A stretch of 64,000 nucleotides of DNA from Alphaproteobacteria bacterium (GTDB lineage Bacteria; Pseudomonadota; Alphaproteobacteria; UBA7985; JAUIBT01). This document shows, in pieces, positions 1 through 64,000 of this stretch (positions are counted from its first letter, which is position 1; each line of letters begins with the position of its first letter). The notes beneath the pieces were generated by a model. The model ran no database searches and was not told the DNA's origin. It saw only the letters and a program-made list of their open reading frames with translations. Position numbers and translations under genes: made by a program. Location of the stretch: assembly GCA_030432195.1 (NCBI GenBank), contig JAUIHE010000001.1:4634-68633 (forward strand). Reading direction: 5' to 3'.

Positions 1-488
1 CCGGCGATGCGGTTCAACATGGGGCGAAAACCGGGCTTCACGTAATAAGAGCCGGAATCAAAAGTCACATTTGACGGCAAATTGACGATGACCCGCTGGC
101 CGTGGTGCTTCACAGTCGCGCCGGTGCCTTGCAGCATGACGCCCAGCTTGCGCTTCATTTGGAAGACGGTTGGTCCACAGGTATCAATGGGCGGCTGAAC
201 GACCTTGGGTTGCCCGACTTGGGTCAACGGCGGCTGAGGAAACACAGGCGTCGGAGCGGGGGGAACAACCACGGTCGGCACAACATTGTTCGGAGCAATA
301 ATGTTGTTCGGGGCGATAATGTTATTCGGGGTGATGATCGGATAGGGACCGAAGTAGGCGCCAAATGTCGCCTTGGCTTTGTGGTGCGCTGAGGCCGTTC
401 CAGCCAGGGCCGCCAGGCTCATGGCAGCAAAGACGGGGACCATCAAACTCTTGGCGATGGCTGAGCGGGGGGAAAGAGGTGCAAACAT
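1..488 (-). CDS. OmpA-family protein, N-terminal part only; the 3' end runs off the left edge of the window
   Basis: Minus-strand ATG at 488 with an AAGGA ribosome-binding site 8 nt upstream. Translation reads MFAPLSPRSAIAKSLMVPVFAAMSLAALAGTASA (signal peptide), then a Pro/Asn-rich linker with PNNIIA repeats, then ...QRVIVNLPSNVTFDSGSYYVKPGFRPMLNRIAG, which matches the start of an OmpA C-terminal peptidoglycan-binding domain. It is missing from the ORF track because there is no in-window stop. Confidence 0.55.
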   Translation of the reverse strand, partial: MFAPLSPRSAIAKSLMVPVFAAMSLAALAGTASAHHKAKATFGAYFGPYPIITPNNIIAPNNIIAPNNVVPTVVVPPAPTPVFPQPPLTQVGQPKVVQPPIDTCGPTVFQMKRKLGVMLQGTGATVKHHGQRVIVNLPSNVTFDSGSYYVKPGFRPMLNRIA

Positions 489-722
489 GGGACTTCATCC
501 TTGAGGCATTCGACCAAAACTGGTCTTGTTAGGGAGCGTGGTTTTTGTTCATGACCATGCCCTGTTTCTAACAACTTGGCTCTGAACGCCTTCTGAACCC
601 CAACTGAATATTGCCTGAACGGCGCAAGGGCGAGATACTGCACGGCGTCGCTGTGGTACTGGCACCTGGGCTTCTGGCCTAGCCCGCGTCTTCAACGAAA
701 GAAACCAAACAAGGAACCCCGC

Positions 723-1679
723 ATGTCCGCTCGTTCAGAACGCCGACAAGTTGCCCTGCAAATGGACCCGCTTGCGCCCATCAACATTGATGCCGACAGC
801 AGCTTCGTGCTGGGCCTAGAAGCGCAAAAGCGCGGCTATGACCTTTGGCACTTTCTGGTGACCGATCTGACCTATTGGCATGGCCAGGTCTGCGCCAGCG
901 CGCGTCCTATCGAACTGCGCCGCGAGCTGGGCAACCACTACAGCGCCGGTGACATGGTGCCCCGTAAGTGCTTGAAGGATTTTGACGTGGTGCTGATGCG
1001 CCAAGACCCCCCGTTTGACATGCAATACATCGCCGCAACGCACCTGCTGGAGCTGGATCATCCACGCCCACTGGTGGTCAACCACCCCTTCCACGTGCGC
1101 AACTCGCCCGAAAAGCTGCTGGTGACCTATTTCCCCGACCTCATGCCGCCGACGATGATTACGCGCAATCTGGACGACATCCGCGCCTTTCGCGCTGAAT
1201 ACGATGACATCATCATCAAGCCCTTGTTCGGCAATGGGGGCGCGGGGGTCTTCCACCTCAAGCCCGGCGATGAAAACCTGAGCGCCCTGTTCGAAAACCA
1301 CGTCGCAACCTCACGCGAGCAGCTGATGGTGCAACAATACGTGCCCGCGGTGCGCGAGGGCGACAAGCGGATCATCCTGGTTGACGGCCAGCCCATCGGC
1401 GCCATCAACCGTATTCCTGCGGCCGGTGAGGCAAGAGCCAACATGCACGTGGGCGGCCGCGCCGAGCCCATCGAACTAACCGAACGCGACCGCGAAATCT
1501 GCGCCCGCTTGCAACAAACCCTGGTCGATCGCGATCTGATCTTTGTCGGCATTGATGTGATCGGTGACGTGCTGACCGAAATCAACGTCACCTCGCCGAC
1601 AGGTCTGCAAGAGTTGCAGCGTTTCAGCGGCGTAGACGGAGCGTCCATGATTTGGGATGCAATCGAAAAGCGCCTCTAG
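723..1679 (+). CDS. gshB: glutathione synthetase (prokaryotic ATP-grasp type)
   Basis: 318 aa. Diagnostic GshB segments are present: RIILVDGQPIGAINRIPAAGEARANMHVGG and VGIDVIGDVLTEINVTSPTG. There is an AAGGA ribosome-binding site before the ATG. Confidence 0.9.
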   Translation: MSARSERRQVALQMDPLAPINIDADSSFVLGLEAQKRGYDLWHFLVTDLTYWHGQVCASARPIELRRELGNHYSAGDMVPRKCLKDFDVVLMRQDPPFDMQYIAATHLLELDHPRPLVVNHPFHVRNSPEKLLVTYFPDLMPPTMITRNLDDIRAFRAEYDDIIIKPLFGNGGAGVFHLKPGDENLSALFENHVATSREQLMVQQYVPAVREGDKRIILVDGQPIGAINRIPAAGEARANMHVGGRAEPIELTERDREICARLQQTLVDRDLIFVGIDVIGDVLTEINVTSPTGLQELQRFSGVDGASMIWDAIEKRL

Positions 1680-1836
1680 AGCACAGCCCGAGCAATAGCC
1701 CTCGATTGTGCCAAAGATTCGGGGGGTGTATTTGCGGCAATATCAAACAGATAGAGCGCACCCTGTGAAAATAGGATAACAAAACGCGCTCTAGCCCCTT
1801 AACGCAAAGCCACAAGAACAGGAAGCAGCGCTCGCC

Positions 1837-3372
1837 ATGGTCGCCCACATCCATACCGTCGCCTTTCGAGGCATCGAGGTTGCGCCGGTCGATGTGCAAG
1901 TGCAGTTGTCGGGCGGATTGCCTGCCTTCACGCTGGTCGGCCTACCCGACAAAGCCGTTGCCGAATCTAAAGAGCGCGTGCGGGCAGCGCTGAGCGCCAT
2001 AGGGCTTGCCTTGCCGCCCAAGCGGATCACGGTCAACCTTGCGCCCGCCGACATCTTGAAAGAAGGCAGCCACTTTGACCTGCCGATCGCCCTGGGTTTG
2101 TTGGTGGCGATGGAGCTCATCGCCCAAGACGACATTCAAGGCTACGTCGCGCTGGGCGAATTGGGCCTGGATGGGTCCTTGGCTGTGGTCTCAGGCATTT
2201 TGGCCGCGGCGCGCTTTGGGGCCGAACGCGACCTTGGCTTGATTTGCCCCCAGGCCCAAGGCGGGGAAGCGGCCTGGGCCAGTCCGCCCAGCGTTCTAGC
2301 GCCCGCGCACCTGTTGGATTTGATCGGCCACTTCAAAGGCGAAACGGCCTTGCCCGCCCCTCAACCCCTTGTCGCTCAGGCCGACCCGAGCCAGCGCGAT
2401 TTTGCCCAGATCAAGGGGCAGACCAGCGCCAAGCGCGTTATGGAGATCGCCGCCGCGGGCGGCCACAACGTGCTGATGATTGGCCCACCGGGCGCTGGCA
2501 AGTCCATGCTGGCAGCCGCCTTGCCCAGCATCCTGCCACCGTTGGAGCCCAGCGAAGCGTTGGAGGTATCCACCATCCATTCTATTGCTGGCCAGTTGGA
2601 TGACGGGCGGCTTTTGCACCAACGCCCCTACCGCGATCCGCATCACTCGGCCTCCTTGCCAGCGCTGACCGGCGGCGGTCTGCGGGCCAAGCCGGGCGAG
2701 ATCTCGCTCGCCCATCGCGGTGTCTTGTTTTTGGACGAACTGCCGGAATTTGACCGCCGCACGCTGGAGGCGCTGCGTCAGCCCTTAGAGACCGGCAGTG
2801 TCTCCCTCGCCAGAGCCAATGCGCACGTCACCTATCCGGCGCGATTTCAGTTGATCGCGGCCATGAACCCCTGCCGTTGCGGCTACCTGAACGACCCAGA
2901 GCAGGCTTGCAACAAGGCCCCGCATTGCGGCGCAGACTATCAAAACCGCCTCTCAGGTCCGCTTTTGGACCGTATCGACCTCATTATTGAGATGACCAAT
3001 CTCTCGCCGTTGGAGCTAGCGCGCGAACCAGAAGGCGAAAACTCGGCAACGCTGCGCCAAAGGATCGAGACCGCCCGCGCCCACCAGGCTGCCCGCCTTA
3101 CCGACTTGCAGGCCCCGGAGGATCTTCGGACCAATGCCGAGCTGTCGGGGGCTTGGCTGGAGCGTGCTGCCCCCTTGGACGATGCAGGTATGGCGCTGAT
3201 GGAACAAGCCGTCGAACAGCTTCGGCTATCGGCGCGCGGCTTTTATCGGGTCATCAAGGTTGCGCGGACCATCGCAGATCTAGAGGGCAGCGCGGCCATT
3301 CAAACGGCCCACCTGTCTGAGGCCCTGCAATACCGCCGTCGCGCGCCCGCCCGCGCTCCAGTCGTGCGCTAG
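1837..3372 (+). CDS. YifB/ComM-family Mg-chelatase-like AAA+ ATPase
   Basis: 511 aa. The N-terminal Lon-like domain begins MVAHIHTVAFRGIEVAPVDVQ. There is a Walker A motif, GPPGAGKS, and the C-terminus matches the ComM family. The gshB-yifB order is a common arrangement. Confidence 0.85.
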   Translation: MVAHIHTVAFRGIEVAPVDVQVQLSGGLPAFTLVGLPDKAVAESKERVRAALSAIGLALPPKRITVNLAPADILKEGSHFDLPIALGLLVAMELIAQDDIQGYVALGELGLDGSLAVVSGILAAARFGAERDLGLICPQAQGGEAAWASPPSVLAPAHLLDLIGHFKGETALPAPQPLVAQADPSQRDFAQIKGQTSAKRVMEIAAAGGHNVLMIGPPGAGKSMLAAALPSILPPLEPSEALEVSTIHSIAGQLDDGRLLHQRPYRDPHHSASLPALTGGGLRAKPGEISLAHRGVLFLDELPEFDRRTLEALRQPLETGSVSLARANAHVTYPARFQLIAAMNPCRCGYLNDPEQACNKAPHCGADYQNRLSGPLLDRIDLIIEMTNLSPLELAREPEGENSATLRQRIETARAHQAARLTDLQAPEDLRTNAELSGAWLERAAPLDDAGMALMEQAVEQLRLSARGFYRVIKVARTIADLEGSAAIQTAHLSEALQYRRRAPARAPVVR

Positions 3373-3611
3373 AGCAAGCCGCGAATGAGTTGCAATACGA
3401 ACGAGCATGGACTTGCGTTAGAAATCAGTCAGCTAGAGCGGAAGGGCTGTTGCAACGCCAGCGCCCGACGCTCTAGTCGGTCGGTTTGAAGGTTCGGCCT
3501 CGCCGCCCATGCTGGGGCGCTGTTTGCCATTTCCAGACCCGTTGCTACGTTTCGCCTCTTTAAGATTCAGGACGCTCAATCATTGCTATTCCGCAGTTTG
3601 CCCTCGCCCTT

Positions 3612-4025
3612 TTGCTGGGCGCGATCATTTCCATCTATTTTCCTATGATCGCACAAAGCGCAAAAATCTTGGGCTCTGCCCCCTTGGCAAACGTGCCGTT
3701 TTTCGCTGTGGCGCTGGTCTCCTCGCTCGCAATCGCCGCGATGACCGGCAGCCGGGCCGCGCAGTTTCAGAAAGTCGTCAGCCTGCCCTTGTGGCTCCTC
3801 ACGGCGGGCATCATGAGCGCTGGGATGATTATCGGCTCCAGCTACCTAATCCCGCGCCTTGGCATCGGCGTCTATTTCGTGCTGTTGGTGTCGGGTCAGA
3901 TTTTGGCGGGCATGGTTTTTGGCTATTTCGGGCTCTTTGGCGTTCCCGCTAGCCCCTTGACGCTGGGCAAGGCGCTGGGCGCGGTCATGGTGATCGCCGG
4001 TGTCTATCTGGTGACCTTCCGCTAG
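3612..4025 (+). CDS. DUF606/YdcZ-family small inner-membrane protein (DMT superfamily)
   Basis: 137 aa, four TM segments. The C-terminal half, IPRLGIGVYFVLLVSGQILAGMVFGYFGLFGVP...LGKALGAVMVIAGVYLV, has the YdcZ pattern. The start is a TTG at 3612; the true start codon is uncertain. Confidence 0.6.
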   Translation: MLGAIISIYFPMIAQSAKILGSAPLANVPFFAVALVSSLAIAAMTGSRAAQFQKVVSLPLWLLTAGIMSAGMIIGSSYLIPRLGIGVYFVLLVSGQILAGMVFGYFGLFGVPASPLTLGKALGAVMVIAGVYLVTFR

Positions 4026-4693
4026 GGCCCGCCCACGGGCGCTGCGAAGTCGGTCATGGCAATCAGCAGCCAAGCAAGGCCCAAAAACAGGGCCGAGGCC
4101 AGGTTCATGATGATGCTAAATCGCGGTCCAGCCAAGGCTCTGGCGGACCAGGACGCCAATCCCGCATAAAACAGCATGGCGGGATATTCTAGAACCAGCG
4201 ACAGCACCGCAAGCGTGAGCATGCGCAGCGCCAACCCCTCGCCCGGTCCGGCAAACGTCGGCAACATAAGCCCAAATGACAAAAGCGAGGTCGGATTAGA
4301 GACCTGCAAGGCAAAGCTGGACAAGAACAAGCGCCATGCCGCCCGGTTGGGCCGTTCTTTGATCTGCCCTTTATGGGCCTGCCAGGCAGCTTTCACAGCG
4401 CCCAGGATCATGCTGGCGATATAGGCCAGACCCAGCCATTTGATGACCAACAGCACGCCCGGAAATGCGTAGACCAGCACAGCAACCCCCGTTGCGGCCA
4501 GCACGGCATAGAAGAAGTTGGCAGCAAAGATGCCCGCGATGCTGGCATGCGCCGCTGAAAGCCCCGAGCCCAGCGCATCGCTCACCACCTTAAATATCGC
4601 GGGCCCCGGCGTGAAATTTAGTGCCAGCATGACCGCCACAAAGCTGACGAGCAACCAGGGGTCATGGGGAACAAGCGTTGCAGTATCAATCAT
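4022..4693 (-). CDS. LysE/RhtB-family amino-acid exporter
   Basis: 223 aa. The N-terminus has the LysE signature ...LALNFTPGPAIF, with six predicted TM segments. Confidence 0.8.
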   Translation of the reverse strand: MIDTATLVPHDPWLLVSFVAVMLALNFTPGPAIFKVVSDALGSGLSAAHASIAGIFAANFFYAVLAATGVAVLVYAFPGVLLVIKWLGLAYIASMILGAVKAAWQAHKGQIKERPNRAAWRLFLSSFALQVSNPTSLLSFGLMLPTFAGPGEGLALRMLTLAVLSLVLEYPAMLFYAGLASWSARALAGPRFSIIMNLASALFLGLAWLLIAMTDFAAPVGGP

Positions 4694-4963
4694 TTAGGCC
4701 TGTCCTAACCAGCGCAACAAAACGGGGGCAAAGGGATTGCCTAGGCGCGAGCAAGGCCTCCGATCCCCGCGCGCGCGCTTCGCGCCGAACTTGCGAAAAC
4801 GCGGGGGCGCTTTTCAGGCCGGGCTTGCTTGGCCAGGCTATTCCCCCTAGCTTGGCGGCCTGTCGGCGCCCAAACCGGCCGCTGCCTTCTTCTGCCTTTC
4901 CTGCATTTCTCAACGCTTCCCAGCCTCGCCCTGGCCTTTTCTGGCCCCACCGCCGGTTCAATC

Positions 4964-6118
4964 ATGTCGCCCTTTGTTGCCATATCACCCGTTACCTTTG
5001 TTGTCATGCTGATGGTGGCATTGTTCGCCGTCGGCCAGGGGCTCAGCTACCCGTTGTTGGCGTCCATATTGGCACAGCAAGGCCACGGTGAAGCGCTGAT
5101 CGGGCTCAATGCGGCCATGATGCCCATTGGAATTTTGGTGCTGGGGCTTACCATCTCCCCCATTACGGCAAGACTGGGTGCGCGCAACTGGGCCATCATT
5201 ACGGCCCTGATGCTGGCCGCCTGCATGCTGGCCATCGGCCTGATCCAGAACATCTGGCCGTGGTTTGTTTTTCGTTTCTTTCTAGGCGTTGGCGTCGCCT
5301 CGCAATTTGTCATTGCAGAGACTTGGATTCTCAGCATGACCCCGGCGCCTGGCCGCGGCCGCGTGGTTGGCTTCTATAATTTTCTAACGTCGGTGGGCTT
5401 TGGCTGCGGTCCGCTGCTGTTGTCTGTCCTTGGGACAGGCGGGCTGGCGCCCTTCTTGGCGGCCGCTAGCTTTTCGATCCTGGTCGCCCTACTGGTGGCC
5501 TTGATGTACAAGCGTTTGCCGCGCTGGGACGCGCATACTGGCAGTTCAAGCCCCTGGTCTGTGCTGCCGCTGATGATGTTCTTGGGCCTTGCAACCGTGG
5601 TGCTGGGAGGCTTCGATCAGGTGATTTTGGCCTTCTTCGCTTTGTTCATGCAAGATCGCGGCCTAGACCAAGATCAAGCCTTGCGCCTTTTGACCGTCGT
5701 GCTGGCCTCGGGCGCTGCCTTCTTGCTGTTTTATGGCTGGCTGATCGACGCCCTGCCACGGCGGGCCCTTTGGATCGCTACTTTGGGCTGCGCCGCCGGG
5801 CTGCCTTGGCTCCTGCTAGCCGTCCCCGTTCAATCGATCTGGATGTGGCCGCTCGCGGCTGCATGGGGCTGTTCTATCATGCCCATCTTTACCCTTTGCA
5901 TGGTCGAGTTGGGAGAACGCTTTGCCGGACAAAGCCTGCTCGCGGCCAACGGTGTCTTTTCATTAGGCTGGGGGCTTGGCGGCATTGTTCTGCCCCCCAT
6001 CGCCGGTGCCCAGATGGAACTTTTCGGCTCGCAGGCCCTGATTTGGGTCATGAGTGGCGTCATGGCCGCCATGCTTTGCATCGCCCTTTTGCGGCCGATT
6101 CAAAAAACTTTACACTAG
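4964..6118 (+). CDS. MFS transporter
   Basis: A multi-TM protein with an MFS-type architecture. The ORF track starts at 4829, but that leader is not transporter-like. The ATG at 4964 (MSPFVAISPVTFVV...) is in frame and begins directly at TM1. Confidence 0.7.
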   Translation: MSPFVAISPVTFVVMLMVALFAVGQGLSYPLLASILAQQGHGEALIGLNAAMMPIGILVLGLTISPITARLGARNWAIITALMLAACMLAIGLIQNIWPWFVFRFFLGVGVASQFVIAETWILSMTPAPGRGRVVGFYNFLTSVGFGCGPLLLSVLGTGGLAPFLAAASFSILVALLVALMYKRLPRWDAHTGSSSPWSVLPLMMFLGLATVVLGGFDQVILAFFALFMQDRGLDQDQALRLLTVVLASGAAFLLFYGWLIDALPRRALWIATLGCAAGLPWLLLAVPVQSIWMWPLAAAWGCSIMPIFTLCMVELGERFAGQSLLAANGVFSLGWGLGGIVLPPIAGAQMELFGSQALIWVMSGVMAAMLCIALLRPIQKTLH

Positions 6119-6228
6119 TTGTAATAGCGGAACCAAGCGGACCGGAAATCTGTCAGTCTCAGGGGTGACAGGGCGGCCTTGCAGCGTATATAACAGCCAA
6201 CAATAACTCAGATGGAGAGAGACAAAAC

Positions 6229-7551
6229 ATGCAAGAAAACCCAGATACGCAGGAAAACCTAGACGAGGACCTGCCAGAGTTGTCCACGGGGCAACGTCGT
6301 ATCATCACGACCGAGAGTATTATTCTGGGCTTCTTGCTGGGGGCCGTATTGATTTGGTGGGCCTTTCCTTGGAAAGACGGCCATATATCCCACGGTCCGT
6401 TGCACCTAAGCGCCACCGTAGAGACCCTGTTGGTCGCCCTCTATTTGACCATGGTGGTTGCCTACTGCGGCTTTAAAATGCCGACCTTCTTCACCCGCTC
6501 TAACTTTTGGTCAACCTTTGCTTTGGTGGTGTTTGCAGGCCACATCTCCCTGTTCTTTGATAGCTTTGCTGTCATCTTGCTGCTATCGACAGGAATTGTT
6601 TTCTTCCCAACCCAAAAAGCAAATAATTTCAACGCTTTCGCGGTAAAAGCGATCGCGGCGTTTGCCGCTTTGACCGTCGGTGGCGGTTTCTATTTGGGTG
6701 AACTATGGGGGCTTCCCTACTACATCACGGCGGGACTGGACACGCCTAACGCGGGCTGGCCCTTGCTGGTGGTCTTGACGCCCTACAGCATTTTTCTGGG
6801 CCTAATCGCTGGCGCTTTCTTCCCTGTTCAAATCCAAAAAGCGCCATTTGACCGCCAGCAAGCCTTGGCGGGGCTGGAGTTCGTCGTCGCGCTGTTGGCC
6901 ATCATCATCACTCACAACCCCTTCTTTTGTATCGGCCTGTTGTTCATCTACTCCGCGGTATCGCCTTTATGGTACGGCATGCGCGGCCACAAGGACACGC
7001 TGGATTTGGTTCACCGTACCGCTCACGAGCTGACCGACGGCGGCTTGAACGCGCTGGGTCTCATCATGCTGGCCGTGCTTATCCAACAGATCCCTGGTAT
7101 GGGGGAGATGATTACCGCCAAACTGCACGGCCTGGGTCTGTTCGTTGGCGCGGCAATCTCCTCACCTTTCGCCGGCGCCATGGCCGCCATGCCCGCCAGC
7201 CTAGACGAGTTTTATTTGAACTTGTCGCTGATTATGCTGGGTGCACCCATGTTTGTATTCTCGTCGCTGGTGGCAATCGTGGTCTTCACCAACCAGATTC
7301 GCCGCGAGGAACTGCCAAGCTGGATGCTTTTGCCCGCCAAGGCAATCGGCTTTCGTGGCCCCTATGTGCCCGAGGCAATTGCCTATACCTTGCTGGTTAT
7401 CCCAATGAACCTTGGCTTGGCAATCTTGGTCATCTTGGCAAATCAGATGGGCTGGTTTGCTGATCTTGGGGCCATGCTGGGCATGGACGAGGTCTTGCAG
7501 GCGGCGATTGCAGAAGCAGCCAACATGGCCGGTGACGCCGCCGCTCACTAA
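6229..7551 (+). CDS. polytopic membrane protein of unknown function (about 11 TM, acidic N-terminal cytoplasmic tail)
   Basis: 440 aa. The N-terminus, MQENPDTQENLDEDLPELSTGQRR, is followed by many hydrophobic helices. The 5' half has markedly lower GC (about 50%) than its neighbours. There is an AT-rich upstream region (TATATAAC) and a downstream intrinsic terminator. I cannot place it in a family. Confidence 0.6.
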   Translation: MQENPDTQENLDEDLPELSTGQRRIITTESIILGFLLGAVLIWWAFPWKDGHISHGPLHLSATVETLLVALYLTMVVAYCGFKMPTFFTRSNFWSTFALVVFAGHISLFFDSFAVILLLSTGIVFFPTQKANNFNAFAVKAIAAFAALTVGGGFYLGELWGLPYYITAGLDTPNAGWPLLVVLTPYSIFLGLIAGAFFPVQIQKAPFDRQQALAGLEFVVALLAIIITHNPFFCIGLLFIYSAVSPLWYGMRGHKDTLDLVHRTAHELTDGGLNALGLIMLAVLIQQIPGMGEMITAKLHGLGLFVGAAISSPFAGAMAAMPASLDEFYLNLSLIMLGAPMFVFSSLVAIVVFTNQIRREELPSWMLLPAKAIGFRGPYVPEAIAYTLLVIPMNLGLAILVILANQMGWFADLGAMLGMDEVLQAAIAEAANMAGDAAAH

Positions 7552-7688
7552 GCCCAAAGCAGCTGGACCACGCGGGGACAGAGCAGAGCGGGAATCGGGG
7601 CTTCAGGTTGCAGGCCCTTCAAAGCCCCCTTGATCGGGAGCCTAGGCCCGCAAGACAGCACCTGTAACGCGATAGGAACCAAAAAGAA

Positions 7689-7731
7689 AGGCGACCAAGC
7701 AGGGCATGCAGCCCTTTGCGGTCGCTTTTTT
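7689..7731 (+). terminator. Rho-independent terminator downstream of the unknown membrane-protein gene
   Basis: GGCGACC-aagca-GGGC-atgca-GCCC-tttgc-GGTCGC followed by TTTTTTG. This is a GC-rich interrupted stem followed by a T-tract. Confidence 0.6.
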
Positions 7732-7813
7732 GCTATTGTCGCAGGTGATCCTGTGGTGCAACCCTGCAACATCGCCAGCCCCCGCGCCGCATTGGCCAGT
7801 TGAAAGATCCAAG

Positions 7814-9124
7814 ATGAACGCCGCTACACCATCAGCCAACAGCGCCTGGTCTACCGTCATCACGATTGGCGCGCTGTTGTGGGGCGCCTCAATCGCCTTG
7901 GTCGGCTCGACCCTACTGGGGATCGTGCTAGCGCTGCAAATGGAGAGCCGGGGCTACGATACGACGGTCACTTCTGTAGTTATGGCGGGCAATTTCGCGG
8001 GCTTCCTGGTCGGCGCGCTCTATGCCACGACGCTCATCAACACCGTTGGGCACATTCGCGCCTTTGCCATTTTTGCGACCCTTCAGTCGGCGTTGTTCAT
8101 CGCCCACCCCATCCTGGACCATTGGGCCATATGGGCGGTTTTGCGCCTGCTGTCTGGAGCCTGCCTTGCGGGCATCTTTACCGCGGTCGAAAGCTGGATG
8201 AACGACCGCACACCGACCGAGAGCCGCGGCACCGTTCTGGGCATCTATGTCATTACCAACTACCTGGCTCAGATCGGCGGGCAACTGCTGGTCAACGTTT
8301 GGGACTTCAGCCGTATTGAGCCCTTTATCATCGCCTCCATTTTGGGCTCACTGTCCCTCATTCCCGTCGCCATGACGCGACTCTACCCGCCCGAATTGAG
8401 CGACGTGCAACGCATGGGCCTAGTCGAGCTGTACCAAGCCTCACCAACCGCCATCGCGGGCACGCTTGGAAGCGGCGTTCTGGTGGGCTCAACGCTGTCT
8501 TTGGGCGCGGTCTTTGCGCAGCGGATCGGGCTTAGCGTTTACGAGACTTCTTTGTTCACAGGGTCGATCTTGGTCGGCGGGATGTTGTTTTCCTACCCCG
8601 CAGGGCGCTTGGCCGATATGCTCGACCGGCGCTATATCATGATGGGGCTGTTGGCGGTCGCGATTGCGGTATCGTTTGCCATCGTCACCAGTGCGACGGC
8701 TTTGCCGAACTTTTGGCTCTTGCTGGCACTCGTGGCTCTATTTGGTGGCGCGCAAGCCTCGATCTATCCCATTTCGGTTGCGCAGGCCTTCGACCATATC
8801 GCGCCGCAAAAGTACATCTCCGCCGCATCGGGCCTGTTGATCGTCTTTTCCGTCGGCGCAACCTTGGGGCCGGTCCTTGCTTCTTTCGTGATGCGTTGGC
8901 AGGCGGCCGGGCTGTTTTTGACCACCGGCATCTTGTCCGCCTTCATGCTGCTGTTCATCTTCTATCGCACCATGGAGCGCGAAGCAGCGCCAGAAGAAAT
9001 GCAAGAGAGCGTCACCTTCCTGCCGACCACTCCGGGAGCCTTCGAGTTGCTGGACCTCAGCGAAGACGTGCAGGATTTCGACGATCATTTCGACGAAAAG
9101 CTGGAGAGCATCGACGACGACTAA
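7814..9124 (+). CDS. MFS transporter
   Basis: The track ORF 7706..9124 begins inside the upstream terminator. The in-frame ATG at 7814 (MNAATPSANSAWSTVITIGALLWG...) starts the first TM segment. There are 12 predicted TM segments and an acidic C-terminal tail. Confidence 0.75.
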   Translation: MNAATPSANSAWSTVITIGALLWGASIALVGSTLLGIVLALQMESRGYDTTVTSVVMAGNFAGFLVGALYATTLINTVGHIRAFAIFATLQSALFIAHPILDHWAIWAVLRLLSGACLAGIFTAVESWMNDRTPTESRGTVLGIYVITNYLAQIGGQLLVNVWDFSRIEPFIIASILGSLSLIPVAMTRLYPPELSDVQRMGLVELYQASPTAIAGTLGSGVLVGSTLSLGAVFAQRIGLSVYETSLFTGSILVGGMLFSYPAGRLADMLDRRYIMMGLLAVAIAVSFAIVTSATALPNFWLLLALVALFGGAQASIYPISVAQAFDHIAPQKYISAASGLLIVFSVGATLGPVLASFVMRWQAAGLFLTTGILSAFMLLFIFYRTMEREAAPEEMQESVTFLPTTPGAFELLDLSEDVQDFDDHFDEKLESIDDD

Positions 9125-9166
9125 CCCAGCCAGGCAGTGGGGCGTCGGGCCGCCATTATCCAAACC

Positions 9167-9470
9167 GTCGCCGCCACCGCGGCTCGGGGTTTGCAGGTTT
9201 GTTATCCGCAAATCCACCGTCGCCGCCACCGCGGCTCGGGGTTTGCAGGTTTGTTATCCGCAAATCCACCGTCGCAATCAAGGCCGATTGCTCGGGGTTT
9301 GCAGGTTTGTTATCCGCAAATCCACCGTCGCCGCCCCAGCGGCTCGGGGTTTGCAGGTTTGTTATCCGCAAATCCACCGTCGCAATCCAGGCCGATTGCT
9401 CTGGGTTTGCAGGTTTGTTATCCGCAAATCCACCGTCGCAATCCAGGCCGATTGCTCTGGGTTTGCGCTA
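9167..9470. repeat. tandem array of 5.5 copies of a 52-56-bp repeat with a 40-bp conserved hairpin core
   Basis: The core CTCGGGGTTTGCAGGTTTGTTATCCGCAAATCCACCGTCG occurs five times perfectly and once truncated. Copies are joined by two alternating linkers, CCGCCACCGCGG (12 bp) and CAATCMAGGCCGATTG (16 bp). Both linkers are themselves palindromic. Confidence 0.85.
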
Positions 9471-10301
9471 GAGCCCCAAAACGTGCCGCATCGTATAGAG
9501 CCCCGCAGGCTGGCCAGGCAGCCACAAAGCACCTTTGACCGCCCCAGCGGCAAAAATTGAGCGGCTGGTCGCACGGTGCGTCAGCTCGATCCGCTCTTGT
9601 TCGCCCACCAACATGACGGTGTGCTCACCTGCCACGTCACCGCCGCGCAGTGTCGCGAACCCGATCTCCCCGTCAGGACGCGCACCAACGTGACCGTCGC
9701 GCGCATAGCACGCCACCTCGGCCAAGTTTTGCTGCCGCCCTTTGGCCGCCGCCTCCCCCAGCATAAGCGCCGTGCCAGAAGGCGCATCGACCTTCTTGTT
9801 GTGGTGCATTTCCACGACCTCAATATCAAAACTGGGGTCCAGTGCTTTGGCGGCCTGCTCAACCAGCAGGGCCAACAGATTGACGCCTAAGCTGGTGTTG
9901 GCCGCCCAAACGATGGCCACGTGCTTGCTCGCCTCATGCACGGCCTGCTGAGTGGCTTCGGTGAGGCCGGTGGTGCCCAAGAACAGCGGCGTGCCCGTCT
10001 CGACAGCCAGAGCCAGGGTCTCGTCCGTCGCGGTAAAGTGCGAAAAATCGATCACCACGTCCGAGGCTTCAAAGACGCTCCGCCGATCATCGGTCGCGTT
10101 AATCCCCACCGCCGGTAGATTGGCAAGGCTAGCAAGGTCTTGGCCGATGACCTCTGAACCGGCGCGCTCAGCCCCCCCGGCCAAAACGGCGCCGGTCTGA
10201 CCAACAATAGTTTGGATCAGCATCCGGCCCATGCGCCCGCCGGTGCCCATCAGCCCAAGCTTGGCGGGATTGGCGGCGGTGGCTGTGTTTGTTGTCGTCA
10301 T
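9468..10301 (-). CDS. dapB: 4-hydroxy-tetrahydrodipicolinate reductase
   Basis: 277 aa. It has an N-terminal NAD(P)-binding GxxGxxG (LMGTGGRMGRM), the conserved EVVEMHHNKKVDAPSGTA block, and a strong ribosome-binding site (AGGAGAAAACCATG). Confidence 0.9.
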   Translation of the reverse strand: MTTTNTATAANPAKLGLMGTGGRMGRMLIQTIVGQTGAVLAGGAERAGSEVIGQDLASLANLPAVGINATDDRRSVFEASDVVIDFSHFTATDETLALAVETGTPLFLGTTGLTEATQQAVHEASKHVAIVWAANTSLGVNLLALLVEQAAKALDPSFDIEVVEMHHNKKVDAPSGTALMLGEAAAKGRQQNLAEVACYARDGHVGARPDGEIGFATLRGGDVAGEHTVMLVGEQERIELTHRATSRSIFAAGAVKGALWLPGQPAGLYTMRHVLGL

Positions 10302-10367
10302 GGTTTTCTCCTAGGCCCAGCAAGATTGCTGAAGCGGTCCACAAAAAGAATTAGGGGGCGGTGTCCT

Positions 10368-11498
10368 TCAAGCCTGCGCGACCGGCAGGGCCTTAAACGA
10401 CTCCATGGCGCCAACCAGCGCACGCCGCATGGCCGTCTCTAGCGCCGAATGCCCCCCCATGGCAATGATCCGCAAGCGCGATGCCGGCCAGCTCGAAGCC
10501 AAGTCGTAGGCCGTCTTGGGCGGGCAAATAACATCGTGGCGACCATGGATGATGATCCCAGGAATGTGGGCTATGCGCGGCATGTCGCGCATAATCTGGT
10601 CGGGCTCCAAAAAGAAGTCGTGCGACATGTAGTGAGCTTCCAAGCGCGCCAAGGACAAGGAGCCGCCACTAGCAGGTGCGGTCTTGTCGCTGAGTTGCGC
10701 CGCCTCGGCGCTGTTGGCGGGCAGCAAGCGGGGTTGGGGCTTTTCCTGCGAAGGATGCCCCGCGACCAGAGTTGCGCCTTGCGATCCCGTTGCATAGCGC
10801 AGATCCGTGCGATTGGCTCGCGCGCTCCCGCCCCTTGGACCGCGTGGTTCGACGCTGGAACAACCCATTTCATAGCGTGTCCAGACCGCCGCTGCAGGCC
10901 CGTGCACCGCTGCATCCGGGTCCATCAATCGTTGGTAGTAGGCCGCCAAAACCTGGCCTTGGTCTTGCAACGGCAACGCTTGAACGAACTCATGGGCGCG
11001 CTCGGGATAGAACTGTGCAATGCCCGACAGATACCAGTCGATTTCTTTCGCACTGCCCAAAAAGACGCCGCGCAGACACAGACCCAGGCAGCGCTCAGGC
11101 CAACGCTGCGCTACCAACAACGCCAAAGTGCTGCCCCAAGAGCCGCCAAACAGCAGCCAGCGTTCTATGCCCAAATGCTGGCGCAGGGCTTCAACGTCGT
11201 CCAACAGGGCTTGTGTCGTATTGTCTTCCGCACTGGCGTAGGGCTGCGAGCGGCCGCAGCCGCGCTGGTCCAACATGATGACGCGATAGTGCCGCGGGTC
11301 GAAGAAGCGCCGGAAAATGGGATTGCAGCCGCCGCCGGGTCCGCCATGCAAATAGAGCACGGGCACGCCGTCGGGATTGCCCGCCACGCTCCAGTGAAGG
11401 CTATGGCGCGCGCTGACTTGCAACATACCGTGATCGCTGGCTGCAAAAGCGGCGTAGAGCTCACGATCTAGGGGCTCTAGCGGGGTGGAATCTAACAC
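10368..11498 (-). CDS. pip: prolyl aminopeptidase (proline iminopeptidase, S33 alpha/beta hydrolase), with a roughly 60-aa low-complexity insertion
   Basis: The N-terminus, ELYAAFAASDHGMLQVSARHSLHWSVAGNPDGVPVLYLHGGPGGGC, matches the Pip signature. The nucleophile motif GGSWGS and a C-terminal ...HGRHDVICP block are present. At 376 aa it is longer than the usual roughly 315 aa. Confidence 0.85.
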   Translation of the reverse strand: MLDSTPLEPLDRELYAAFAASDHGMLQVSARHSLHWSVAGNPDGVPVLYLHGGPGGGCNPIFRRFFDPRHYRVIMLDQRGCGRSQPYASAEDNTTQALLDDVEALRQHLGIERWLLFGGSWGSTLALLVAQRWPERCLGLCLRGVFLGSAKEIDWYLSGIAQFYPERAHEFVQALPLQDQGQVLAAYYQRLMDPDAAVHGPAAAVWTRYEMGCSSVEPRGPRGGSARANRTDLRYATGSQGATLVAGHPSQEKPQPRLLPANSAEAAQLSDKTAPASGGSLSLARLEAHYMSHDFFLEPDQIMRDMPRIAHIPGIIIHGRHDVICPPKTAYDLASSWPASRLRIIAMGGHSALETAMRRALVGAMESFKALPVAQA

Positions 11499-11748
11499 GC
11501 TCTTTTCCGTAACTGGTGTCCACGACGGGACGATCTTCGCAGAATTTCAGGGCTGCCATCATGGCGTTTTGATAAAGGCGAAACAAGGCGATTGAGGATT
11601 TTCTGCCCATGCGATACCTGTTTATTCGTGGACAAACGAGCAATTCAATCGTTTATGGCCCGAGGGGCGCAGGCAAGCGGCAGGCCATCGGCCTAAACAG
11701 CGAAAGCCAGCGACTAACGCAGCAACACCAGGGAGCAAGACCGCCAGC

Positions 11749-12621
11749 ATGATCTCATGGCTCAATCGTCGCATATCGCGAGCCTTGATCGCGGTCTTCC
11801 AGTATGCGTTGCCAACGGTTTTGTGGCTGCTCTACAAAACCCAGCGCTGGGAAATTCAGATGAGTGCCGAGGCCGAAGCCTATTCGGCCGGTTCCTCGCC
11901 TTATGTCGCTTGTTTTTGGCACAGTCGAATTTTGATGATGGCGCCCCTCTACTACGACGGGTTTCGCATTAACCATAAACACGCCCTGAGTATGCTGGTT
12001 TCCCCGTCTCGCGACGGGGACATTGTGGAACGTTTGGCTTGGCGCTTTCGCATCAAGACCATTCGCGGCTCAGGCGCCGACGCCCCCATCGCGGCCACGC
12101 GAAAGATGCTGAGGGCTCTAGCGCGCGGTGATGCCATTGGGATTACCCCCGACGGGCCCCGCGGTCCGCGCTATGAGTTCAACTCCATCGGCCACAAGCT
12201 GGCCCAAGAACACAAGGTGCCGCTGTTCCTATCCAGTTTCTCGTGCACCAAGGGGTTTTTGATCAAACGGTCGTGGGATCACATGCTCGTTCCTCTGCCC
12301 TTTGGCCGGGCGGTCGTGCTGATCGAGGGCCCTTTTTGGGTTGAAAATCAAAGCCAAGAAGACATGGCCGAGCGGCTAAACGCCCTAACCCAACGCGCCG
12401 ATGAGCGCTGCGGGCGCCCGCCTCTGGAATATCCCAGCAATGAAGAGCGTATGAAGGCACTGCGTAGTTTGGCCAAGGCGCGCACCAAACATCGCGAGCG
12501 ACGCCTACAGGCCTATGCGGCCAAGAATGCCGGCAACGGCGCTGTTGGCAGCAGCGCCGAAAGCGCCACGGGCAGCAAACCAGATAGCGGCGCGCAGGCC
12601 AGCGATAAGCGCGACCGCTAG
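11749..12621 (+). CDS. DUF374-family lysophospholipid-acyltransferase-like protein (Kdo-transferase associated)
   Basis: 290 aa. It has an N-terminal TM segment and a DUF374-like core, HSRILMMAP...PSRDGDIVERL...ITPDGPRGPRYEF. It sits immediately upstream of waaA-lpxK, which is where this family usually occurs. Confidence 0.7.
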   Translation: MISWLNRRISRALIAVFQYALPTVLWLLYKTQRWEIQMSAEAEAYSAGSSPYVACFWHSRILMMAPLYYDGFRINHKHALSMLVSPSRDGDIVERLAWRFRIKTIRGSGADAPIAATRKMLRALARGDAIGITPDGPRGPRYEFNSIGHKLAQEHKVPLFLSSFSCTKGFLIKRSWDHMLVPLPFGRAVVLIEGPFWVENQSQEDMAERLNALTQRADERCGRPPLEYPSNEERMKALRSLAKARTKHRERRLQAYAAKNAGNGAVGSSAESATGSKPDSGAQASDKRDR

Positions 12622-12863
12622 GCGGCCCAGATACGAGCGCCCACCCCCAGCGCGGGCGCCGATACAAACTTGGGCAAATCGAACAAGCGGCGTTTGGTTG
12701 CTTGCGCCCCATGCGGCCATCAGGCATAGCCATAGCCCCCTGTTTTGTCGTAGGGTGAGGGCGGTAAACGAGCAGACTCGAAGCTTCCAGCTTTTGTGCT
12801 TGGCCGACCGTCTTGCCCTCGTTTTTATACCTGTTCTTTTGCCTCGCAGTTGCGCTCAGATTC

Positions 12864-14243
12864 ATGCCTTTACGCTATGCCTACGCTTTCATAAGTGCCG
12901 TTTCCGGCCCAGCACTGCGCGCGCTACTTGCCCAACGCAGCCAGCGCGACAAGGAAGACCCGCAACGCCTAGATGAGCGCATGGGCCTTGCCAGCCAAGC
13001 GCGCCCCGAGGGCCCGCTGTTGTGGTTTCACGCCGCTAGCGTGGGCGAGAGCCAAACAATTCTGCCGCTGGTCGAATTGCTGCTTGAGCGCAACCCGTCA
13101 TTGCACATCCTTTTGACGACTGGCACACGAACCTCAGCCAACCTGCTGGCTCAGGACATGCCGGACCGCGCCTACCACCAGTACGCACCGCTGGACAACC
13201 CGCGGTGGATCAAGCGCTTCCTGGACCACTGGCACCCGGATTGCGCCTTGTGGGTGGAATCTGAGCTGTGGCCCAACATGATCGGGTTGGCGGCCAAGCG
13301 TGCTGTTCCCCTAGGTTTGATAAACGCGCGGCTTTCGGCCCGCTCTGCCCGGCGCTGGCGACGTGTCGGACGCGGGTTTTTCTCCAGCCTGCTCGGCCGT
13401 TTCCGTCTGATTTTGGCCCAAGATGAAGCCAGCGCGCGCCGCCTTGAGCGCGATCTTGGTGTTCATGTTGAAGGCTGCGCGAACCTAAAACAGCTCTTTG
13501 ACCGGCCGCGGGCCTTGCCCAGTGATCTGGCGAGAAAGCTGGATGCCCTGAAATCTGTGCCGCAGCGCTGGCTTGCGGCCAGCACCCATCCAGGCGAGGA
13601 GGCGCTGGTCTACACCGCTGCATTGGCCCTTAGGCGCAGATGGCCGGGCCTCGTCACCGTGTTGGCCCCCCGCCACCCCGACCGAGTGCCAGAATTGGTG
13701 CGCCAAGGCGAAGCGCAGGGGCTGCAGGTGGTCTGCTTGTCAGACTGGGAGCCGGGTGAAGCTTTGGACGTTTTGGTGATCGACAGGCTTGGGTTGCTGA
13801 AGCAGCTCTACAGCTACCTGCCGATTTCTTTTGTGGGCGGCAGCATGAATTTGGGACTGGGCGGTCACAATGTTTTCGAGGCTCTTCGCGCGCCGACTTG
13901 CCTGCTGTTCGGCCCGGACATGAGCAATTTGCGCGCCGATGCCGACGCATTGCTGGCTCAGGGCGCTGCGCTCGAAGTGCAAGATGGCGCTAGCCTTACC
14001 GCTGCCCTGGACACGCTTTTGGCGAACCCCGACCAGCAGCGCGCCATGCACGACGCCGCCGCGCGCTATAATTTGCAAGATCAACAGCGCGCTGAAGCGG
14101 TGATTGAAGCGATTGAAGCTTTGCTCGCCGGCGGCTATCACGCTGGTGACTTTGAGCGCGTTTGCCAAGCACCGGCAGCACAGACCTTGGGCACAGACCC
14201 CGGGCGGCAAGCAGCGACAACCGGAGCTGCGGAGCATGGTTGA
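12864..14243 (+). CDS. waaA: 3-deoxy-D-manno-octulosonic acid (Kdo) transferase
   Basis: The motif LWFHAASVGESQTILPLVELL is present, and the C-terminal glycosyltransferase domain matches. The ATG at 12864 (MPLRYAY...) gives the usual spacing before the GKEDP..RLxER.G motif. The track ORF starts at 12813 with a TTG. Confidence 0.85.
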   Translation: MPLRYAYAFISAVSGPALRALLAQRSQRDKEDPQRLDERMGLASQARPEGPLLWFHAASVGESQTILPLVELLLERNPSLHILLTTGTRTSANLLAQDMPDRAYHQYAPLDNPRWIKRFLDHWHPDCALWVESELWPNMIGLAAKRAVPLGLINARLSARSARRWRRVGRGFFSSLLGRFRLILAQDEASARRLERDLGVHVEGCANLKQLFDRPRALPSDLARKLDALKSVPQRWLAASTHPGEEALVYTAALALRRRWPGLVTVLAPRHPDRVPELVRQGEAQGLQVVCLSDWEPGEALDVLVIDRLGLLKQLYSYLPISFVGGSMNLGLGGHNVFEALRAPTCLLFGPDMSNLRADADALLAQGAALEVQDGASLTAALDTLLANPDQQRAMHDAAARYNLQDQQRAEAVIEAIEALLAGGYHAGDFERVCQAPAAQTLGTDPGRQAATTGAAEHG

Positions 14244-15276
14244 ACTAAGGGCCCCCCGCTTTTGGTCTGAAGGCGGCTGGCAATCCCGCGCGCTTCAGCC
14301 TCTGGCCTTGGCCTATGGGGGTCTGGCGCGCGGCTATCGCCTGCTAAAGCCTAAGGTGCAAGCCCCACTTCCGCTGGTCTGCGTGGGCAACTACACGGCC
14401 GGCGGTGCAGGCAAAACGCCGGTCGTTCGCTCGCTAGTCGAGGGTCTTGAAACGCGCGGACACCGGCCTGTGGTTGTCTCAAAGGGCTACGGCGGCCGCC
14501 TGAAAGGGCCGCTGTGGGTTGATCCGCTAAAACACACCGCCGCAGAGGTGGGGGACGAACCTTTGCTGTTGGCCAGCGACTGCCCGGTGATGGTCGCGCG
14601 CTCCCGCGCCCAGGGTATGGCCTTCTTGCGCCAAGAACTGGCAAAGGCGCTGCCCGCGCACCATGACCTCATCGTGATGGACGATGGGCTACAAAATCCC
14701 TCGCTGCGTCCTGATTTGGCCTTCGCCGTCGTGGACGCTGGCACCGGTATTGGCAACGCCCGCACCCTGCCCGCTGGCCCTTTGCGCGAACCGCTGGCGC
14801 TGGGGTTTGAGCGCAGCCAGGCGGTAATTGTCCTGCGAACGGGCCAGGAGGCCGACCATCCGAGCCTGGCCGCAGTGATGCATCAAGCCCAGGCTCAAGA
14901 CCTCAAATTGCTGCACGGCCACACCTATCTGCAAGAAGCTCCCGCCCGGCCCTGGGTGCTGGCCTTTTGCGGCATCGCCCGGCCGGCCAAGTTCTTCCGC
15001 TCTCTGACCGAGGCAGGCTATCGGCTGACAGATACGCAGCCCTTTGGCGATCACCAGCCCTTTCCCGAGGCCGCGCTGGGCAATCTGTACAGGCGCGCGC
15101 GGGCGGATGAGGCTCAGCTCGTTACCACGGAAAAGGACTGGTTGCGTCTGCCCGAAGTCTGGCGCGAGCGGGTTCACTTCGTTCGCTTGCACATGGAATG
15201 GGAACGCGATCAAGCATTAGACCTGATCGAAGTCGCCATAGCGCGTTGGACCCAGAAACGTGCCGCAAACGCCTAG
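14237..15276 (+). CDS. lpxK: tetraacyldisaccharide 4'-kinase
   Basis: There is an ATGA overlap with the waaA stop at 14237-14243. The N-terminus, MVELRAPRFWSEGGW, and the P-loop GNYTAGGAGKTP match LpxK. The track ORF from 14104 is an over-extension inside waaA. Confidence 0.85.
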
Positions 15277-15307
15277 GGCGCTTGCCCGGGCTTTGCTCTG
15301 GGGCGCC

Positions 15308-15331
15308 CACGAACAACCGGCCGTGTTCGTG
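15308..15331. terminator. GC-rich hairpin between the convergent lpxK and ptsN genes (possible terminator, no clear U-tract)
   Basis: CACGAACA-accggccg-TGTTCGTG is a perfect 8-bp inverted repeat. Confidence 0.3.
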
Positions 15332-15473
15332 CCAAAATACGGAAAGATGACTTTGCGGTGAAACCACGCGCCTACAGCAGGTTGATTTGCAACAACTGGG
15401 CAACACCGGCTGTTGAGTAAGGGCTCTGGCGCGTGCCAAGACCCGGCGCTTTAACGGCCGCAGGCCCCGCCTA

Positions 15474-16007
15474 TCAGGCCGCGACGTTTGCGGCGCTGGC
15501 GCTCAGGCTCGCCGCTGAGCCCTGCCCGGTCCCAGACCCACCGCTTGCATGCTGGCTCAAGGCCTGGCTCAGCACAGCATGCACGGCCTCTTTGGTGGCG
15601 GCATGTCGAATACGCTCGCTGACTTTGGCATCGCGCAGAAGGCGCGCAAGTTTCGCCAGGCACTTCTTTTGATCCTGGCAGGCGTCTTCGGGCACCAGCA
15701 GCGCGCAAATGATATCCACCGGCTGGTCGTCCAGAGCGTCGAAATCGACCGGCTTATCCAGGCGCAAGAAAATTGCCTTTTCTACGCTAAGACCTGCCAA
15801 GCGGGCGTGGGGCAATGCGATACCGCCGCCGATGCCGGTCGAGCCCAAGCGCTCGCGATCCACCAGCGCCGCAATGATATCATTGCGGTTTAGCTTGCCG
15901 TTGGTCTCACAGGCTTGGCGCGCGATGCAGCAGAAGGCTTGCTTCATGCTTTCGGCGTCACAAGACAGATTGATGGCGTCGAGCGAGAGTAGTTTGCTGA
16001 GGTCCAT
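15474..16007 (-). CDS. ptsN: PTS IIA-like nitrogen regulatory protein (EIIA-Ntr)
   Basis: The N-terminus from the internal ATG, MDLSKLLSLDAINLSCDAESMKQAF..., and the phosphorylation-site region GIALPHARL match PtsN. It is the last gene of the rpoN-hpf-ptsN cluster. Confidence 0.85.
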   Translation of the reverse strand: MDLSKLLSLDAINLSCDAESMKQAFCCIARQACETNGKLNRNDIIAALVDRERLGSTGIGGGIALPHARLAGLSVEKAIFLRLDKPVDFDALDDQPVDIICALLVPEDACQDQKKCLAKLARLLRDAKVSERIRHAATKEAVHAVLSQALSQHASGGSGTGQGSAASLSASAANVAA

Positions 16008-16334
16008 AGGTTTACCGTGACTATCGCTGTTTTTCTTGTGCGAGGCGGACGGCAGGCTAAGGCCTGTTCGGTGGCACAAGTCTGTAAACGTCTACACGGA
16101 GCTCCATGTTGTTGCGACTACGACCGCCGCTGCAATCACTGCTTTGGCGGGGGTGTTGGCCTTATTCTGCTGCGGCCAATGTGGGCCTACAGAGAGGTGG
16201 TCAACGGCCCTTTGACGCTCTGTCAAATGGGCGGCCCGTTTTGGGGCCTGCGCGCTGGGGGCTGCCCAGCGCGCGATCGGTGGACATGAATGTGCAAAAG
16301 ACTTTGCAAATGCAAGCCTTAATTTGCCCTCAAT

Positions 16335-16895
16335 TCATGCGATTTCTTCAATCCAGCCATGATTTCCATCTTCACGGCGATACAAGATGGCGAGTTTGTT
16401 GGTTGACTTGTCTACAAAATGGATGAACCCGCTGAGCTCTTCTTCCAGTTGAATGCTGGCTTCGCCGACGCTGATGACCGGCAGGTCCTTCAAACTTTCC
16501 GAAATAACCAACGGGGCTGCACTGCTGACGGCATCGTCGTGATCCATGTGATCGTCGTCGTCTTGCTCCGCGATCATATCCGTTTCTTCGATGGGAAGTG
16601 GGTGATCTTCACGCAGGCGGCGCTTGTTCCTGCGCAGCTGTTTGCTAAGCGCTTTTAGAGCAACATCAAGGCTTTGATAGGCGTTGCGCGCCACTCCAGA
16701 GGCGGCAAAGTTCAGGTCGTGGCCTATTCGTATGTGAATCTCGGTCATGAAGTTCCCCTGGCGTTTAGACAGGGTTAGGTCGGCGTGCTCGGCCCGCCCG
16801 AAATACTTGGTTAAAATGGTCTCAAGCCCGGTCGAGAAGCGCTCCTTAAAGGCGTCACTCAGTTCAACGTGTAAGCCTTTAGCCGAGATGTTCAT
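16335..16895 (-). CDS. hpf: ribosome hibernation-promoting factor (long form)
   Basis: 186 aa. The N-terminus, MNISAKGLHVELSDAFKERF...LTLSKRQGNFMTEIHI, matches HPF, and the C-terminal dimerisation domain ...FVDKSTNKLAILYRREDGNHGWIE is present. Confidence 0.9.
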   Translation of the reverse strand: MNISAKGLHVELSDAFKERFSTGLETILTKYFGRAEHADLTLSKRQGNFMTEIHIRIGHDLNFAASGVARNAYQSLDVALKALSKQLRRNKRRLREDHPLPIEETDMIAEQDDDDHMDHDDAVSSAAPLVISESLKDLPVISVGEASIQLEEELSGFIHFVDKSTNKLAILYRREDGNHGWIEEIA

Positions 16896-17047
16896 AATGC
16901 ACTCCTTTCGTTAAAATGCGGCAACTGGTAGTTTATGAAAGTATCCTTTTCCAGCTCCCTCTTAGACTGTGGGTGCATTCCTGGAGGCCGACAAGGGCAA
17001 AACGACCGAATGTGAGACGACAAGCCAGAAAAAATGCTGCGACTCGG

Positions 17048-18730
17048 TCAAGATGACGCCGCGTATTGGCGCTTACGTTGTACCGACGAACCAAATCCTA
17101 GCGCTTCGCGATATTTGGTGACGGTTCGGCGGGCTAGACCAATTTTCTCCGCTGCCAAAAGTTTGACGATCTTGTCATCTGAAAGAGGGCGCTTATGGTC
17201 TTCCTCTTCGATTAATCGCTTAATATGCGCCTGCACCGCCTTGGCCGCTTGCCCGTCACCCGCAACCTCGCCGCCCCCGACAGACGAAGAAAAAAAGAAC
17301 TTTAGTTCATAGGTGCCCCGCGGTGTCGAAATATACTTATTCGCACACACGCGCGATATGGTACTTTCGTGAAGGTCTAGGCGTTCTGCCAATTGTCTCT
17401 GGACCAGGGGCTTCAAGGCATACAGCCCTTGTTCGAAAAACGCTGCTTGGGCTTCGACCAGGGCGCAAGCTACCCGCAGCATGGTGTTTGCGCGCTGCTC
17501 CAAAGCTGACACCAACCAGTTAGCGGACTGCCATTGTTCGCTTATATAGCGTGCATCGTCTTGCTGACGGTCGGTTTTATCGCTCTTGGCTGTTGCTTTG
17601 ATGTCAGACCGCCAGCTCGCGCTGTGCTGCGCAAGGCTCTGGTTGACCAGCAAGCGCGGCAGGTTGTTGGTGTTGAGCTCGACCAGCCAGGCGCCACCCT
17701 CAGCGGGACGCAGAAAGATATCGGCTTCCAACATCCCGTCATCGCCGCTATCAAACCGGGCGCCGGGCTTGGGGTCCAGGCGCCGGATCAAGGCCAGCGC
17801 TTCGCTGTAGGCGCTTTGGCTACACCCCAGGCGTTCGGCGCCTTGGCGCGGCGACAGCCCGGCCAACCCTTCAAGGTCCGCCAACAGCTTCGCCAACAAT
17901 GCGGAATACTGGCCGCGGTCTTGGAGCTGCAATACCAGGCATTCAGCCAGTGAGCGCGCAAACAGGCCAGCGGGCTCGATTTGTTGGCAGGTCACCACAA
18001 TCCGTTCAAGGTGATCGCCATCAATCCCAAGCTGTTCGGCAAGCGCCTCGGCTTCCATATCCAGGTAGCCCGCCGGACTCAGATAAAAGCAGAGACTTTC
18101 TGCGATTTTGAGATCCAGCGCATCGTCAAACAGCAAGGGCAGCGCCTGGCTGACATGCTGGTGTAGACTGGGCAAGGGTTCTGCAAAGTCGGTGGGGCGG
18201 AAATCAGCCCCAAAATCGCCAGCAGTCGCGGCGTTGGGCCCTGCGCTCAGTTCAAACGCTTGCGTTGAAGCCACCTCTGCCTCGCGCAGCGAACGGGGGG
18301 TCGCGCCCTCCTCTAAACGCTGATCTTCGCGCCAGTCCAAAGGATAGATCGGGGCATCTTCACCGCCAGGGGCCTGGCCAATTCCGTTCGCGCCATTCTC
18401 GTCCGCACCAAGCGCGCTTGGCCCCGCCTCGCTCAGGTCAGCGGAACGATCGCTGGCCTCGGCCGCTGAGGTCTGGTGCTGGCCGATCCGTGTCATAAGC
18501 CCGTCGGCGCTCAACAGCATGCTGTCGCCTGCGCCAACGCTGTCCCCGGCGTTGTTCGCATCACCTTCTGCGCGCTCCAGCATGGGGTTGCTGGCCAGAG
18601 CTTCCTCGACATAATTGGTCAAGTCCAAGCGACTGAGTTGCAGCATCTTGATCGCCTGCTGCAACTGCGGCGTCATCACGAGGGTCTGCTGCTGCTTGAG
18701 ATGAAGTTGAACGCCGGGACCGAGGGCCAT
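17048..18730 (-). CDS. rpoN: RNA polymerase sigma-54 factor
   Basis: 560 aa. The N-terminal region I, LKQQQTLVMTPQLQQAIKMLQLS, and the C-terminal RpoN box, ARRTVTKYREALG, are both present. Confidence 0.95.
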   Translation of the reverse strand: MALGPGVQLHLKQQQTLVMTPQLQQAIKMLQLSRLDLTNYVEEALASNPMLERAEGDANNAGDSVGAGDSMLLSADGLMTRIGQHQTSAAEASDRSADLSEAGPSALGADENGANGIGQAPGGEDAPIYPLDWREDQRLEEGATPRSLREAEVASTQAFELSAGPNAATAGDFGADFRPTDFAEPLPSLHQHVSQALPLLFDDALDLKIAESLCFYLSPAGYLDMEAEALAEQLGIDGDHLERIVVTCQQIEPAGLFARSLAECLVLQLQDRGQYSALLAKLLADLEGLAGLSPRQGAERLGCSQSAYSEALALIRRLDPKPGARFDSGDDGMLEADIFLRPAEGGAWLVELNTNNLPRLLVNQSLAQHSASWRSDIKATAKSDKTDRQQDDARYISEQWQSANWLVSALEQRANTMLRVACALVEAQAAFFEQGLYALKPLVQRQLAERLDLHESTISRVCANKYISTPRGTYELKFFFSSSVGGGEVAGDGQAAKAVQAHIKRLIEEEDHKRPLSDDKIVKLLAAEKIGLARRTVTKYREALGFGSSVQRKRQYAASS

Positions 18731-18896
18731 GCTCAGCCTTTCTGCCGCGCGCGCAGGCCATTTGGCGGCGAAAACGCCGGGCGGATAGGCTCAAGACCGT
18801 TGAGTTGGCAGGAAACTTGCATGTCCTTGAGATAGCGCGGTGCGAAAGCCTTGAAAAGGCCCGCGCTGCCGCACCCTTACAGACGGGCGTTTGCCA

Positions 18897-21731
18897 TCAC
18901 AGCTCGAAGTCAGACCCCAAATAGACCTGCCGCACCCGTTCATCCTGCACGATTTCGGACGGCTCACCCTGCATCAGAACGCGGCCGTCGTAAATAATGT
19001 AGGCACGATCGACCACATTCAGCGTATCGCGGACATTGTGATCAGTAATCAGCACGCCAATGCCACGCTGCTTGAGCTGCCCAACCAGGCTGCGAATGTC
19101 GCCGACGGCGATTGGATCGACACCGGCGAAGGGCTCGTCCAACAAGATGTATTGGGGATTGCTGGCCAAAGAGCGCGCAATTTCCGTGCGTCGCCGCTCG
19201 CCGCCCGACAGGGCCAAAGCGTTGACAGACCGCAAATGCGTGATGGAAAATTCGGCCAGCAGCTCTTCCAGTCGGGCCTTGCGCTTCCTGCGATCGGACT
19301 GCACCACCTCCAGCGCTGCCATGATGTTTTGCTCCACCGTCAGGCCGCGGAAGATCGACGCTTCTTGCGGCAGGTACCCGAGCCCGAACTTGGCGCGTCG
19401 GTACATGGGCAGGGTGCTGACGTTGCGCCGGTTGATCCCGACGTACCCTTTGTCCGCCTGTATTAAGCCGCAAACGATATAAAAGCTGGTGGTCTTGCCC
19501 GCACCGTTGGGACCCAGCAGGCCTACGACCTCGCCGGGCCGGATGCCGATGTTGACATCGTGCAGCACCTTGCGTTTGCCGAAAGATTTCTGCAAATTCA
19601 GCGCCACCAGGCCGGGGAAATTGCGATCCAGCGTCGGCAAGGGCGGCAGATTTGAGCGGCGCGCAGGCCGGGCGGGCTTGGCGCTAGCCCGGCGCGGGGC
19701 ATCAATAATCAGCCTTTGCTTTGGCGCCGCGGTTGGGTCGCTGCCAGGCGCTGCGCCGTCCTGCGGTTTTGTCGTTGGAGCGGCGGCGCCCTGGGCTTTG
19801 GTGGGCGCCCCGGTGTTGGGTGCCCCGGTGTTGGGTGCCCCGTTGATCCGAGCCTCGGCGCTGGGCTTGTCAGGGACAGCGGGTGTTGCCGCAGACGCTC
19901 CGGCGTCGCCAGCATTTGCGGTGGTTGGCGCCGGCGCGGCCGCTTGAGCCGGTATCGTGTGCGCCTCGGGCTTGGGTCCAGATTTGGGCAAAAGCTTCTT
20001 GGTTGGCGGCAGAGGCGGCGGCGGCGTTGCCCCCTCGTCCGTTGCCTGCAGAGCCCCTTTGGTTGAGCCAGACTTTGCGGCGCTTGGACTGTTCGAAGCT
20101 GCCCCAGTTTCGCGCTTTTCCTCAGGGCCGCTGGCGGCAGCGCTTGCTGCGGAAGCATCGCCGCCCGCCTCTGGCGCGGCCGGAGCCGGAGCCGCATCAG
20201 GGCTCCCTACAGGGCTGGCAGCCTTGGTCTTGGAGCCCCCTTGCCGGTCCGTGGACCCGGCACCTGGCGCTCGGTCGGACCGTGCATCGGCGCCGCCAGC
20301 GTCTAGCCTTTGAGGGTTGTTGTCGGCTTTAGCCTTGCGGTCATCATCACGCACGCTGCCGCGCTCATCGTCGTGGTCTTTGGGTTTGGCGAACCACGAC
20401 AGCCAACCGCCCCCTGCCTTGCGGGGTTTACTGGCCTTCTGGGGCTTACTGGCCTTCTGGGGCTTACTGGCCTTCTTTTTCGCAGTTTTTGCGCCGGACG
20501 GCTTGACCTCATCCTGCGCGCGGAGCGGCGTTGAAGCCATGCCCTCCGCCTTTTGATCGTCCGCTAGGTCTCGGCTTTTCGGATTTTCGCTGCGCAGTTG
20601 CGGCTCATTGGTCAACTGAGGCTGTTGGGCCGGTGCGGGCCGGTCCGGGGCTGCCCGCTCTGGGGCTGCCCGCTCTGGGGCTGCCTCGTGCTGAGGGGCG
20701 CGCTGCGCTGCAACTCGGCGCGCAAATCGACCACCGCCGGAAGCGGTCGGGCGCGCCGGTGAAGGTGTTTCGAGGGCCTGTTCACGCTGGGCCTGTTCAC
20801 GCTGGGCCTGTTCACGCTGGGCCTGTTCGCGTTGAGTCTGTTCACGCTGCACTTGGGCTTGTTGCGCGAGCGCGCGCTGTTCGGCTTCCAATTGCTGGCG
20901 CTGCTGCTGAGCCTGCTCGCGGCGAACGCGCTCTTGATGAGCCCGCGCACGTTGGGCACGCTCCCATTCCAGCCGCTGACGGTCTTCTTGCGCACGCTGA
21001 GCCTGCTCCCATTGCAGACGCTCTTGCTCGGCGCGGGCCCGTGCCGCTTGCTCTTGCTTGGCCCGATTTTGGGCAGCTTGGCGTTGGGCCTGTTCGCGTT
21101 GGGCCTGTTCGCGCTGGGCCTGCAATTGGGCCTGTTCACGTTGATTTAACAGCCGTGGTGCGCGCGGACCTGCTCCGGGCGCACCACCAACGCCCGGACC
21201 CCGATTGGCCTGTGGACTATTTTGGGGATTTTGGCGCGGCCTTGGTCGTGCCTGGCCCTGCTGCGGCGGACGCCCGGGTTGCGGCCCAGCTTGTCGCGCA
21301 TGCGCTTCTTGTTGCCCAGCCCCGGCGCCAAACAGCCCCTTGGCACGATCCCAAAGCCCGGGCCCGGCGGGCCGATTGGGCGCTGAGCGCTGCACACGCC
21401 CAGGCTGGCCCGGCACCGATCGCGCGCCCTGTTCCCAATTTTGAACCGGATAGCGCACCTGGTTTCGGGTCGGCGCACCTGGTTGGTTACCTTGCTGGTT
21501 TCTTGGCTGGTTTCTTGGCTGGTTTCTTGGCTGGCTGCCGGCTTGGTTTCCTAGCTGACCTCCCGGCTGGCTTCCAACTGGCCGCCCCGCCGGGCCCGGC
21601 GCTGGCCTCGGTTCATCAGCCGCGCGCCGCTCCGCAACGCTGATGGGCTCTTCAAAACTCATCCGTAACGGGTTGCTGGTATTCCGGTCCAAAGCGCGTT
21701 CTGGTTCCCGGTTATAGCGCTTGTCGGCCAT
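18897..21731 (-). CDS. lptB: LPS export ABC-transporter ATPase LptB (canonical C-terminal 236 aa), in frame with a roughly 700-aa repeat-rich disordered N-terminal region
   Basis: The C-terminus is a typical LptB: GPNGAGKTT, LSGGERRR, LLDEPFAGVDP. The frame is open from the ATG at 21731, 8 nt after the lptA stop, through a Q/R/E/A/P-rich low-complexity region encoded by several different perfect tandem DNA repeats. The only canonical-length LptB start would be a GTG at 19607, and it has no ribosome-binding site. Confidence 0.6.
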   Translation of the reverse strand: MADKRYNREPERALDRNTSNPLRMSFEEPISVAERRAADEPRPAPGPAGRPVGSQPGGQLGNQAGSQPRNQPRNQPRNQQGNQPGAPTRNQVRYPVQNWEQGARSVPGQPGRVQRSAPNRPAGPGLWDRAKGLFGAGAGQQEAHARQAGPQPGRPPQQGQARPRPRQNPQNSPQANRGPGVGGAPGAGPRAPRLLNQREQAQLQAQREQAQREQAQRQAAQNRAKQEQAARARAEQERLQWEQAQRAQEDRQRLEWERAQRARAHQERVRREQAQQQRQQLEAEQRALAQQAQVQREQTQREQAQREQAQREQAQREQALETPSPARPTASGGGRFARRVAAQRAPQHEAAPERAAPERAAPDRPAPAQQPQLTNEPQLRSENPKSRDLADDQKAEGMASTPLRAQDEVKPSGAKTAKKKASKPQKASKPQKASKPRKAGGGWLSWFAKPKDHDDERGSVRDDDRKAKADNNPQRLDAGGADARSDRAPGAGSTDRQGGSKTKAASPVGSPDAAPAPAAPEAGGDASAASAAASGPEEKRETGAASNSPSAAKSGSTKGALQATDEGATPPPPLPPTKKLLPKSGPKPEAHTIPAQAAAPAPTTANAGDAGASAATPAVPDKPSAEARINGAPNTGAPNTGAPTKAQGAAAPTTKPQDGAAPGSDPTAAPKQRLIIDAPRRASAKPARPARRSNLPPLPTLDRNFPGLVALNLQKSFGKRKVLHDVNIGIRPGEVVGLLGPNGAGKTTSFYIVCGLIQADKGYVGINRRNVSTLPMYRRAKFGLGYLPQEASIFRGLTVEQNIMAALEVVQSDRRKRKARLEELLAEFSITHLRSVNALALSGGERRRTEIARSLASNPQYILLDEPFAGVDPIAVGDIRSLVGQLKQRGIGVLITDHNVRDTLNVVDRAYIIYDGRVLMQGEPSEIVQDERVRQVYLGSDFEL

Positions 21732-21739
21732 GGCTCGCC

Positions 21740-22675
21740 CTAGTTCCCGCCATCAAGCGTAGCCGGGTTGATGACAATAAAAACGCGCTGATTGTTGCCG
21801 GGGTTGCTGGTGCCAGGCGGCACCGCCAAGATGCGGCCAATTCCGGGCTTGAAGAAAAACTCACCGTATTGGCCTGTCAGCAAGTTGCCGTCTTGAACCA
21901 GGCGCACGTTGCCTTCAAGTTTGGCTGCCTCTTCTACGGGATCATAGACGGCCGAATCTGCCTGCGCGGCAGCGTCCCCTTGAACGATGACAACGTTACC
22001 GCGCGCAACGATCTGCTTGATCTCGGTCGGGCGTATACCCGGGCCGCCACCGCCCGCAAATTGCAGCTCCAACTCATCGGCGTTGAGCCGGTTTTCCTTG
22101 TCCCAAGCGCGCACATTGCCTTTGGCCAAAGCGCGGCTGTTTTGGGGGTCATAGATCAAGGCCTCCGAGGCTTGCACCGTCGTGCCGTCACCCGCCGCGA
22201 AGATCGGCTCATTACCGGTCGCGGTCATCAAGTCCTTATCGACCTCATAGACGATCTTGCCCGCGGAAAGCTGATCTTTATCCAAACGCACATAGACGTT
22301 GCCGATGGCCTCAATGCGATGGATGGCACCCGATGCAGAGCCAAAACCGACCCCGCTTTTTGCTTTGGCGTCTTTGCCATCGCGGTAGTAGGCGCGCAGT
22401 TCTTGAGCGTGGATCGTCACCTCGCCCTGTTGCACCGCCGCATCGCCTTTAGCGATATAGACCTTGCGTTGCTGGTCCCACTCGATGCCTTCAGTCGCGG
22501 TCACAGCAATAGGCTCGTCTTCACTCTGGGCCCAGCTTGCCGAGCTTGCCGCTGCTATCGAGACCAACAAGGAACCGGCGACAAACGCACGCGATAAAAA
22601 AGGCCCAAGCCGCTTGGTGGTGGCGGGTTCAACGCTCCTCTGGGTCATTTGCTGCGGTTCTACAAACTCAATCAT
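21740..22675 (-). CDS. lptA: LPS transport periplasmic protein LptA (OstA-like)
   Basis: 311 aa with a signal peptide (...VSIAAASSASWAQS). It has repeated beta-jellyroll OstA-like segments and lies between lptC and lptB. Confidence 0.8.
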   Translation of the reverse strand: MIEFVEPQQMTQRSVEPATTKRLGPFLSRAFVAGSLLVSIAAASSASWAQSEDEPIAVTATEGIEWDQQRKVYIAKGDAAVQQGEVTIHAQELRAYYRDGKDAKAKSGVGFGSASGAIHRIEAIGNVYVRLDKDQLSAGKIVYEVDKDLMTATGNEPIFAAGDGTTVQASEALIYDPQNSRALAKGNVRAWDKENRLNADELELQFAGGGGPGIRPTEIKQIVARGNVVIVQGDAAAQADSAVYDPVEEAAKLEGNVRLVQDGNLLTGQYGEFFFKPGIGRILAVPPGTSNPGNNQRVFIVINPATLDGGN

Positions 22676-22728
22676 ATTTAGACCTTTGCACGCGCCGGCG
22701 ATGCGGCGGGCGATGCCTGCCCTGCCCC

Positions 22729-23349
22729 TTATTGACGGTTCTGCGGCAATTCATCGAAAATCAGTAGCTCACTTTTACCTTTGATGACAACGCGCTGCCC
22801 CCGGTCTTCGACCAAAAAGCCTTCGCCCTGAACGCGAAAATCCTTGGATTCAACGGTCACCGGCGCATCGCCGCGCACGGTTTCTGTCTCTAAATCCACG
22901 ACGGCTGAGGTAGTGGTCACGCGGTATTCGCCCTTCAGATCCGTAAACTCAACGTTGCCGCTCAGCACGGCTTCCTTCTTTTCCATGTCGTAGGCGCCCT
23001 TGAGCGCCCGCACGATCAGGCCCGTACCGTCATCATTGGTGATCTCACCCGAGGCGTCGATGATCTCCAGCTTTTTCCAATCTTGCGACAGAGGCAGCGC
23101 CCGCTTTGCCCGCAGATCGAATTGAAAATCGTCGATTTTTTCCGTCAATCGCGGATTTTCCACCGGTTGGTTCGGCAGAACCTGCCCTGCGATTAGCGTG
23201 ACCCACAGATTGCGCGAGCGCAGCAAATCCCACAAAGGGATCAGCAAAAGCGCAACAAAGACCAGAACCATAGCCGCAATGATCCCGCCCCGAAGGAAGC
23301 GCACCCACAGGCTATACAGATCCAATGCGGACAATTGTGTGATGGTCAT
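22729..23349 (-). CDS. lptC: LPS export protein LptC
   Basis: 206 aa with a single N-terminal TM anchor and a periplasmic beta-rich domain. It is immediately upstream of lptA. Confidence 0.7.
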   Translation of the reverse strand: MTITQLSALDLYSLWVRFLRGGIIAAMVLVFVALLLIPLWDLLRSRNLWVTLIAGQVLPNQPVENPRLTEKIDDFQFDLRAKRALPLSQDWKKLEIIDASGEITNDDGTGLIVRALKGAYDMEKKEAVLSGNVEFTDLKGEYRVTTTSAVVDLETETVRGDAPVTVESKDFRVQGEGFLVEDRGQRVVIKGKSELLIFDELPQNRQ

Positions 23350-23520
23350 AGCACCTTATCTAGGCCGCAATTCTGGCGATCCCATAGCGGTATTAGGATG
23401 CAGGCTGCCGAATTCGCATTTTTCAACAGGCAAGCGCGCCCAATTTCCCGCGTACCGCCCCACTCCTTTGCAACCTTGGCGTGCAAAAGGGCCAGCGACA
23501 GGGGGGCAAGCTAGGCTAGG

Positions 23521-24135
23521 CTAGGCGTGGGCAAAGATGTCCGTATCTTCCCAATCCAGCATGTCCAGTTCAACACGGGTCGGCAGGAAGTCAAAACAGG
23601 CTTGAGCCAGCGCGCTGCGCCCTTCGCGTTCAAGCATACGGTCCAGCACTTCTTTGATACGATGCAAGTACAGCACATCCGAGGCCGCGTAGGTCTGCTG
23701 GGCTTCGCTGAGCGTGGCCGCGCCCCAGTCAGAGCTTTGCTGCTGCTTTGAAATGTCCACGCCAATCAGTTCCTGACACAAGACCTTCAGCCCGTGACGG
23801 TCCGTGTAGGTGCGCACCAAGCGCGAGGCGATTTTCGTACAATATATCGGGCTCACCGCGACGCCCAAATAGGCTTTCAAAATGGCAACATCGAAGCGCG
23901 CATAGTGGAACAGCTTTAGGCGGACGGGATCAGCTAACAGATTGACCAGGTTGGGCGCCTGATACTTGCGGTCGGAAAACTGCACCAAGTGGGCATCACC
24001 GTTGCCGTCCGACAACTGCGCCAAACACAGGCGATCGCGACGATTGCGCAGGCCCATTGCTTCGGTATCGACCGCCACGACGGGCCCCAGCGCCAGGTCA
24101 TCGGGCAGATCGTTTTGATGCAGATAGATGGTCAT
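23521..24135 (-). CDS. short RNase D-like 3'-5' exonuclease (DnaQ-like exonuclease domain only)
   Basis: From the internal ATG it reads MTIYLHQNDLPDDLALGPVVAVDTEAMGL. There are DEDDy-type motifs and YASDVLYL. The track ORF 23521..24231 starts upstream and picks up the repeat-encoded peptide PIYLPIYLPIYL, which is a start artefact. Confidence 0.75.
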   Translation of the reverse strand: MTIYLHQNDLPDDLALGPVVAVDTEAMGLRNRRDRLCLAQLSDGNGDAHLVQFSDRKYQAPNLVNLLADPVRLKLFHYARFDVAILKAYLGVAVSPIYCTKIASRLVRTYTDRHGLKVLCQELIGVDISKQQQSSDWGAATLSEAQQTYAASDVLYLHRIKEVLDRMLEREGRSALAQACFDFLPTRVELDMLDWEDTDIFAHA

Positions 24136-24201
24136 GGCCAGGCTTTCATTCAGATAGATGGGCAGATAAATGGGTAGATAAATGGGCAGATAAATGGGTA
24201 G
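24121..24201. repeat. 12-bp tandem repeat (CAGATARATGGG on the plus strand, CCCATYTATCTG on the minus strand), 5-6 copies overlapping and upstream of the RNase D-like start codon
   Basis: cagatagatggt-[catggccaggctttcatt]-cagatagatggg-cagataaatggg-tagataaatggg-cagataaatggg-taggatgcg. Confidence 0.75.
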
Positions 24202-24326
24202 GATGCGCTTGCCTAGCTCGCTTGCCAGCACAAGGCAAGGGGCTGAAGCAACGCGGGAGGCCTAGCAGCGTGCCAACCCTAGCAGCGGGAGGCTCGCTAC
24301 TGAACAGCCAGGCGCCGCCACAAGGC

Positions 24327-25013
24327 CTAAAGTTCCGTGTGCATGTGATAGCCAGGATGGAAGATCAACCGCACTTGGGTAATGACCTGCCCCTTGGACC
24401 AAGTGGCGCGGTCAATCACGAACAGCCCTTCGCCGGGCGGGCAAGCCAGGATTTCCGCCTCCATCTGGCTTGCGGTCTTGGCAGAAAAAGCAATGCTGCC
24501 GCCCTCAAACGGTACGTGGACCAATAGCCATTCATTCGGGCTCTGAGCCTCAAAATCAGCCGTCATCGCCTCGGGGACCGCCTGGGGATTGATCCAGCGG
24601 TCTTCATAGGCGTAGGGGCGCCGATCGGCCATATGTAGGGCTGTGATATGCAATTGCTGCTGGTCGGCGGGCCCTTGCAGTCGCACGCGCACGTCAAGAG
24701 GTGGGGACTCCAACCCGCTAGACAAAAGCAAATAGCTGTAAGCCTGGCCCTTGCCTTCAATCTCCTGACGGATCATCGAGATATCCAAAGTGGCCTTGCG
24801 CACAGGGTGCAGCGCAACGCGCGTGCCCGCCTTGCGCCGTCGATCCAAGAACCCGGCCTCAGCCAAATTACGCAGAGCGCGATTGACGGTCGCCCTTGCA
24901 CACCCCAGTTCTTGCGACAGTTCTGCCTCGTTCGGGATCAACTCCCCCGGCCGCCATTGGCGCGAGCGAATACGCCGTAGCGCCTCTTCTTGCACCGCTT
25001 GCCAGCTATTCAT
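24327..25013 (-). CDS. hutC: histidine utilisation repressor (GntR/HutC family)
   Basis: From the ATG at 25013 it reads MNSWQAVQEEALRRIRSRQWRPGELIPNEAELSQELGCARATVNRALRNL, a GntR helix-turn-helix. A UTRA effector domain follows. It lies 24 bp downstream of hutF. Confidence 0.85.
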   Translation of the reverse strand: MNSWQAVQEEALRRIRSRQWRPGELIPNEAELSQELGCARATVNRALRNLAEAGFLDRRRKAGTRVALHPVRKATLDISMIRQEIEGKGQAYSYLLLSSGLESPPLDVRVRLQGPADQQQLHITALHMADRRPYAYEDRWINPQAVPEAMTADFEAQSPNEWLLVHVPFEGGSIAFSAKTASQMEAEILACPPGEGLFVIDRATWSKGQVITQVRLIFHPGYHMHTEL

Positions 25014-25036
25014 GTCGGATCGGGCAGCCGTATCGC

Positions 25037-26452
25037 TCAAATCGCGTCTCTCAGTTCGATTGCAGCCTTGCGGTATGCGGCGGTGATCGCCTCGCGCTGT
25101 CGATGGCGGCCCTGCGTGACCAGGTGGCGGCCCGCCGACCAAAGATCGCGAACAAGGCGATCATCGCCAGCAAAGACGAAGCTGTCGATCAGGGTATCCC
25201 CTTTGAGGCCCGCCAGGTCAACCGCCGCACCGTCCAGCGCCAACATATCCGCCAGCTTGCCGACCGCCAGCACTCCGGCATTGCGACCTGCGGCGTTTGC
25301 GCCGCCTTCGCAGGCCGCCTGCAACAGCTGGCGCCCGGTCGAGCGCGCCCGCGTCGCCAGGGCTGCCCGTGTCCGGTCACGCAGCCGCTGTGAATAATCC
25401 AAGGTCCGCAGCTCTTCGGATAAGCTGATGCGGATGTTGGAATCCGATCCAACCGCCAACCGCCCCCCCTCGGACAGCCAGCGAACGCCGTCAAAGATGC
25501 CGTCGCCCAAGCTCGATTCTGTCAAGGGGCACAGGCCCGCGATCGCCCCCGAGCGGGCTAGGCCGCTGGTTTCGTGCGGCTGCATTTGCGTACAGTGAAT
25601 GAAGCAAGTCCGCTCATCCAACGTCATGTTGTCCAAGACCCACTCAACCGGGCGCTGCCCCATGGCTGCTTGGACTTCCTCGACTTCCGCGCGCTGCTCC
25701 GCCAAGTGCATATGCAAGGGGTTATCGCCCGCAAGCACCTTGGCACGCGCAAGATCGCTAGGACGCACAGCGCGCAGGCTGTGGGGGGCAACGCCGGTCC
25801 GACAGTCGGTTGGTAGCTTGGCAACCAATGCCGCCGCGTTTTGATGCAACCGGGCAAAGCGCTCAAAATCGTTGCCGAAGCGGCGCTGTCCCCCCTGCAA
25901 AGGGCGCCCATCGCAGCCGCCGAACTCATAGTGGACCGGTAGCAAGGTTAGCCCCAGCCCGCTCGTCTGGGTCGCCGCGGCGATGCGCGCTGCCATTTCG
26001 GCGAGCTGGTCATAGGGCTGGCCGTCGGCTTGGTGGTGGAGATAGTGAAACTCGACATTGGCCGCATAGCCCGCTTCGGCCATCTCCATTTGGACGTAGG
26101 CGGCGATAGCCTCAACCTGTTCTGGGCGGAGGCGATCCAAAAAGCGATACATCAGTTGGCGCCAGGTCCAGAACGAATCGCTGCCGCCTTGCGATCCGCG
26201 CGCTTCGCTGAGCCCCGCCATTGCCCGCTGAAAGGCATGGCTGTGCGCATTGGCCGGTGCGGGCAGCAAGATATCCACGCGCTGACAGTCGCCAGCTCCG
26301 TCAGCACCGGCGTCACAATTAACCCCGGTCTCAAGCGCAGCAATGGTGCCGTCTGAAGCCAGCGTCAGGCGTACATGATCAGCCCAACCCGTTTCCAGTA
26401 GAGCCGTCTTCGCCCAGACCTGTTGTTCGGTCCCTCGCTGGTCTAGCTGCAT
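25037..26452 (-). CDS. hutF: formimidoylglutamate deiminase
   Basis: An amidohydrolase-fold protein whose N-terminus, [29 protein letters not shown], matches HutF, with a metal-binding HSH motif ([17 protein letters not shown]). The start is set at the internal Met; the track extension is not used. Confidence 0.85.
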
Positions 26453-26524
26453 GGCATTCCTCACTTGACAGACATTATGTGCAGACATAATAACAATATA
26501 GCCACACAAAACAACGATCTTTTT
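26453..26524. promoter_or_regulatory. AT-rich promoter region between hutF-hutC (minus strand) and hutIHGU (plus strand), with a candidate HutC operator
   Basis: This is the lowest-GC stretch of the locus. It contains the direct repeat CAGACATTATGTG / CAGACATAATAAC and the near-palindrome ACATTATGT. Confidence 0.35.
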
Positions 26525-27727
26525 ATGTTACTAACCAACGCAACGCTCGCGAGCATGGACAGCCAGCGAGCCGACACCGCCTATGGCTTGATCGCCCAAG
26601 GCGCTGTTGCGCTCGACGGCGCAGATATCGCCTGGGTTGGTCCTAAGGACCAAGTGCCCGAGGCCTGGCGCAACGGCCCCGTCAAAGATCTGGAAGGCCG
26701 TTTGGTGACGCCCGCACTGATCGACTGCCACACCCACCTGGTCCACGGCGGCAACCGCGCCCGTGAATTTGAGCTGCGTCTACAAGGCGCGAGCTATGAG
26801 GAAATCGCGCGCGCGGGTGGCGGTATTGTTTCCACCGTTGCGGCTACGCGCCTTGCCGACGAGGACGCGCTCCTGGCGGCGGCCCTGACCCGCCTCGACG
26901 CCTTGATTGCGGAAGGCGCGGGCCTAGTTGAGGTCAAATCGGGGTACGGGCTGGACCTGGAGAGCGAACTCAAGATGCTGCGCGTCGCGCGCGCCCTAGA
27001 GCGAGCCCGCCCCGTGCGGCTACGCACCAGCTTTCTGGGCGCTCACGCCGTGCCGCCAGAATATAGGGGTCGGCCCGACGCCTACCTGGACGACGTTTGC
27101 TTGCCCGCACTTGAGGCCGCCCACGACCAAGGCTTGGTTGATGCAGTGGACGGTTTTTGCGAGGGCATTGCCTTTACGCCACAACAAATCGCGCGCGTCT
27201 TTGACAAGGCCCGCGAACTGGGTCTGCCGGTCAAGCTACACGCCGAACAGCTCTCAAACCTTGGCGGTGCAGTGCTCGCTGCAGGGTACGGCGCCCTATC
27301 TGCCGATCACCTGGAATACGCCGATGAGGTCGCCGCCGAGGCCATGGCCAAAGCGGGCAGCGTCGCCGTCGTGCTGCCGGGTGCGTTCTACACCCTGCGT
27401 GAGACCCAATTGCCGCCGATCCAGACTTTTCGCGAGCGCGGTGTGGCTATGGCCCTGGCGAGCGATTGCAATCCTGGCTCTTCGCCGCTCACATCGCTTC
27501 TTCTGACAATGAATATGGCTTGCACCTTGTTTCGTATGACACCGGAAGAAGCTCTTGCGGGCGTCACGCGCAATGCCGCCCGCGCGTTGGGTGTCACCGA
27601 TTGCGGGATGATCCGCAGCGGCCTGCGCGCTGATCTGGCAATCTGGGATGTCGAACATCCTGCCGAGCTCGCCTATCGCATTGCATTCAACCCACTTCAC
27701 CAACGCCTGTTCGGAGGCGCCTCATGA
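26525..27727 (+). CDS. hutI: imidazolonepropionase
   Basis: It reads [13 protein letters not shown]..., with a metal-binding HxH ([11 protein letters not shown]). The frame and length fit HutI. Its last bases overlap hutH as ATGA. Confidence 0.9.
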
Positions 27728-29265
27728 TCCTCACGCTCAATCCCGGCTCGGTCCGACTAGAAGAACTGGAGCGCATTTGGCGCGATGGCCTCGCCGCACA
27801 GCTTGATGAACCAGCCCGCGAGAAAATTGGCCGCGCGGCCGACATGGTTGCCGAGGCGGCTGCCGGCGATGAAGCCGTCTATGGCATTAATACAGGCTTT
27901 GGCAAACTGGCGAGCCTGCGCATCCAACCATCGGACACCGCCCAGCTTCAGCGCAACCTTATCCTCTCCCACTGCTGTGGCGTCGGCGAGCCTCTGGACC
28001 GGCCGACAACGCGCCTCATGATGGCACTCAAGCTCATTTCGGTTGGGCGCGGGGCCTCGGGGCTCCAACTTGAAACCGTAGCCTTGTTAGAAAGCCTGCT
28101 GGAGCAGGACGTCATTCCGGTCGTACCCAGCCAGGGATCGGTCGGCGCGTCGGGCGATCTAGCGCCCCTGGCCCACATGGCCGCCAGCATGATCGGCGAA
28201 GGTGAGGCCTGGTTTGATGGCCAGCGCCTGCCTTCACATGAAGCCCTGCGCCGCGCCGGACTTGAGCCAATCATCCTCAGCCCAAAAGAGGGCCTTGGCC
28301 TCATCAATGGGACGCAGTTCTCAACGGCCTGCGCGCTGGCGGGCTATTTTACCGCGCTCAGAAGCCTGCAAGGCGGCCTGGTTGCAGCATCCATGTCAAC
28401 CGACGCCATCATGGGATCGACCGCACCACTGCAACCAGCCATCCACCAGCTGCGTGGCCACAGCGGACAAATCCAGGTCGCACACGCCATGCGCGCCATC
28501 ATGGCGGGCTCAGAGATCCGCGAGAGCCACCGCAGCGACGATACACGCGTGCAAGATCCCTACTGTATCCGCTGCCAGCCGCAAGTGACCGGCGCTTGCC
28601 TGGACCTTTTGCGCTTTGCTGGGCAGACGCTGGAGATCGAAGCCAACGCGGTGTCGGACAATCCTTTGGTTCTAGTCGAGGAGGGTTTGATCGTCTCGGG
28701 CGGCAACTTCCATGCCGAACCCGTGGCGTTCGCAGCCGATCAAATCGCGCTGGCCATCGCTGAAATTGGTGCCATCGCCCAGCGCCGGATTGCGGTCATG
28801 GTCGATCCCACACTTTCATTTGACTTGCCGCCCTTCCTGGCCGCTGATCCGGGCCTGAACTCAGGCATGATGATCGCGGAGGTCACAACCGCCGCCTTGA
28901 TGAGCGAAAACAAGCATTTGGCCAACCCCTGCTCGACGGATTCAACGCCGACATCGGCCAACCAGGAAGATCATGTATCCATGGCGGCCCATGGCGCACG
29001 ACGCCTGTCGCGGATGAACGCCAACCTGCAGGTCATTCTGGGGATCGAGGTACTATGCGCATGCGAAGGCATCGAATTCCGACGTCCGCTCAAGACCAGC
29101 GTCGCACTGCAAACCTCCCTTGCAGAAGTGCGCAAGGCCATTGCGCCGCTGACCCAAGACCGCTTTATGGCGGGCGATATTGAGGCCGCGGCCAGCATGA
29201 TCGCTGACGGCCGTCTGGCTGCCGTTTGTGATGTGCCCAAACTGCTAGCCGAGCCTCTGTCATGA
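27724..29265 (+). CDS. hutH: histidine ammonia-lyase
   Basis: 513 aa. The catalytic triad ASG ([16 protein letters not shown]), which forms the MIO prosthetic group, is present. Confidence 0.95.
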
Positions 29266-30093
29266 CCCTGCCCCATGCCTTCCCACCGGTCGAGGTTGTG
29301 CGCGGTGACAGCCCTGTGGTGTTGGCCATGCCGCACACCGGCACTTATGTACCGCCAGAGATCTTTGCTGCCCTGACCCCGTTGGGCCAGACGCTTGGTG
29401 ATACCGATTGGCACGTAGATCGCCTTTATGACGGTCTGCTGCCCGGCGCGACCCAGGTGCGCGCGCTCTTTCATCGCTATGTGGTGGATGCCAACCGTGA
29501 TCCCTCGGGGGTCAGCCTTTATCCGGGTCAAAACACCACTGGCCTGGTCCCTGTGACCAGCTTCGACGGACTGCCCCTATGGCATCAGGAGCCCGACGCA
29601 GACGCCATTGAAGCCCGCCGTCAAGCCTGGCACGCCCCCTATCACGCCGCCCTTTGCGGGCGAACTGGAGCGCGTTCGCCAGCGCCACGGCGTTGCCATC
29701 CTTTATGATTGTCACTCGATCCGCTCCAAGGTGCCCTTCTTGTTCGACGACACTCTGCCGGATTTCAACATCGGCACCAATGGCGGCCAGACCTGTGCCC
29801 CAGTCCTCCAACAAGCCGTGGTCCAGATTTGCGCAAAAGCCCAGGACTTTAGCCACGTGGTCAATGGCCGCTTCAAAGGCGGCTGGACGACACGCCACTA
29901 TGGTCGCCCCGACCAGGGTATCCACGCCATCCAGATGGAATTGGCGCAAATCACCCATTTGGCCCAAGAGAGCCCGCCCTTTGACTATGCGCCCGGCAAA
30001 GCCGAGGGGCTCAGGGTGCACCTGGCCAAGATATTGAAAACACTTGAAGACCTTGCCCTTAGCGGGGCGCTTGAAACGGGAGGCCGCGCATGA
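29262..30093 (+). pseudogene. hutG: N-formylglutamate amidohydrolase hutG, interrupted by an apparent +1 frameshift at about 29653
   Basis: The N-terminal 130 aa (29262..29652) and the C-terminal part (29650..30093, reading ...PFAGELERVRQRHGVAILYDCHSIRS...) are both HutG-like but lie in different frames. Deleting one T from CCCTTTGCGGG restores ...YHAALAGELERVR. ATGA overlaps with hutH and hutU are preserved. Confidence 0.6.
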
Positions 30094-31760
30094 GCGACGC
30101 ACGACACAATCAGCGAGATATCTATCCTGCAACCGGCAGCCAAATCAGCGCCAAAAGCTGGCTGACCGAAGCGCCCATGCGCATGCTGATGAATAACTTG
30201 CACCCCGATGTCGCCGAAAAGCCGCACGAGCTGGTGGTCTATGGCGGCATTGGGCGTGCGGCGCGCACTTGGAAAGACTTCGATTTGATCGTGGATAGCC
30301 TCAAGAGCCTGGAAGCGGACGAGACCTTGATCGTGCAATCGGGCAAACCCGTCGCCATCATTCGCACTCACGCTGATGCCCCGCGCGTCCTGATCGCCAA
30401 CTCGAACTTGGTGCCGCACTGGGCGACCTGGGATCACTTCAATGAGCTCGATAAAAAGGGCCTGGCTATGTACGGCCAGATGACCGCGGGCTCCTGGATC
30501 TATATTGGCTCGCAAGGCATCGTACAGGGCACCTATGAGACCTTCATGGAGGCCGGACGCCAGCACTACGGCGGCGACCTGAAGGGGCGCTGGATCTTGA
30601 CCGGTGGCCTGGGCGGTATGGGCGGTGCGCAACCCCTGGCAGCGGTCATGGCTGGGGCTTGCTGCCTGGCGGTCGAGTGCGATGAAAAGAGCGCCGACTT
30701 CCGCCTGCGCACCAAGTATGTCGATGAAAAGACCCACTCCTTGGACGAAGCCTTGGCGTTGATCGAGCAGTGGACCGCTGCCGGTGAGGCCAAATCGGTC
30801 GCGCTGATCGCCAATGCCGCCGATATTTTTCCCCAGATCTTTGAGCGCGGCGTGCGCCCGGATATCGTCACCGACCAGACTTCGGCTCACGATCCCATCA
30901 ACGGCTACCTGCCCCAAGGTTGGAGCATCGCCGATTGGCGCGCCAAAGCGGCCAGCGCCCCTAAGGAAGTCGAGGCCGCCGCGCGCGCTTCTATGAAAGT
31001 TCAAGTCGCGGCCATGGTCGCCTTCCACGAGGCCGGTGTGCCGACCGTGGACTATGGCAACAATATCCGCCAAATGGCCTTGGAAGAGGGCCTAGAAAAC
31101 GCCTTTGCCTTCCCCGGTTTCGTGCCTGCCTACATCCGGCCTCTGTTCTGTCGCGGCATCGGGCCCTTCCGTTGGGCGGCGCTGTCTGGAGACCCGCAAG
31201 ACATCTATAAGACCGACCAGAAGGTTAAAGAGCTGCTGCCCGACAATAAGCACCTGCACAATTGGCTCGACATGGCCCGCGAGCGCATCAGCTTCCAAGG
31301 TCTGCCTGCGCGCATTTGCTGGGTGGGTCTTGGCGATCGCCATCGCTTGGGCCTGGCGTTCAACGAGATGGTCGCCAACGGCGAGCTAAGCGCGCCTGTC
31401 GTCATTGGCCGCGATCACCTGGATAGCGGCTCGGTCGCTTCCCCCAACCGCGAGACAGAAGCCATGCGCGACGGCTCCGATGCGGTGTCCGACTGGCCCT
31501 TGCTCAACGCTTTGATCAATACAGCCTCGGGCGCGACTTGGGTCTCTTTGCACCACGGCGGCGGTGTCGGCATGGGCTTCAGCCAGCATGCGGGCATGGT
31601 GATTGTGGCCGACGGGACGCCAGAGGCCGCCAAGCGGCTAGAGCGCGTATTGTGGAATGATCCAGCGTCTGGCGTCTGGCGACACGCCGATGCGGGCTAT
31701 GAGGAGGCCAAGGACTGCGCCCGTCAACACGGCCTGCGCCTACCGGGCATTCTGGACTAG
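30090..31760 (+). CDS. hutU: urocanate hydratase
   Basis: 556 aa, with a highly conserved urocanase sequence throughout, for example [16 protein letters not shown] (NAD site). Confidence 0.95.
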
Positions 31761-31765
31761 TCGGC

Positions 31766-32602
31766 CTATTTGGTCCCAGCGTGCCTATCGTAGAAGCTGA
31801 AGCCGGAGGGCTGGCGGACAAGCTCGCCTTCTGGCCAACGCAACGCTGTCAGCGTGCCACCGAAAACGCAGCCCGTATCCAGGTTCAAGGTGTTGTTGAG
31901 CCAACGTGCATCTTCGATCGGCGTGTGACCATAGATGACGCTGAAAGGACCGCGCCAATCGGGCGCCCAAACGATCCGCTTGCCGGTGTCGCGGTCCACG
32001 GGTCCATAACAGCAATAGGCGCGCACCGCTGGCCCCGTCTGGCCCAACATGTCAGGGCGTAGACCTGCGTGGGTTATCACCATGCGCCCGTCATCAATCG
32101 CATGGTAGAAGCTGATTGTTTGCAAATAGTCCAACACCGCCTGCGCAAAGGCATCGCTGCAAGCGCGGATTTCTGTGATGCTGGTCTCCAGACCAAAAGC
32201 GATCTGAACGTCGTTGCCCTTTAGCCAACGCATGAAGCGGTCATCATGATTGCCCATAACCGTCATCGCATTGCCCTGGTGTTGCATCCCCATGGCCAAA
32301 CGCAGCACGTTCTTTGTATTGGGACCACGGTCCACCAAATCACCGACGAAATGCAACACGCGCCCTTCGGGATGCGCCGCATAAATGGGCTCTTCGCCGC
32401 CGGGATCAAAGGCCTCGACCCGGTAACCGAGCCTGCGCATCAGCGCCAACAGTTCGTCAAAACAGCCGTGGACATCGCCAACGAAGTCAAACGGTCCAAT
32501 CAGGTTGCGCCGATCCCAATTCCAATGGCCCGTTTGCTTGGGCTCGCCGGAAGAGTCCGTGGCTTTCTTTAGCTTTCGGCTCAAAGCGCCCTCACCTTGC
32601 AA
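31766..32602 (-). CDS. PPP-family metallophosphoesterase (ApaH/PrpA-like phosphatase)
   Basis: It has the motifs GDVHG, GDLVDRG and GNHD. The start is uncertain; the track start overlaps the upstream Sel1/SPOR gene by 22 nt. Confidence 0.7.
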   Translation of the reverse strand: MQGEGALSRKLKKATDSSGEPKQTGHWNWDRRNLIGPFDFVGDVHGCFDELLALMRRLGYRVEAFDPGGEEPIYAAHPEGRVLHFVGDLVDRGPNTKNVLRLAMGMQHQGNAMTVMGNHDDRFMRWLKGNDVQIAFGLETSITEIRACSDAFAQAVLDYLQTISFYHAIDDGRMVITHAGLRPDMLGQTGPAVRAYCCYGPVDRDTGKRIVWAPDWRGPFSVIYGHTPIEDARWLNNTLNLDTGCVFGGTLTALRWPEGELVRQPSGFSFYDRHAGTK

Positions 32603-34629
32603 AAGAAGCCAAGGCTGCCGGCTTTTACGGCGTTACAGACCTGCCAACCCAGTTTTTCGTCCGGGATCGGCCCGGCCACCACGCGAAAACCCTGCTTTCG
32701 CCCGATTGTCACCGGTTCTAGAATTGCCTCCAGGCCGCCCAGAATACTGGGTTCAGACTTCAGCGCGGAAATCCAAAGGTCGGCGCCTTCCTTGCTGGTC
32801 TCCACGGTGCCAACCCACAGGACAAACGGTACGCCTTGCGGCTTGGGCCCAACCAAAATCATCATGCCCTCAGGGGAGGGTTGGAAGGAGGCATTGCCAA
32901 CAGGCTGAGCGGAAGGCGCGCTACCGACAGGCGCGGCGGTCGAGCGATTTGCCGGATAAGTCGGCTGTATGCCTGCAAGGTTTTGGATTTGATTCTGGCT
33001 TTGCGGCCGTAGGGGGCCCAAGCGCTGGCCATTTTGTCCCTGGCCATTTTGACCCTGGCCATTTAGTCCGGCTGCGCCCGTCGCCTGCTGGGGCTGAACC
33101 TGCTGGGGCTGAACCTGCTGGGGCTGAACCGTTAGGGGCTGTGGCACGGGCAACGAAAGGTCGCCATCGTCGGCCTGGTCGCCTCCTTGGCTACCCAACA
33201 GCGGTGTCGCCCCTGGGGCGCCAAGCAGCGCAGTGCCGGATGCCCCTTGAAGCGGGCTTTCAGACAGAGCCGCTGCCATGCTGCCGCTGCCTGCCGATGA
33301 TGCCCCAGTTAGGTTCTGGTTGCCGCTATCAGCGAGCCGCGGGGCGGGGATCGCTGGGACCGTCTCCAGATCAGCTGCGGCACCGGTTTGATTTGCCGCG
33401 GGCTGGCCGTTGGATTGCAGCAACTGCGTATCAACATTGCCCAATTGCAGGCCGCTGAAATCCAGAGCGCCCTTGGCAAGCAAGCTGGGATTAATCAACG
33501 GAGGGCTGCCGTCGAAGGTCTGGAAGCTGTTGGCCTGATTTGCAGCCTGGTTTCCAGCTTGATTTGCAGCCTGATTTGAAGCCTGGCCAGAGGCCTGCCC
33601 GTCGTCCAGCGGGATTGGGGCGGGCACAAGCTGTGAGGCCTGACCGCCTGCCCCCGCCGTCTTTTGCTCGGGCAATCGGGGCACATTCACCGTGCCGGAT
33701 CCGGGCGTAACCAATGGCGCTGAGGGGCTGCTTGTGCCCGCAGCAGAGGACTGAGGCAAGGCCTGGTCTTGCAAGGGCTCGGTGTCCAAGATTTCGCGCT
33801 GAGCCACCAGTCGTGGCAGCTTGGGCAATTTGGCCTGTACGGCCGGATCGTTCAGATTGGCCTCCAGGACGCCCCGGGCTTTCAAATCCGCCACAAAAGC
33901 ATCGGCCGCGTCGTTCCCACCCAACTTTGCCTGCTGCAAAAAGGCCAGAGCCAAGCCTTCGTCTTGCGCCAAACCCAAGCCGCGCAAATAAAACTGCCCC
34001 ATGGCGTAGTGCGCTTGCGGCAAGCCCTGCAAGGCGGCCACAAGCACCAGTCCCAGAGCTTCATCCGTGTCGGCCTCGATACCGCGGCCCGAAAAATAGG
34101 CCAGACCCAGGTTGAATTGCGCGATGGCATTGTTCTTTTTGGCGGCCTGCGTCCAAAGTTCGACAGCCTTTTCTTGGCTCTCGATTACGCCTCGCCCTTC
34201 GGCATAGAGCAGACCCAAGTTGGTCTGCGCTTCGGGCAGGCCACCTTGTGCCGCGCGCTGATAATAGCTGACGGCGAGCAGGGGATCGGGGGCAATGCCC
34301 GGCGCGCCGCTCTCGAATACCAGTGCAAGGCCGTATTGAGCCTCTACGCTGCCTTGCTCGGCCAGCTCGCTCCAAATCGCCACGGCTTCATTGATCCGGC
34401 CTGCTTCCATTTCGGCCAAGCCGTCTTGAAAACTAGCGCCCGAGTTGGCCGCTGGCGCTTGTTGGGCAAAGCTGTGCCCGCCGGCAGCCCCCAAGATCAC
34501 CGCGCCCACCACCAGCGCGCCCACCACCAGCGCGCCCACCACAAGCACGTCGGCAATGACCTTGGCCAGCCTTGCGCGCATCGAAGCAAGCGGGACTAAA
34601 ATGGATGTACGGTCAGAAGGGCCGTTCAT
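32581..34629 (-). CDS. membrane-anchored Sel1-repeat protein with a long Q/N/P-rich linker and a C-terminal SPOR (peptidoglycan-binding) domain
   Basis: There is an N-terminal TM segment (VIADVLVVGALVVGALVVGAVIL), then at least five Sel1-like repeats (AQYGLALVFESG..., AQTNLGLLYAEGRG..., AQFNLGLAYFSGRG..., AHYAMGQFYLRGLG...). A low-complexity linker follows with NQAANQAGNQAANQ, QPQQVQPQQVQPQQ and GQGQNGQGQNGQ repeats. The C-terminus is SPOR-like (FVLWVGTVETSKEGADLWISAL...GFRVVAGPIPDEKLGWQVCN). Confidence 0.7.
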   Translation of the reverse strand: MNGPSDRTSILVPLASMRARLAKVIADVLVVGALVVGALVVGAVILGAAGGHSFAQQAPAANSGASFQDGLAEMEAGRINEAVAIWSELAEQGSVEAQYGLALVFESGAPGIAPDPLLAVSYYQRAAQGGLPEAQTNLGLLYAEGRGVIESQEKAVELWTQAAKKNNAIAQFNLGLAYFSGRGIEADTDEALGLVLVAALQGLPQAHYAMGQFYLRGLGLAQDEGLALAFLQQAKLGGNDAADAFVADLKARGVLEANLNDPAVQAKLPKLPRLVAQREILDTEPLQDQALPQSSAAGTSSPSAPLVTPGSGTVNVPRLPEQKTAGAGGQASQLVPAPIPLDDGQASGQASNQAANQAGNQAANQANSFQTFDGSPPLINPSLLAKGALDFSGLQLGNVDTQLLQSNGQPAANQTGAAADLETVPAIPAPRLADSGNQNLTGASSAGSGSMAAALSESPLQGASGTALLGAPGATPLLGSQGGDQADDGDLSLPVPQPLTVQPQQVQPQQVQPQQATGAAGLNGQGQNGQGQNGQRLGPLRPQSQNQIQNLAGIQPTYPANRSTAAPVGSAPSAQPVGNASFQPSPEGMMILVGPKPQGVPFVLWVGTVETSKEGADLWISALKSEPSILGGLEAILEPVTIGRKQGFRVVAGPIPDEKLGWQVCNAVKAGSLGFFCKVRAL

Positions 34630-35227
34630 AGATCTTTCTTGCCTAAGCGTTGGGTGCCGTCGCGATCACATCGAGCCTGCCATGAGTCACGCCTGGCCTT
34701 CAAGCGCGCCCTTTTACCGGCCAGGCGACCGGTGGCGCTTTGACCTGATCTTTCAGCATGCGGCTCATCAATCGCGTGCAAATGCGACCATTTTATTGAG
34801 CCAGGGTATTGGCACTGGCAAGCCGATGCAAGTCAAGGCTAAAGCCCAATCCGACGGTCAGGTCCGCATCTTGCAAGCCCCACTAAGCATTTAGGTCAAA
34901 TCTGGATTTGAAACGCCCCAGCGACAGCAAAATGCCAGCTTCGGGCTTGCTGGCCCTGGGATCTTCGTGAGCAAAAGCGCGCAGTCGGCCTTTCAGGCGC
35001 AATTTCTGCAATTTCCCGGCCAACCGGTCGCTTGCAGCGTTTGACCGCAGCCCTGGACAGTCGTAGGAAGAAGCCGAACATTGGAGTGTCCGACCGACCT
35101 GGATGCCGCGACAGCGCGCCCTTTGGTCCTACACGCCAAGCCGTCCATCATACACTAACGCACGGGCAAGCCTGCTTCTGAAGCCGCCGCCCGCTGCCGC
35201 TTGCCAATCGAAAGAAGACCCTTGCCC

Positions 35228-37243
35228 ATGCTCGACCAGTCAACGCAAGACAAGACCCTGGCTAACGCGATCCGCTTCTTGTCCGCTGACGCCGTTCAAG
35301 CCGCCAACTCTGGCCACCCTGGCATGCCGCTGGGCATGGCTGATGTCGCTACGGTGCTGTTCAGCAAGCATCTTAAGTTCGATGCCAGCCAGCCCGATTG
35401 GGCTGACCGCGACCGCTTTGTTCTGTCCGCGGGTCACGGTTCCATGCTGCTTTATTCGCTGCTCTATCTGACTGGCTACCCGGAAATGACTTTGGAGCAG
35501 ATCAAGAACTTCCGCCAAATGGGGTCCATCACCGCGGGCCACCCGGAATACGGCCACGCGCCAGGCATCGAGACCACCACCGGACCACTGGGCCAAGGCC
35601 TTGCCATGGCGGTCGGCCTTGCCCTGGGTGAGCGCATGGCCAACGCGCGCTATGGCGACGATCTGGTCAACCACAACACCTACGTCATCGCTGGCGACGG
35701 TTGCTTGATGGAAGGCATCAGCCAAGAGGCCATTTCTTTTGCAGGCCACCAAGGTCTGTCCAAGCTGATCGTCCTGTGGGACGACAACGCCATCACTATC
35801 GACGGTTCGACGGACGTTTCTACCTCTGAAGACCAGCTCAAGCGCTTTGAGGCGGCCGGTTGGGCAACCTTGAGCGTTGACGGCCACGACATGGCCGCTA
35901 TCGACGCGGCCCTGACCCAAGCCAAGACCAGCGACAAGCCCACATTGATCGCTTGCAAGACCGTCATTGGTTGGGGCGCGCCAACGCTGGCGGGCACGGC
36001 CAAGACCCACGGCGCGCCGCTGGGCGCCGAGGAAATCGCAGGTATGCGTGAGGCTTTGGGCTGGGCTGGCGAAGCCTTTGAAACACCCGCCGAAGTCTTG
36101 GACGACTGGCGTGCGATCGGTGCGCGTGGGCAGAGCGACTTTGCGGCTTGGAGCGAGCGCTTCGCCAACGCGTCGCAAGACCTGCGCGACGCCTGGCAGG
36201 CTGCATACGGCGCGGGCGACACCAGCGGACTGAACGACGCCATTGTGGCCCACAAAAAAGCCCTGGCAAAAGACATGCCCAAGGTGGCGACCCGCAAGGC
36301 CAGCGAGGACACGCTCAACGCCATTGCCGACGTTGTACCCGGATTTGTCGGCGGTTCGGCCGATTTGACTGGCTCCAACAACACAAAAGCCAAGAGCCAA
36401 GAGCCCATTCAAAAGGGCGCCTATGGCGGTGCCTACGTTCACTATGGCGTGCGTGAATTCGCCATGGGCGCCATTATGAACGGCTTAGCGTTGCACGGCG
36501 GCTTCCGCCCCTATGGCGGCACCTTCCTGGTCTTCTCGGATTACATGCGCCCGGCTATGCGCCTGGCGGCCTTGATGGGCACGCCCGTCATTTATGTCCT
36601 GACCCACGATTCCATCGGTCTTGGTGAAGACGGCCCCACGCACCAACCGGTCGAGCATGTCGCCAGCCTGCGCGCCATCCCCAATCTGCAAGTCTGGCGT
36701 CCAGCCGACGCGCTGGAGACGGCCGAGGCCTGGCAGGCGGCTCTAGCCAACACCAGCGGCCCGTCGGTTCTGGCTCTGTCTCGTCAGGGTTTGCCTGCTC
36801 TTCGCGCTTCTTCGAAGAAAGAAAACCTGACCGCTAAGGGTGGCTACATCCTGACGGGCGACAAGAGCGAGCGCGATATCACCCTGATGGCCACCGGTTC
36901 AGAGGTGGCGTTGGCGGTCGCGGCGGCCGAAAAGCTGGCCGAAAAGAACATCAAAGCGACCGTCGTCTCTATGCCCTGCCTGGAAGCCTTTGATGCGCAA
37001 CGCAGCAGTTTCCAGCTCGACGTACTAGGCGATGCGCCTGTCTTGGCCATTGAAGCTGGGATCGACCAAGGCTGGTACAAGTACGCCGATGACGTGGTGT
37101 GCATGGAAAGCTTCGGTGCCTCCGCGCCGGCCGGTGAGCTGTTCAAGCACTTCGGTTTTACCGCCGATAATGTGGCAGCGCGCGCCGAACAACTGATCGC
37201 TGACCTGGATGTCGAAGCTCTTTTGAACTCTGAAGGAAAGTAA
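35228..37243 (+). CDS. tkt: transketolase
   Basis: It has the TPP-binding GHPG motif (...ANSGHPGMPLGMADVATVLF) and the characteristic GDGCLMEGIS block. The track start at 35201 is a TTG extension. Confidence 0.9.
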   Translation: MLDQSTQDKTLANAIRFLSADAVQAANSGHPGMPLGMADVATVLFSKHLKFDASQPDWADRDRFVLSAGHGSMLLYSLLYLTGYPEMTLEQIKNFRQMGSITAGHPEYGHAPGIETTTGPLGQGLAMAVGLALGERMANARYGDDLVNHNTYVIAGDGCLMEGISQEAISFAGHQGLSKLIVLWDDNAITIDGSTDVSTSEDQLKRFEAAGWATLSVDGHDMAAIDAALTQAKTSDKPTLIACKTVIGWGAPTLAGTAKTHGAPLGAEEIAGMREALGWAGEAFETPAEVLDDWRAIGARGQSDFAAWSERFANASQDLRDAWQAAYGAGDTSGLNDAIVAHKKALAKDMPKVATRKASEDTLNAIADVVPGFVGGSADLTGSNNTKAKSQEPIQKGAYGGAYVHYGVREFAMGAIMNGLALHGGFRPYGGTFLVFSDYMRPAMRLAALMGTPVIYVLTHDSIGLGEDGPTHQPVEHVASLRAIPNLQVWRPADALETAEAWQAALANTSGPSVLALSRQGLPALRASSKKENLTAKGGYILTGDKSERDITLMATGSEVALAVAAAEKLAEKNIKATVVSMPCLEAFDAQRSSFQLDVLGDAPVLAIEAGIDQGWYKYADDVVCMESFGASAPAGELFKHFGFTADNVAARAEQLIADLDVEALLNSEGK

Positions 37244-37246
37244 CCC

Positions 37247-38428
37247 ATGACCGCTGACGTGACCTTGCCCGACTTCCAACAAGCCGACTTGAGCGGCAAG
37301 CATGTTCTGGTCCGCCTGGACCTCAATGTGCCCATGAAAGACGGCACAGTCACCGATGCGACGCGCATTGATCGCAGCCTGCCCACCGTGCGAGCCCTGC
37401 GGGCCATGGGGGCCAGCGTGGTGATCGGGGCGCATTTGGGCCGCCCCAAGGGCCAGGTCGTCGCTGAATTGAGCTTGGCACCTTTGGTCCCCGAACTAGA
37501 AAGCCGCCTTGGCGAGCCTGTGGTTTTGGCCGAGGCGGACCAAGCACGCACCCAAAGCGCCAAGGTGATCTTGCTGGAAAATCTGCGTTTCAATCCCGGC
37601 GAAGAAAAGAACGATCCGGCTTTCGCTGCGGTCTTGGCCGCGACCGCCGATGCTTACATCGGTGATGCTTTTTCCTGCGCCCACCGTGCGCATGCTTCGA
37701 CCGAAGGGGTGGCGCGCTTGCTGCCGTCTTATGCGGGTCTGCTGATGCGCGAGGAAGTTTCGGCCTTGGAAACAGCGGTCGGCCAAGGCGAACGCCCAAT
37801 CGCCGCCGTGGTTGGCGGCGCCAAGGTTTCAACCAAACTGGCGGTGCTGGAACACCTGATGGAGCGGGTCGATTATCTCATTATCGGCGGCGGCATGGCC
37901 AACACCTTCTTGGCCGCCAAGGGTATCGCGATCGGCACATCCTTGTGCGAGCCCGATCTGCTGGACACCGCGCGCGCCATCATGGCCAAAGCCGAGGCAA
38001 CGGGCCGCCAAATCGTGTTGCCGCTGGACGTTCAAGTTACCCCCGCTTTTGATGCACCGAATAAGGCCCACGTCGTCGCTGTGGACGCGGTGCCCGAAAA
38101 CGAGATGATTTTGGACGTCGGCCCAGCCTCGATCGCCGCGCTCGAGACCCTGCTTGAGGGCTGCAAGACCTTACTTTGGAACGGACCGCTTGGCGTGTTC
38201 GAGGTACCGCCGTTTGATCTGGGGACCAACGCGGTTGCTCAAAAGGCAGCGGTTTTGTCGAAAGACGGACGCATGACCTCTGTTGCGGGTGGTGGTGATA
38301 CCGTTGCCGCCCTGAAACACGCGGGCGCGCTTGAGGACTTCTCCTATGTTTCGACCGCAGGCGGCGCCTTCTTGGAGTGGTTGGAAGGCAAGGAACTGCC
38401 CGGCGTTGCCATACTGCGTCGCCAATGA
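37247..38428 (+). CDS. pgk: phosphoglycerate kinase
   Basis: 393 aa. The N-terminus, KHVLVRLDLNVPM, and the C-terminal GGGDTVAA motif are both present. Confidence 0.95.
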   Translation: MTADVTLPDFQQADLSGKHVLVRLDLNVPMKDGTVTDATRIDRSLPTVRALRAMGASVVIGAHLGRPKGQVVAELSLAPLVPELESRLGEPVVLAEADQARTQSAKVILLENLRFNPGEEKNDPAFAAVLAATADAYIGDAFSCAHRAHASTEGVARLLPSYAGLLMREEVSALETAVGQGERPIAAVVGGAKVSTKLAVLEHLMERVDYLIIGGGMANTFLAAKGIAIGTSLCEPDLLDTARAIMAKAEATGRQIVLPLDVQVTPAFDAPNKAHVVAVDAVPENEMILDVGPASIAALETLLEGCKTLLWNGPLGVFEVPPFDLGTNAVAQKAAVLSKDGRMTSVAGGGDTVAALKHAGALEDFSYVSTAGGAFLEWLEGKELPGVAILRRQ

Positions 38429-38483
38429 GACAGCTCTGGCAGACCGACCGCGTGCGGGTGCCTCAATCCATGAGGCTCATGCT

Positions 38484-39164
38484 ATGAGCTACAAGAGCCT
38501 GGTCTTCGATCTGGACGGCACCCTCATAGATTCCTACCCCGATATCGCGGGCGCCGCCAACGCGCTACTCGCCAGCCACGGACTGCCCCTGATCGAGCCG
38601 TTGGACTTTCGCAAGCGCATTGGCAACGGCATGTATCTTTTGCTGCGCGAAGCCCTGGAAGCGGGTCTTGGCCCTTTGAGCGAGGCCGACTACGAGCGCG
38701 AGCGCGACGCCTTTCGTGCGCTGTACATGGACAGGCTAACACAAGAGACCAGTGTCTTTCCTGGCGTGTCGGCCACGCTGGAGCGCCTGCAAGAAGCCGG
38801 CTATACGCTCAGCATTTGCACCAACAAGGCGCGCGTTGCCGCCCTGCCGCTGACCGAGCATTTCGGCTTGCAACTGGCTATGGATCACATCATCTGCGGG
38901 GACAGCGTGGCGGTCATGAAGCCCGATCCCATGGGGCTGCATTATATCGCAGAGCAGACCGGGATCACCCCAGAAGCAACCCTGATGGTTGGCGATTCTA
39001 TCACCGACTGCAACGCGGCGCGCAATGCGGGTTGTGGTATGGCCCTCATGACCTATGGCTATCGTCGCCACGCGGTCGAGGAGCTGGATTTTGACTACCG
39101 ATGCGATTGCTTTTCCGATCTCCTGCCCCTGCTAGGACTAGCCCCCTTGGAGAAAACCGCCTAA
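38484..39164 (+). CDS. HAD-superfamily hydrolase (phosphoglycolate phosphatase-like)
   Basis: From the ATG at 38484 it reads MSYKSLVFDLDGTLIDS (HAD motif I), with motif IV VGDSITD. There is a GAGG ribosome-binding site 9 nt upstream. The track ORF from 38331 overlaps pgk. Confidence 0.75.
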   Translation: MSYKSLVFDLDGTLIDSYPDIAGAANALLASHGLPLIEPLDFRKRIGNGMYLLLREALEAGLGPLSEADYERERDAFRALYMDRLTQETSVFPGVSATLERLQEAGYTLSICTNKARVAALPLTEHFGLQLAMDHIICGDSVAVMKPDPMGLHYIAEQTGITPEATLMVGDSITDCNAARNAGCGMALMTYGYRRHAVEELDFDYRCDCFSDLLPLLGLAPLEKTA

Positions 39165-40084
39165 TGCACAGCACCGCCGCGCCCGCCCCCACCGATGCGC
39201 GTTTGCACGGGGCAGCCATCGCCTTTACCGCGGTTTTCAGCACCGGCTTCATATTTGCTGACATGGGTTTGACGGGCCCCGGCCCCTTCACCTTCCTCGG
39301 GGTGCGCTTCTTCTTAGCAGCGCTTGTCTTGCTCGCATTGGGGCGCGTTCTGCGTCACCGCTGGGCCCTTAGCTGGCGCCAAGTGTTCCACATCGCGGTG
39401 GCCGGGCTTTTACTGCAGGCCCTTTACCTGGGCGGGGTCTTTTTCGCCATTTCGCGCGGCGTACCGCCGGGCATTTCTGGCATTATCGCGGGTCTTCAAC
39501 CGCTTATTGCGCTGTTCTTCTATGTGCTTCTGACGGGCAAATGGTTGACCCGCCTGGATATGATCGGCGCGGCGCTGGGCTTCTTGGGAGTCCTCCTCAT
39601 CATCAGCCAAAAGCTGTCGGGTGACATGCAGCTCAGCGGCGCCATTCTTGCCAATGTATTGGCAGCCGTCGCTTACGCCTTGGGCGCAGTCTATACCTCT
39701 AAATATGTCCGCTGTCCGTCCAAGATCAACGAAATGAGCATCCAGTTTTTGGCTGCGGCCCTGCCCTGTCTTCTGTTGGCGGGCCTGCTGGAGGGCTTTG
39801 CATTTAATCCGACGCCGCTTGTGTTGTTCGCGCTAACTTGGTCCACCTTGGTGCTATCGGTCTTTGCTATCTTCTTGATGTTGTTCTTGATCCACCAAGG
39901 CGGCGCCAAGTACTTCAGCTTTTGGAACTTCCTGATGCCCGCCTTTGCCGCCTTCTATGCCTGGTTGGTGCGGGGCGAACACTTCACCAGCCTGACCTTT
40001 GTCGGCATCGCGCTTGTGCTAACCGGCCTACTCGTGGTCAACAGCCAACGCCTCCTGATCCCCAAGGTGGCTGCCCAATCCTAG
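39164..40084 (+). CDS. EamA/DMT-family transporter
   Basis: There is a TAATG overlap with the HAD gene. The protein begins MHSTAAP... and has ten predicted TM segments in two EamA-like halves. Confidence 0.75.
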   Translation: MHSTAAPAPTDARLHGAAIAFTAVFSTGFIFADMGLTGPGPFTFLGVRFFLAALVLLALGRVLRHRWALSWRQVFHIAVAGLLLQALYLGGVFFAISRGVPPGISGIIAGLQPLIALFFYVLLTGKWLTRLDMIGAALGFLGVLLIISQKLSGDMQLSGAILANVLAAVAYALGAVYTSKYVRCPSKINEMSIQFLAAALPCLLLAGLLEGFAFNPTPLVLFALTWSTLVLSVFAIFLMLFLIHQGGAKYFSFWNFLMPAFAAFYAWLVRGEHFTSLTFVGIALVLTGLLVVNSQRLLIPKVAAQS

Positions 40085-40135
40085 CAGATCACCCAAATAT
40101 GAGACATCCGCGGCTGCGGCCTTGGAAGACGAAGC

Positions 40136-41356
40136 ATGATCGAATACGACCTGACACCCATTACTGAACAAGACGCCCTTGAGGCCCTGTGCCAAGAGGC
40201 GGCCCTAGAGCCCTACATCACCGTCGATACCGAGTTCGTTCGCGAGACAACCTATTGGCCGCAGCTATGTTTGGTCCAGATCGGCACCGCCACCAAGGCC
40301 GTCGCCATTGATACCTTGGCAGAGGGCCTGGATCTGGCGCCGTTGTTCGCGCTCATGGCCAACCCCGATGTATTGAAGGTCTTCCATGCTGCGCGTCAAG
40401 ACCTGGAGATCATGCACTTCTTGTCGGGGGGCCAAGTACCGACCCCCTTATTCGACACCCAAATCGCCGCCATGGTCTGTGGCTTTGGCGAGAACATTGG
40501 GTACGAGCCGTTGGTGGGCTCTATCGTCGGCGCGCAAGTAGACAAATCCAGCCGTTATACCAATTGGGCCAAGCGCCCCTTGACCGAAGCCCAAATCACC
40601 TATGCTTTGGGGGACGTTTCCCATCTGCGCCAGGTCTATGAGCACCTGCAATCTATGATGAGCGACAAGGGTCGCGACCATTGGCTGGATGAAGAAATGG
40701 CCATTTTGGGCTCGCCAGACACCTACGCCGTCGATTTTCGCCAGGCCTGGAAGCGGCTGAAACCACGCTCGGACAAGCCCAAGTTTCTGGCGATCTTGCG
40801 CGAACTGGCCGACGTGCGCGAGCGCGAAGCCCAACGCCGCGATGTGCCCCGCAACCGCGTGATGCGAGACGATACGGTGCTGGAGCTGGCCGCCGCCGCG
40901 CCGCAGACTCAAGACGCTCTGCTCGCCATTCGCGGGGTAGACAAGGGCCGCGCTCAAGGTGCCCTCGGGGCGGCGCTGCTGGAGGCTATCCGGGTTGGGG
41001 CCGCGACCCCCAAGGCCGACTGCCCGCAATTGCCTAAACGTCAAGGCAAGCTGCCCGGTTACTTGACCGCCCAGGTCGAGCTTCTGCGGGTCTTGCTGCA
41101 ATTCCAGAGCCAGGAATTCGGCGTCGCCCCCAAGCTCTTGGCCAATGCCGATGACCTGCGGGCCATGGCGCAAAACCCGCAGGCTGACCTTCCCGCCAAC
41201 CAAGGGTGGCGCGATGAAATCTTCGGCCAAAGGGCACGCGACCTGCTGGCAGGAAAGATTTGCATTCGCATCAATCAGGGGCGGGTCGTTTGCCAAGACG
41301 TCGCTGAACTGGGGGCTGCTTGCGAAGGCAAGGAACAGGAAGACGAGGAACAATGA
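40136..41356 (+). CDS. rnd: ribonuclease D
   Basis: 406 aa. It has the DEDDy exonuclease domain (ITVDTEFVRETTYWPQLCLVQIG ... YALGDVSHL) plus C-terminal HRDC-type domains. Confidence 0.9.
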   Translation: MIEYDLTPITEQDALEALCQEAALEPYITVDTEFVRETTYWPQLCLVQIGTATKAVAIDTLAEGLDLAPLFALMANPDVLKVFHAARQDLEIMHFLSGGQVPTPLFDTQIAAMVCGFGENIGYEPLVGSIVGAQVDKSSRYTNWAKRPLTEAQITYALGDVSHLRQVYEHLQSMMSDKGRDHWLDEEMAILGSPDTYAVDFRQAWKRLKPRSDKPKFLAILRELADVREREAQRRDVPRNRVMRDDTVLELAAAAPQTQDALLAIRGVDKGRAQGALGAALLEAIRVGAATPKADCPQLPKRQGKLPGYLTAQVELLRVLLQFQSQEFGVAPKLLANADDLRAMAQNPQADLPANQGWRDEIFGQRARDLLAGKICIRINQGRVVCQDVAELGAACEGKEQEDEEQ

Positions 41357-41468
41357 GGGCTCTTTGCAAGCGGCTGCTAGTCGGCTCCTCCAACTATCTT
41401 TGAAAAACCAAACGGTGGGACCGCTTGTACCCTTGTCGAGTCAAGCAGAATCGCAGTAGAAAACCTGT

Positions 41469-41864
41469 ATGCCTCAGACCCGCGCTTCATTTCCTTGTCT
41501 TGTCGTCACCAGCTTCGCTTTGAGCCTGGCGGCTGTGAACACCTTCGCAGAGGAAGGCGCGCGCGATAGTTGCCAAGGCGCCCCGCTGAACCAAGTGGAA
41601 GTCGAGGTTGCCGAGCTGGCCCAACAGGTCGGCCACGAGCTGCGTCAACTGGACGAGAGCATGCCCGACTTGGGGACCAAGCCTAGCAAAATGTTCGAAC
41701 GGTCGCAGGCCTACTGGGTCAAAAGCCGCAAGGCCGCGTGCAATTTGGAAGACGCAAAAAGCTCTGAAGCGTGTCTGTGCGAGACCGGCGTCGCCCGCCG
41801 CTCGGACTTGGCCCAGATGCATGACGCCTTGTCCAGCACGGTCAGCGACGAAACAGCTCAATAG
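41469..41864 (+). CDS. secreted DUF1311 (LprI-like) family protein
   Basis: 131 aa with a signal peptide. The block QAYWVKSRKAACNLE...SSEACLCETGVARRSDL matches the DUF1311 pattern Q..W..YR...C......C. Confidence 0.5.
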   Translation: MPQTRASFPCLVVTSFALSLAAVNTFAEEGARDSCQGAPLNQVEVEVAELAQQVGHELRQLDESMPDLGTKPSKMFERSQAYWVKSRKAACNLEDAKSSEACLCETGVARRSDLAQMHDALSSTVSDETAQ

Positions 41865-42038
41865 GACGCCGCCGCTCCCGGTTTTGTTTCGCTGCACATG
41901 GGCTCCGCTGACAGATCGGTCGAGCCTGCGCTCCCTCAAACGTGTTTTGCTGTTTGGACCCGCTTGGGCCTGAATACTGCCTTCTTACCTCAACAAAGAG
42001 GCCAGACCGGGGAGACATAAGGGGAGGCAGAACGGGAA

Positions 42039-44606
42039 ATGAGCGGCACCGCTACCACCACCGAGAACAACCGTCCTTTGCACCTGGCCAAAACCAAAGC
42101 CGTATTCGGCCGACTGGTGGCGCCTGCCACTGCCGTGCTGCTGTTCTTTCTTGGCAGCACTGCTGGCCAAAGCGCGCAACCCTTCACTTTGCCAGGCGGG
42201 CAAGACGACCAAGCGTTGCTGGCCACCTTGGCTCAGGCCTATACGGGCGAGTTTGCGTCCAGAACCCGCTATCGGCACGAAGACGGGCAGCCGATTTATA
42301 TAAATCGCATGATCTTAGAGCCGTCGCCCTATTTGCGCCAGCACGCTCATACCCCGGTTGACTGGCACTCCTGGAGCGCCGAGACCCTGGCGATGGCACA
42401 AGCCCAGGGTCGCCCGATATTCCTATCTATCGGCTATGCGACCTGCCATTGGTGCCATGTCATGGAAGAAGAGAGCTTCGACAATGAAGCGATCGCTGCG
42501 CTCATCAACCAGGGTTTCATCGCGGTCAAAGTGGATCGCGAACAGCATCCCGAGGTGGACTTGCTTTATATGACCGCGCTTCAGATCACGTCTGAATCGG
42601 CTGGCTGGCCGCTGACCGCAGTGCTTTTGCCCAGCGGGGAGCCCTTCTTTATTTCCTCCTACTTGCCGCCGGACGTTCTGACCACGGTTTTGAGCGAAAG
42701 CGACCGGCTGTGGAGCGAAGAGCCCGCCGAATTGGCAAACTTTGCGACCAGCCTTAGCCAAGCGGTTCAGCGCTTCATGGCGTTGGAAGGCCAGGCCCGA
42801 CAACTCACCGTCAACGACTCCTTGAACGCCGCATCATCGCGCTTGCTCGATCTGGATTTAGAGCACGGCGGCCTGGCGCGCGCGCCCAAGTTCCCCAACG
42901 AGACGACGCTTGCTTGGTTGATGGACCTGCTTGAGCTGGAGGCAAGCCACCCCAGTCTTGCTGAAGGCCTGCGCTTGACCCTGGACGGTATGCAAGCCGG
43001 GGGTATTCATGACCAGGTGGGCGGTGGATTCCACCGCTATGCCGTCGATCGGGCTTGGCGCGTGCCGCACTTTGAAAAAATGCTCTACAACCAGGCGCAA
43101 TTGTTGGCGCTTTACGCGCGGGCCGCGGCGCTGTTTGGGGATCCAAACTATCAAAGAACCGCCGAGCGGCTGATTGCGTTTGTCCTGCGCGACATGACCG
43201 CCGAAGACGGATTATTCTATGCCGGGTTTGACGCCGATTCCCCGGAGAGCTTTGAGGACGACGCAAAAAACCAAGAAGGCTTGTTCTACCTCTGGCGCGC
43301 CCAGGAGATAGAAGCCATGCTTGGCGAAGAAGGTCTCTTGCTGGCAGAGCGCTTGGATATCGACGACGATTTCCCGGTGTTGGGCCAGGCCTCAACGGCG
43401 GCGCTTGTGGACGCGAGCAGCCCCGAATTGGACCAGATGCTGGAGCGGTTGCGCCAAGCCCGCGACCAACGTCCAGCCCCCTTCTTGGACAAAAAGCGCA
43501 TCACCGCCTGGAATGCGCAAATGATTGAAGGCCTGGCTCTGGCCGCCCGCTTGTTGGAGACAGACCAAGCGCCAGGCCAACGGCCCCGCCAAGAACCCGG
43601 CCAACAGCCGGGCCCTTGGCAACAAGCAGCCGTTCGCGCGGGCGATCAACTTTGGTCCCTGCATTGGGACCAGGCTGGCGGCGAGCTTGCGCGTTTTAGC
43701 CTGGATGGCAGCCCTAAAGGCGCCCCCGCCCACACCCAAGGCGGCCTGCAAGACTATGCCTTTGGTATTCTGGCCTACCTCAGCCTGCACGACCTGACAG
43801 GCGCCCCGCGCTTTTTGAACCGGGCCCAGCAGCTGGCGGAGGCCATGACGCAACTCTTTTGGCGACCCGAGCGAGGCTTGTTTATCGGCCAAAGCGACGA
43901 TCAGTCGGCGCTCTTCACCGCGCCCATCGACACTATGGATAGCTCCCAGCCCTCCGGTTCCAGTGCCGCAGTTCTGGCAATCGCCAAACTGGCCCGTCGC
44001 GACGGCAACCGCCAAACCCGAGAGCTGGCCAACCAGGCGCTGGCGGGGCTGTCAGGGCGTATGGGGGAGAACCCGGAGGCGCATGCGACGGCCTGGCGGG
44101 CGGCGCTCAGGTTATGGCATCCGGCCGCAGGTTTTGCGGGCATTGGCATTGCTGAAGGCGGCATTGTGCGGGCGCGCTTGATATCGGGCGCCAACCAGGA
44201 CGCCCCCAGCGAAACGAAACCCAGCGAAACGAAACCCAGCCAAGATAAATCTAGCCAAGATAAACCCAGCCTGACCCTGGCGGTGGACTTGGCCGACGGC
44301 TGGTACATCAATGTGTTAGAGCCCTTACAAAGCGAATTGATCCCTACCCAACTAAGCTGGCGCGCCTCGGATCCGTCCGGCGGCTCCAAGACCGGGCAGG
44401 CGGTAGCTGTGGTTGAGCAACCGCGAGCGACCTTGCGCGATGTCGCCTATTTCGATGATCCGGTGGCCGAATACCACGGCAGCCTGCGCTTTGGCTTTGC
44501 CCGCCCGCAGGGGTCCGCCAGCCTGGTGTTTGCCTTCCAAGCCTGCAACGAGCAAATCTGCCTAGCGCCCCAAAGCCTGACCATCGCGGCCAGCATCCAG
44601 CCCTAA
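42039..44606 (+). CDS. YyaL/DUF255 thioredoxin-domain protein (with an N-acylglucosamine-epimerase-like six-hairpin domain), fused to a C-terminal DsbD-alpha-like Cys-pair domain
   Basis: The N-terminal DUF255 thioredoxin-like module contains GYATCHWCHVMEEESF and ...IAVKVDREQHPEVD. The middle is an (alpha/alpha)6-like region. A PSETKPSETKPSQDKSSQDKPS repeat linker precedes the C-terminal domain, which ends ...LVFAFQACNEQICLAPQ. Confidence 0.75.
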   Translation: MSGTATTTENNRPLHLAKTKAVFGRLVAPATAVLLFFLGSTAGQSAQPFTLPGGQDDQALLATLAQAYTGEFASRTRYRHEDGQPIYINRMILEPSPYLRQHAHTPVDWHSWSAETLAMAQAQGRPIFLSIGYATCHWCHVMEEESFDNEAIAALINQGFIAVKVDREQHPEVDLLYMTALQITSESAGWPLTAVLLPSGEPFFISSYLPPDVLTTVLSESDRLWSEEPAELANFATSLSQAVQRFMALEGQARQLTVNDSLNAASSRLLDLDLEHGGLARAPKFPNETTLAWLMDLLELEASHPSLAEGLRLTLDGMQAGGIHDQVGGGFHRYAVDRAWRVPHFEKMLYNQAQLLALYARAAALFGDPNYQRTAERLIAFVLRDMTAEDGLFYAGFDADSPESFEDDAKNQEGLFYLWRAQEIEAMLGEEGLLLAERLDIDDDFPVLGQASTAALVDASSPELDQMLERLRQARDQRPAPFLDKKRITAWNAQMIEGLALAARLLETDQAPGQRPRQEPGQQPGPWQQAAVRAGDQLWSLHWDQAGGELARFSLDGSPKGAPAHTQGGLQDYAFGILAYLSLHDLTGAPRFLNRAQQLAEAMTQLFWRPERGLFIGQSDDQSALFTAPIDTMDSSQPSGSSAAVLAIAKLARRDGNRQTRELANQALAGLSGRMGENPEAHATAWRAALRLWHPAAGFAGIGIAEGGIVRARLISGANQDAPSETKPSETKPSQDKSSQDKPSLTLAVDLADGWYINVLEPLQSELIPTQLSWRASDPSGGSKTGQAVAVVEQPRATLRDVAYFDDPVAEYHGSLRFGFARPQGSASLVFAFQACNEQICLAPQSLTIAASIQP

Positions 44607-45502
44607 GAAGAGCCTTCGACCTCTTCTTGGGTCAAGAAATCAGCCAGCGAAATCTTGCCTGCGCCAGGACGCAAAGGCTGTTGCTGGCTCGCATCAGGCG
44701 CCCAGCCGGTCAGGGTCAAGACCTCAAATTCTGCCTTGATGCGCTCGCCTTCGGCCGGGCTCAACGCTCGATAAGCCTCGCCCAAGCGCATCATGGTATC
44801 GCGGCGGCTCATGCCCTTGATGCGGCCCGCCATGGCATTGGTCTCGCCCCAAGCGCGCAGATCGTGCATCAGCTTGAAGACATGCGGATAGGTGACCGTA
44901 AAGGGCTGACGATCGGCCACCGGCAGGGCAAATCCCGCCCGCTGCAACAATCCAGCGGCCTCCTGCAGCTCGATACGCGGCGCGGTGCGCTGGCTCATGG
45001 CCTGCATGGTCTGGCTCTCAGCCTGTGCAAATGCTTGATATAGCGCCGCCAAGGTCTGCCCCCCAAACAAGGTCACGATCATCACGCCATCGGGCCTCAA
45101 AGCGCGGCGAATCTGGGCCAAACATCCCGGTAGATCGTTGACCCAGTGCAGACAAAGGTTCGAGACAATCAGATCAAAGCCCCCCGTGGCCAAGGGCAGT
45201 GCTTCCTCGTCCGCCTGGACTGCCCAGCGATTGGGCGGCAGGTCTTGCAGATAGCCCAGGCTGAGATCTAAGCTCAAATAGCGCGCATGAGGCGATAGTT
45301 TGGGAGCTAGCTTGGGTTTGACCAGATCCGCGCCGACCCCAATTTCTGCCACGCGCTCGAAGGGGCGCGCTATGTCATGCACGCGGTCTGCCAGCATGTC
45401 GGCGCAGGCTTGGTGCAAAAAGTCAGCGTGGTGAATGAGGCCTTGGGCGCGGTCGCGATGACGGCGGACCGCCGTGCGGTCAATGTGCAGTGCTTGGTTC
45501 AT
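44603..45502 (-). CDS. class I SAM-dependent methyltransferase (BioC-like)
   Basis: From the internal ATG at 45502 it reads MNQALHIDRTAVRRHRDRAQ. The SAM-binding motif is ...VAEIGVGADL and there is a Methyltransf_11-like core. The track ORF is extended to 45607. Confidence 0.7.
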   Translation of the reverse strand: MNQALHIDRTAVRRHRDRAQGLIHHADFLHQACADMLADRVHDIARPFERVAEIGVGADLVKPKLAPKLSPHARYLSLDLSLGYLQDLPPNRWAVQADEEALPLATGGFDLIVSNLCLHWVNDLPGCLAQIRRALRPDGVMIVTLFGGQTLAALYQAFAQAESQTMQAMSQRTAPRIELQEAAGLLQRAGFALPVADRQPFTVTYPHVFKLMHDLRAWGETNAMAGRIKGMSRRDTMMRLGEAYRALSPAEGERIKAEFEVLTLTGWAPDASQQQPLRPGAGKISLADFLTQEEVEGSS

Positions 45503-45561
45503 GCTTGCTAGATGTCGTTTTTTCCGCGCTTTGGCAAGCATCCTTGGGCTAGACTTGCACC

Positions 45562-46530
45562 ATGCCTTTGACCCAAAGCGACATCGAAAGCCCCGAGCAC
45601 GAGCCAACCCCTGGTGATCCGACGCCCCAACCGCAAAACAAGGGGCTGGGGCGTTTGGCGAGGGTTTGGACGACGGCCAGACGCAACGCTAGCCGAATAC
45701 TGGCACCCCTGGCCCAACCACTGCGCTTACCCTTTGGTTTCCTTGGCTCGTCGGCGAAGGCTGGCCTGGATCTGCTCTTGCCCGCGCATTGCTTGGCCTG
45801 TTCAAAGCCAACCCAAGTGTCGGCCGGTCTTTGCGCACCCTGCTTTGGCTCGATGGCCTTTATTCGCCCGCCGCTATGCGACGGCTGCGGCACGCCCTTG
45901 CTCGTCGATCTGGACACGGCTCCGCTTTGCCCAGCCTGTCAGGAACCGCTTGCGATCACGGCCCTTTCGCGCACGCGGGCGGTCGGCCTCTACCAAGGCG
46001 CCTTGGCGGAGTTGATCAAGGCCTACAAGCATGGCGATCGGCTCGACCTGGTACCGCGGCTGTCGCAATGGATGCTTACCGCGGGCCAGGATCTGCTTAG
46101 CCAAGAAGCAGCAGAGGACAAGCCGCCGCTCCTCGTCCCTATTCCGCTGCACTGGCGCCGCCTCTTGAAGCGTCGATACAACCAGTCCGGCCTGTTGGCA
46201 CAAGCCGTATCGCGTGCGAGTCACCTGCCTTTATGCCAAGACGCAATGATCCGCCAACACTTCATCGCGAGCCAAAAAGGGCAGTCTGCCGACCAGCGTT
46301 TTTCCAACCTCTATGACGCCTTTCGAACGCGTCCTAAACGGTGCGGCCTGCTGCAAGATCGACGCATCATTTTGATCGACGACGTGCGCACGACGGGCGC
46401 GACCTTGCAGTCAGCAGCCGAGGCCTTGCGTCAGGCTGGGGCGCGCCAAGTTGACGCTCTGGTGATAGCGCTTGTGCCTGCGCCCAAGGCTTCCTATCTA
46501 GCATCAGACCCCGAAGAAGATAGCCTCTAA
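45562..46530 (+). CDS. comF: ComF-family phosphoribosyltransferase-domain protein
   Basis: There is a double zinc-ribbon (CLACSKP...CAPCF; CDGCGTPL...CPACQ) and a C-terminal PRTase motif, RRIILIDDVRTTGATL. Confidence 0.75.
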   Translation: MPLTQSDIESPEHEPTPGDPTPQPQNKGLGRLARVWTTARRNASRILAPLAQPLRLPFGFLGSSAKAGLDLLLPAHCLACSKPTQVSAGLCAPCFGSMAFIRPPLCDGCGTPLLVDLDTAPLCPACQEPLAITALSRTRAVGLYQGALAELIKAYKHGDRLDLVPRLSQWMLTAGQDLLSQEAAEDKPPLLVPIPLHWRRLLKRRYNQSGLLAQAVSRASHLPLCQDAMIRQHFIASQKGQSADQRFSNLYDAFRTRPKRCGLLQDRRIILIDDVRTTGATLQSAAEALRQAGARQVDALVIALVPAPKASYLASDPEEDSL

Positions 46531-46542
46531 GGAACACCTCGA

Positions 46543-46860
46543 ATGAACGCCCCCTTTGATCCCGCAGCCGATGACGACCTGATGCCGTTTGCTGGAAAAA
46601 AATTGCCGAAGATTGAAATCTACCGCCGTGATTTCTGCGGTTTCTGTGCTGCTGCCGAGCGGTTGTTGGATTCCAAGAATTTACCGATTACAGCGATCGA
46701 CATTTGGAAAGAAACCGAGCGCAAAGCCGAAATGGTCCAACGCGCTGGTGGCCGCACAACCGTGCCGCAAATTTTCATCAATGGAAAGCACCTGGGCGGC
46801 TGTGACGACCTGTTCGACGCAGAAAATTCTGGCCAGCTCGATCGCTTGTTGAAGGTCTAA
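46543..46860 (+). CDS. grxC: glutaredoxin 3
   Basis: Conserved GrxC elements are present: IEIYRRDFCGFC (active site CGFC), RTTVPQIFINGKHLGGCDDL. There is an AAGGA ribosome-binding site before the 46543 ATG. An alternative internal start at 46582 would give the canonical length. Confidence 0.85.
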   Translation: MNAPFDPAADDDLMPFAGKKLPKIEIYRRDFCGFCAAAERLLDSKNLPITAIDIWKETERKAEMVQRAGGRTTVPQIFINGKHLGGCDDLFDAENSGQLDRLLKV

Positions 46861-46864
46861 GGAT

Positions 46865-47746
46865 TTGCCGAGCCCCGCGCTGCGACTGCCTGATGAAGGC
46901 CTCAAGCTTGCTTGCCTACAGCTAAACGTCGGCGGCGATCCTGCGGCCAATCTGCCAGCTTTCGACGCTTTGGTTCGCCAAGCCGCGCGCCAAGGGGCGC
47001 AACTGATCGCAACGCCCGAGTGCAGCAACTTCATCGGCGAGAACCGCAGCGCAACCCTTGCGGCCGCCCGCAGCGAAGGACAAGACGAACACCTAAAATC
47101 GGGCTTGGCACTGGCGCAAGAGCTTGGCGTTTGGCTGCTGCTGGGATCGCTCATTATCAAGGTTCCTGGCCGCGATACCTTGGCCAACCGCCAATTCTTG
47201 ATTGACCCAAACGGGCAGATCCGCGCGCGCTACGACAAGATCCACTTGTTCGATGTGACCTTGCCGGGCGGGGAGGTCTATCGCGAAAGTCAGACCTATG
47301 CCGCCGGTGGTGAGCGCCTGGTTTCGGGTTTGGGGCCGCAATTGGCCTCGCACGCGGGCAAAGGCTGGCACCTTGGGCATGCCATCTGCTTTGATCTGCG
47401 TTTCCCGCAACTTTTTCAAGCGTTGGCCCGCGATGGCGCCCAGATTTTGACCCTGCCCTCTGCCTTCACCCAGACCACCGGGCAAGCCCACTGGCACCCC
47501 CTGTTGCGTGCCCGCGCCATTGAAACAGGCTGTTATGTCTGCGCCCCAGCCCAAGCCGGACAGCACAACGCCAAGCGGCAAAGCTATGGCCACAGCCTGA
47601 TTATCGACCCTTGGGGGCGCATCCTTGCCGAGGCCAGCGCCGACCAGCCGGGTGTGATCTTGGCCGAGCTGAGCTTGCAATACCTGAAAGACTGTCGCGC
47701 GCGCATTCCAACCCTAGATTTGTCTCAACCAGACGCTTACCTATAA
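46865..47746 (+). CDS. carbon-nitrogen hydrolase (nitrilase-superfamily amidohydrolase)
   Basis: It has the catalytic E-K-C triad (ATPECSNF; ...HAICFDLRFP with Cys). The comF-grxC-nit arrangement is conserved. Start codon is TTG in the ORF track. Confidence 0.8.
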   Translation: MPSPALRLPDEGLKLACLQLNVGGDPAANLPAFDALVRQAARQGAQLIATPECSNFIGENRSATLAAARSEGQDEHLKSGLALAQELGVWLLLGSLIIKVPGRDTLANRQFLIDPNGQIRARYDKIHLFDVTLPGGEVYRESQTYAAGGERLVSGLGPQLASHAGKGWHLGHAICFDLRFPQLFQALARDGAQILTLPSAFTQTTGQAHWHPLLRARAIETGCYVCAPAQAGQHNAKRQSYGHSLIIDPWGRILAEASADQPGVILAELSLQYLKDCRARIPTLDLSQPDAYL

Positions 47747-47750
47747 ATCT

Positions 47751-48284
47751 ATGATCGAGTTGACTTTGGTGTGCCATGACGGCCACCGCTTCAATGCCTG
47801 GTTTCCTGACAACGCCGCGTTTGATTCTCAAAGCGAACGGGGTCTTGTGTCGTGCCCGGACTGTGGCTCGCTCAAAGTATCCAAGGGGTTGCAGCGCCCC
47901 AGCGTTGTTGGCGGGCGCGATCGCAGCCGCAGCGGCGGCGGCGGCGGGATCGACCCCTCCGCCAATGCCGCGTCACCGGTTCCGGCAAACCTGACCCCTC
48001 AAAGCGGCCCCGAATCCCGGCCCAGCGCTTCAGCACCTGCCTCGGCAGAGCAGATCGCGCAAATGCATGCCTTCGTCACTGCCATGCGCCGCGTCAAAGC
48101 TTACGTCGAGCAGAATTTCGACGATGTTGGCCAGGAGTTCAGCGAAGAAGCGCGCAAGATCCACTACGGCGAGAGCGAAGAGCGCGGCATCTATGGCCAA
48201 GCCAGCGGCGACGAAATCGAAGAGCTGATCGATGAAGGCATCGACATCATGCCGCTGCCCAAGCTCCCTGAACTCGACAGCTGA
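47751..48284 (+). CDS. DUF1178-family zinc-ribbon protein
   Basis: The N-terminus, MIELTLVCHDGHRFNAWF...CPDCGS, followed by a disordered middle and an acidic C-terminus, is typical of DUF1178. Confidence 0.6.
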   Translation: MIELTLVCHDGHRFNAWFPDNAAFDSQSERGLVSCPDCGSLKVSKGLQRPSVVGGRDRSRSGGGGGIDPSANAASPVPANLTPQSGPESRPSASAPASAEQIAQMHAFVTAMRRVKAYVEQNFDDVGQEFSEEARKIHYGESEERGIYGQASGDEIEELIDEGIDIMPLPKLPELDS

Positions 48285-48419
48285 GAGGTCGCCGCACAAG
48301 CAGAAGCGACCAAGCGGCCCCTTTGCATTTTTGGTCAAGTGTCGTAAGCCTGGCGGCTGTTAACCTTTTGGCCGAGCGTCCCGCTGAAGCCAAGCCAGCA
48401 AAGCAGCAAACCCCGCTCT

Positions 48420-49109
48420 ATGACCTCGCCGACGGCCCATCCCGCCCTCTGTCATCGTTTCGTTGATCTCGCTTGCCTGCGCGGCGAACTCTTGTTGTAT
48501 CGCGGCCTCAGTTTTGAGCTTCGCTCCGGCGATTTGGTCTGGCTCAAAGGCCCCAACGGTGTCGGCAAGTCCAGCTTGCTTCGCCAGTTAGCGGGCCTGC
48601 TGCCGATCGAAGAAGGACACATGGCCTGGCAGGCGCCGAACCAGCAACAGACCCCAGTGGACGGCAAGGCTTTGTTCCACTATTTGGGCCACACCAACGC
48701 CCTGGATGAAGACTTGAGCGTCGAGGATAGCCTTGCCTTTTGGCAGCGTCTTTATCGCGCCAGTCCTCAGGACTTGACCCATGCGATTAAGGCGCTGCGT
48801 TTGGAGGCCTTCTTGGCCACACCTTGTCGCTATCTATCGTCCGGCCAGCGCCGACGAACCGCCCTGGCTCGGCTGATGATCTGCCCGCGCCCGGTCTGGT
48901 TGCTCGACGAGCCCCTGGTTGGCCTGGATCAGGCCTCGGTCGGGTGGGTCATGGCTTTGATACACGACCACATCGCCGCCAACGGCGCTTGCATCCTTAT
49001 CAGCCATCAGGACGCCCCGGGCTTGTCACAGACCGCGACGGTCATGACCCTGGCCCCCAAAGCGGGCACCGTTAGTGGTCTGGAAATCAGCGAGGCGCGC
49101 GCATCATGA
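48420..49109 (+). CDS. ccmA: haem exporter ATP-binding protein CcmA
   Basis: It has Walker A GPNGVGKSS, the signature LSSGQRRR, and Walker B LLDEP. It is followed by ccmB with an ATGA overlap. Confidence 0.85.
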   Translation: MTSPTAHPALCHRFVDLACLRGELLLYRGLSFELRSGDLVWLKGPNGVGKSSLLRQLAGLLPIEEGHMAWQAPNQQQTPVDGKALFHYLGHTNALDEDLSVEDSLAFWQRLYRASPQDLTHAIKALRLEAFLATPCRYLSSGQRRRTALARLMICPRPVWLLDEPLVGLDQASVGWVMALIHDHIAANGACILISHQDAPGLSQTATVMTLAPKAGTVSGLEISEARAS

Positions 49110-49771
49110 CTGGATTTTGGACCTGCTTTGGCCGCGAGTGGCGCCTCTCCTTACGCCGTACCGGTGACCTTCTGACCGTCGTCATGTTCTTTGCGATCAC
49201 ACTGAGCTTGTTTCCCTTCGGCTTGGGTGTGGGCAAAGACCTGTTGCAACAGACCGCGCCGGCCATCGTCTGGGTCGTGGGCATGCTGGCGGTTCTGCTG
49301 AGTCTGGATGCCTTGTTTGCGCGCGACGAGCGCAGCGGCATGTTGGACCAGATCCTGCTGTCTCCCATCATGAGCCTGGAATACGTGCTGGCCAAATGGC
49401 TGGTCCATTGGTTGCTGACGGCCTTGCCGCTGGTCGCCATGACGCCGGTCATGACGCTGCTGTACTTCCTGCCGGGGCAAGCCACCCTCTTGCTGGTGTT
49501 GAGCCTCTTGCTGGGGACGCCCAGTCTGACCTCGCTAGGCCTTATCGCCGCCTCCTTGTCATTGGGCGCCCGCAAAGGCGGTCTTTTGATCCCCCTGATT
49601 GCCCTGCCTTTGATGATTCCTGTGTTGATCTTCGGCGTCGGCACGGTCACCTTGAGCCAACAAGCCATGAACGCCGCCAGCGCCTGGTACGCTCTGGCCG
49701 CCCTGGCCTTTTTGTTGCTGCCTGTCAGCCTGGCGACGGCGAGCCTGGCCCTGCATCACAATCGCAGCTAG
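49106..49771 (+). CDS. ccmB: haem exporter permease CcmB
   Basis: 221 aa with six TM segments. The N-terminus, MTGFWTCFGREWRLSLRRTGDLL, matches the CcmB family. Confidence 0.85.
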   Translation: MTGFWTCFGREWRLSLRRTGDLLTVVMFFAITLSLFPFGLGVGKDLLQQTAPAIVWVVGMLAVLLSLDALFARDERSGMLDQILLSPIMSLEYVLAKWLVHWLLTALPLVAMTPVMTLLYFLPGQATLLLVLSLLLGTPSLTSLGLIAASLSLGARKGGLLIPLIALPLMIPVLIFGVGTVTLSQQAMNAASAWYALAALAFLLLPVSLATASLALHHNRS

Positions 49772-49775
49772 CGGG

Positions 49776-50615
49776 CTAGCGGCCTTGGCCGACAACCGCT
49801 TCTGCTTCAAATCGGGTGGGCGCGCTAGCGAGTAAATGGCGATGCCCGATCAAATCCATCTCACGGCGGCCTTGCTGCAAGCTCGCCTCAAGCAGGGCGA
49901 ACAGGCGGTCGGCCACGCTGGCCATCACTTGCGGCATTGCCTGTCCGCGCATCAAGCCATCCAGCATGAGCGCAGAAGCCAGATCGCCCAGTCCATTGGG
50001 CAACGGCGCTTGGTCTGGAACGAGCTTTGGGGTCTCAAGGCGCCATAGCGAAGGGCCCTGTTTGCCCCACATCGCCAAACCCTCTGCACTGGGTACAGAG
50101 GTGACCAGCACCCTAGACGGTGCCCAAGCCGCCAAGACCCGCGGCAGCGCTTCCAAATTTGGACAGGCGGTCAACGTGCAAAATTCAAAATAGTTCAGGC
50201 ACACAGCTTGCGCACGCGCCACCAAGGCCTCGCGATAGATCGGCACCAGCGCCGGATCAACGTAGAGGCCCGGCCCTTCGTCGCCCATCACCGGATCAAG
50301 AAGATAGAAGGCCCGCGGGTGGCGCGCCAAATGATCGGCCAGCGCCTGAGCCTGTGTCGCACTTGCGAGATAGCCGCTCAGCACGCTAGTGTTTGCCCAA
50401 TCAAGGTGCGGATCCAAGCCCGCCAACCCCCGCGCCACGTCCAGCGGTTCGCCCAGGGCCTGCCAGTGGCCATAGCCCTTGTGATTGCTCAGGCTAATCG
50501 ACGCCAGCGGCCAGACCTCACGCCCCAGTTGCTGCAACGCGGGCACCGCCACGGCATTGCCGACATAGCCAAATGCCACATGCGATTGAAGCGAGACCAC
50601 AGAGTAGCTATTCAT
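49776..50615 (-). CDS. pdxY: pyridoxal kinase
   Basis: From the ATG at 50615 it reads MNSYSVVSLQSHVAFGYVGNAVAVPALQQLG, the PdxY N-terminal signature. The fold is ribokinase-like. Confidence 0.75.
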   Translation of the reverse strand: MNSYSVVSLQSHVAFGYVGNAVAVPALQQLGREVWPLASISLSNHKGYGHWQALGEPLDVARGLAGLDPHLDWANTSVLSGYLASATQAQALADHLARHPRAFYLLDPVMGDEGPGLYVDPALVPIYREALVARAQAVCLNYFEFCTLTACPNLEALPRVLAAWAPSRVLVTSVPSAEGLAMWGKQGPSLWRLETPKLVPDQAPLPNGLGDLASALMLDGLMRGQAMPQVMASVADRLFALLEASLQQGRREMDLIGHRHLLASAPTRFEAEAVVGQGR

Positions 50616-50721
50616 AGGCACCAAATCCGTATTCTTTGTTCGGGCGAGCTGTTCAGCCAGGCGCGCCAGGCACGCGGATTTCCAACTCGCAAGACTATCC
50701 CACAATAAGAGAGACACGTTC

Positions 50722-51570
50722 ATGCCCCAAAATAGCATCACCCGCTACCGCTCTGTCCTCTATGTGCCTGCCGCCAACGAGCGGGCCATGTCCAAGTTGG
50801 GCCAACTTCAGGCTGATGTCATCGTATTGGATCTTGAAGATAGCGCCCTGCCCGAGGCCAAAGCAGAGGCTCGCAACCGCATCCGGTCCGTTTTTGTTGC
50901 CGACCGCCCCGTCAAGGCCCGGCTAGCGGTGCGCGTCAACGCAACCGATACCGTCTTTCACGCCGCTGATTTGGCTTTGCTGGAACAAATCCGCCCCGAA
51001 ATTCTGGTCCTTCCCAAGGTCGAAAGCGCGGAGCAAGTTCGCGGATTTGCCGCTTCCACGGCGGGTGAAATTTGGCCCATGATCGAGAGCCCCTTGGGCG
51101 TTTTGAATGCCGCTGAGATCGCCAACGCCAACCACCGCGTTACCGCGTTGCTTTTAGGTCTGGAAGACTATGCCAAGGAGCTGGGCGTTCGCCTGGCCGC
51201 GGACCGTTCGAACGTGGCCTTTGTCATGCAGCAGGTGGCAGTGGCCGCAAAGGCCATGGGCCGACGGGTGATCGACGGCGTACATGCCAACGTGAAAGAT
51301 GACGACGGCTTCACGGCCGCCGCCCTGCAAGCAAAATCCTTTGGCTATGACGGAAAATCGCTCATTCACCCCGCGACCATTGAGGTCTGCCATCGTGCCT
51401 TTGGGCCTAGCGCGGCGGAGATTGAGGAGGCTCAAGCCATGGTGGAGGCCTTCGCCCAAGCCAAGGCTGAGGGCAAATCGATTGCGCGCCTGGGCGGGCA
51501 AATGATCGAGGCGCTGCACGCCGCGCAAGCCCAAGCTCTGCTCGACCAAGCAGAACGCGACGCGGCCTAG
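50722..51570 (+). CDS. HpcH/HpaI-family aldolase / citrate-lyase beta-subunit-like (CitE-like acyl-CoA lyase)
   Basis: It reads RSVLYVPAANERAMSKLGQLQADVIVLDLEDS, and also has ...LVLPKVESAEQV and ...KSLIHP, typical of CitE/malyl-CoA lyase family members. Confidence 0.75.
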   Translation: MPQNSITRYRSVLYVPAANERAMSKLGQLQADVIVLDLEDSALPEAKAEARNRIRSVFVADRPVKARLAVRVNATDTVFHAADLALLEQIRPEILVLPKVESAEQVRGFAASTAGEIWPMIESPLGVLNAAEIANANHRVTALLLGLEDYAKELGVRLAADRSNVAFVMQQVAVAAKAMGRRVIDGVHANVKDDDGFTAAALQAKSFGYDGKSLIHPATIEVCHRAFGPSAAEIEEAQAMVEAFAQAKAEGKSIARLGGQMIEALHAAQAQALLDQAERDAA

Positions 51571-51582
51571 TTACCGGTGCAT

Positions 51583-51626
51583 AAAAAACCGCCCGGCAGA
51601 CAAAACTGCAGGCGGTTTTAGTTTGG
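51583..51626. terminator. bidirectional intrinsic terminator between the convergent CitE-like and SDR genes
   Basis: AAAAAACCGCCcggCAGacaaaaCTGcaGGCGGTTTTAGTTT: A-tract, 7+3-bp stem, T-tract. It is followed by a GC-rich palindrome, GGCCGTCGGttgggcgGCCGACGG. Confidence 0.55.
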
Positions 51627-51682
51627 GCGGCCGTCGGTTGGGCGGCCGACGGTTGGGCCAGCCCTCGTTCAGCAGGCAATAT

Positions 51683-52474
51683 TTAAGCCCAAATGCCTTT
51701 AATGGCGGCCCCATCGACGCGCACCAGGTTGCCGGTGGCATAGCCCGCGGGCTCTGACAAAAAGAAGGTCGCCACCGCAGCGAACTCTTCTGGCGTCCCA
51801 TAGCGACCAGCCGGAATGGTCGCCTTGGCAGCGTCGCGCACATCGCTGATGGATTTGCCGCTGCGCTCAGCTACAGAAGAATCCAACTCTTCAACGCGCT
51901 CGGTCTGAATGCGACCGGGCATGATCATGTTCACGGTGATGTTGTCCGCGGCCACCTGATCCGCCAGGGTCTTGCCATAGGCGGCAATCGAGGCCCGCAG
52001 CGTGTTTGACACCGCCAACACCGGGATGGGTTGCACGATACCGCTGGAGGTAATGACCATGATGCGCCCGAACTTTTGTTCTTTCATACGCGCAACCGCG
52101 GCATCCATCAGCGCGATCATCGGCGATACCATCGCCCCGAAATCGTGACGCCAGACTTCATCGGGGATGCCCGGCGCGGCGGCGGGCTTGGGTCCGCCGG
52201 TGTTGGCCAGCAAGCAGTCCAGGCGATCGACCGACCCAATCCAATCCAGCAATGCGCCCGTGCTGGCGCTGTCGGCGGTATCAACGGCCATGGTCTCAAC
52301 GCTAACACCGTGGCTTGTCGTCAATTCTTGCGCGAGAGCGTCCAGGCTCTGCTTATTGCGCGCTGTCAGCATAAGGTTAGCCCCTTCGGCTGCCATAGCG
52401 CGCGCGATTGCTTTGCCCAGACCGCGCGATGCGCCCATTACCAGGGCTTTTCGACCCTTAAGACCCAAATCCAT
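51683..52474 (-). CDS. SDR-family oxidoreductase
   Basis: From the ATG at 52474 it reads MDLGLKGRKALVMGASRGLGKAIA (a TGxxxGxG-type cofactor motif). There is a strong ribosome-binding site (GAGAGGAAAATAAAATG). Confidence 0.8.
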   Translation of the reverse strand: MDLGLKGRKALVMGASRGLGKAIARAMAAEGANLMLTARNKQSLDALAQELTTSHGVSVETMAVDTADSASTGALLDWIGSVDRLDCLLANTGGPKPAAAPGIPDEVWRHDFGAMVSPMIALMDAAVARMKEQKFGRIMVITSSGIVQPIPVLAVSNTLRASIAAYGKTLADQVAADNITVNMIMPGRIQTERVEELDSSVAERSGKSISDVRDAAKATIPAGRYGTPEEFAAVATFFLSEPAGYATGNLVRVDGAAIKGIWA

Positions 52475-52727
52475 TTTATTTTCCTCTCGATAACAGCATG
52501 ACGGCATTGTTTTGCCTGCTTACAGGCAGTATTGCTAGCCTAGGCTGTCGGTTCAAAACCCTATTGGCGCACAACTGGCTCAATTTGCAGGCACCCATGC
52601 AATCTGCCTTACGGCAACATGCAGTGCGACACAAGGGGAGCAGCGAACCGATCACAGTTCAACTCGGCTTGATTGCCCCCAAAGCCAAGGGTCAGATAGC
52701 CGATTTAATAGGATCGCTGGAGGCAGG

Positions 52728-56591
<3,864 letters not shown>

Positions 56592-56698
56592 GGTCAGAAG
56601 CATCGGCCTTGGCCAATGCTGGGGTCGATCACTGGGTCAGATCACTGGGTCATGAAGGGGCAACGAGCAAACCGCGGCATCAAGAACCAGTTACAGCG

Positions 56699-57409
56699 CT
56701 AGGCCAGTTGCAGCTCCCGTGGGCTCTCAAAGCCCGTTAAGCGCAAATCAGCCAGATTGAGGCCGGGCATCATATTGCCGGGCATCATGTTGCCTGCTTC
56801 AAGATTGGCTTGAGGGCTGCCTGCTTCCTCCCCAGGCTTGGGTCCAAGCGACTGCCAGGCCCCATTGAGCGCAAAGCGGGCCAGTGCTGCAGTTGGGAAT
56901 TTCTGTGCCAAGCGCGCGCTCGCCCCTTGATCTTGCTCGCCGGGCCAGGCCATGGTGGCGGCCAAGCAAAACGCCTGCAAGCCAGGATTGTGGCCAATCA
57001 AAAGCACGCGGCGGGCCTTGGGCCACACATAGTCGCGCAGTGCTTTGGCTATGGTCACTGGATCCGCCAAATACAGGCTGTCCAAAAACATGGGCGGGCG
57101 GGACAGACCGCCTTCAAGACCCAGCAAATCCCAGGTTTGACGCGTTCGCTTCGCTGCGGAGACCAAGACGCAATCAACCGGCTGTTCAATTAGACTTGAG
57201 ATGAAGCGGCCCATAAGCGGTGCGGCGGCTCGGCCGCGCTCGTTCAAGGGGCGGTCAAAATCCTGCAGGCCTTCATTGCTCCAAGACGATTTGGCGTGGC
57301 GCAAGATCAACAGCTCTTTGCGGCGCCCCAGCGGCCCGACAGACGCCGACGTCTCGTTGCTTCCTGCCTCGCGGGCGTGCACCGGAGGGTCTACAAGATG
57401 CTTAGCCAT
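56699..57409 (-). CDS. sixA: histidine-phosphatase-family protein (SixA-like phosphohistidine phosphatase) with N- and C-terminal extensions
   Basis: It has the motif LLILRHAKSSW and a conserved histidine-phosphatase core. The C-terminal tail contains a GNMMPGNMMPG repeat (15 bp, two copies). The start is uncertain. Confidence 0.7.
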   Translation of the reverse strand: MAKHLVDPPVHAREAGSNETSASVGPLGRRKELLILRHAKSSWSNEGLQDFDRPLNERGRAAAPLMGRFISSLIEQPVDCVLVSAAKRTRQTWDLLGLEGGLSRPPMFLDSLYLADPVTIAKALRDYVWPKARRVLLIGHNPGLQAFCLAATMAWPGEQDQGASARLAQKFPTAALARFALNGAWQSLGPKPGEEAGSPQANLEAGNMMPGNMMPGLNLADLRLTGFESPRELQLA

Positions 57410-57660
57410 AACTGCGCTGGCTCCGCTTGTGCTAGTTCAAGCCGCTTGGCAGAAACGTCACTGCGCAAAACGGTCGTCGGGCAAGCCTAGTGCTGATCTT
57501 CATCGCCTGGCAAGCCTTGATCCCCCCAGCCCGTGCGAGTCTGTGAGCAAGTCTAGGCCTAAGGGCGCAGCGCGCGGGCTTTGCTCTGCCTATTTGATAG
57601 TGCCGCAAATGCACCTAGGGAATCTTTGGCGCAATCCAGGGCGATTGCTCGGGCTTTGCT

Positions 57661-57930
57661 TTAACGCGGATTGCAGTCTGGGCAGGGCTTATTTGCCTCA
57701 TGGTAAAGCTGACAATTGGGGCACTGAACCAAGGTCTTGGCCTGCACCATGTTGGGATTGGCTTGCCCTTTCGAGCGCGCCTGGCGGCTTGACCCTGGCG
57801 CTCTGCGCGCTTGTTCGCGATGGGCGGGCTTGCCGCGCCGCGCTTGATCCAAGCGGCCTAAAACGCGAAAAAGACTCCAGAGCCCAAAAAGGATTAAGGC
57901 AAAAGATACCAGCTTACCGAAAGAAAACAT
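57661..57930 (-). CDS. small membrane-anchored zinc-ribbon protein (hypothetical)
   Basis: 89 aa. It has an N-terminal TM helix (LVSFALILFGLWSLFRVL), a basic linker and a C-terminal CPNC-x10-CPDC motif. It lies directly downstream of sppA on the same strand. Confidence 0.45.
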   Translation of the reverse strand: MFSFGKLVSFALILFGLWSLFRVLGRLDQARRGKPAHREQARRAPGSSRQARSKGQANPNMVQAKTLVQCPNCQLYHEANKPCPDCNPR

Positions 57931-58077
57931 AAAGCCCTGTGCTTGTTTTGACGCCTAGCGTTGTTGCGCCCTGCTTGTTGTCGCCTGACGCCCATCAGGC
58001 CTGGAGCCGCCGCCCCACCTATATGGCGCGTCTTGCCAGCGGCTGGCAAGCCCCTGGGCCTTTGCTCAGGCTTGGCT

Positions 58078-58965
58078 CTAGAGGCCGAATCGAGACCAAA
58101 GCGCTCTTTCTTCCAGCGCGTCCAGGGCTTGCGAGGCCCAGGATCCTTGCTCGCCCTGCCCGGCGGTAAGACCGGTCGCAAGTCCGACCAACCCGCCAAG
58201 CCCAGCACCGCCTGCCCCCATCATGGACAGAAGGCCGCCGCGCCGCTGTTCAAACACCTGGAAGCGCACCTTGGCGTCAAACTTTTCTTGCGCCACGCTC
58301 ATCAGATCGCCCAGACCATCAATCAGCCCCAGCTCGGCCGCCTGCGGGCCCAACCAAACGTCACCGTTCATTAGGGTGGCATCGTCGCCTTGCAGCTTGT
58401 CTTTGCGATGGCCGCGCACATGATCAATAAAGGTCTGGTGCAAGCGTTCCATCAGGCCCTCCAACCAGGCCTTGTCGCTGTCCTTTTCCGGCTGGAACGG
58501 GTCCAGCTTGAGCTTGTTTTCGCCCGCCGTCGTGACACGACGATCAATGCCATAGCGACCCATCAGCTCGTTAAAGCCAAAGCCGGCCCGAATGACCCCG
58601 ATCGACCCAACAATCGAGGCCGAATCCGCGAAGATTTCATCGGCGGCGCAAGCAATCCAATACCCCCCCGACGCCGCCACGTCCTCGACCACGGCAAAGA
58701 CCGGCTTCTTGTGCTTTTCAGCCAGATAGCGAATCCGCCTAGCAACCAGCGAGGACTGAACGGGTGAACCGCCCGGTGAATTGATGACTAAGAACACGGC
58801 TTTGCTTGCTTTGAATCGAAAGGCGCGCTCCAGCGGGCCCGCGGCCGTCTCAATATTGATATTCTTGGAAAATCTGCCGCCACCGCTGGCGATCGTTCCT
58901 TGCAAACGCACTACCGAAACGGTTGGTCCCGTGCGGGTAATCTTCGATTTCGTCCAGTGCAGCAT
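58078..58965 (-). CDS. sppA: signal peptide peptidase SppA (S49 family, 36K type)
   Basis: It has S49 motifs: ...FLVINSPGGSPVQS (catalytic Ser) and ...VAASGGYWIACAADEIF... (catalytic Lys region). Confidence 0.85.
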   Translation of the reverse strand: MLHWTKSKITRTGPTVSVVRLQGTIASGGGRFSKNINIETAAGPLERAFRFKASKAVFLVINSPGGSPVQSSLVARRIRYLAEKHKKPVFAVVEDVAASGGYWIACAADEIFADSASIVGSIGVIRAGFGFNELMGRYGIDRRVTTAGENKLKLDPFQPEKDSDKAWLEGLMERLHQTFIDHVRGHRKDKLQGDDATLMNGDVWLGPQAAELGLIDGLGDLMSVAQEKFDAKVRFQVFEQRRGGLLSMMGAGGAGLGGLVGLATGLTAGQGEQGSWASQALDALEERALWSRFGL

Positions 58966-59215
58966 GAACGCCTGCCTCCTTCAACTCGTATCAACTATGG
59001 CAAAAGCCAGACCAATTGGGGTGCTTTGGTGATCGGAGCATGCCGTCGTTGCAACCTGCGGTAATCTACCTTAAGTTGCTGGCATTTCACAAATCCCATT
59101 TCGAAATAGCAATATTGTGCCAACCCATCAGGCTCGCTCCTCGTTAAGTAGGGCGCCGCGCCCCATACATCAACACTCCCGCCGCGTTGATCGTAGAGCA
59201 AAGGTCAACTGGCTT

Positions 59216-62140
59216 ATGCTTCTGCTGTCCGGCTTGCTGTTTCCCGCCCGCGCCCTTTGGCGGCTGTTTGCGGTGCAACTGTCCTTGCCGCTGGTGCGCT
59301 TTACCGCGTTTATGGTCACTTGGTTGGCCAGCGCCTTGGCGGTCGCCTGCTTGAGCGGCGTGGTGGCCTTCTTTATGATCGCCAGCACCGTTCCCGATCC
59401 TTCCCCTTTGTATCGCTATCGTCCTGTCGTCGCCACCGAAGTGACCGATCAGACCGGCAGCGCCATGTTCCGTTTATCGCGCGAATACCGCTTGTTTGTG
59501 CCCTACGAGGACCTGCCGGACCACCTGATCTATGCCTTCTTGGTGGCGGAGGATCAGCGTTTCTTTGAACACAGTGGGGTGGATGGGATTTCGTTGCTGC
59601 GCGCCGCGGTTGCTAACATCAAGCGCTCCTACCAAAAGCAGCGCGCCTTGGGAGGATCGACCATCACCCAGCAGGTCGCAAAGATGTATGTCGGCGCCGA
59701 TCGAACTTTTATGCGCAAGCTGCGCGAAGCCATCCTGGCCGCCAAGCTGGAACAGCGCCTCGAGAAGTCCCAAATCCTTGAAATCTATCTCAATGAGGTG
59801 TTCTTTGGCGTCAATACCTATGGGGTCGGCGCCGCTTCAGAACGTTACTTTGGAAAGTCTGTCAAAGACTTAGACCTCAGCGAAGCCGCCTTCCTAGCCG
59901 CGCTTCCCAAGGGCCCGAACAACTACCACCCATTGCGCCATCCACAAGCGGCCAAGGAGCGGCGCGATTGGGTGCTGGCGCGCCTGGCCGAAGCTGGCAT
60001 CATTTCTGACCTGGATGCGCAATACGCAGCGGCCCAAAGCCTACCCCAGACCATACACTATGGTCTGCGCGGGTCGCCCAGCAGCTATTTTGATTTGGAA
60101 GTCCAGCGCGAGCTGGAACAGCGCTTTGGTGAGACGGCGATTTTCTCGCAAGGGCTGCAAGCACGCTCGAGCCTTGATCCAGAGCTGCAGCAACTGGCCG
60201 AAATGACCCTGCAAGAGCACATCTTGACTTTGGATGCCAAAGAAGGTTTTCGGGGGCCTATCCAGCGCTTCAATCTGAACGACAAAGGCTGGGATCGTGC
60301 CTTCTTGGATCTGCAGCTTGCACAGGTGTTCCCAGGCTGGCGACCAGCACTCGTCGTCCAAACCAGTGGCGAACAAGCGCGCCTGCTGTTTAAAACCGGC
60401 GAAGAAGGGCGCATGCGTTTTGAGGATATGGCCTGGGCGCGCCCCTATCGCTTCGGACTGGGGCCCGGCCCCTATCCCCAGCGCGTCGATCAAGCGCTGT
60501 TTCCTGGCGATGTGATCTGGGTTGAGGCCTTGGCTGAGCGGCCCGCGGTGCTGCAAAATGAGCGTCCGGCGCCAGAACCGGCGCTACCGGGCAATGCCGC
60601 CTCTCTGCTCAACGCTGCCTATCATGAAATCAGCACCAAGGCCGACGAACCCGACCAGGCGACCAGCCAAGGCCTACCGCGCTATCGCTTGCGCCAACTG
60701 CCGCTGCTCAGCGGCGCGGCTCTGGTCATGGACACGAAGACCGCGCAAATCAAAGCTCTGGTTGGCGGTGTCTCGCCCAAGCTCTCCAGCTTCAATCGCG
60801 CCACCCAAGCCCTGCGCCAGCCGGGTTCAACCATCAAACCTTTCGTGGCTTTGGCTGCACTCGACGCTGGCCTGACGCCCAAGACCAAACTGCTCGACAA
60901 GAAGCTGACCATCACTTCACCCGGCGCGCCCGACTGGAGCCCGCAAAACTATGACCGCGAATTTTGGGGGCCAATTAGCCTGACCAAAGCGCTGACCTAT
61001 TCGCGCAACGTGCCCATGGTACGGCTCTATGAAAAGCTCGGCCTTGAGCCGATCAATCAGACCCTTCAGGCCCTTCAGCTCTATGACCGCCCAGTGACCA
61101 ATCCCTCGGTTGTCTTGGGTGCGAACGAGACCAGCCTTATGCGCTTGGCGGCCGCCTATGCCGCGATTGCCAACGGCGGTGTCTATCAACAACCGACGAC
61201 CCTAGCCCAGGTCGAGGACGCCGACGGGGTCTTGCTGTTCAGCGCGCAAGAAGCAAGCCGGGAGCAGTGCCTCATGTCCGCCTTTTGCCAGCTTTTGGAA
61301 GCCCGAAACGCCTCAAGCCCAGAGGCCGCGACCGCGCTGCAAGGCATGCTGCGGAAAGTCATGACCGACGGGACCGGACGCGCGACCCAAGCCAAGGTGC
61401 CCTACCCCTTGATGGGCAAGACCGGCACCAGCAACTCGGCGCGCGATGCTTGGTTCATCGGATTTGACGAGCATACCTTGATCGCTGTCTTTGTTGGCTA
61501 TGACACGCCGGAATCGCTAGGCAAGAAGGCGACAGGCGGCGGCATCGCTGGTCCGATTTTTGCTGATCTTTTCAACGGCATGCGCGATTGGCAAAACGGT
61601 CAGCTCTCGATCGCGATGAAGGCCCGCGGCTTTCGGGTCGGGCGTGCCTTCGACCGTGAGGCTGAACGCGGTCTGGCCGCCGTCGGGCGCCCGCAGGACG
61701 GGGCCACACCCGAGGCGAAACCTGCAACCAGGCCCAAGACCGCCAAGGCTACCGCCGCATCCAAGCAACGGCAGGCGAAGACACCCAGCGCCCGCCCTCA
61801 GACCGTCGGGCTCGTCACGGATCATCCCTCAGGTTTGGTCACAGGCGCCAGTGGGACGGTGTTGCCTGGCGCCGGCTATGCCCTGCCAGGCGATGCCAAC
61901 CAAGGCACCGCAAACAACGGCTACGCGACAAACAACGCTTACGCGGGCCAAGGCTATGTCGTGCCAGGATTTACCAACCAGGGATATGTTAACCAGGGCT
62001 ATAGCAATCAGGGCTTTGGCAATCAGGGCATCTTCGCTTCACCGCCGCCCGTACCGCAGGTGCTCTACCCCGCGCCCGCGCCGGTTCTGGTGCCGCAATC
62101 TTATTACGGCCAGCCGGTCTTCGTCCCGCTGACCCGCTAG
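59216..62140 (+). CDS. mrcA: penicillin-binding protein 1A (bifunctional transglycosylase/transpeptidase)
   Basis: The glycosyltransferase motifs EDQRFFEHSGVD and RKLREAILAAKLE are present, and the transpeptidase motifs STIKP, SRN and KTGT. The C-terminal tail is N/Q/G/Y-rich (NQGYVNQGYSNQGFGNQG). The start is set at the ATG at 59216, before the TM helix; the track starts at 59117. Confidence 0.9.
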   Translation: MLLLSGLLFPARALWRLFAVQLSLPLVRFTAFMVTWLASALAVACLSGVVAFFMIASTVPDPSPLYRYRPVVATEVTDQTGSAMFRLSREYRLFVPYEDLPDHLIYAFLVAEDQRFFEHSGVDGISLLRAAVANIKRSYQKQRALGGSTITQQVAKMYVGADRTFMRKLREAILAAKLEQRLEKSQILEIYLNEVFFGVNTYGVGAASERYFGKSVKDLDLSEAAFLAALPKGPNNYHPLRHPQAAKERRDWVLARLAEAGIISDLDAQYAAAQSLPQTIHYGLRGSPSSYFDLEVQRELEQRFGETAIFSQGLQARSSLDPELQQLAEMTLQEHILTLDAKEGFRGPIQRFNLNDKGWDRAFLDLQLAQVFPGWRPALVVQTSGEQARLLFKTGEEGRMRFEDMAWARPYRFGLGPGPYPQRVDQALFPGDVIWVEALAERPAVLQNERPAPEPALPGNAASLLNAAYHEISTKADEPDQATSQGLPRYRLRQLPLLSGAALVMDTKTAQIKALVGGVSPKLSSFNRATQALRQPGSTIKPFVALAALDAGLTPKTKLLDKKLTITSPGAPDWSPQNYDREFWGPISLTKALTYSRNVPMVRLYEKLGLEPINQTLQALQLYDRPVTNPSVVLGANETSLMRLAAAYAAIANGGVYQQPTTLAQVEDADGVLLFSAQEASREQCLMSAFCQLLEARNASSPEAATALQGMLRKVMTDGTGRATQAKVPYPLMGKTGTSNSARDAWFIGFDEHTLIAVFVGYDTPESLGKKATGGGIAGPIFADLFNGMRDWQNGQLSIAMKARGFRVGRAFDREAERGLAAVGRPQDGATPEAKPATRPKTAKATAASKQRQAKTPSARPQTVGLVTDHPSGLVTGASGTVLPGAGYALPGDANQGTANNGYATNNAYAGQGYVVPGFTNQGYVNQGYSNQGFGNQGIFASPPPVPQVLYPAPAPVLVPQSYYGQPVFVPLTR

Positions 62141-62192
62141 GCCCGGCCTAGCCACTAGTGGCCTTTGGTGGCCGCCCAGTGGCCGCGCAATC

Positions 62193-64000
62193 CTATTGCC
62201 GCTGCACTGTGAAATAGCCATAGCCGCAATAGCCGTTGTACTGCTCTGCATTGGAGAGCGAACCACGGATCCAGGTGTTGTGCTTCGGCGCGGGGGAGAT
62301 GCCGTTGTGCTCGATCGTCAGATAGCCGTTGTCGTTGACATAGCCCTGCCAATAACGGCCGTCAGAATCGAAGCTCACCCGGTGGTTTTGTACCGTCATC
62401 GTGAAGTTATAGCGCGACAGGCACCACTTGGACTTGCTGGGACGGCTTGAATCGGTATAGCCGCGGCGACCGATATAGACCCCATCGTAGGGATACGGAT
62501 TGACCGGCTGACTTTCTTGCTGCTGCCAATAGAGCATCAAGCGCGCGGCTTCCGGAATTTGCTCGCTACAATGGCTGTAGTTCTGCATGAAGCGCGCGAG
62601 CGCCTGGCTGTTGCTCTCGCTTTCGGCCTGCGAGAATGCGGTTTGGCATTGACGATTGCGGCTGACCAACAAGTCAATTTGGCGGTAAGCCTCCGCCACC
62701 TGAGCACTACAGCTTGGATTTGAGCGAATGAAATCGGTGTAGTCCGCCTCAGAGTCTGAGCCATTGACCAAGTCATAACGATCACGGCACACCTGACCTT
62801 CGGCTTGTTCGCGCATTGAGCGGACTTGCGTGCGGGCCAAAGCCACCTGCGAACGGCACGCGCCGTGCCGGGAAATGAAGCGCTCCAGTGTCGCCGCGTT
62901 AGCGTCCGAACGGCCAACGCCCGCGGTTCTGGCCAGATCATCACACAGCTTGTCGAGGGTCTGCTGGGCCAATTTGGCCTCGGCCGTACACGTCTGCCGA
63001 TTGCTCCTGATATAATCCGACAGCACTGCGGGTTTCTGGCGGCTGAGCGCAGAACTGCGCGCATCATCGAAGCTGGTCTGACAGACCGAGCTGGCCTCTT
63101 GCTGACGCAAGCTCTGAATTTGCGATTTGGCTAGGGTGACTTGGGTTGCGCAGTCGCTATGCTGGGAAACAAAGCGCTCCAGCGTCGCCCGATCCGCGTT
63201 GGCCTGTCCCAGGCGGGCATCGTTCGCTAGATCTTCACACAGCTTGCCCAGCGTCTTTTTGGCGTCTCTAATTTCAACTGCACACTGGCTGGCTTTTTTG
63301 CGCAAGAAATCGGCAAGCGCACGGGTGTTTTTCGCGCCCACCGCTGCGGTTTTCACGCCATCCCATTCTTGTTGGCAAGGACTAACCTGAACTTGCGGTT
63401 TGGTGCGGCACGCCTCATCGGCCAAACAACCGCAGGCCTCGCTGGAAAAATCGGCACTGGTCAGACAGGCCTGGGTGGCAGAGCGCATTTGCTCGCACTC
63501 CAGGCGGTCCAAAAAGCGCGTCAGGCGGCTCATGTTCTTGTCGGCTAGAATGCGATCTAAGAAACGCCCTTCCACATTACAGGCGCTCAGCACATCATTC
63601 AGGCTGGCCAGCTCGCGATTAATTTCGGTGCGCTCATCGCAAAAGCTGCACTGGGTTAGGTAGTTGCGCAGGCCGTCGGCCGCGTTGCCCATGGCGGCAA
63701 GGTCGCCGCTGTCCTTGGCTTCGGCAGCGGTCTGGATCAGTTCTTCACCCAAGAAGCGTTCAACGTAGGCACGCTCCTTATCGGTCGAATAGGAAGGATA
63801 GGTCGCGCCCTGATAGGTAACGACAACATCGTCGCTTTCCATGCCGACGAAGATCGGCCGTTGTTGGAAGCTAGCGCCGCCCTGCCCCAAGGCAGCCACC
63901 CGGCGATTAATGGCAGAAGTGACGAAATTTTGCATCTCCGCAGCGGTCACCTGATAGTCGCCGTTGGCATCAGCGCGCCCTCCGTGCAGGCCAGACAACA
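62193..64000 (-). CDS. Cys-rich internal-repeat protein with an EF-hand-like loop (hypothetical); the 5' end is probably beyond the right edge
   Basis: The window contains an open frame on the minus strand up to the edge. It has a DANGDYQVTAAE (EF-hand consensus) loop near the N-terminal part visible here. There are two roughly 75-aa repeats, each with four Cys (...KKASQCAVEIRDAKKTLGKLCEDLA... / ...RQTCTAEAKLAQQTLDKLCDDLA...). The C-terminal region is Tyr/Gly-rich. Confidence 0.5.
   Translation of the reverse strand, partial: LSGLHGGRADANGDYQVTAAEMQNFVTSAINRRVAALGQGGASFQQRPIFVGMESDDVVVTYQGATYPSYSTDKERAYVERFLGEELIQTAAEAKDSGDLAAMGNAADGLRNYLTQCSFCDERTEINRELASLNDVLSACNVEGRFLDRILADKNMSRLTRFLDRLECEQMRSATQACLTSADFSSEACGCLADEACRTKPQVQVSPCQQEWDGVKTAAVGAKNTRALADFLRKKASQCAVEIRDAKKTLGKLCEDLANDARLGQANADRATLERFVSQHSDCATQVTLAKSQIQSLRQQEASSVCQTSFDDARSSALSRQKPAVLSDYIRSNRQTCTAEAKLAQQTLDKLCDDLARTAGVGRSDANAATLERFISRHGACRSQVALARTQVRSMREQAEGQVCRDRYDLVNGSDSEADYTDFIRSNPSCSAQVAEAYRQIDLLVSRNRQCQTAFSQAESESNSQALARFMQNYSHCSEQIPEAARLMLYWQQQESQPVNPYPYDGVYIGRRGYTDSSRPSKSKWCLSRYNFTMTVQNHRVSFDSDGRYWQGYVNDNGYLTIEHNGISPAPKHNTWIRGSLSNAEQYNGYCGYGYFTVQRQ

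Follow-up and report, generated by a model that had tools for sequence, protein, structure and literature searches.

Results

Architecture of the dapB–MFS spacer

The window analysed here, a 64,000-nt stretch of contig JAUIHE010000001.1, belongs to an uncultured alphaproteobacterium; in the databases, its closest relatives are MAGs that carry the label Alphaproteobacteria or Rhodospirillaceae. The lineage is rich in short tandem repeats. Within the window, a gene for an MFS transporter on the plus strand (7706–9124; its 436-aa orthologues place the likely true start near 7814) converges on dapB on the minus strand (9468–10301), which encodes 4-hydroxy-tetrahydrodipicolinate reductase (TIGR00036, 4.5e-74); both neighbours are housekeeping genes. 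The spacer between them measures 343 nt (9125–9467), is bounded by the MFS stop codon (TAA, 9122–9124) and the dapB stop codon (9468–9470, CTA on the plus strand), and contains a tandem array of six head-to-tail modules (9154–9466) whose family-consensus orientation is that of the minus strand, i.e. dapB-sense. TRF detects repetition in the array at periods of 52, 56 and 108 nt and counts about 5.2 copies; at 108 nt, the higher-order period, the match is 97%. A 37-nt core, GGGTTTGCAGGTTTGTTATCCGCAAATCCACCGTCGC, is present in five exact copies, at 9187, 9239, 9295, 9347 and 9403; outside the array it occurs nowhere in the window, and not once in 100 shuffles. These 37 nt are the perfectly common stretch, which extends to 42 nt if one G/T polymorphism is tolerated. 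A sixth core is truncated to 13 nt (GCTCTGGGTTTGC, 9454–9466), with which the array comes to within 1 nt of the dapB stop, and the MFS end consists of a degenerate half unit (9154–9183) that matches the reference at 67%.

Two types of palindromic linker join the cores, A (GCCGC-N4-GCGGC) and B (GCAATC-N6-GATTGC), in the order A, A, B, A', B', B'. Counting a module as outer arm, linker palindrome and outer arm gives six modules, all on the minus strand. Module 1, proximal to the MFS gene (9159–9194), comprises a degenerate arm TCCAAACC, the A palindrome GCCGCCACCGCGGC at 9170–9183 and the arm GGTTTGC. Module 2 (9208–9246) reads GCAAATCC-ACCGTC-A palindrome (9222–9235)-TCGG-GGTTTGC, and module 3 (9260–9302) carries the B palindrome GCAATCAAGGCCGATTGC at 9274–9291. 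The A' palindrome of module 4 (9316–9354), GCCGCCCCAGCGGC at 9330–9343, differs from A in the loop only. Module 5 (9368–9410) contains the B' palindrome GCAATCCAGGCCGATTGC at 9382–9399, with a TCTG variant that is common to the last two units of the array, and module 6 (9424–9466), proximal to dapB, has its B' palindrome at 9438–9455; read on the minus strand, the arm GCAAACCC of this last module begins 1 nt past the dapB stop. The modules are separated by five identical 13-nt spacers, AGGTTTGTTATCC (minus strand; 9195–9207, 9247–9259, 9303–9315, 9355–9367 and 9411–9423), a sequence that forms the loop of the short hairpin described below and whose homologue in the single copies is their A-rich tail, GGCAATATCAAACAG. 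The two 108-nt blocks of the array differ by three substitutions, all of them in apical loops.

The tandem array between the convergent genes, which the initial annotation had reported from the letters alone, is thus confirmed by both TRF and exact core counts, but its details need adjustment: instead of six perfect 40-bp cores we find the five full 37-nt cores and the 13-nt remnant of a sixth. The two palindromic linkers were recognised correctly, but they do not alternate strictly. Likewise, the array does abut the dapB stop, at a distance of 1 nt, but it does not fill the entire spacer, since some 30–39 nt on the MFS side (9125–9158/9163) are unique, non-repeat sequence.

The copy number and the order of the units derive from one assembly. 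An identical dapB followed by 57 nt of the array is also present in two independent Logan assemblies (SRR28113955 and SRR28113954), both of which break off at that point, as assemblies are expected to do where a repeat exceeds their k-mer length; these contigs (L001/L002) support the unit next to dapB as well as a branch point within the core. The array is real and far beyond chance. Its periods (52, 56 and 108 nt, 5.2 copies) can be set against the definition of a minisatellite as head-to-tail repeats of 10–100 nt, and as a head-to-tail repeat of ~54 nt it is formally a minisatellite. Regular spacing and partially palindromic repeats are also features of CRISPR arrays, for which we looked for unique spacers of ~26–72 nt and cas genes nearby. 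Here, in contrast, the "spacers" are 13 nt long and identical or, if the units are divided differently, 14 and 18 nt long and of two types; none is unique, the array has no leader, and no cas genes lie within ~8 kb. The earlier opinion that the array is not CRISPR-like, which had been based on short and repeated linkers, therefore holds. Readings as an integron attC, dif or iteron array were discarded on spacer identity, on the presence of GTTATCC rather than GTTRRRY, and on the housekeeping context.

Related single copies in the window

A search with the exact core alone had suggested a unique sequence. The 20-mer core GGTTTGTTATCCGCAAATCC has no match in 185,579 species-representative genomes or in viral contigs; one JGI metagenome match (n = 1) was rejected as chance, lying inside AT-rich repeat-protein genes. 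A 22-mer of the family consensus likewise found nothing in viral contigs, blastn of a single copy (E3, below) found nothing in plasmids, and the array translated in its open frames had no counterpart in a collection of 5.8 billion proteins. Family copies were found instead by nhmmer profiles and a signature scan. The first single copy, E1, lies on the plus strand at 1680–1767, 1 nt after the gshB stop codon (TAG, 1677–1679), in an inserted region that probably extends to ~1808. The second, E3, lies on the minus strand at 57571–57660, 1 nt after the TAA stop of an 89-aa ORF (57661–57930, minus strand) that encodes a hydrophobic helix and a CxxC..CxxC zinc ribbon. A profile built from the array units matches both of them (57593–57659, E 7.6e-5, and 1682–1748, E 0.004), as well as a copy in the relative L006 (6836–6891, E 0.015), and in the reverse search a single-copy profile matches the array units at E values of 1.5e-5 to 5e-4.

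Pairwise comparisons agree with this picture. E1 aligns with E3 at 85% identity across 68 nt (E 2.7e-12), and ungapped comparison of E1, E3 and the L006 copy with one another gives 79–83% over 72 nt. Of the 55 positions aligned between the array B unit and E3, 47 are identical, and this alignment contains one gap of 12–13 nt and one of 2 nt. The signature GC[AG][AC]A[GC]CC-N15-60-[AT]TTTGCG occurs at three loci in the window where 0.1 would be expected, and a scan of ~870 kb of other alphaproteobacterial loci returned the L006 copy as the only real member. A further locus at 15250–15362, which reaches an nhmmer E of only about 0.5 and was judged by eye against the consensus alignment, appears to hold degenerate members: an internally deleted minus-strand copy (15250–15297) that overlaps the lpxK stop and, head-to-head with it, a partial plus-strand copy (15310–15362) with a third apical palindrome, CACGAACA-N8-TGTTCGTG. 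The density of the family is three to four loci in the 64-kb window and one in 20.8 kb of a relative. The initial annotation had proposed a search for further copies as the check for a dispersed REP-like family, and by profile this check comes out positively: the 64-kb window holds three or more loci, and a distant relative adds another.

Read along the strand of the upstream gene, the consensus of the family is stop, 1 nt, GCAAAGCCCGAGCAATCGCCCTsGATTGyGCCAAAGATTC....GGTGCATTTGCGGCAATATCAAAyAG, then GCAAAGCCC. A member thus starts with the stop codon, 1 nt, the arm GCAAAGCCC and an apical palindrome (usually GCAATC-N6-GATTGC), and continues with ~15 nt, the arm GGTGCATTTGCGG, an A-rich tail of ~15 nt and a second copy of the first arm. 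A single unit is a nested double palindrome of ~75 nt.

The single copies also bear on the idea that the array is a DNA-level array of protein-binding sites, such as a putative DnaA-titrating cluster. Each 13-nt spacer contains TTATCCGCA, which departs from the DnaA box TTATCCACA at a single position; these motifs all point the same way and follow one another at intervals of 52 or 56 bp. The array has five copies of TTATCCGCA and one of TTATCCAAA, and TTATCCGCA occurs nowhere else in the window. However, none of the boxes in the array fits the strict consensus TTATNCACA, TTATCCGCA agreeing with the relaxed consensus only, and ~75 boxes of the relaxed consensus are scattered across the window. 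As TTATCCGCA is missing from the family members E3 and L006, it looks like a by-product of the variant that was amplified, and we consider a DnaA-titrating role extremely improbable.

Distribution and conservation in relatives

To place the copies in a comparative frame, we considered relatives whose neighbourhoods have nucleotide identities to the window of 77.5% (L004), 78.4% (L084), 80.6% (L088), ~74% (L005/L087) and 72.8% (L006). No element occupies the dapB–MFS spacer of L004, which is 10 nt long, or that of L005/L087, at 44 nt; in L006, L091 and L092 the spacer measures ~175 nt and holds one element and a degenerate second one; and in L084–86 it measures 164 nt and is occupied by an unrelated array (16 nt × 6.9). 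The gshB–comM spacer, 157 nt long in the window with E1 inside it, is empty and far shorter in L088 (15 nt) and L091 (12 nt). Presence of the family is patchy, and species-level relatives have zero or one copy after dapB. Comparison of filled and empty gshB sites revealed no consistent TIR or TSD, the right-hand boundary being blurred by divergence. Where the element is present it is well preserved: the elements of the window are 79–82% identical to the L006 element, compared to 72.8% for flanking DNA. That the copies are more alike across genomes than the surrounding genes implies either sequence constraint or movement.

Could the array instead be a stand-alone neutral minisatellite, generated by locus-specific slippage of an ancestral dapB terminator-like hairpin and unconnected to any dispersed family? 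The spacer does behave as a hot spot of tandem repetition, as illustrated by the unrelated array of L084–86, short tandem repeats are numerous in this lineage, and the spacers of the closest relatives are tiny. Such slippage would, however, not account for E1 and E3, which are unlinked in the window, 83–85% identical to each other and both alignable to array units, and whose sites are empty in relatives; purely local origin is thus quite improbable. On the combined evidence of profiles, signature and layout, we consider it likely that the array arose by tandem amplification of one member of a dispersed palindromic family that is REP-like in the broad sense. The family is previously undescribed, whereas the kind of element is already known.

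A fixed register relative to stop codons

In all four loci at which it can be read (4/4), the element starts exactly 1 nt after a stop codon and in sense orientation: after the TAG of gshB, the TAG of dapB in the window, the TAG of dapB in L006 and the TAA of the 89-aa ORF. Its sense orientation relative to the abutted stop ties the array to dapB, on the minus strand, and not to the MFS mRNA. Because the register is fixed in all four loci, and because copies of 79–82% identity are found in genomes that are ~73% identical, we leave open a more specific, and in our estimate rather unlikely, reading in which the family is a stop-codon-associated 3' module of ~75 nt, set with single-nucleotide precision. 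Under such a reading, the element might be mobile and placed by a mechanism directed at stop-codon contexts (CTCTAG or TTAA); alternatively, a hairpin in the footprint of the terminating ribosome might modulate termination, ribosome rescue or the decay of the mRNA. With its six modules, the array behind dapB would on this view amplify that effect.

We also considered read-through and coding. Translated in the frame of the upstream stop, the copies would yield similar peptides (..ARAIALDCAKDS.GAFA..), yet the variable sites distribute as 10/5/6 over the codon phases, the synonymous to non-synonymous counts (11/25) are equalled by those of the antisense frame (10/23), and the unit lengths of 52 and 56 nt break the frame. 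A coding role was accordingly rejected.

Predicted folding of the array and of single copies

The short hairpin proposed initially, with an 8-bp stem and a 13-nt loop, is predicted as claimed, at -12.9 kcal/mol on the plus strand versus -10.4 kcal/mol on the minus strand. There is, however, an alternative pairing, in which an arm pairs with its other neighbour and encloses the linker palindrome, giving a hairpin of 44–48 nt. For the B type, represented by module 5, this long hairpin is predicted at -18.5 kcal/mol (plus) versus -19.6 (minus), and for the A type, represented by module 2, at -22.4 (plus) versus -26.1 (minus). The long hairpins are thus more stable than the short hairpin with which they compete, and the minus strand is equal or better. 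Folding of the whole spacer gives -157.2 kcal/mol on the plus strand (z = -5.0 versus shuffles) and -162.6 kcal/mol on the minus strand (z = -7.1), and these folds on both strands indicate that there is no plus-strand preference. The suggestion that a G-U pair favours the plus strand is therefore valid for the short hairpin, by 2.5 kcal/mol, but does not extend to the long hairpins or to the whole array. The associated proposal of a role in the 3' UTR of the MFS mRNA is not supported, given that the stronger, long hairpins are equal or better on the minus strand and that the other copies are sense to the gene whose stop they abut.

The single copies present a different picture, folding no better than shuffled sequence (z = -2.3, +0.9 and -0.4). 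The alifold consensus contains one compensatory pair. Taken together, these two observations mean that, at the level of prediction, RNA structure is well supported only for the streamlined units of the array and not for the single copies. The apical position is held by three different palindromes (A, B and CACGAACA-N8-TGTTCGTG), which hints that it is the hairpin rather than the sequence that matters there.

Searches for transcriptional signals and known RNAs were negative. There is no terminator-like site, i.e. a G+C-rich hairpin followed by a U tract, on either strand of 9125–9467, so that the terminator role that had been suggested is not supported, and no promoter-like site was detected in the spacer. 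Rfam returned nothing at gathering score in the window, and only chance-level matches (E of at least 0.6) around the array, E1 and E3; the small-RNA array that had been offered as another interpretation thus finds no counterpart among the Rfam small RNAs. These results should be weighed against the idea of a functional structured RNA processed from the MFS or dapB transcript, whether as a small RNA derived from the 3' UTR or as a tandem cis-regulatory element. Such a function would sit well with the stable folds predicted for the array, the maintenance of the sequence across genomes whose genes are ~73% identical, and the fixed position relative to stop codons, but not with the lack of an Rfam match even at E ≤ 10, single copies that fold like shuffles, predicted loops as conserved as the stems, the lack of promoter- or terminator-like signals, and the absence of the element from close relatives. 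We regard it as highly improbable.

Discussion

Comparison with known repeat systems

If the array is an amplified member of a dispersed REP-like family, its closest comparison is with the REP, BIME and REPIN elements of Enterobacteria and Pseudomonas. These are short imperfect palindromes, extragenic and dispersed, often in 3' UTRs between convergent genes, and sometimes clustered with two palindrome variants and fixed linkers, with a patchy distribution between relatives (PMC2817692, PMC3333891). The family resembles them in these respects, with its nested palindromes at four intergenic sites, i.e. short imperfect palindromes in extragenic DNA. By analogy, the RNA-level effects are also likely to be the same, namely a 3' exonuclease barrier, attenuation and ribosome stalling within 15 nt of a stop, as summarised in PMC5082802.

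Taken further, this resemblance would make the array a bona fide REP/BIME cluster, mobilised by a RAYT (Y1 HUH) encoded elsewhere and built by repeated transposase-mediated insertion beside existing copies. In addition to being dispersed, extragenic, palindromic and patchy among relatives, the copies are conserved above their flanking genes, as would be expected under transposase recognition, and the orientation-specific insertion 3' of TAGN/TAAN without target duplication is like IS200/IS605-type single-strand transposition, the mechanism of which is described in PMC3333891 and PMC6006769. The family shares with MITEs and IS200/IS605-derived elements a small, non-coding and structured nature, an insertion/empty-site polymorphism, and a placement that is orientation-specific, 3' of a short motif and free of an obvious target duplication. 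In contrast to these elements, however, neither terminal inverted repeats nor ends could be defined for it, and a cognate transposase was not identified: none is encoded within ~8 kb of the array, and no such domain is present in the 17 ORFs that were scanned around the array and elsewhere.

The tags and the arrangement of the palindromes provide a second point of comparison. The unpaired GTAG recognised by RAYT, a feature of REPs, is not found beside any palindrome of the array, E1 or E3. CGTC-tagged REPs, which predominate in Alphaproteobacteria, come closer: as described by Di Nocera et al. (2013, PMC3733652), they have stems of 8–9 bp starting with A-T pairs, loops of 4–5 nt and a CCA tail, and form mostly head-to-head dimers (PMC3733652). 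The present family resembles them in its alphaproteobacterial host, in having no transposase nearby, and in the unpaired CGTC that directly precedes both array palindromes, but differs in its stems, which are 5–6 bp, G-C-rich and without A-T pairs at the base, in its loops of 4 or 6 nt and in its TCG/TCT tails. The single copies, moreover, carry TTTGGC or similar in place of CGTC. As to arrangement, the REPs of BIMEs and REPINs are mutually inverted and alternate, head-to-tail dimers being rare (PMC2817692, PMC3733652), whereas the modules of the array are all direct (6/6 head-to-tail), and the only head-to-head case in the family is the degenerate 15.3-kb locus. REPs usually number >100 copies per genome (PMC2817692). 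Compared to a REP, the unit of the family is also longer, at ~75 nt, and every copy starts 1 nt after a stop. With these differences in arrangement, tag and stem, and without a transposase gene within ~8 kb, a bona fide REP/BIME cluster seems unlikely to us. The label REP/BIME-type given by the initial annotation is thus appropriate in the broad sense of a dispersed palindromic repeat, but not by the specific characters, the array being head-to-tail, devoid of GTAG and at odds with the CGTC rules.

Mycobacterial MIRUs are head-to-tail intergenic repeats of ~50 nt that adjoin stop codons at several loci, grow by slippage or unequal recombination and lie mostly within operons. The array is like these elements, and like VNTRs generally, in being head-to-tail, ~50 nt in period, intergenic and adjacent to a stop codon. 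It is unlike MIRUs in that it lies between convergent genes and has no sequence relationship to them.

Proposed origin and function

We propose the following origin for the array as an amplified member of the dispersed family. The first 9–13 nt of a single copy recur at its end as a built-in direct repeat, and slipped-strand mispairing or unequal recombination between such direct repeats, favoured by the hairpins, could have driven expansion. The form that expanded would have been a shortened derivative with a 12–13-nt internal deletion, giving rise to the six head-to-tail modules behind dapB, in the course of which one apical palindrome may have been swapped for another (A versus B). A 108-nt A+B block would then have been duplicated (its copies are 97% identical), and the last B' unit duplicated once more. 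The internal differences of the array fit such stepwise duplication. The expansion itself may be neutral.

With regard to function, each of the two convergent transcripts would encounter a series of stable stem-loops without U tracts. In analogy with REP/BIME elements, such stem-loops might hold up 3' exonucleases or serve as road-blocks to transcription; PMC5082802 describes REP hairpins as protecting upstream mRNA from 3' exonucleases and attenuating transcription, and as stalling ribosomes when a REP lies within 15 nt of a stop codon. In the dapB mRNA, the first hairpin is predicted to start 2 nt past the stop and would thus lie in the footprint of the terminating ribosome, where it might dampen termination or expression. 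By the same analogy, any function of the array, as 3'-end stem-loops with possible interference with termination, is probably modest. Any such function must be dispensable, since close relatives manage with a spacer of 10–44 nt.

The finding contributes a further family to the small palindromic repeats of intergenic DNA, which are numerous but poorly catalogued, and illustrates a route by which a palindromic element may turn into a minisatellite, namely through a copy that ends in a repeat of its own first arm. In practical terms, the array breaks short-read assemblies and would make a natural strain-typing (VNTR) marker for the population. The only features that could raise the family above the ordinary, and that are of specialist interest, are the exact stop register and the conservation above that of the surrounding genes: if these were to hold genome-wide, the family would provide a clean natural system for studying whether an action on terminating ribosomes and mRNA 3' ends is the reason why REP-like hairpins are placed or retained.

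Repeat expansion in the dapB-MFS spacer

To the array of head-to-tail hairpin repeats that separates the convergent MFS and dapB genes there corresponds, in the orthologous spacer of a relative whose DapB is 88% identical, an unlike tandem array. At locus L084 (2541-2651) it consists of 6.9 copies of a 16-nt unit with the consensus GCTTTGGGGCCCTGAC and begins within the final dapB codons; loci L085 and L086 have the same arrangement. The presence of a different array there shows that the spacer has expanded independently in two lineages. We also observed that a 13-mer inside dapB, CCGCCCCAGCGGC (9539-9551), is the same as the A' palindromic linker of the array (9331-9343), some 200 nt away, an identity that could be due to chance or to template-switch conversion.

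Degenerate copies of the family

In the palindrome GCAAACGCC-TAG-GGCGCTTGC (15250-15297), the loop holds the stop codon of lpxK, TAG (15274-15276). Because this palindrome is a member of the REP-like family with an internal deletion, lying on the strand opposite lpxK, the terminal codons of the gene appear to derive from the element. Downstream of E1, the single copy that follows the gshB stop, the stretch 1768-1808 contains GGATAACAAA, which is the spacer variant of the array; CTCTAG recurs there, and so does CGCAAAGCC. These sequences suggest a decayed second family unit, so that E1 could originally have been dimeric.

The sole metagenome match to a 20-mer of the array core, in L003 (Ga0214923_10065555), is a chance one inside two adjoining AT-rich genes (285-2419). 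These encode repeats of about 22 aa, W.LS.NPNAI.LLEQNPDKI.W, and their products resemble repeat proteins of giant viruses or those associated with eukaryotes.

Open reading frames and short tandem repeats

The 89-aa ORF at 57661-57930 (minus strand), which has a hydrophobic helix at its N terminus and a CPNC..CPDC zinc ribbon at its C terminus, probably encodes a small membrane protein that has escaped annotation; its only match, to Ribosomal_L32p, is weak and sub-threshold (E 0.003). A 440-aa ORF between two MFS genes (6229-7551, plus strand), syntenic in all relatives, gave no match in Pfam or NCBIfam.

Within long ORFs of the window (19785-21575, 33025-33585 and 54953-55068, among others), many tandem repeats keep the reading frame, their periods being 12, 15, 18 or 24 nt. 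A 944-aa ORF, for instance, carries them in its N-terminal 700 aa and has a C-terminal ABC ATPase as its sole Pfam match; a Sel1-repeat protein and an AMP-binding protein of 1287 aa contain others. Short tandem duplications seem to arise readily in this lineage. The closest relative has an intergenic tandem repeat (L004, 781-863; 5.9 copies of the 14-nt unit CCTGTCTGGGGGCA), which again indicates that the clade commonly carries short tandem repeats between genes.

Follow-up and report, generated by a model that had tools for sequence, protein, structure and literature searches.

A probable ~700-residue N-terminal extension of the LptB ATPase in a clade of uncultured alphaproteobacteria

As its ATPase, LptB powers the lipopolysaccharide extractor LptB2FG(C), and it is treated as a compact, invariant and essential enzyme and as a drug-target component. 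In the window analysed here, the whole 64,000-nucleotide stretch of alphaproteobacterial DNA, the minus-strand reading frame that ends in LptB is open over 944 codons plus the stop (18897..21731, ATG start at 21731). This raises the question of whether the ~700 codons ahead of the ATPase belong to the protein and, if so, what they contribute. We propose, with a probability of about 0.85, that this is a single genuine lptB gene starting at the ATG at 21731 and encoding an LptB ATPase that is canonical apart from an N-terminal extension of ~700 residues. The extension itself is very probably real, translated and selectively maintained.

The lptB gene and its candidate start codons

The complete ORF comprises the extension (residues 1-707) and the LptB nucleotide-binding domain (residues 708-944, 18900..19610, minus strand), which contains the GTG at 19607 (codon 709). 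Walker A (GPNGAGKTT, residues 740-748, 19488-19514), the signature LSGGE (residues 841-845, 19197-19211), Walker B (ILLDEP, residues 862-867, 19131-19148) and the H-loop (TDHN, residues 896-899, 19035-19046) occupy positions that are invariant across an alignment of 34 homologues. Pfam ABC_tran covers residues 723-869, and the NCBIfam LptB equivalog TIGR04406 matches residues 708-944 over profile positions 2-239 of 239 with 361.5 bits (cut-off 240). Solved LptB chains align with the whole domain from residue ~708 onward, with E about 1e-82 to 1e-87. Judged by sequence, residues 708-944 are a bona fide LptB-family ATPase domain, sharing domain, motifs and gene context with the canonical LptB of E. 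coli and others (PDB 4P31, 5X5Y, 6MHU, 6MJP). The solved canonical chains, however, have only 241-282 aa, whereas here 707 residues precede the domain in a protein of 944 aa, far from the ~240-280 residues of a single-domain LptB. Close Rhodospirillales-like LptB homologues are mostly 245-280 aa. The extension itself has no match in Pfam, NCBIfam or PDB.

Pfam and NCBIfam matches identify lptC (22729-23349), lptA (21740-22675), lptB, rpoN (17048-18730) and hpf (16335-16895), confirming for these five genes the cluster described in the first-pass annotation. lptB follows lptC-lptA directly and precedes rpoN, and the order is the same in the related loci L091 and L094. As had also been read at first pass, the frame is open into LptB from an ATG placed 8 nt past the lptA stop: the lptA TAG (21740-21742), the spacer GGCGAGCC and the lptB ATG (21729-21731) follow one another on the minus strand (21729..21742). 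This layout is typical of translational coupling, and translation of lptB is probably coupled to that of lptA.

Over 697 extension codons, the LptB frame contains 0 stops, whereas each of the other five has 6-26, and 0 stops is reached by only 0.1% of 2000 dinucleotide-preserving shuffles, so that the open frame exceeds chance. Codon-position GC and synonymous codon adaptation do not discriminate coding from non-coding sequence at this base composition. Synonymous codon adaptation is low in the extension (-0.12 to 0.19, compared to 0.13-0.39 in reference genes), and is also low in the other disordered linkers of the window (0.06-0.16). No minus-strand promoter-like or terminator-like sites were found inside the extension, and an internal promoter there, which we considered, found no support; Rfam gave no match in the window. 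The opposite strand also carries long ORFs, including one of 370 aa at 20531-21643.

The ATG at 21731 has a weak Shine-Dalgarno (SD) sequence (-5.3 kcal/mol), though lptA, lptC and rpoN have SDs that are no stronger. The first-pass annotation had named the GTG at 19607 as the only canonical-length start and had found no ribosome-binding site in front of it. The second part holds, as there is no SD match (-1.7 kcal/mol), but the TTG at 19640 (codon 698) is also in frame and is the best canonical-length start, again with no SD (+1.9 kcal/mol). The GTG is not conserved as a start, since two of the six compared relatives have GTC there. Codon 698 is start-capable in five of seven sequences (TTG in four, ATG in L095; CTG in L094 and L082), so a shorter isoform could co-exist; no sequence has an SD upstream of it. 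Codon 698 lies exactly one residue ahead of P-x-L-x-x-N-x-x-G-L, the motif in front of the ATPase in related LptBs. Canonical relatives always begin 10-25 residues ahead of the PxLVADN motif. No in-frame ATG, GTG or TTG occurs between codons 581 and 698. Further upstream, the in-frame ATG of codon 398 (20538-20540) and the SD-like GGCGGAGGG (20538..20551 together, minus strand) form a possible secondary start for a 547-aa product. Its GGAGG is the strongest SD-like sequence of all candidates (-10.0 kcal/mol), with a spacer of 2 nt, and neither this ATG nor its SD is conserved in any of the orthologues.

Conservation and turnover of the extension

A check proposed at first pass was whether the lptA-lptB spacer is occupied in relatives. 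The same extension is present in four orthologous loci, namely L091 (NCBI GCA_030428255.1, where the gene is already called as 950 aa), L094 (JGI), and L095 and L096 (Logan). In all four, the lptB ATG lies 8-9 nt past the lptA TAG and the frame is open through the extension into the ATPase. The extension measures 693-735 aa in the five species, with identities between species of 31-48%, compared to 93-98% for the ATPase. A second strain from an independent Logan assembly (L090, 99% nucleotide identity) has the frame open over codons 1-213 with no indels, which argues against sequencing error. These comparisons show a conserved arrangement across a clade of uncultured Rhodospirillales-like alphaproteobacteria, which is present in the samples SRR28113954, ERR3428545, ERR3428546, SRR24874943, JGI 3300040743 and JGI 3300073100. 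In a sister lineage (P0044/L082, core identity 81%), the tail has only 78 aa and lacks the motifs described below, and of the 241 homologues examined, none has a larger Walker A offset than the 737 found here. The idea that a separate gene between lptA and lptB was later fused to lptB was rejected, because short-tailed relatives have nothing between the two genes, their lptB starting 2-25 nt past lptA.

Gene callers picked antisense or split ORFs at the locus in three related contigs, a mis-annotation that leaves these proteins under-represented in databases. Queried with the complete 944-aa sequence, the protein collection gave only unrelated ABC proteins, the search being swamped by low-complexity words. 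Looking up the 944-aa protein, LptA and RpoN by exact sequence yielded no gene positions. In a scan of genome contigs with the ATPase core, none of the matches listed was closer than 65% identity, and a metagenome scan with the junction alignment, saturated by a non-specific pattern, returned distant LptBs only. We found no description of an extended LptB in the literature searched, nor of the related assembly, and an N-terminal LptB tail of ~700 residues appears to be undescribed so far.

Seven blocks of the extension, one of them at its extreme N-terminus, have a conserved amino-acid sequence, and in the blocks counted the nucleotide differences pile up at codon position 3. Block 1 (residues 1-36, 21624..21731, minus strand, as for all blocks) reads M[AV]D[KR]R ... 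L[DE]...SNPLR ... EEPxSVAxR, with 67, 52 and 141 differences at the three codon positions over residues 13-36. Block 2 (residues 124-135, 21327..21362), PGLWDRAKGLFG, is a short aromatic/hydrophobic-basic motif with 63 third-position differences against 22 and 18 at the other positions, and with 48 synonymous against 28 non-synonymous codon differences over all pairs. Block 4 (residues 332-344, 20700..20738), GGGRFARRVAAQR, carries a GRFA motif. Block 5 (residues 436-451, 20379..20426), PRKAGGGWLSWFAKPK, is an aromatic-basic motif (G-W/F-x-x-W-F-x-K-x-K), which becomes GFTLPWFGKRK or LAGLWPFGRKK in orthologues. Block 6 (residues 570-583, 19983..20024), PPPPLPPTKKLLPK, is a polyproline motif (PPPPLP) that is also present in L081. 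Block 7 (residues 665-707, 19611..19739), DPTAAP..RLIIDAPRRASAKPARPARRSNLPPLPTLDRNFPG, is a basic junction peptide before the ATPase and contains the TTG at 19640. Compared to L081, 10 synonymous and 3 non-synonymous changes fall within codons 677-697, a stretch upstream of both canonical-length starts, and this amino-acid conservation was matched in 0 of 20000 random placements of the same 15 nucleotide differences. The orthologous loci, the conserved blocks and this codon-level constraint support the proposal, first made from this DNA alone, that LptB is read through a ~700-aa low-complexity region.

The extension also holds five types of short tandem repeat on the minus strand. A 12-bp unit encodes (NQPR)n (3.4 copies, 21494-21534, 100% matches) in the disordered segment of residues 51-193, and 15-bp units encode (QAQRE)n in two arrays (2.8 copies, 21081-21122, 96%; 5.1 copies, 20774-20849, 90%), (ERAAP)n (2.6 copies, 20647-20685, 100%) and (GAPNT)n (2.7 copies, 19802-19842, 96%). 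An 18-bp unit encodes (KPQKAS)n (3.0 copies, 20423-20476, 97%). All five had been reported as perfect repeats; the types and their places stand, but only two arrays are perfect. The arrays differ between species, and the period is a multiple of 3 in 46 of the 48 repeat calls across the five orthologues, which fits a turnover driven by slippage. Slippage of in-frame 12-, 15- and 18-bp units would explain the many species-specific tandem repeats. In L090, a cluster of substitutions at codons 67-70, in the (NQPR)n region, leaves the frame unchanged. In-frame repeat linkers of this kind also join conserved domains in other real genes of the window.

Predicted architecture of the extension

AlphaFold predicts, from the N- to the C-terminus, coil, one 128-residue helix, coil and the ATPase domain. 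Ahead of the helix, residues 51-193 form a P/G/Q/N/R-rich disordered segment with a net charge of +16. The predicted helix (residues 194-321, 20769..21152, minus strand) is single, unbroken and Q/R/E/A-rich, has a pLDDT of 94-97 and holds both (QAQRE)n arrays. It includes 22 oppositely charged i/i+4 pairs. With 12 strong hydrophobics in 128 residues, it is predicted with high confidence as a long helix with no hydrophobic seam, as expected for a single alpha-helix domain of the ER/K type. Set against the heptad pattern of hydrophobic a/d positions of a dimeric coiled coil, its strong hydrophobics are sparse (9%) and irregularly spaced. The helix is found in all five species, the equivalent P/G-free stretch covering 152-211 aa in the orthologues, and its C-terminal end falls at nearly the same residue (305-322). 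After the helix, ~385 further disordered residues carry three more of the conserved short motifs (GRFA, G-W/F-x-x-W-F-x-K-x-K and PPPPLP).

The helix resembles ER/K single alpha-helix spacers and domain II of TolA, a long helical spacer of an envelope protein, in its great unbroken length, its few hydrophobics, its many i/i+4 charge pairs and its proline-rich disordered flanks. Unlike classical ER/K helices, it is rich in glutamine (32%) and only 36% of its residues are charged, and TolA spans the periplasm whereas this helix is attached to a cytoplasmic ATPase. Among solved structures, none is detectably related to the helix in sequence. The tail has neither a signal peptide nor a transmembrane segment, and because of this we expect it to stay in the cytoplasm.

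The aromatic-basic motifs were also compared for their helical properties. Block 4 (GGGRFARRV) has the second-highest helical hydrophobic moment of the extension, and GGWLSWFA and AKGLFGAG rank high among its 11-mers in hydrophobicity but not in amphipathicity. A helical hydrophobic-moment scan did not cleanly single out the conserved motifs.

Alternative readings and possible role

Could the extension be untranslated, with LptB starting near 19640 or 19607 and the open frame being a by-product of a GC-rich repetitive spacer or an assembly error? Such a reading would agree with the low codon adaptation, the 370-aa ORF on the opposite strand, the antisense or split ORFs called in three related contigs and the absence of the exact 944-aa protein from the protein collection. 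Nevertheless, it is already contradicted by the comparative data, since protein-level purifying selection is seen directly upstream of codon 698 and in distal blocks, the position of the lptB ATG is conserved, and the frame stays open in independent assemblies of five species and one second strain. The lack of stops in this frame alone, the missing SDs at both short starts and the poor conservation of the GTG point the same way, and we regard this reading as extremely improbable. A gene with two products is easier to imagine, although still unlikely: the long form from 21731 would be minor or regulatory, and a shorter one, from the ATG at 20540 (547 aa) or the TTG at 19640 (247 aa), would be the main ATPase. 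The strong SD-like GGCGGAGGG before the ATG at 20540 favours this, as do the TTG or ATG at codon 698 in five sequences and its place next to the P-x-L-x-x-N-x-x-G-L motif. Against it, the ATG at 20540 and its SD occur in no orthologue and are separated by only 2 nt, L094 and L082 have CTG at codon 698, no sequence has an SD upstream of that codon, and canonical relatives always start further ahead of the PxLVADN motif. In any case, a short product would add to the long form and not replace it.

The long form might, on the other hand, be translated and yet have no function, as a variable tail that grew by slippage and whose frame was kept open since the sole usable start adjoins lptA, a case of constructive neutral evolution. 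The fast turnover compared to the core, the species-specific slippage repeats, the low codon adaptation, the repeat expansion in linkers of other proteins of the genome, the 78-aa tail of the sister lineage and the N-terminal tails of other LptBs could all be explained in this way. We nonetheless judge a functionless tail to be rather improbable, as the seven blocks, distal ones included, are conserved in amino acids, with a third-position bias in the blocks counted, the helix occurs in all five species with its C-terminal end hardly shifted, and the tail keeps its length despite the turnover. In addition, a related aromatic-basic motif occurs above shuffles in LptB tails of unrelated lineages.

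For the selectively maintained extension that we prefer, the predicted product would consist of the conserved N-terminal peptide, a basic P/G/Q-rich disordered segment with PGLWDRAKGLFG, a helix of ~130 residues (up to ~210 in relatives), ~385 disordered residues with three motifs, the basic junction peptide and the nucleotide-binding domain. The sequence between the motifs would turn over fast by replication slippage, the total length being held at 693-735 aa. We tentatively suggest that the tail forms a functional and selectively maintained part of the LPS-export motor, i.e. a membrane- or partner-docking, length-calibrated tether with conserved short motifs and a ~19-30-nm helix that positions, clusters or regulates LptB2FG in the cytoplasm, and that its aromatic-basic motif is one case of a so far unrecognised short linear motif of LptB tails across several lineages. 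As to how it would work, the tail may be a flexible tether or spacer whose aromatic-basic motifs dock on the cytoplasmic membrane from inside the cell or on a partner protein, and the helix may serve as a rigid spacer of ~19 nm or let the two LptB copies of LptB2FG self-associate. This specific tether or spacer mechanism we consider doubtful.

MinD and FtsA are peripheral membrane ATPases with amphipathic membrane-targeting sequences, and Wzt is an O-antigen ABC ATPase with an N-terminal interface helix. The C-terminal sequence of MinD (KGFLKRLFGG-type), the targeting sequence of FtsA and the interface helix of Wzt combine aromatic or hydrophobic with basic residues, as do RAKGLFGAG, GRFARRV and GWLSWFAKPK, which are attached to an ATPase working at the inner face of the membrane. 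In contrast to them, the motifs here, which would be putative membrane-targeting sequences, are internal rather than terminal, number three or more per protein and have weakly supported amphipathicity.

A whole clade with a conserved disordered-plus-helical tail of ~700 residues, together with shorter motif-bearing tails elsewhere, suggests an unstudied layer in how LPS export is organised or regulated in the cytoplasm. The locus also offers a clean natural example of an essential enzyme with a fast-evolving disordered region remodelled by slippage, in which frame, length and a few short motifs are kept while the rest of the extension changes.

LptB homologues longer than 400 aa, for which the first-pass annotation had suggested a search, do exist besides the 950-aa protein of L091, and N-terminal tails of 10-480 aa are found in other LptBs. 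The long-tailed unnamed homologues P0165 (492 aa), P0167 (529 aa), P0169 (484 aa), P0222 (719 aa), P0307 (550 aa) and P0064 (394 aa) share a disordered low-complexity tail before an LptB-type ATPase. Where their gene context is known, the gene follows lptA immediately, as lptB does here; that of P0064 starts 2 nt past the lptA stop. They differ in that their tails of about 100-480 aa are unrelated in sequence and that no comparable helix of 130-210 residues was noted. Several of them carry a hydrophobic-aromatic-basic motif, e.g. GLAARLFGQQKK in P0169. A related motif is found repeatedly in the shorter tails of other lineages: the hydrophobic-aromatic-plus-basic motif is present in 20 of 139 LptB N-terminal tails from many lineages, compared to 9.3 +/- 2.6 in shuffles.

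The lptB frame and its locus

The lptB open reading frame (18897-21731, minus strand) comprises 944 codons and starts at an ATG located 8 nt 3' of the lptA stop codon (TAG 21740-21742). The first-pass annotation had read this frame from the sequence alone, together with its surroundings, and both are borne out by the ORF call and by the Pfam and NCBIfam matches to lptC (22729-23349), lptA (21740-22675, minus strand), rpoN (17048-18730) and hpf (16335-16895). Family matches within the ORF are limited to residues 708-944 in Pfam and NCBIfam; the NCBIfam LptB equivalog TIGR04406 is matched over its whole length with 361.5 bits (cut-off 240), and solved LptB chains (241-282 residues) align from about residue 708 on (E about 1e-82 to 1e-87). 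Residues 1-697 gave no match in Pfam, NCBIfam or the PDB. By all sequence criteria except size, the protein is a true LptB. The LptB frame contains no stop over the 697 extension codons, compared to 6-26 stops in the other five frames, and only 0.1% of 2000 dinucleotide-preserving shuffles reached such an open frame.

The neighboring LptA (311 aa) shows two LptD_N-type stretches and scores 64.4 bits, under the LptA equivalog cut-off of 71.7, and in the related genome L088 two lptA-like genes stand in tandem in place of one.

Translation of the extension

A search with the ATPase core identified two close relatives on short contigs: P0043 (contig L081, 94% core identity), in which the LptB frame stays open for at least 208 codons ahead of the core, up to where the contig ends, and P0044 (contig L082, 81% identity), which has a P/Q-rich 78-aa tail beginning 25 nt after lptA. 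The decisive loci came from a search with LptA: L090, a second strain with 99% nucleotide identity; L091 (NCBI assembly GCA_030428255.1), whose existing annotation has the gene as a 950-aa protein with an ABC_tran domain; L094 (JGI 3300040743), with a frame open for 982 codons from the ATG; L095 (Logan ERR3428546), with at least 894 codons before the contig ends inside the core; and L096 (Logan SRR24874943), with at least 768 codons before the contig ends just after Walker A.

In L090, codons 1-213 keep the frame without any indel and differ only by point substitutions, including a cluster within the NQPR array, which makes an assembly or sequencing artefact unlikely. In each of the four orthologues, the lptA TAG is followed after 8-9 nt by an ATG, within a conserved context (TAGGGC...CATGG), and the frame continues without interruption into the ATPase. 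The extension measures 693-735 residues in the five species, with pairwise identities of 31-48%, compared to 93-98% for the core. Its alignment shows seven conserved blocks: an N-terminal peptide (block 1, M[AV]D[KR]R...SNPLR...EEPxSVAxR), PGL[WL][DA]RA[KA]GL[FL]G (block 2), a Q/R/E-rich region with a recurring R-L/A-x-W-E-Q/R-x-Q-R (block 3), GRFA (block 4), PR[KR]...G[WF]..WF[GA]K.K (block 5), PPPPLP..LLPK (block 6), and the junction (L/V)IDAPRRASA[KE]PARP[AM]RRS[NT]LPP[LM]PxLDR[NK]FPG (block 7). In the blocks counted, most nucleotide differences fall on the third codon position (67/52/141 by position for residues 13-36 of block 1; 22/18/63 for block 2, where 48 codon differences are synonymous and 28 non-synonymous). 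Among the 21 codons just upstream of TTG-698 (19640), 8 are identical, 10 synonymous and 3 non-synonymous relative to L081, for a core nucleotide identity of 83%, and when the same 15 differences were placed at random, none of 20000 trials matched this amino-acid conservation. In two of the six relatives compared, GTC replaces GTG-709 (19607), the canonical-length start named in the first-pass annotation.

Taken together, the second strain, the orthologues, the conserved blocks, the third-position bias, the L081 comparison and the non-conservation of GTG-709 show, on comparative grounds, that translation spans from the ATG beside lptA through to the ATPase, so the proposal that LptB is read through this region of about 700 aa holds.

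Antisense "shadow" ORFs of 182-370 aa lie inside the extension (20531-21643, plus strand, in the window; L090 1342-1890, L094 8846-9829 and L096 1136-2074, minus strand). Because automatic gene callers took an antisense ORF or split lptB in three related contigs, the extended LptB is mis-annotated in public data.

Architecture and possible roles of the tail

AlphaFold2, run on an alignment of 34 homologues, predicts coil for residues 1-193 (pLDDT below 50), one uninterrupted helix for residues 194-321 (pLDDT 94-97), coil for residues 322-707, and the ATPase fold for residues 708-944. The helix, about 19 nm long if straight, includes 41 Q, 25 A, 25 K+R, 21 D+E and no P or G. Strong hydrophobics number only 12, and 22 of its i/i+4 pairs carry opposite charges. 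In this model it looks nearer to a single-alpha-helix spacer than to a classical coiled coil, although it is richer in Q and lower in charge than textbook ER/K helices. In the orthologues, the equivalent P/G-free stretch spans 152-211 residues, and across all five species its end varies little, from residue 305 to residue 322. The extension has a net charge of +15 to +40 and no hydrophobic segment long enough for a membrane span.

In close Rhodospirillales-like LptBs, 10-25 variable residues form a short tail ahead of a conserved PRLVADNxGL motif. Among 1.84 billion representative proteins, searched exhaustively and without a profile, long N-terminal tails on LptB-type ATPases proved not to be rare; homologues longer than 400 aa, which the first-pass annotation suggested looking for, include alphaproteobacterium-like examples of 484-529 aa and examples of 514-719 aa from lower-GC lineages. 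None of the 241 homologues examined has a Walker-A offset exceeding the 737 of the window LptB. Many LptB homologues outside the clade (P0163-P0312; L028, L033, L039, L086) have N-terminal tails of 50-480 aa, often with a hydrophobic-aromatic-plus-basic motif such as GLFWNKK (Brucella), MAFTLFPRARR or SLFRPLKKK. A hydrophobic or aromatic stretch followed by a basic cluster (other examples are GLAARLFGQQKK and RRWFRGRG) was counted in 20 of 139 tails, where composition-preserving shuffles gave 9.3 +/- 2.6, and blocks 2, 4 and 5 are of this kind too. Literature searches returned no description of such tails, and motif-bearing N-terminal tails may be a general trait of LptB that has gone undescribed. 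MinD carries an amphipathic membrane-targeting sequence, which the aromatic-basic motifs of the window protein may resemble by analogy, with weak support from the hydrophobic moment.

An additional, shorter LptB isoform may arise from an internal start, beside the long form. The Shine-Dalgarno match of ATG 21731 is weak (-5.3 kcal/mol), though at least as strong as those of lptA, lptC and rpoN (-3.2 to -4.1 kcal/mol). Codon 698 is start-capable in five of seven sequences (TTG in four, ATG in L095; the other two have CTG) and lies one residue ahead of the P-x-L-x-x-N-x-x-G-L motif found before the ATPase in related LptBs, which favors such an isoform, but no sequence compared has a Shine-Dalgarno upstream of this codon (+1.9 kcal/mol in the window). 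ATG 20540 (codon 398), preceded by the strong Shine-Dalgarno-like GGCGGAGGG (-10.0 kcal/mol, spacer of only 2 nt), is kept in none of the orthologues. TTG 19991 (codon 581) has no Shine-Dalgarno match, no in-frame ATG, GTG or TTG lies between this codon and codon 698, and GTG 19607 lacks a ribosome-binding site, as noted at first pass (-1.7 kcal/mol). Neither a sigma-70-like promoter nor a terminator-like site was found on the minus strand inside the extension.

Gene structure, conservation and predicted architecture are known here, and beyond these we infer the mechanism. The tail would lie in the cytoplasm, and its conserved length together with the long helix points to a tether or spacer of calibrated size or, alternatively, to an element through which the two LptB copies in LptB2FG self-associate. 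In the main rival reading, the tail would be ballast that is merely tolerated, its frame having to stay open since the only usable start adjoins lptA. This is consistent with the sister lineage (P0044), which manages with 78 aa, so that the long form is dispensable for LptB function in general; the conserved blocks, helix and length nevertheless speak against pure neutrality. The related sequences identified here open the extended LptB to direct test.

Tandem repeats in the extension and elsewhere

Five repeat types (periods of 12, 15, 15, 18 and 15 bp) occur in the extension where the first-pass annotation had placed them, but only two arrays are perfect, as claimed for all, the rest being 90-97% matched. 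Of the 48 tandem-repeat calls made in the five orthologues, 46 have a period that is a multiple of three, and the arrays are species-specific: (NQPR) and (QAQRE) in the window, (KPDTG) and (KEQRQ) in L095, (APTEA) in L096, (QAASEP) and (EATGT) in L094. This pattern fits continual in-frame slippage, with constraint only on frame, overall length and a few motifs.

In-frame repeat linkers are a genome-wide habit, and three other window genes have similar repeats in linkers between conserved domains. The Sel1-repeat protein (32581-34629, minus strand; 682 aa) has a Q/N/G/P-rich linker of about 280 residues with in-frame 12- and 15-bp repeats, (NQA)n, (QVQPQ)n and (NGQGQ)n, at 33025-33585 and 34501-34546; the L091 orthologue has 490 aa and the L094 orthologue 680 aa, and linker length therefore differs among species. 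The DUF255/thioredoxin-like protein (42039-44606, plus strand), with a DsbD_N-like domain at its C-terminus, has 15-bp repeats, (ETKPS)n and (QDKSS)n, at 44205-44271. The AMP-binding (acetoacetyl-CoA-synthetase-like) fusion (52728-56591, plus strand; 1287 aa) has an acidic linker with an 18-bp x6.4 repeat, (ASAQDG)n, at 54953-55068, and a C-terminal part of about 390 residues without Pfam match. A class A penicillin-binding protein (59117-62140, plus strand; 1007 aa) ends in about 170 low-complexity residues with NQGY/NQGF repeats, a further case of a repeat-rich disordered region in the genome.

Between the convergent ORFs 7706-9124 (plus strand) and 9468-10301 (minus strand), a 52-56-bp unit is repeated about five times in tandem at 9164-9466, with a 108-bp super-unit at 97% identity and no Rfam match. 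A 12-bp x4 repeat at 24151-24198, just upstream of a 3'-5' exonuclease (RNase D-like) gene, would encode (PIYL)n only with GTG 24231 as start. The orthologues of 204 aa (L091, L094) point to a start at MTIYLHQ, so this repeat probably sits in the 5' leader, in which case some multiple-of-three repeats in the window are non-coding.
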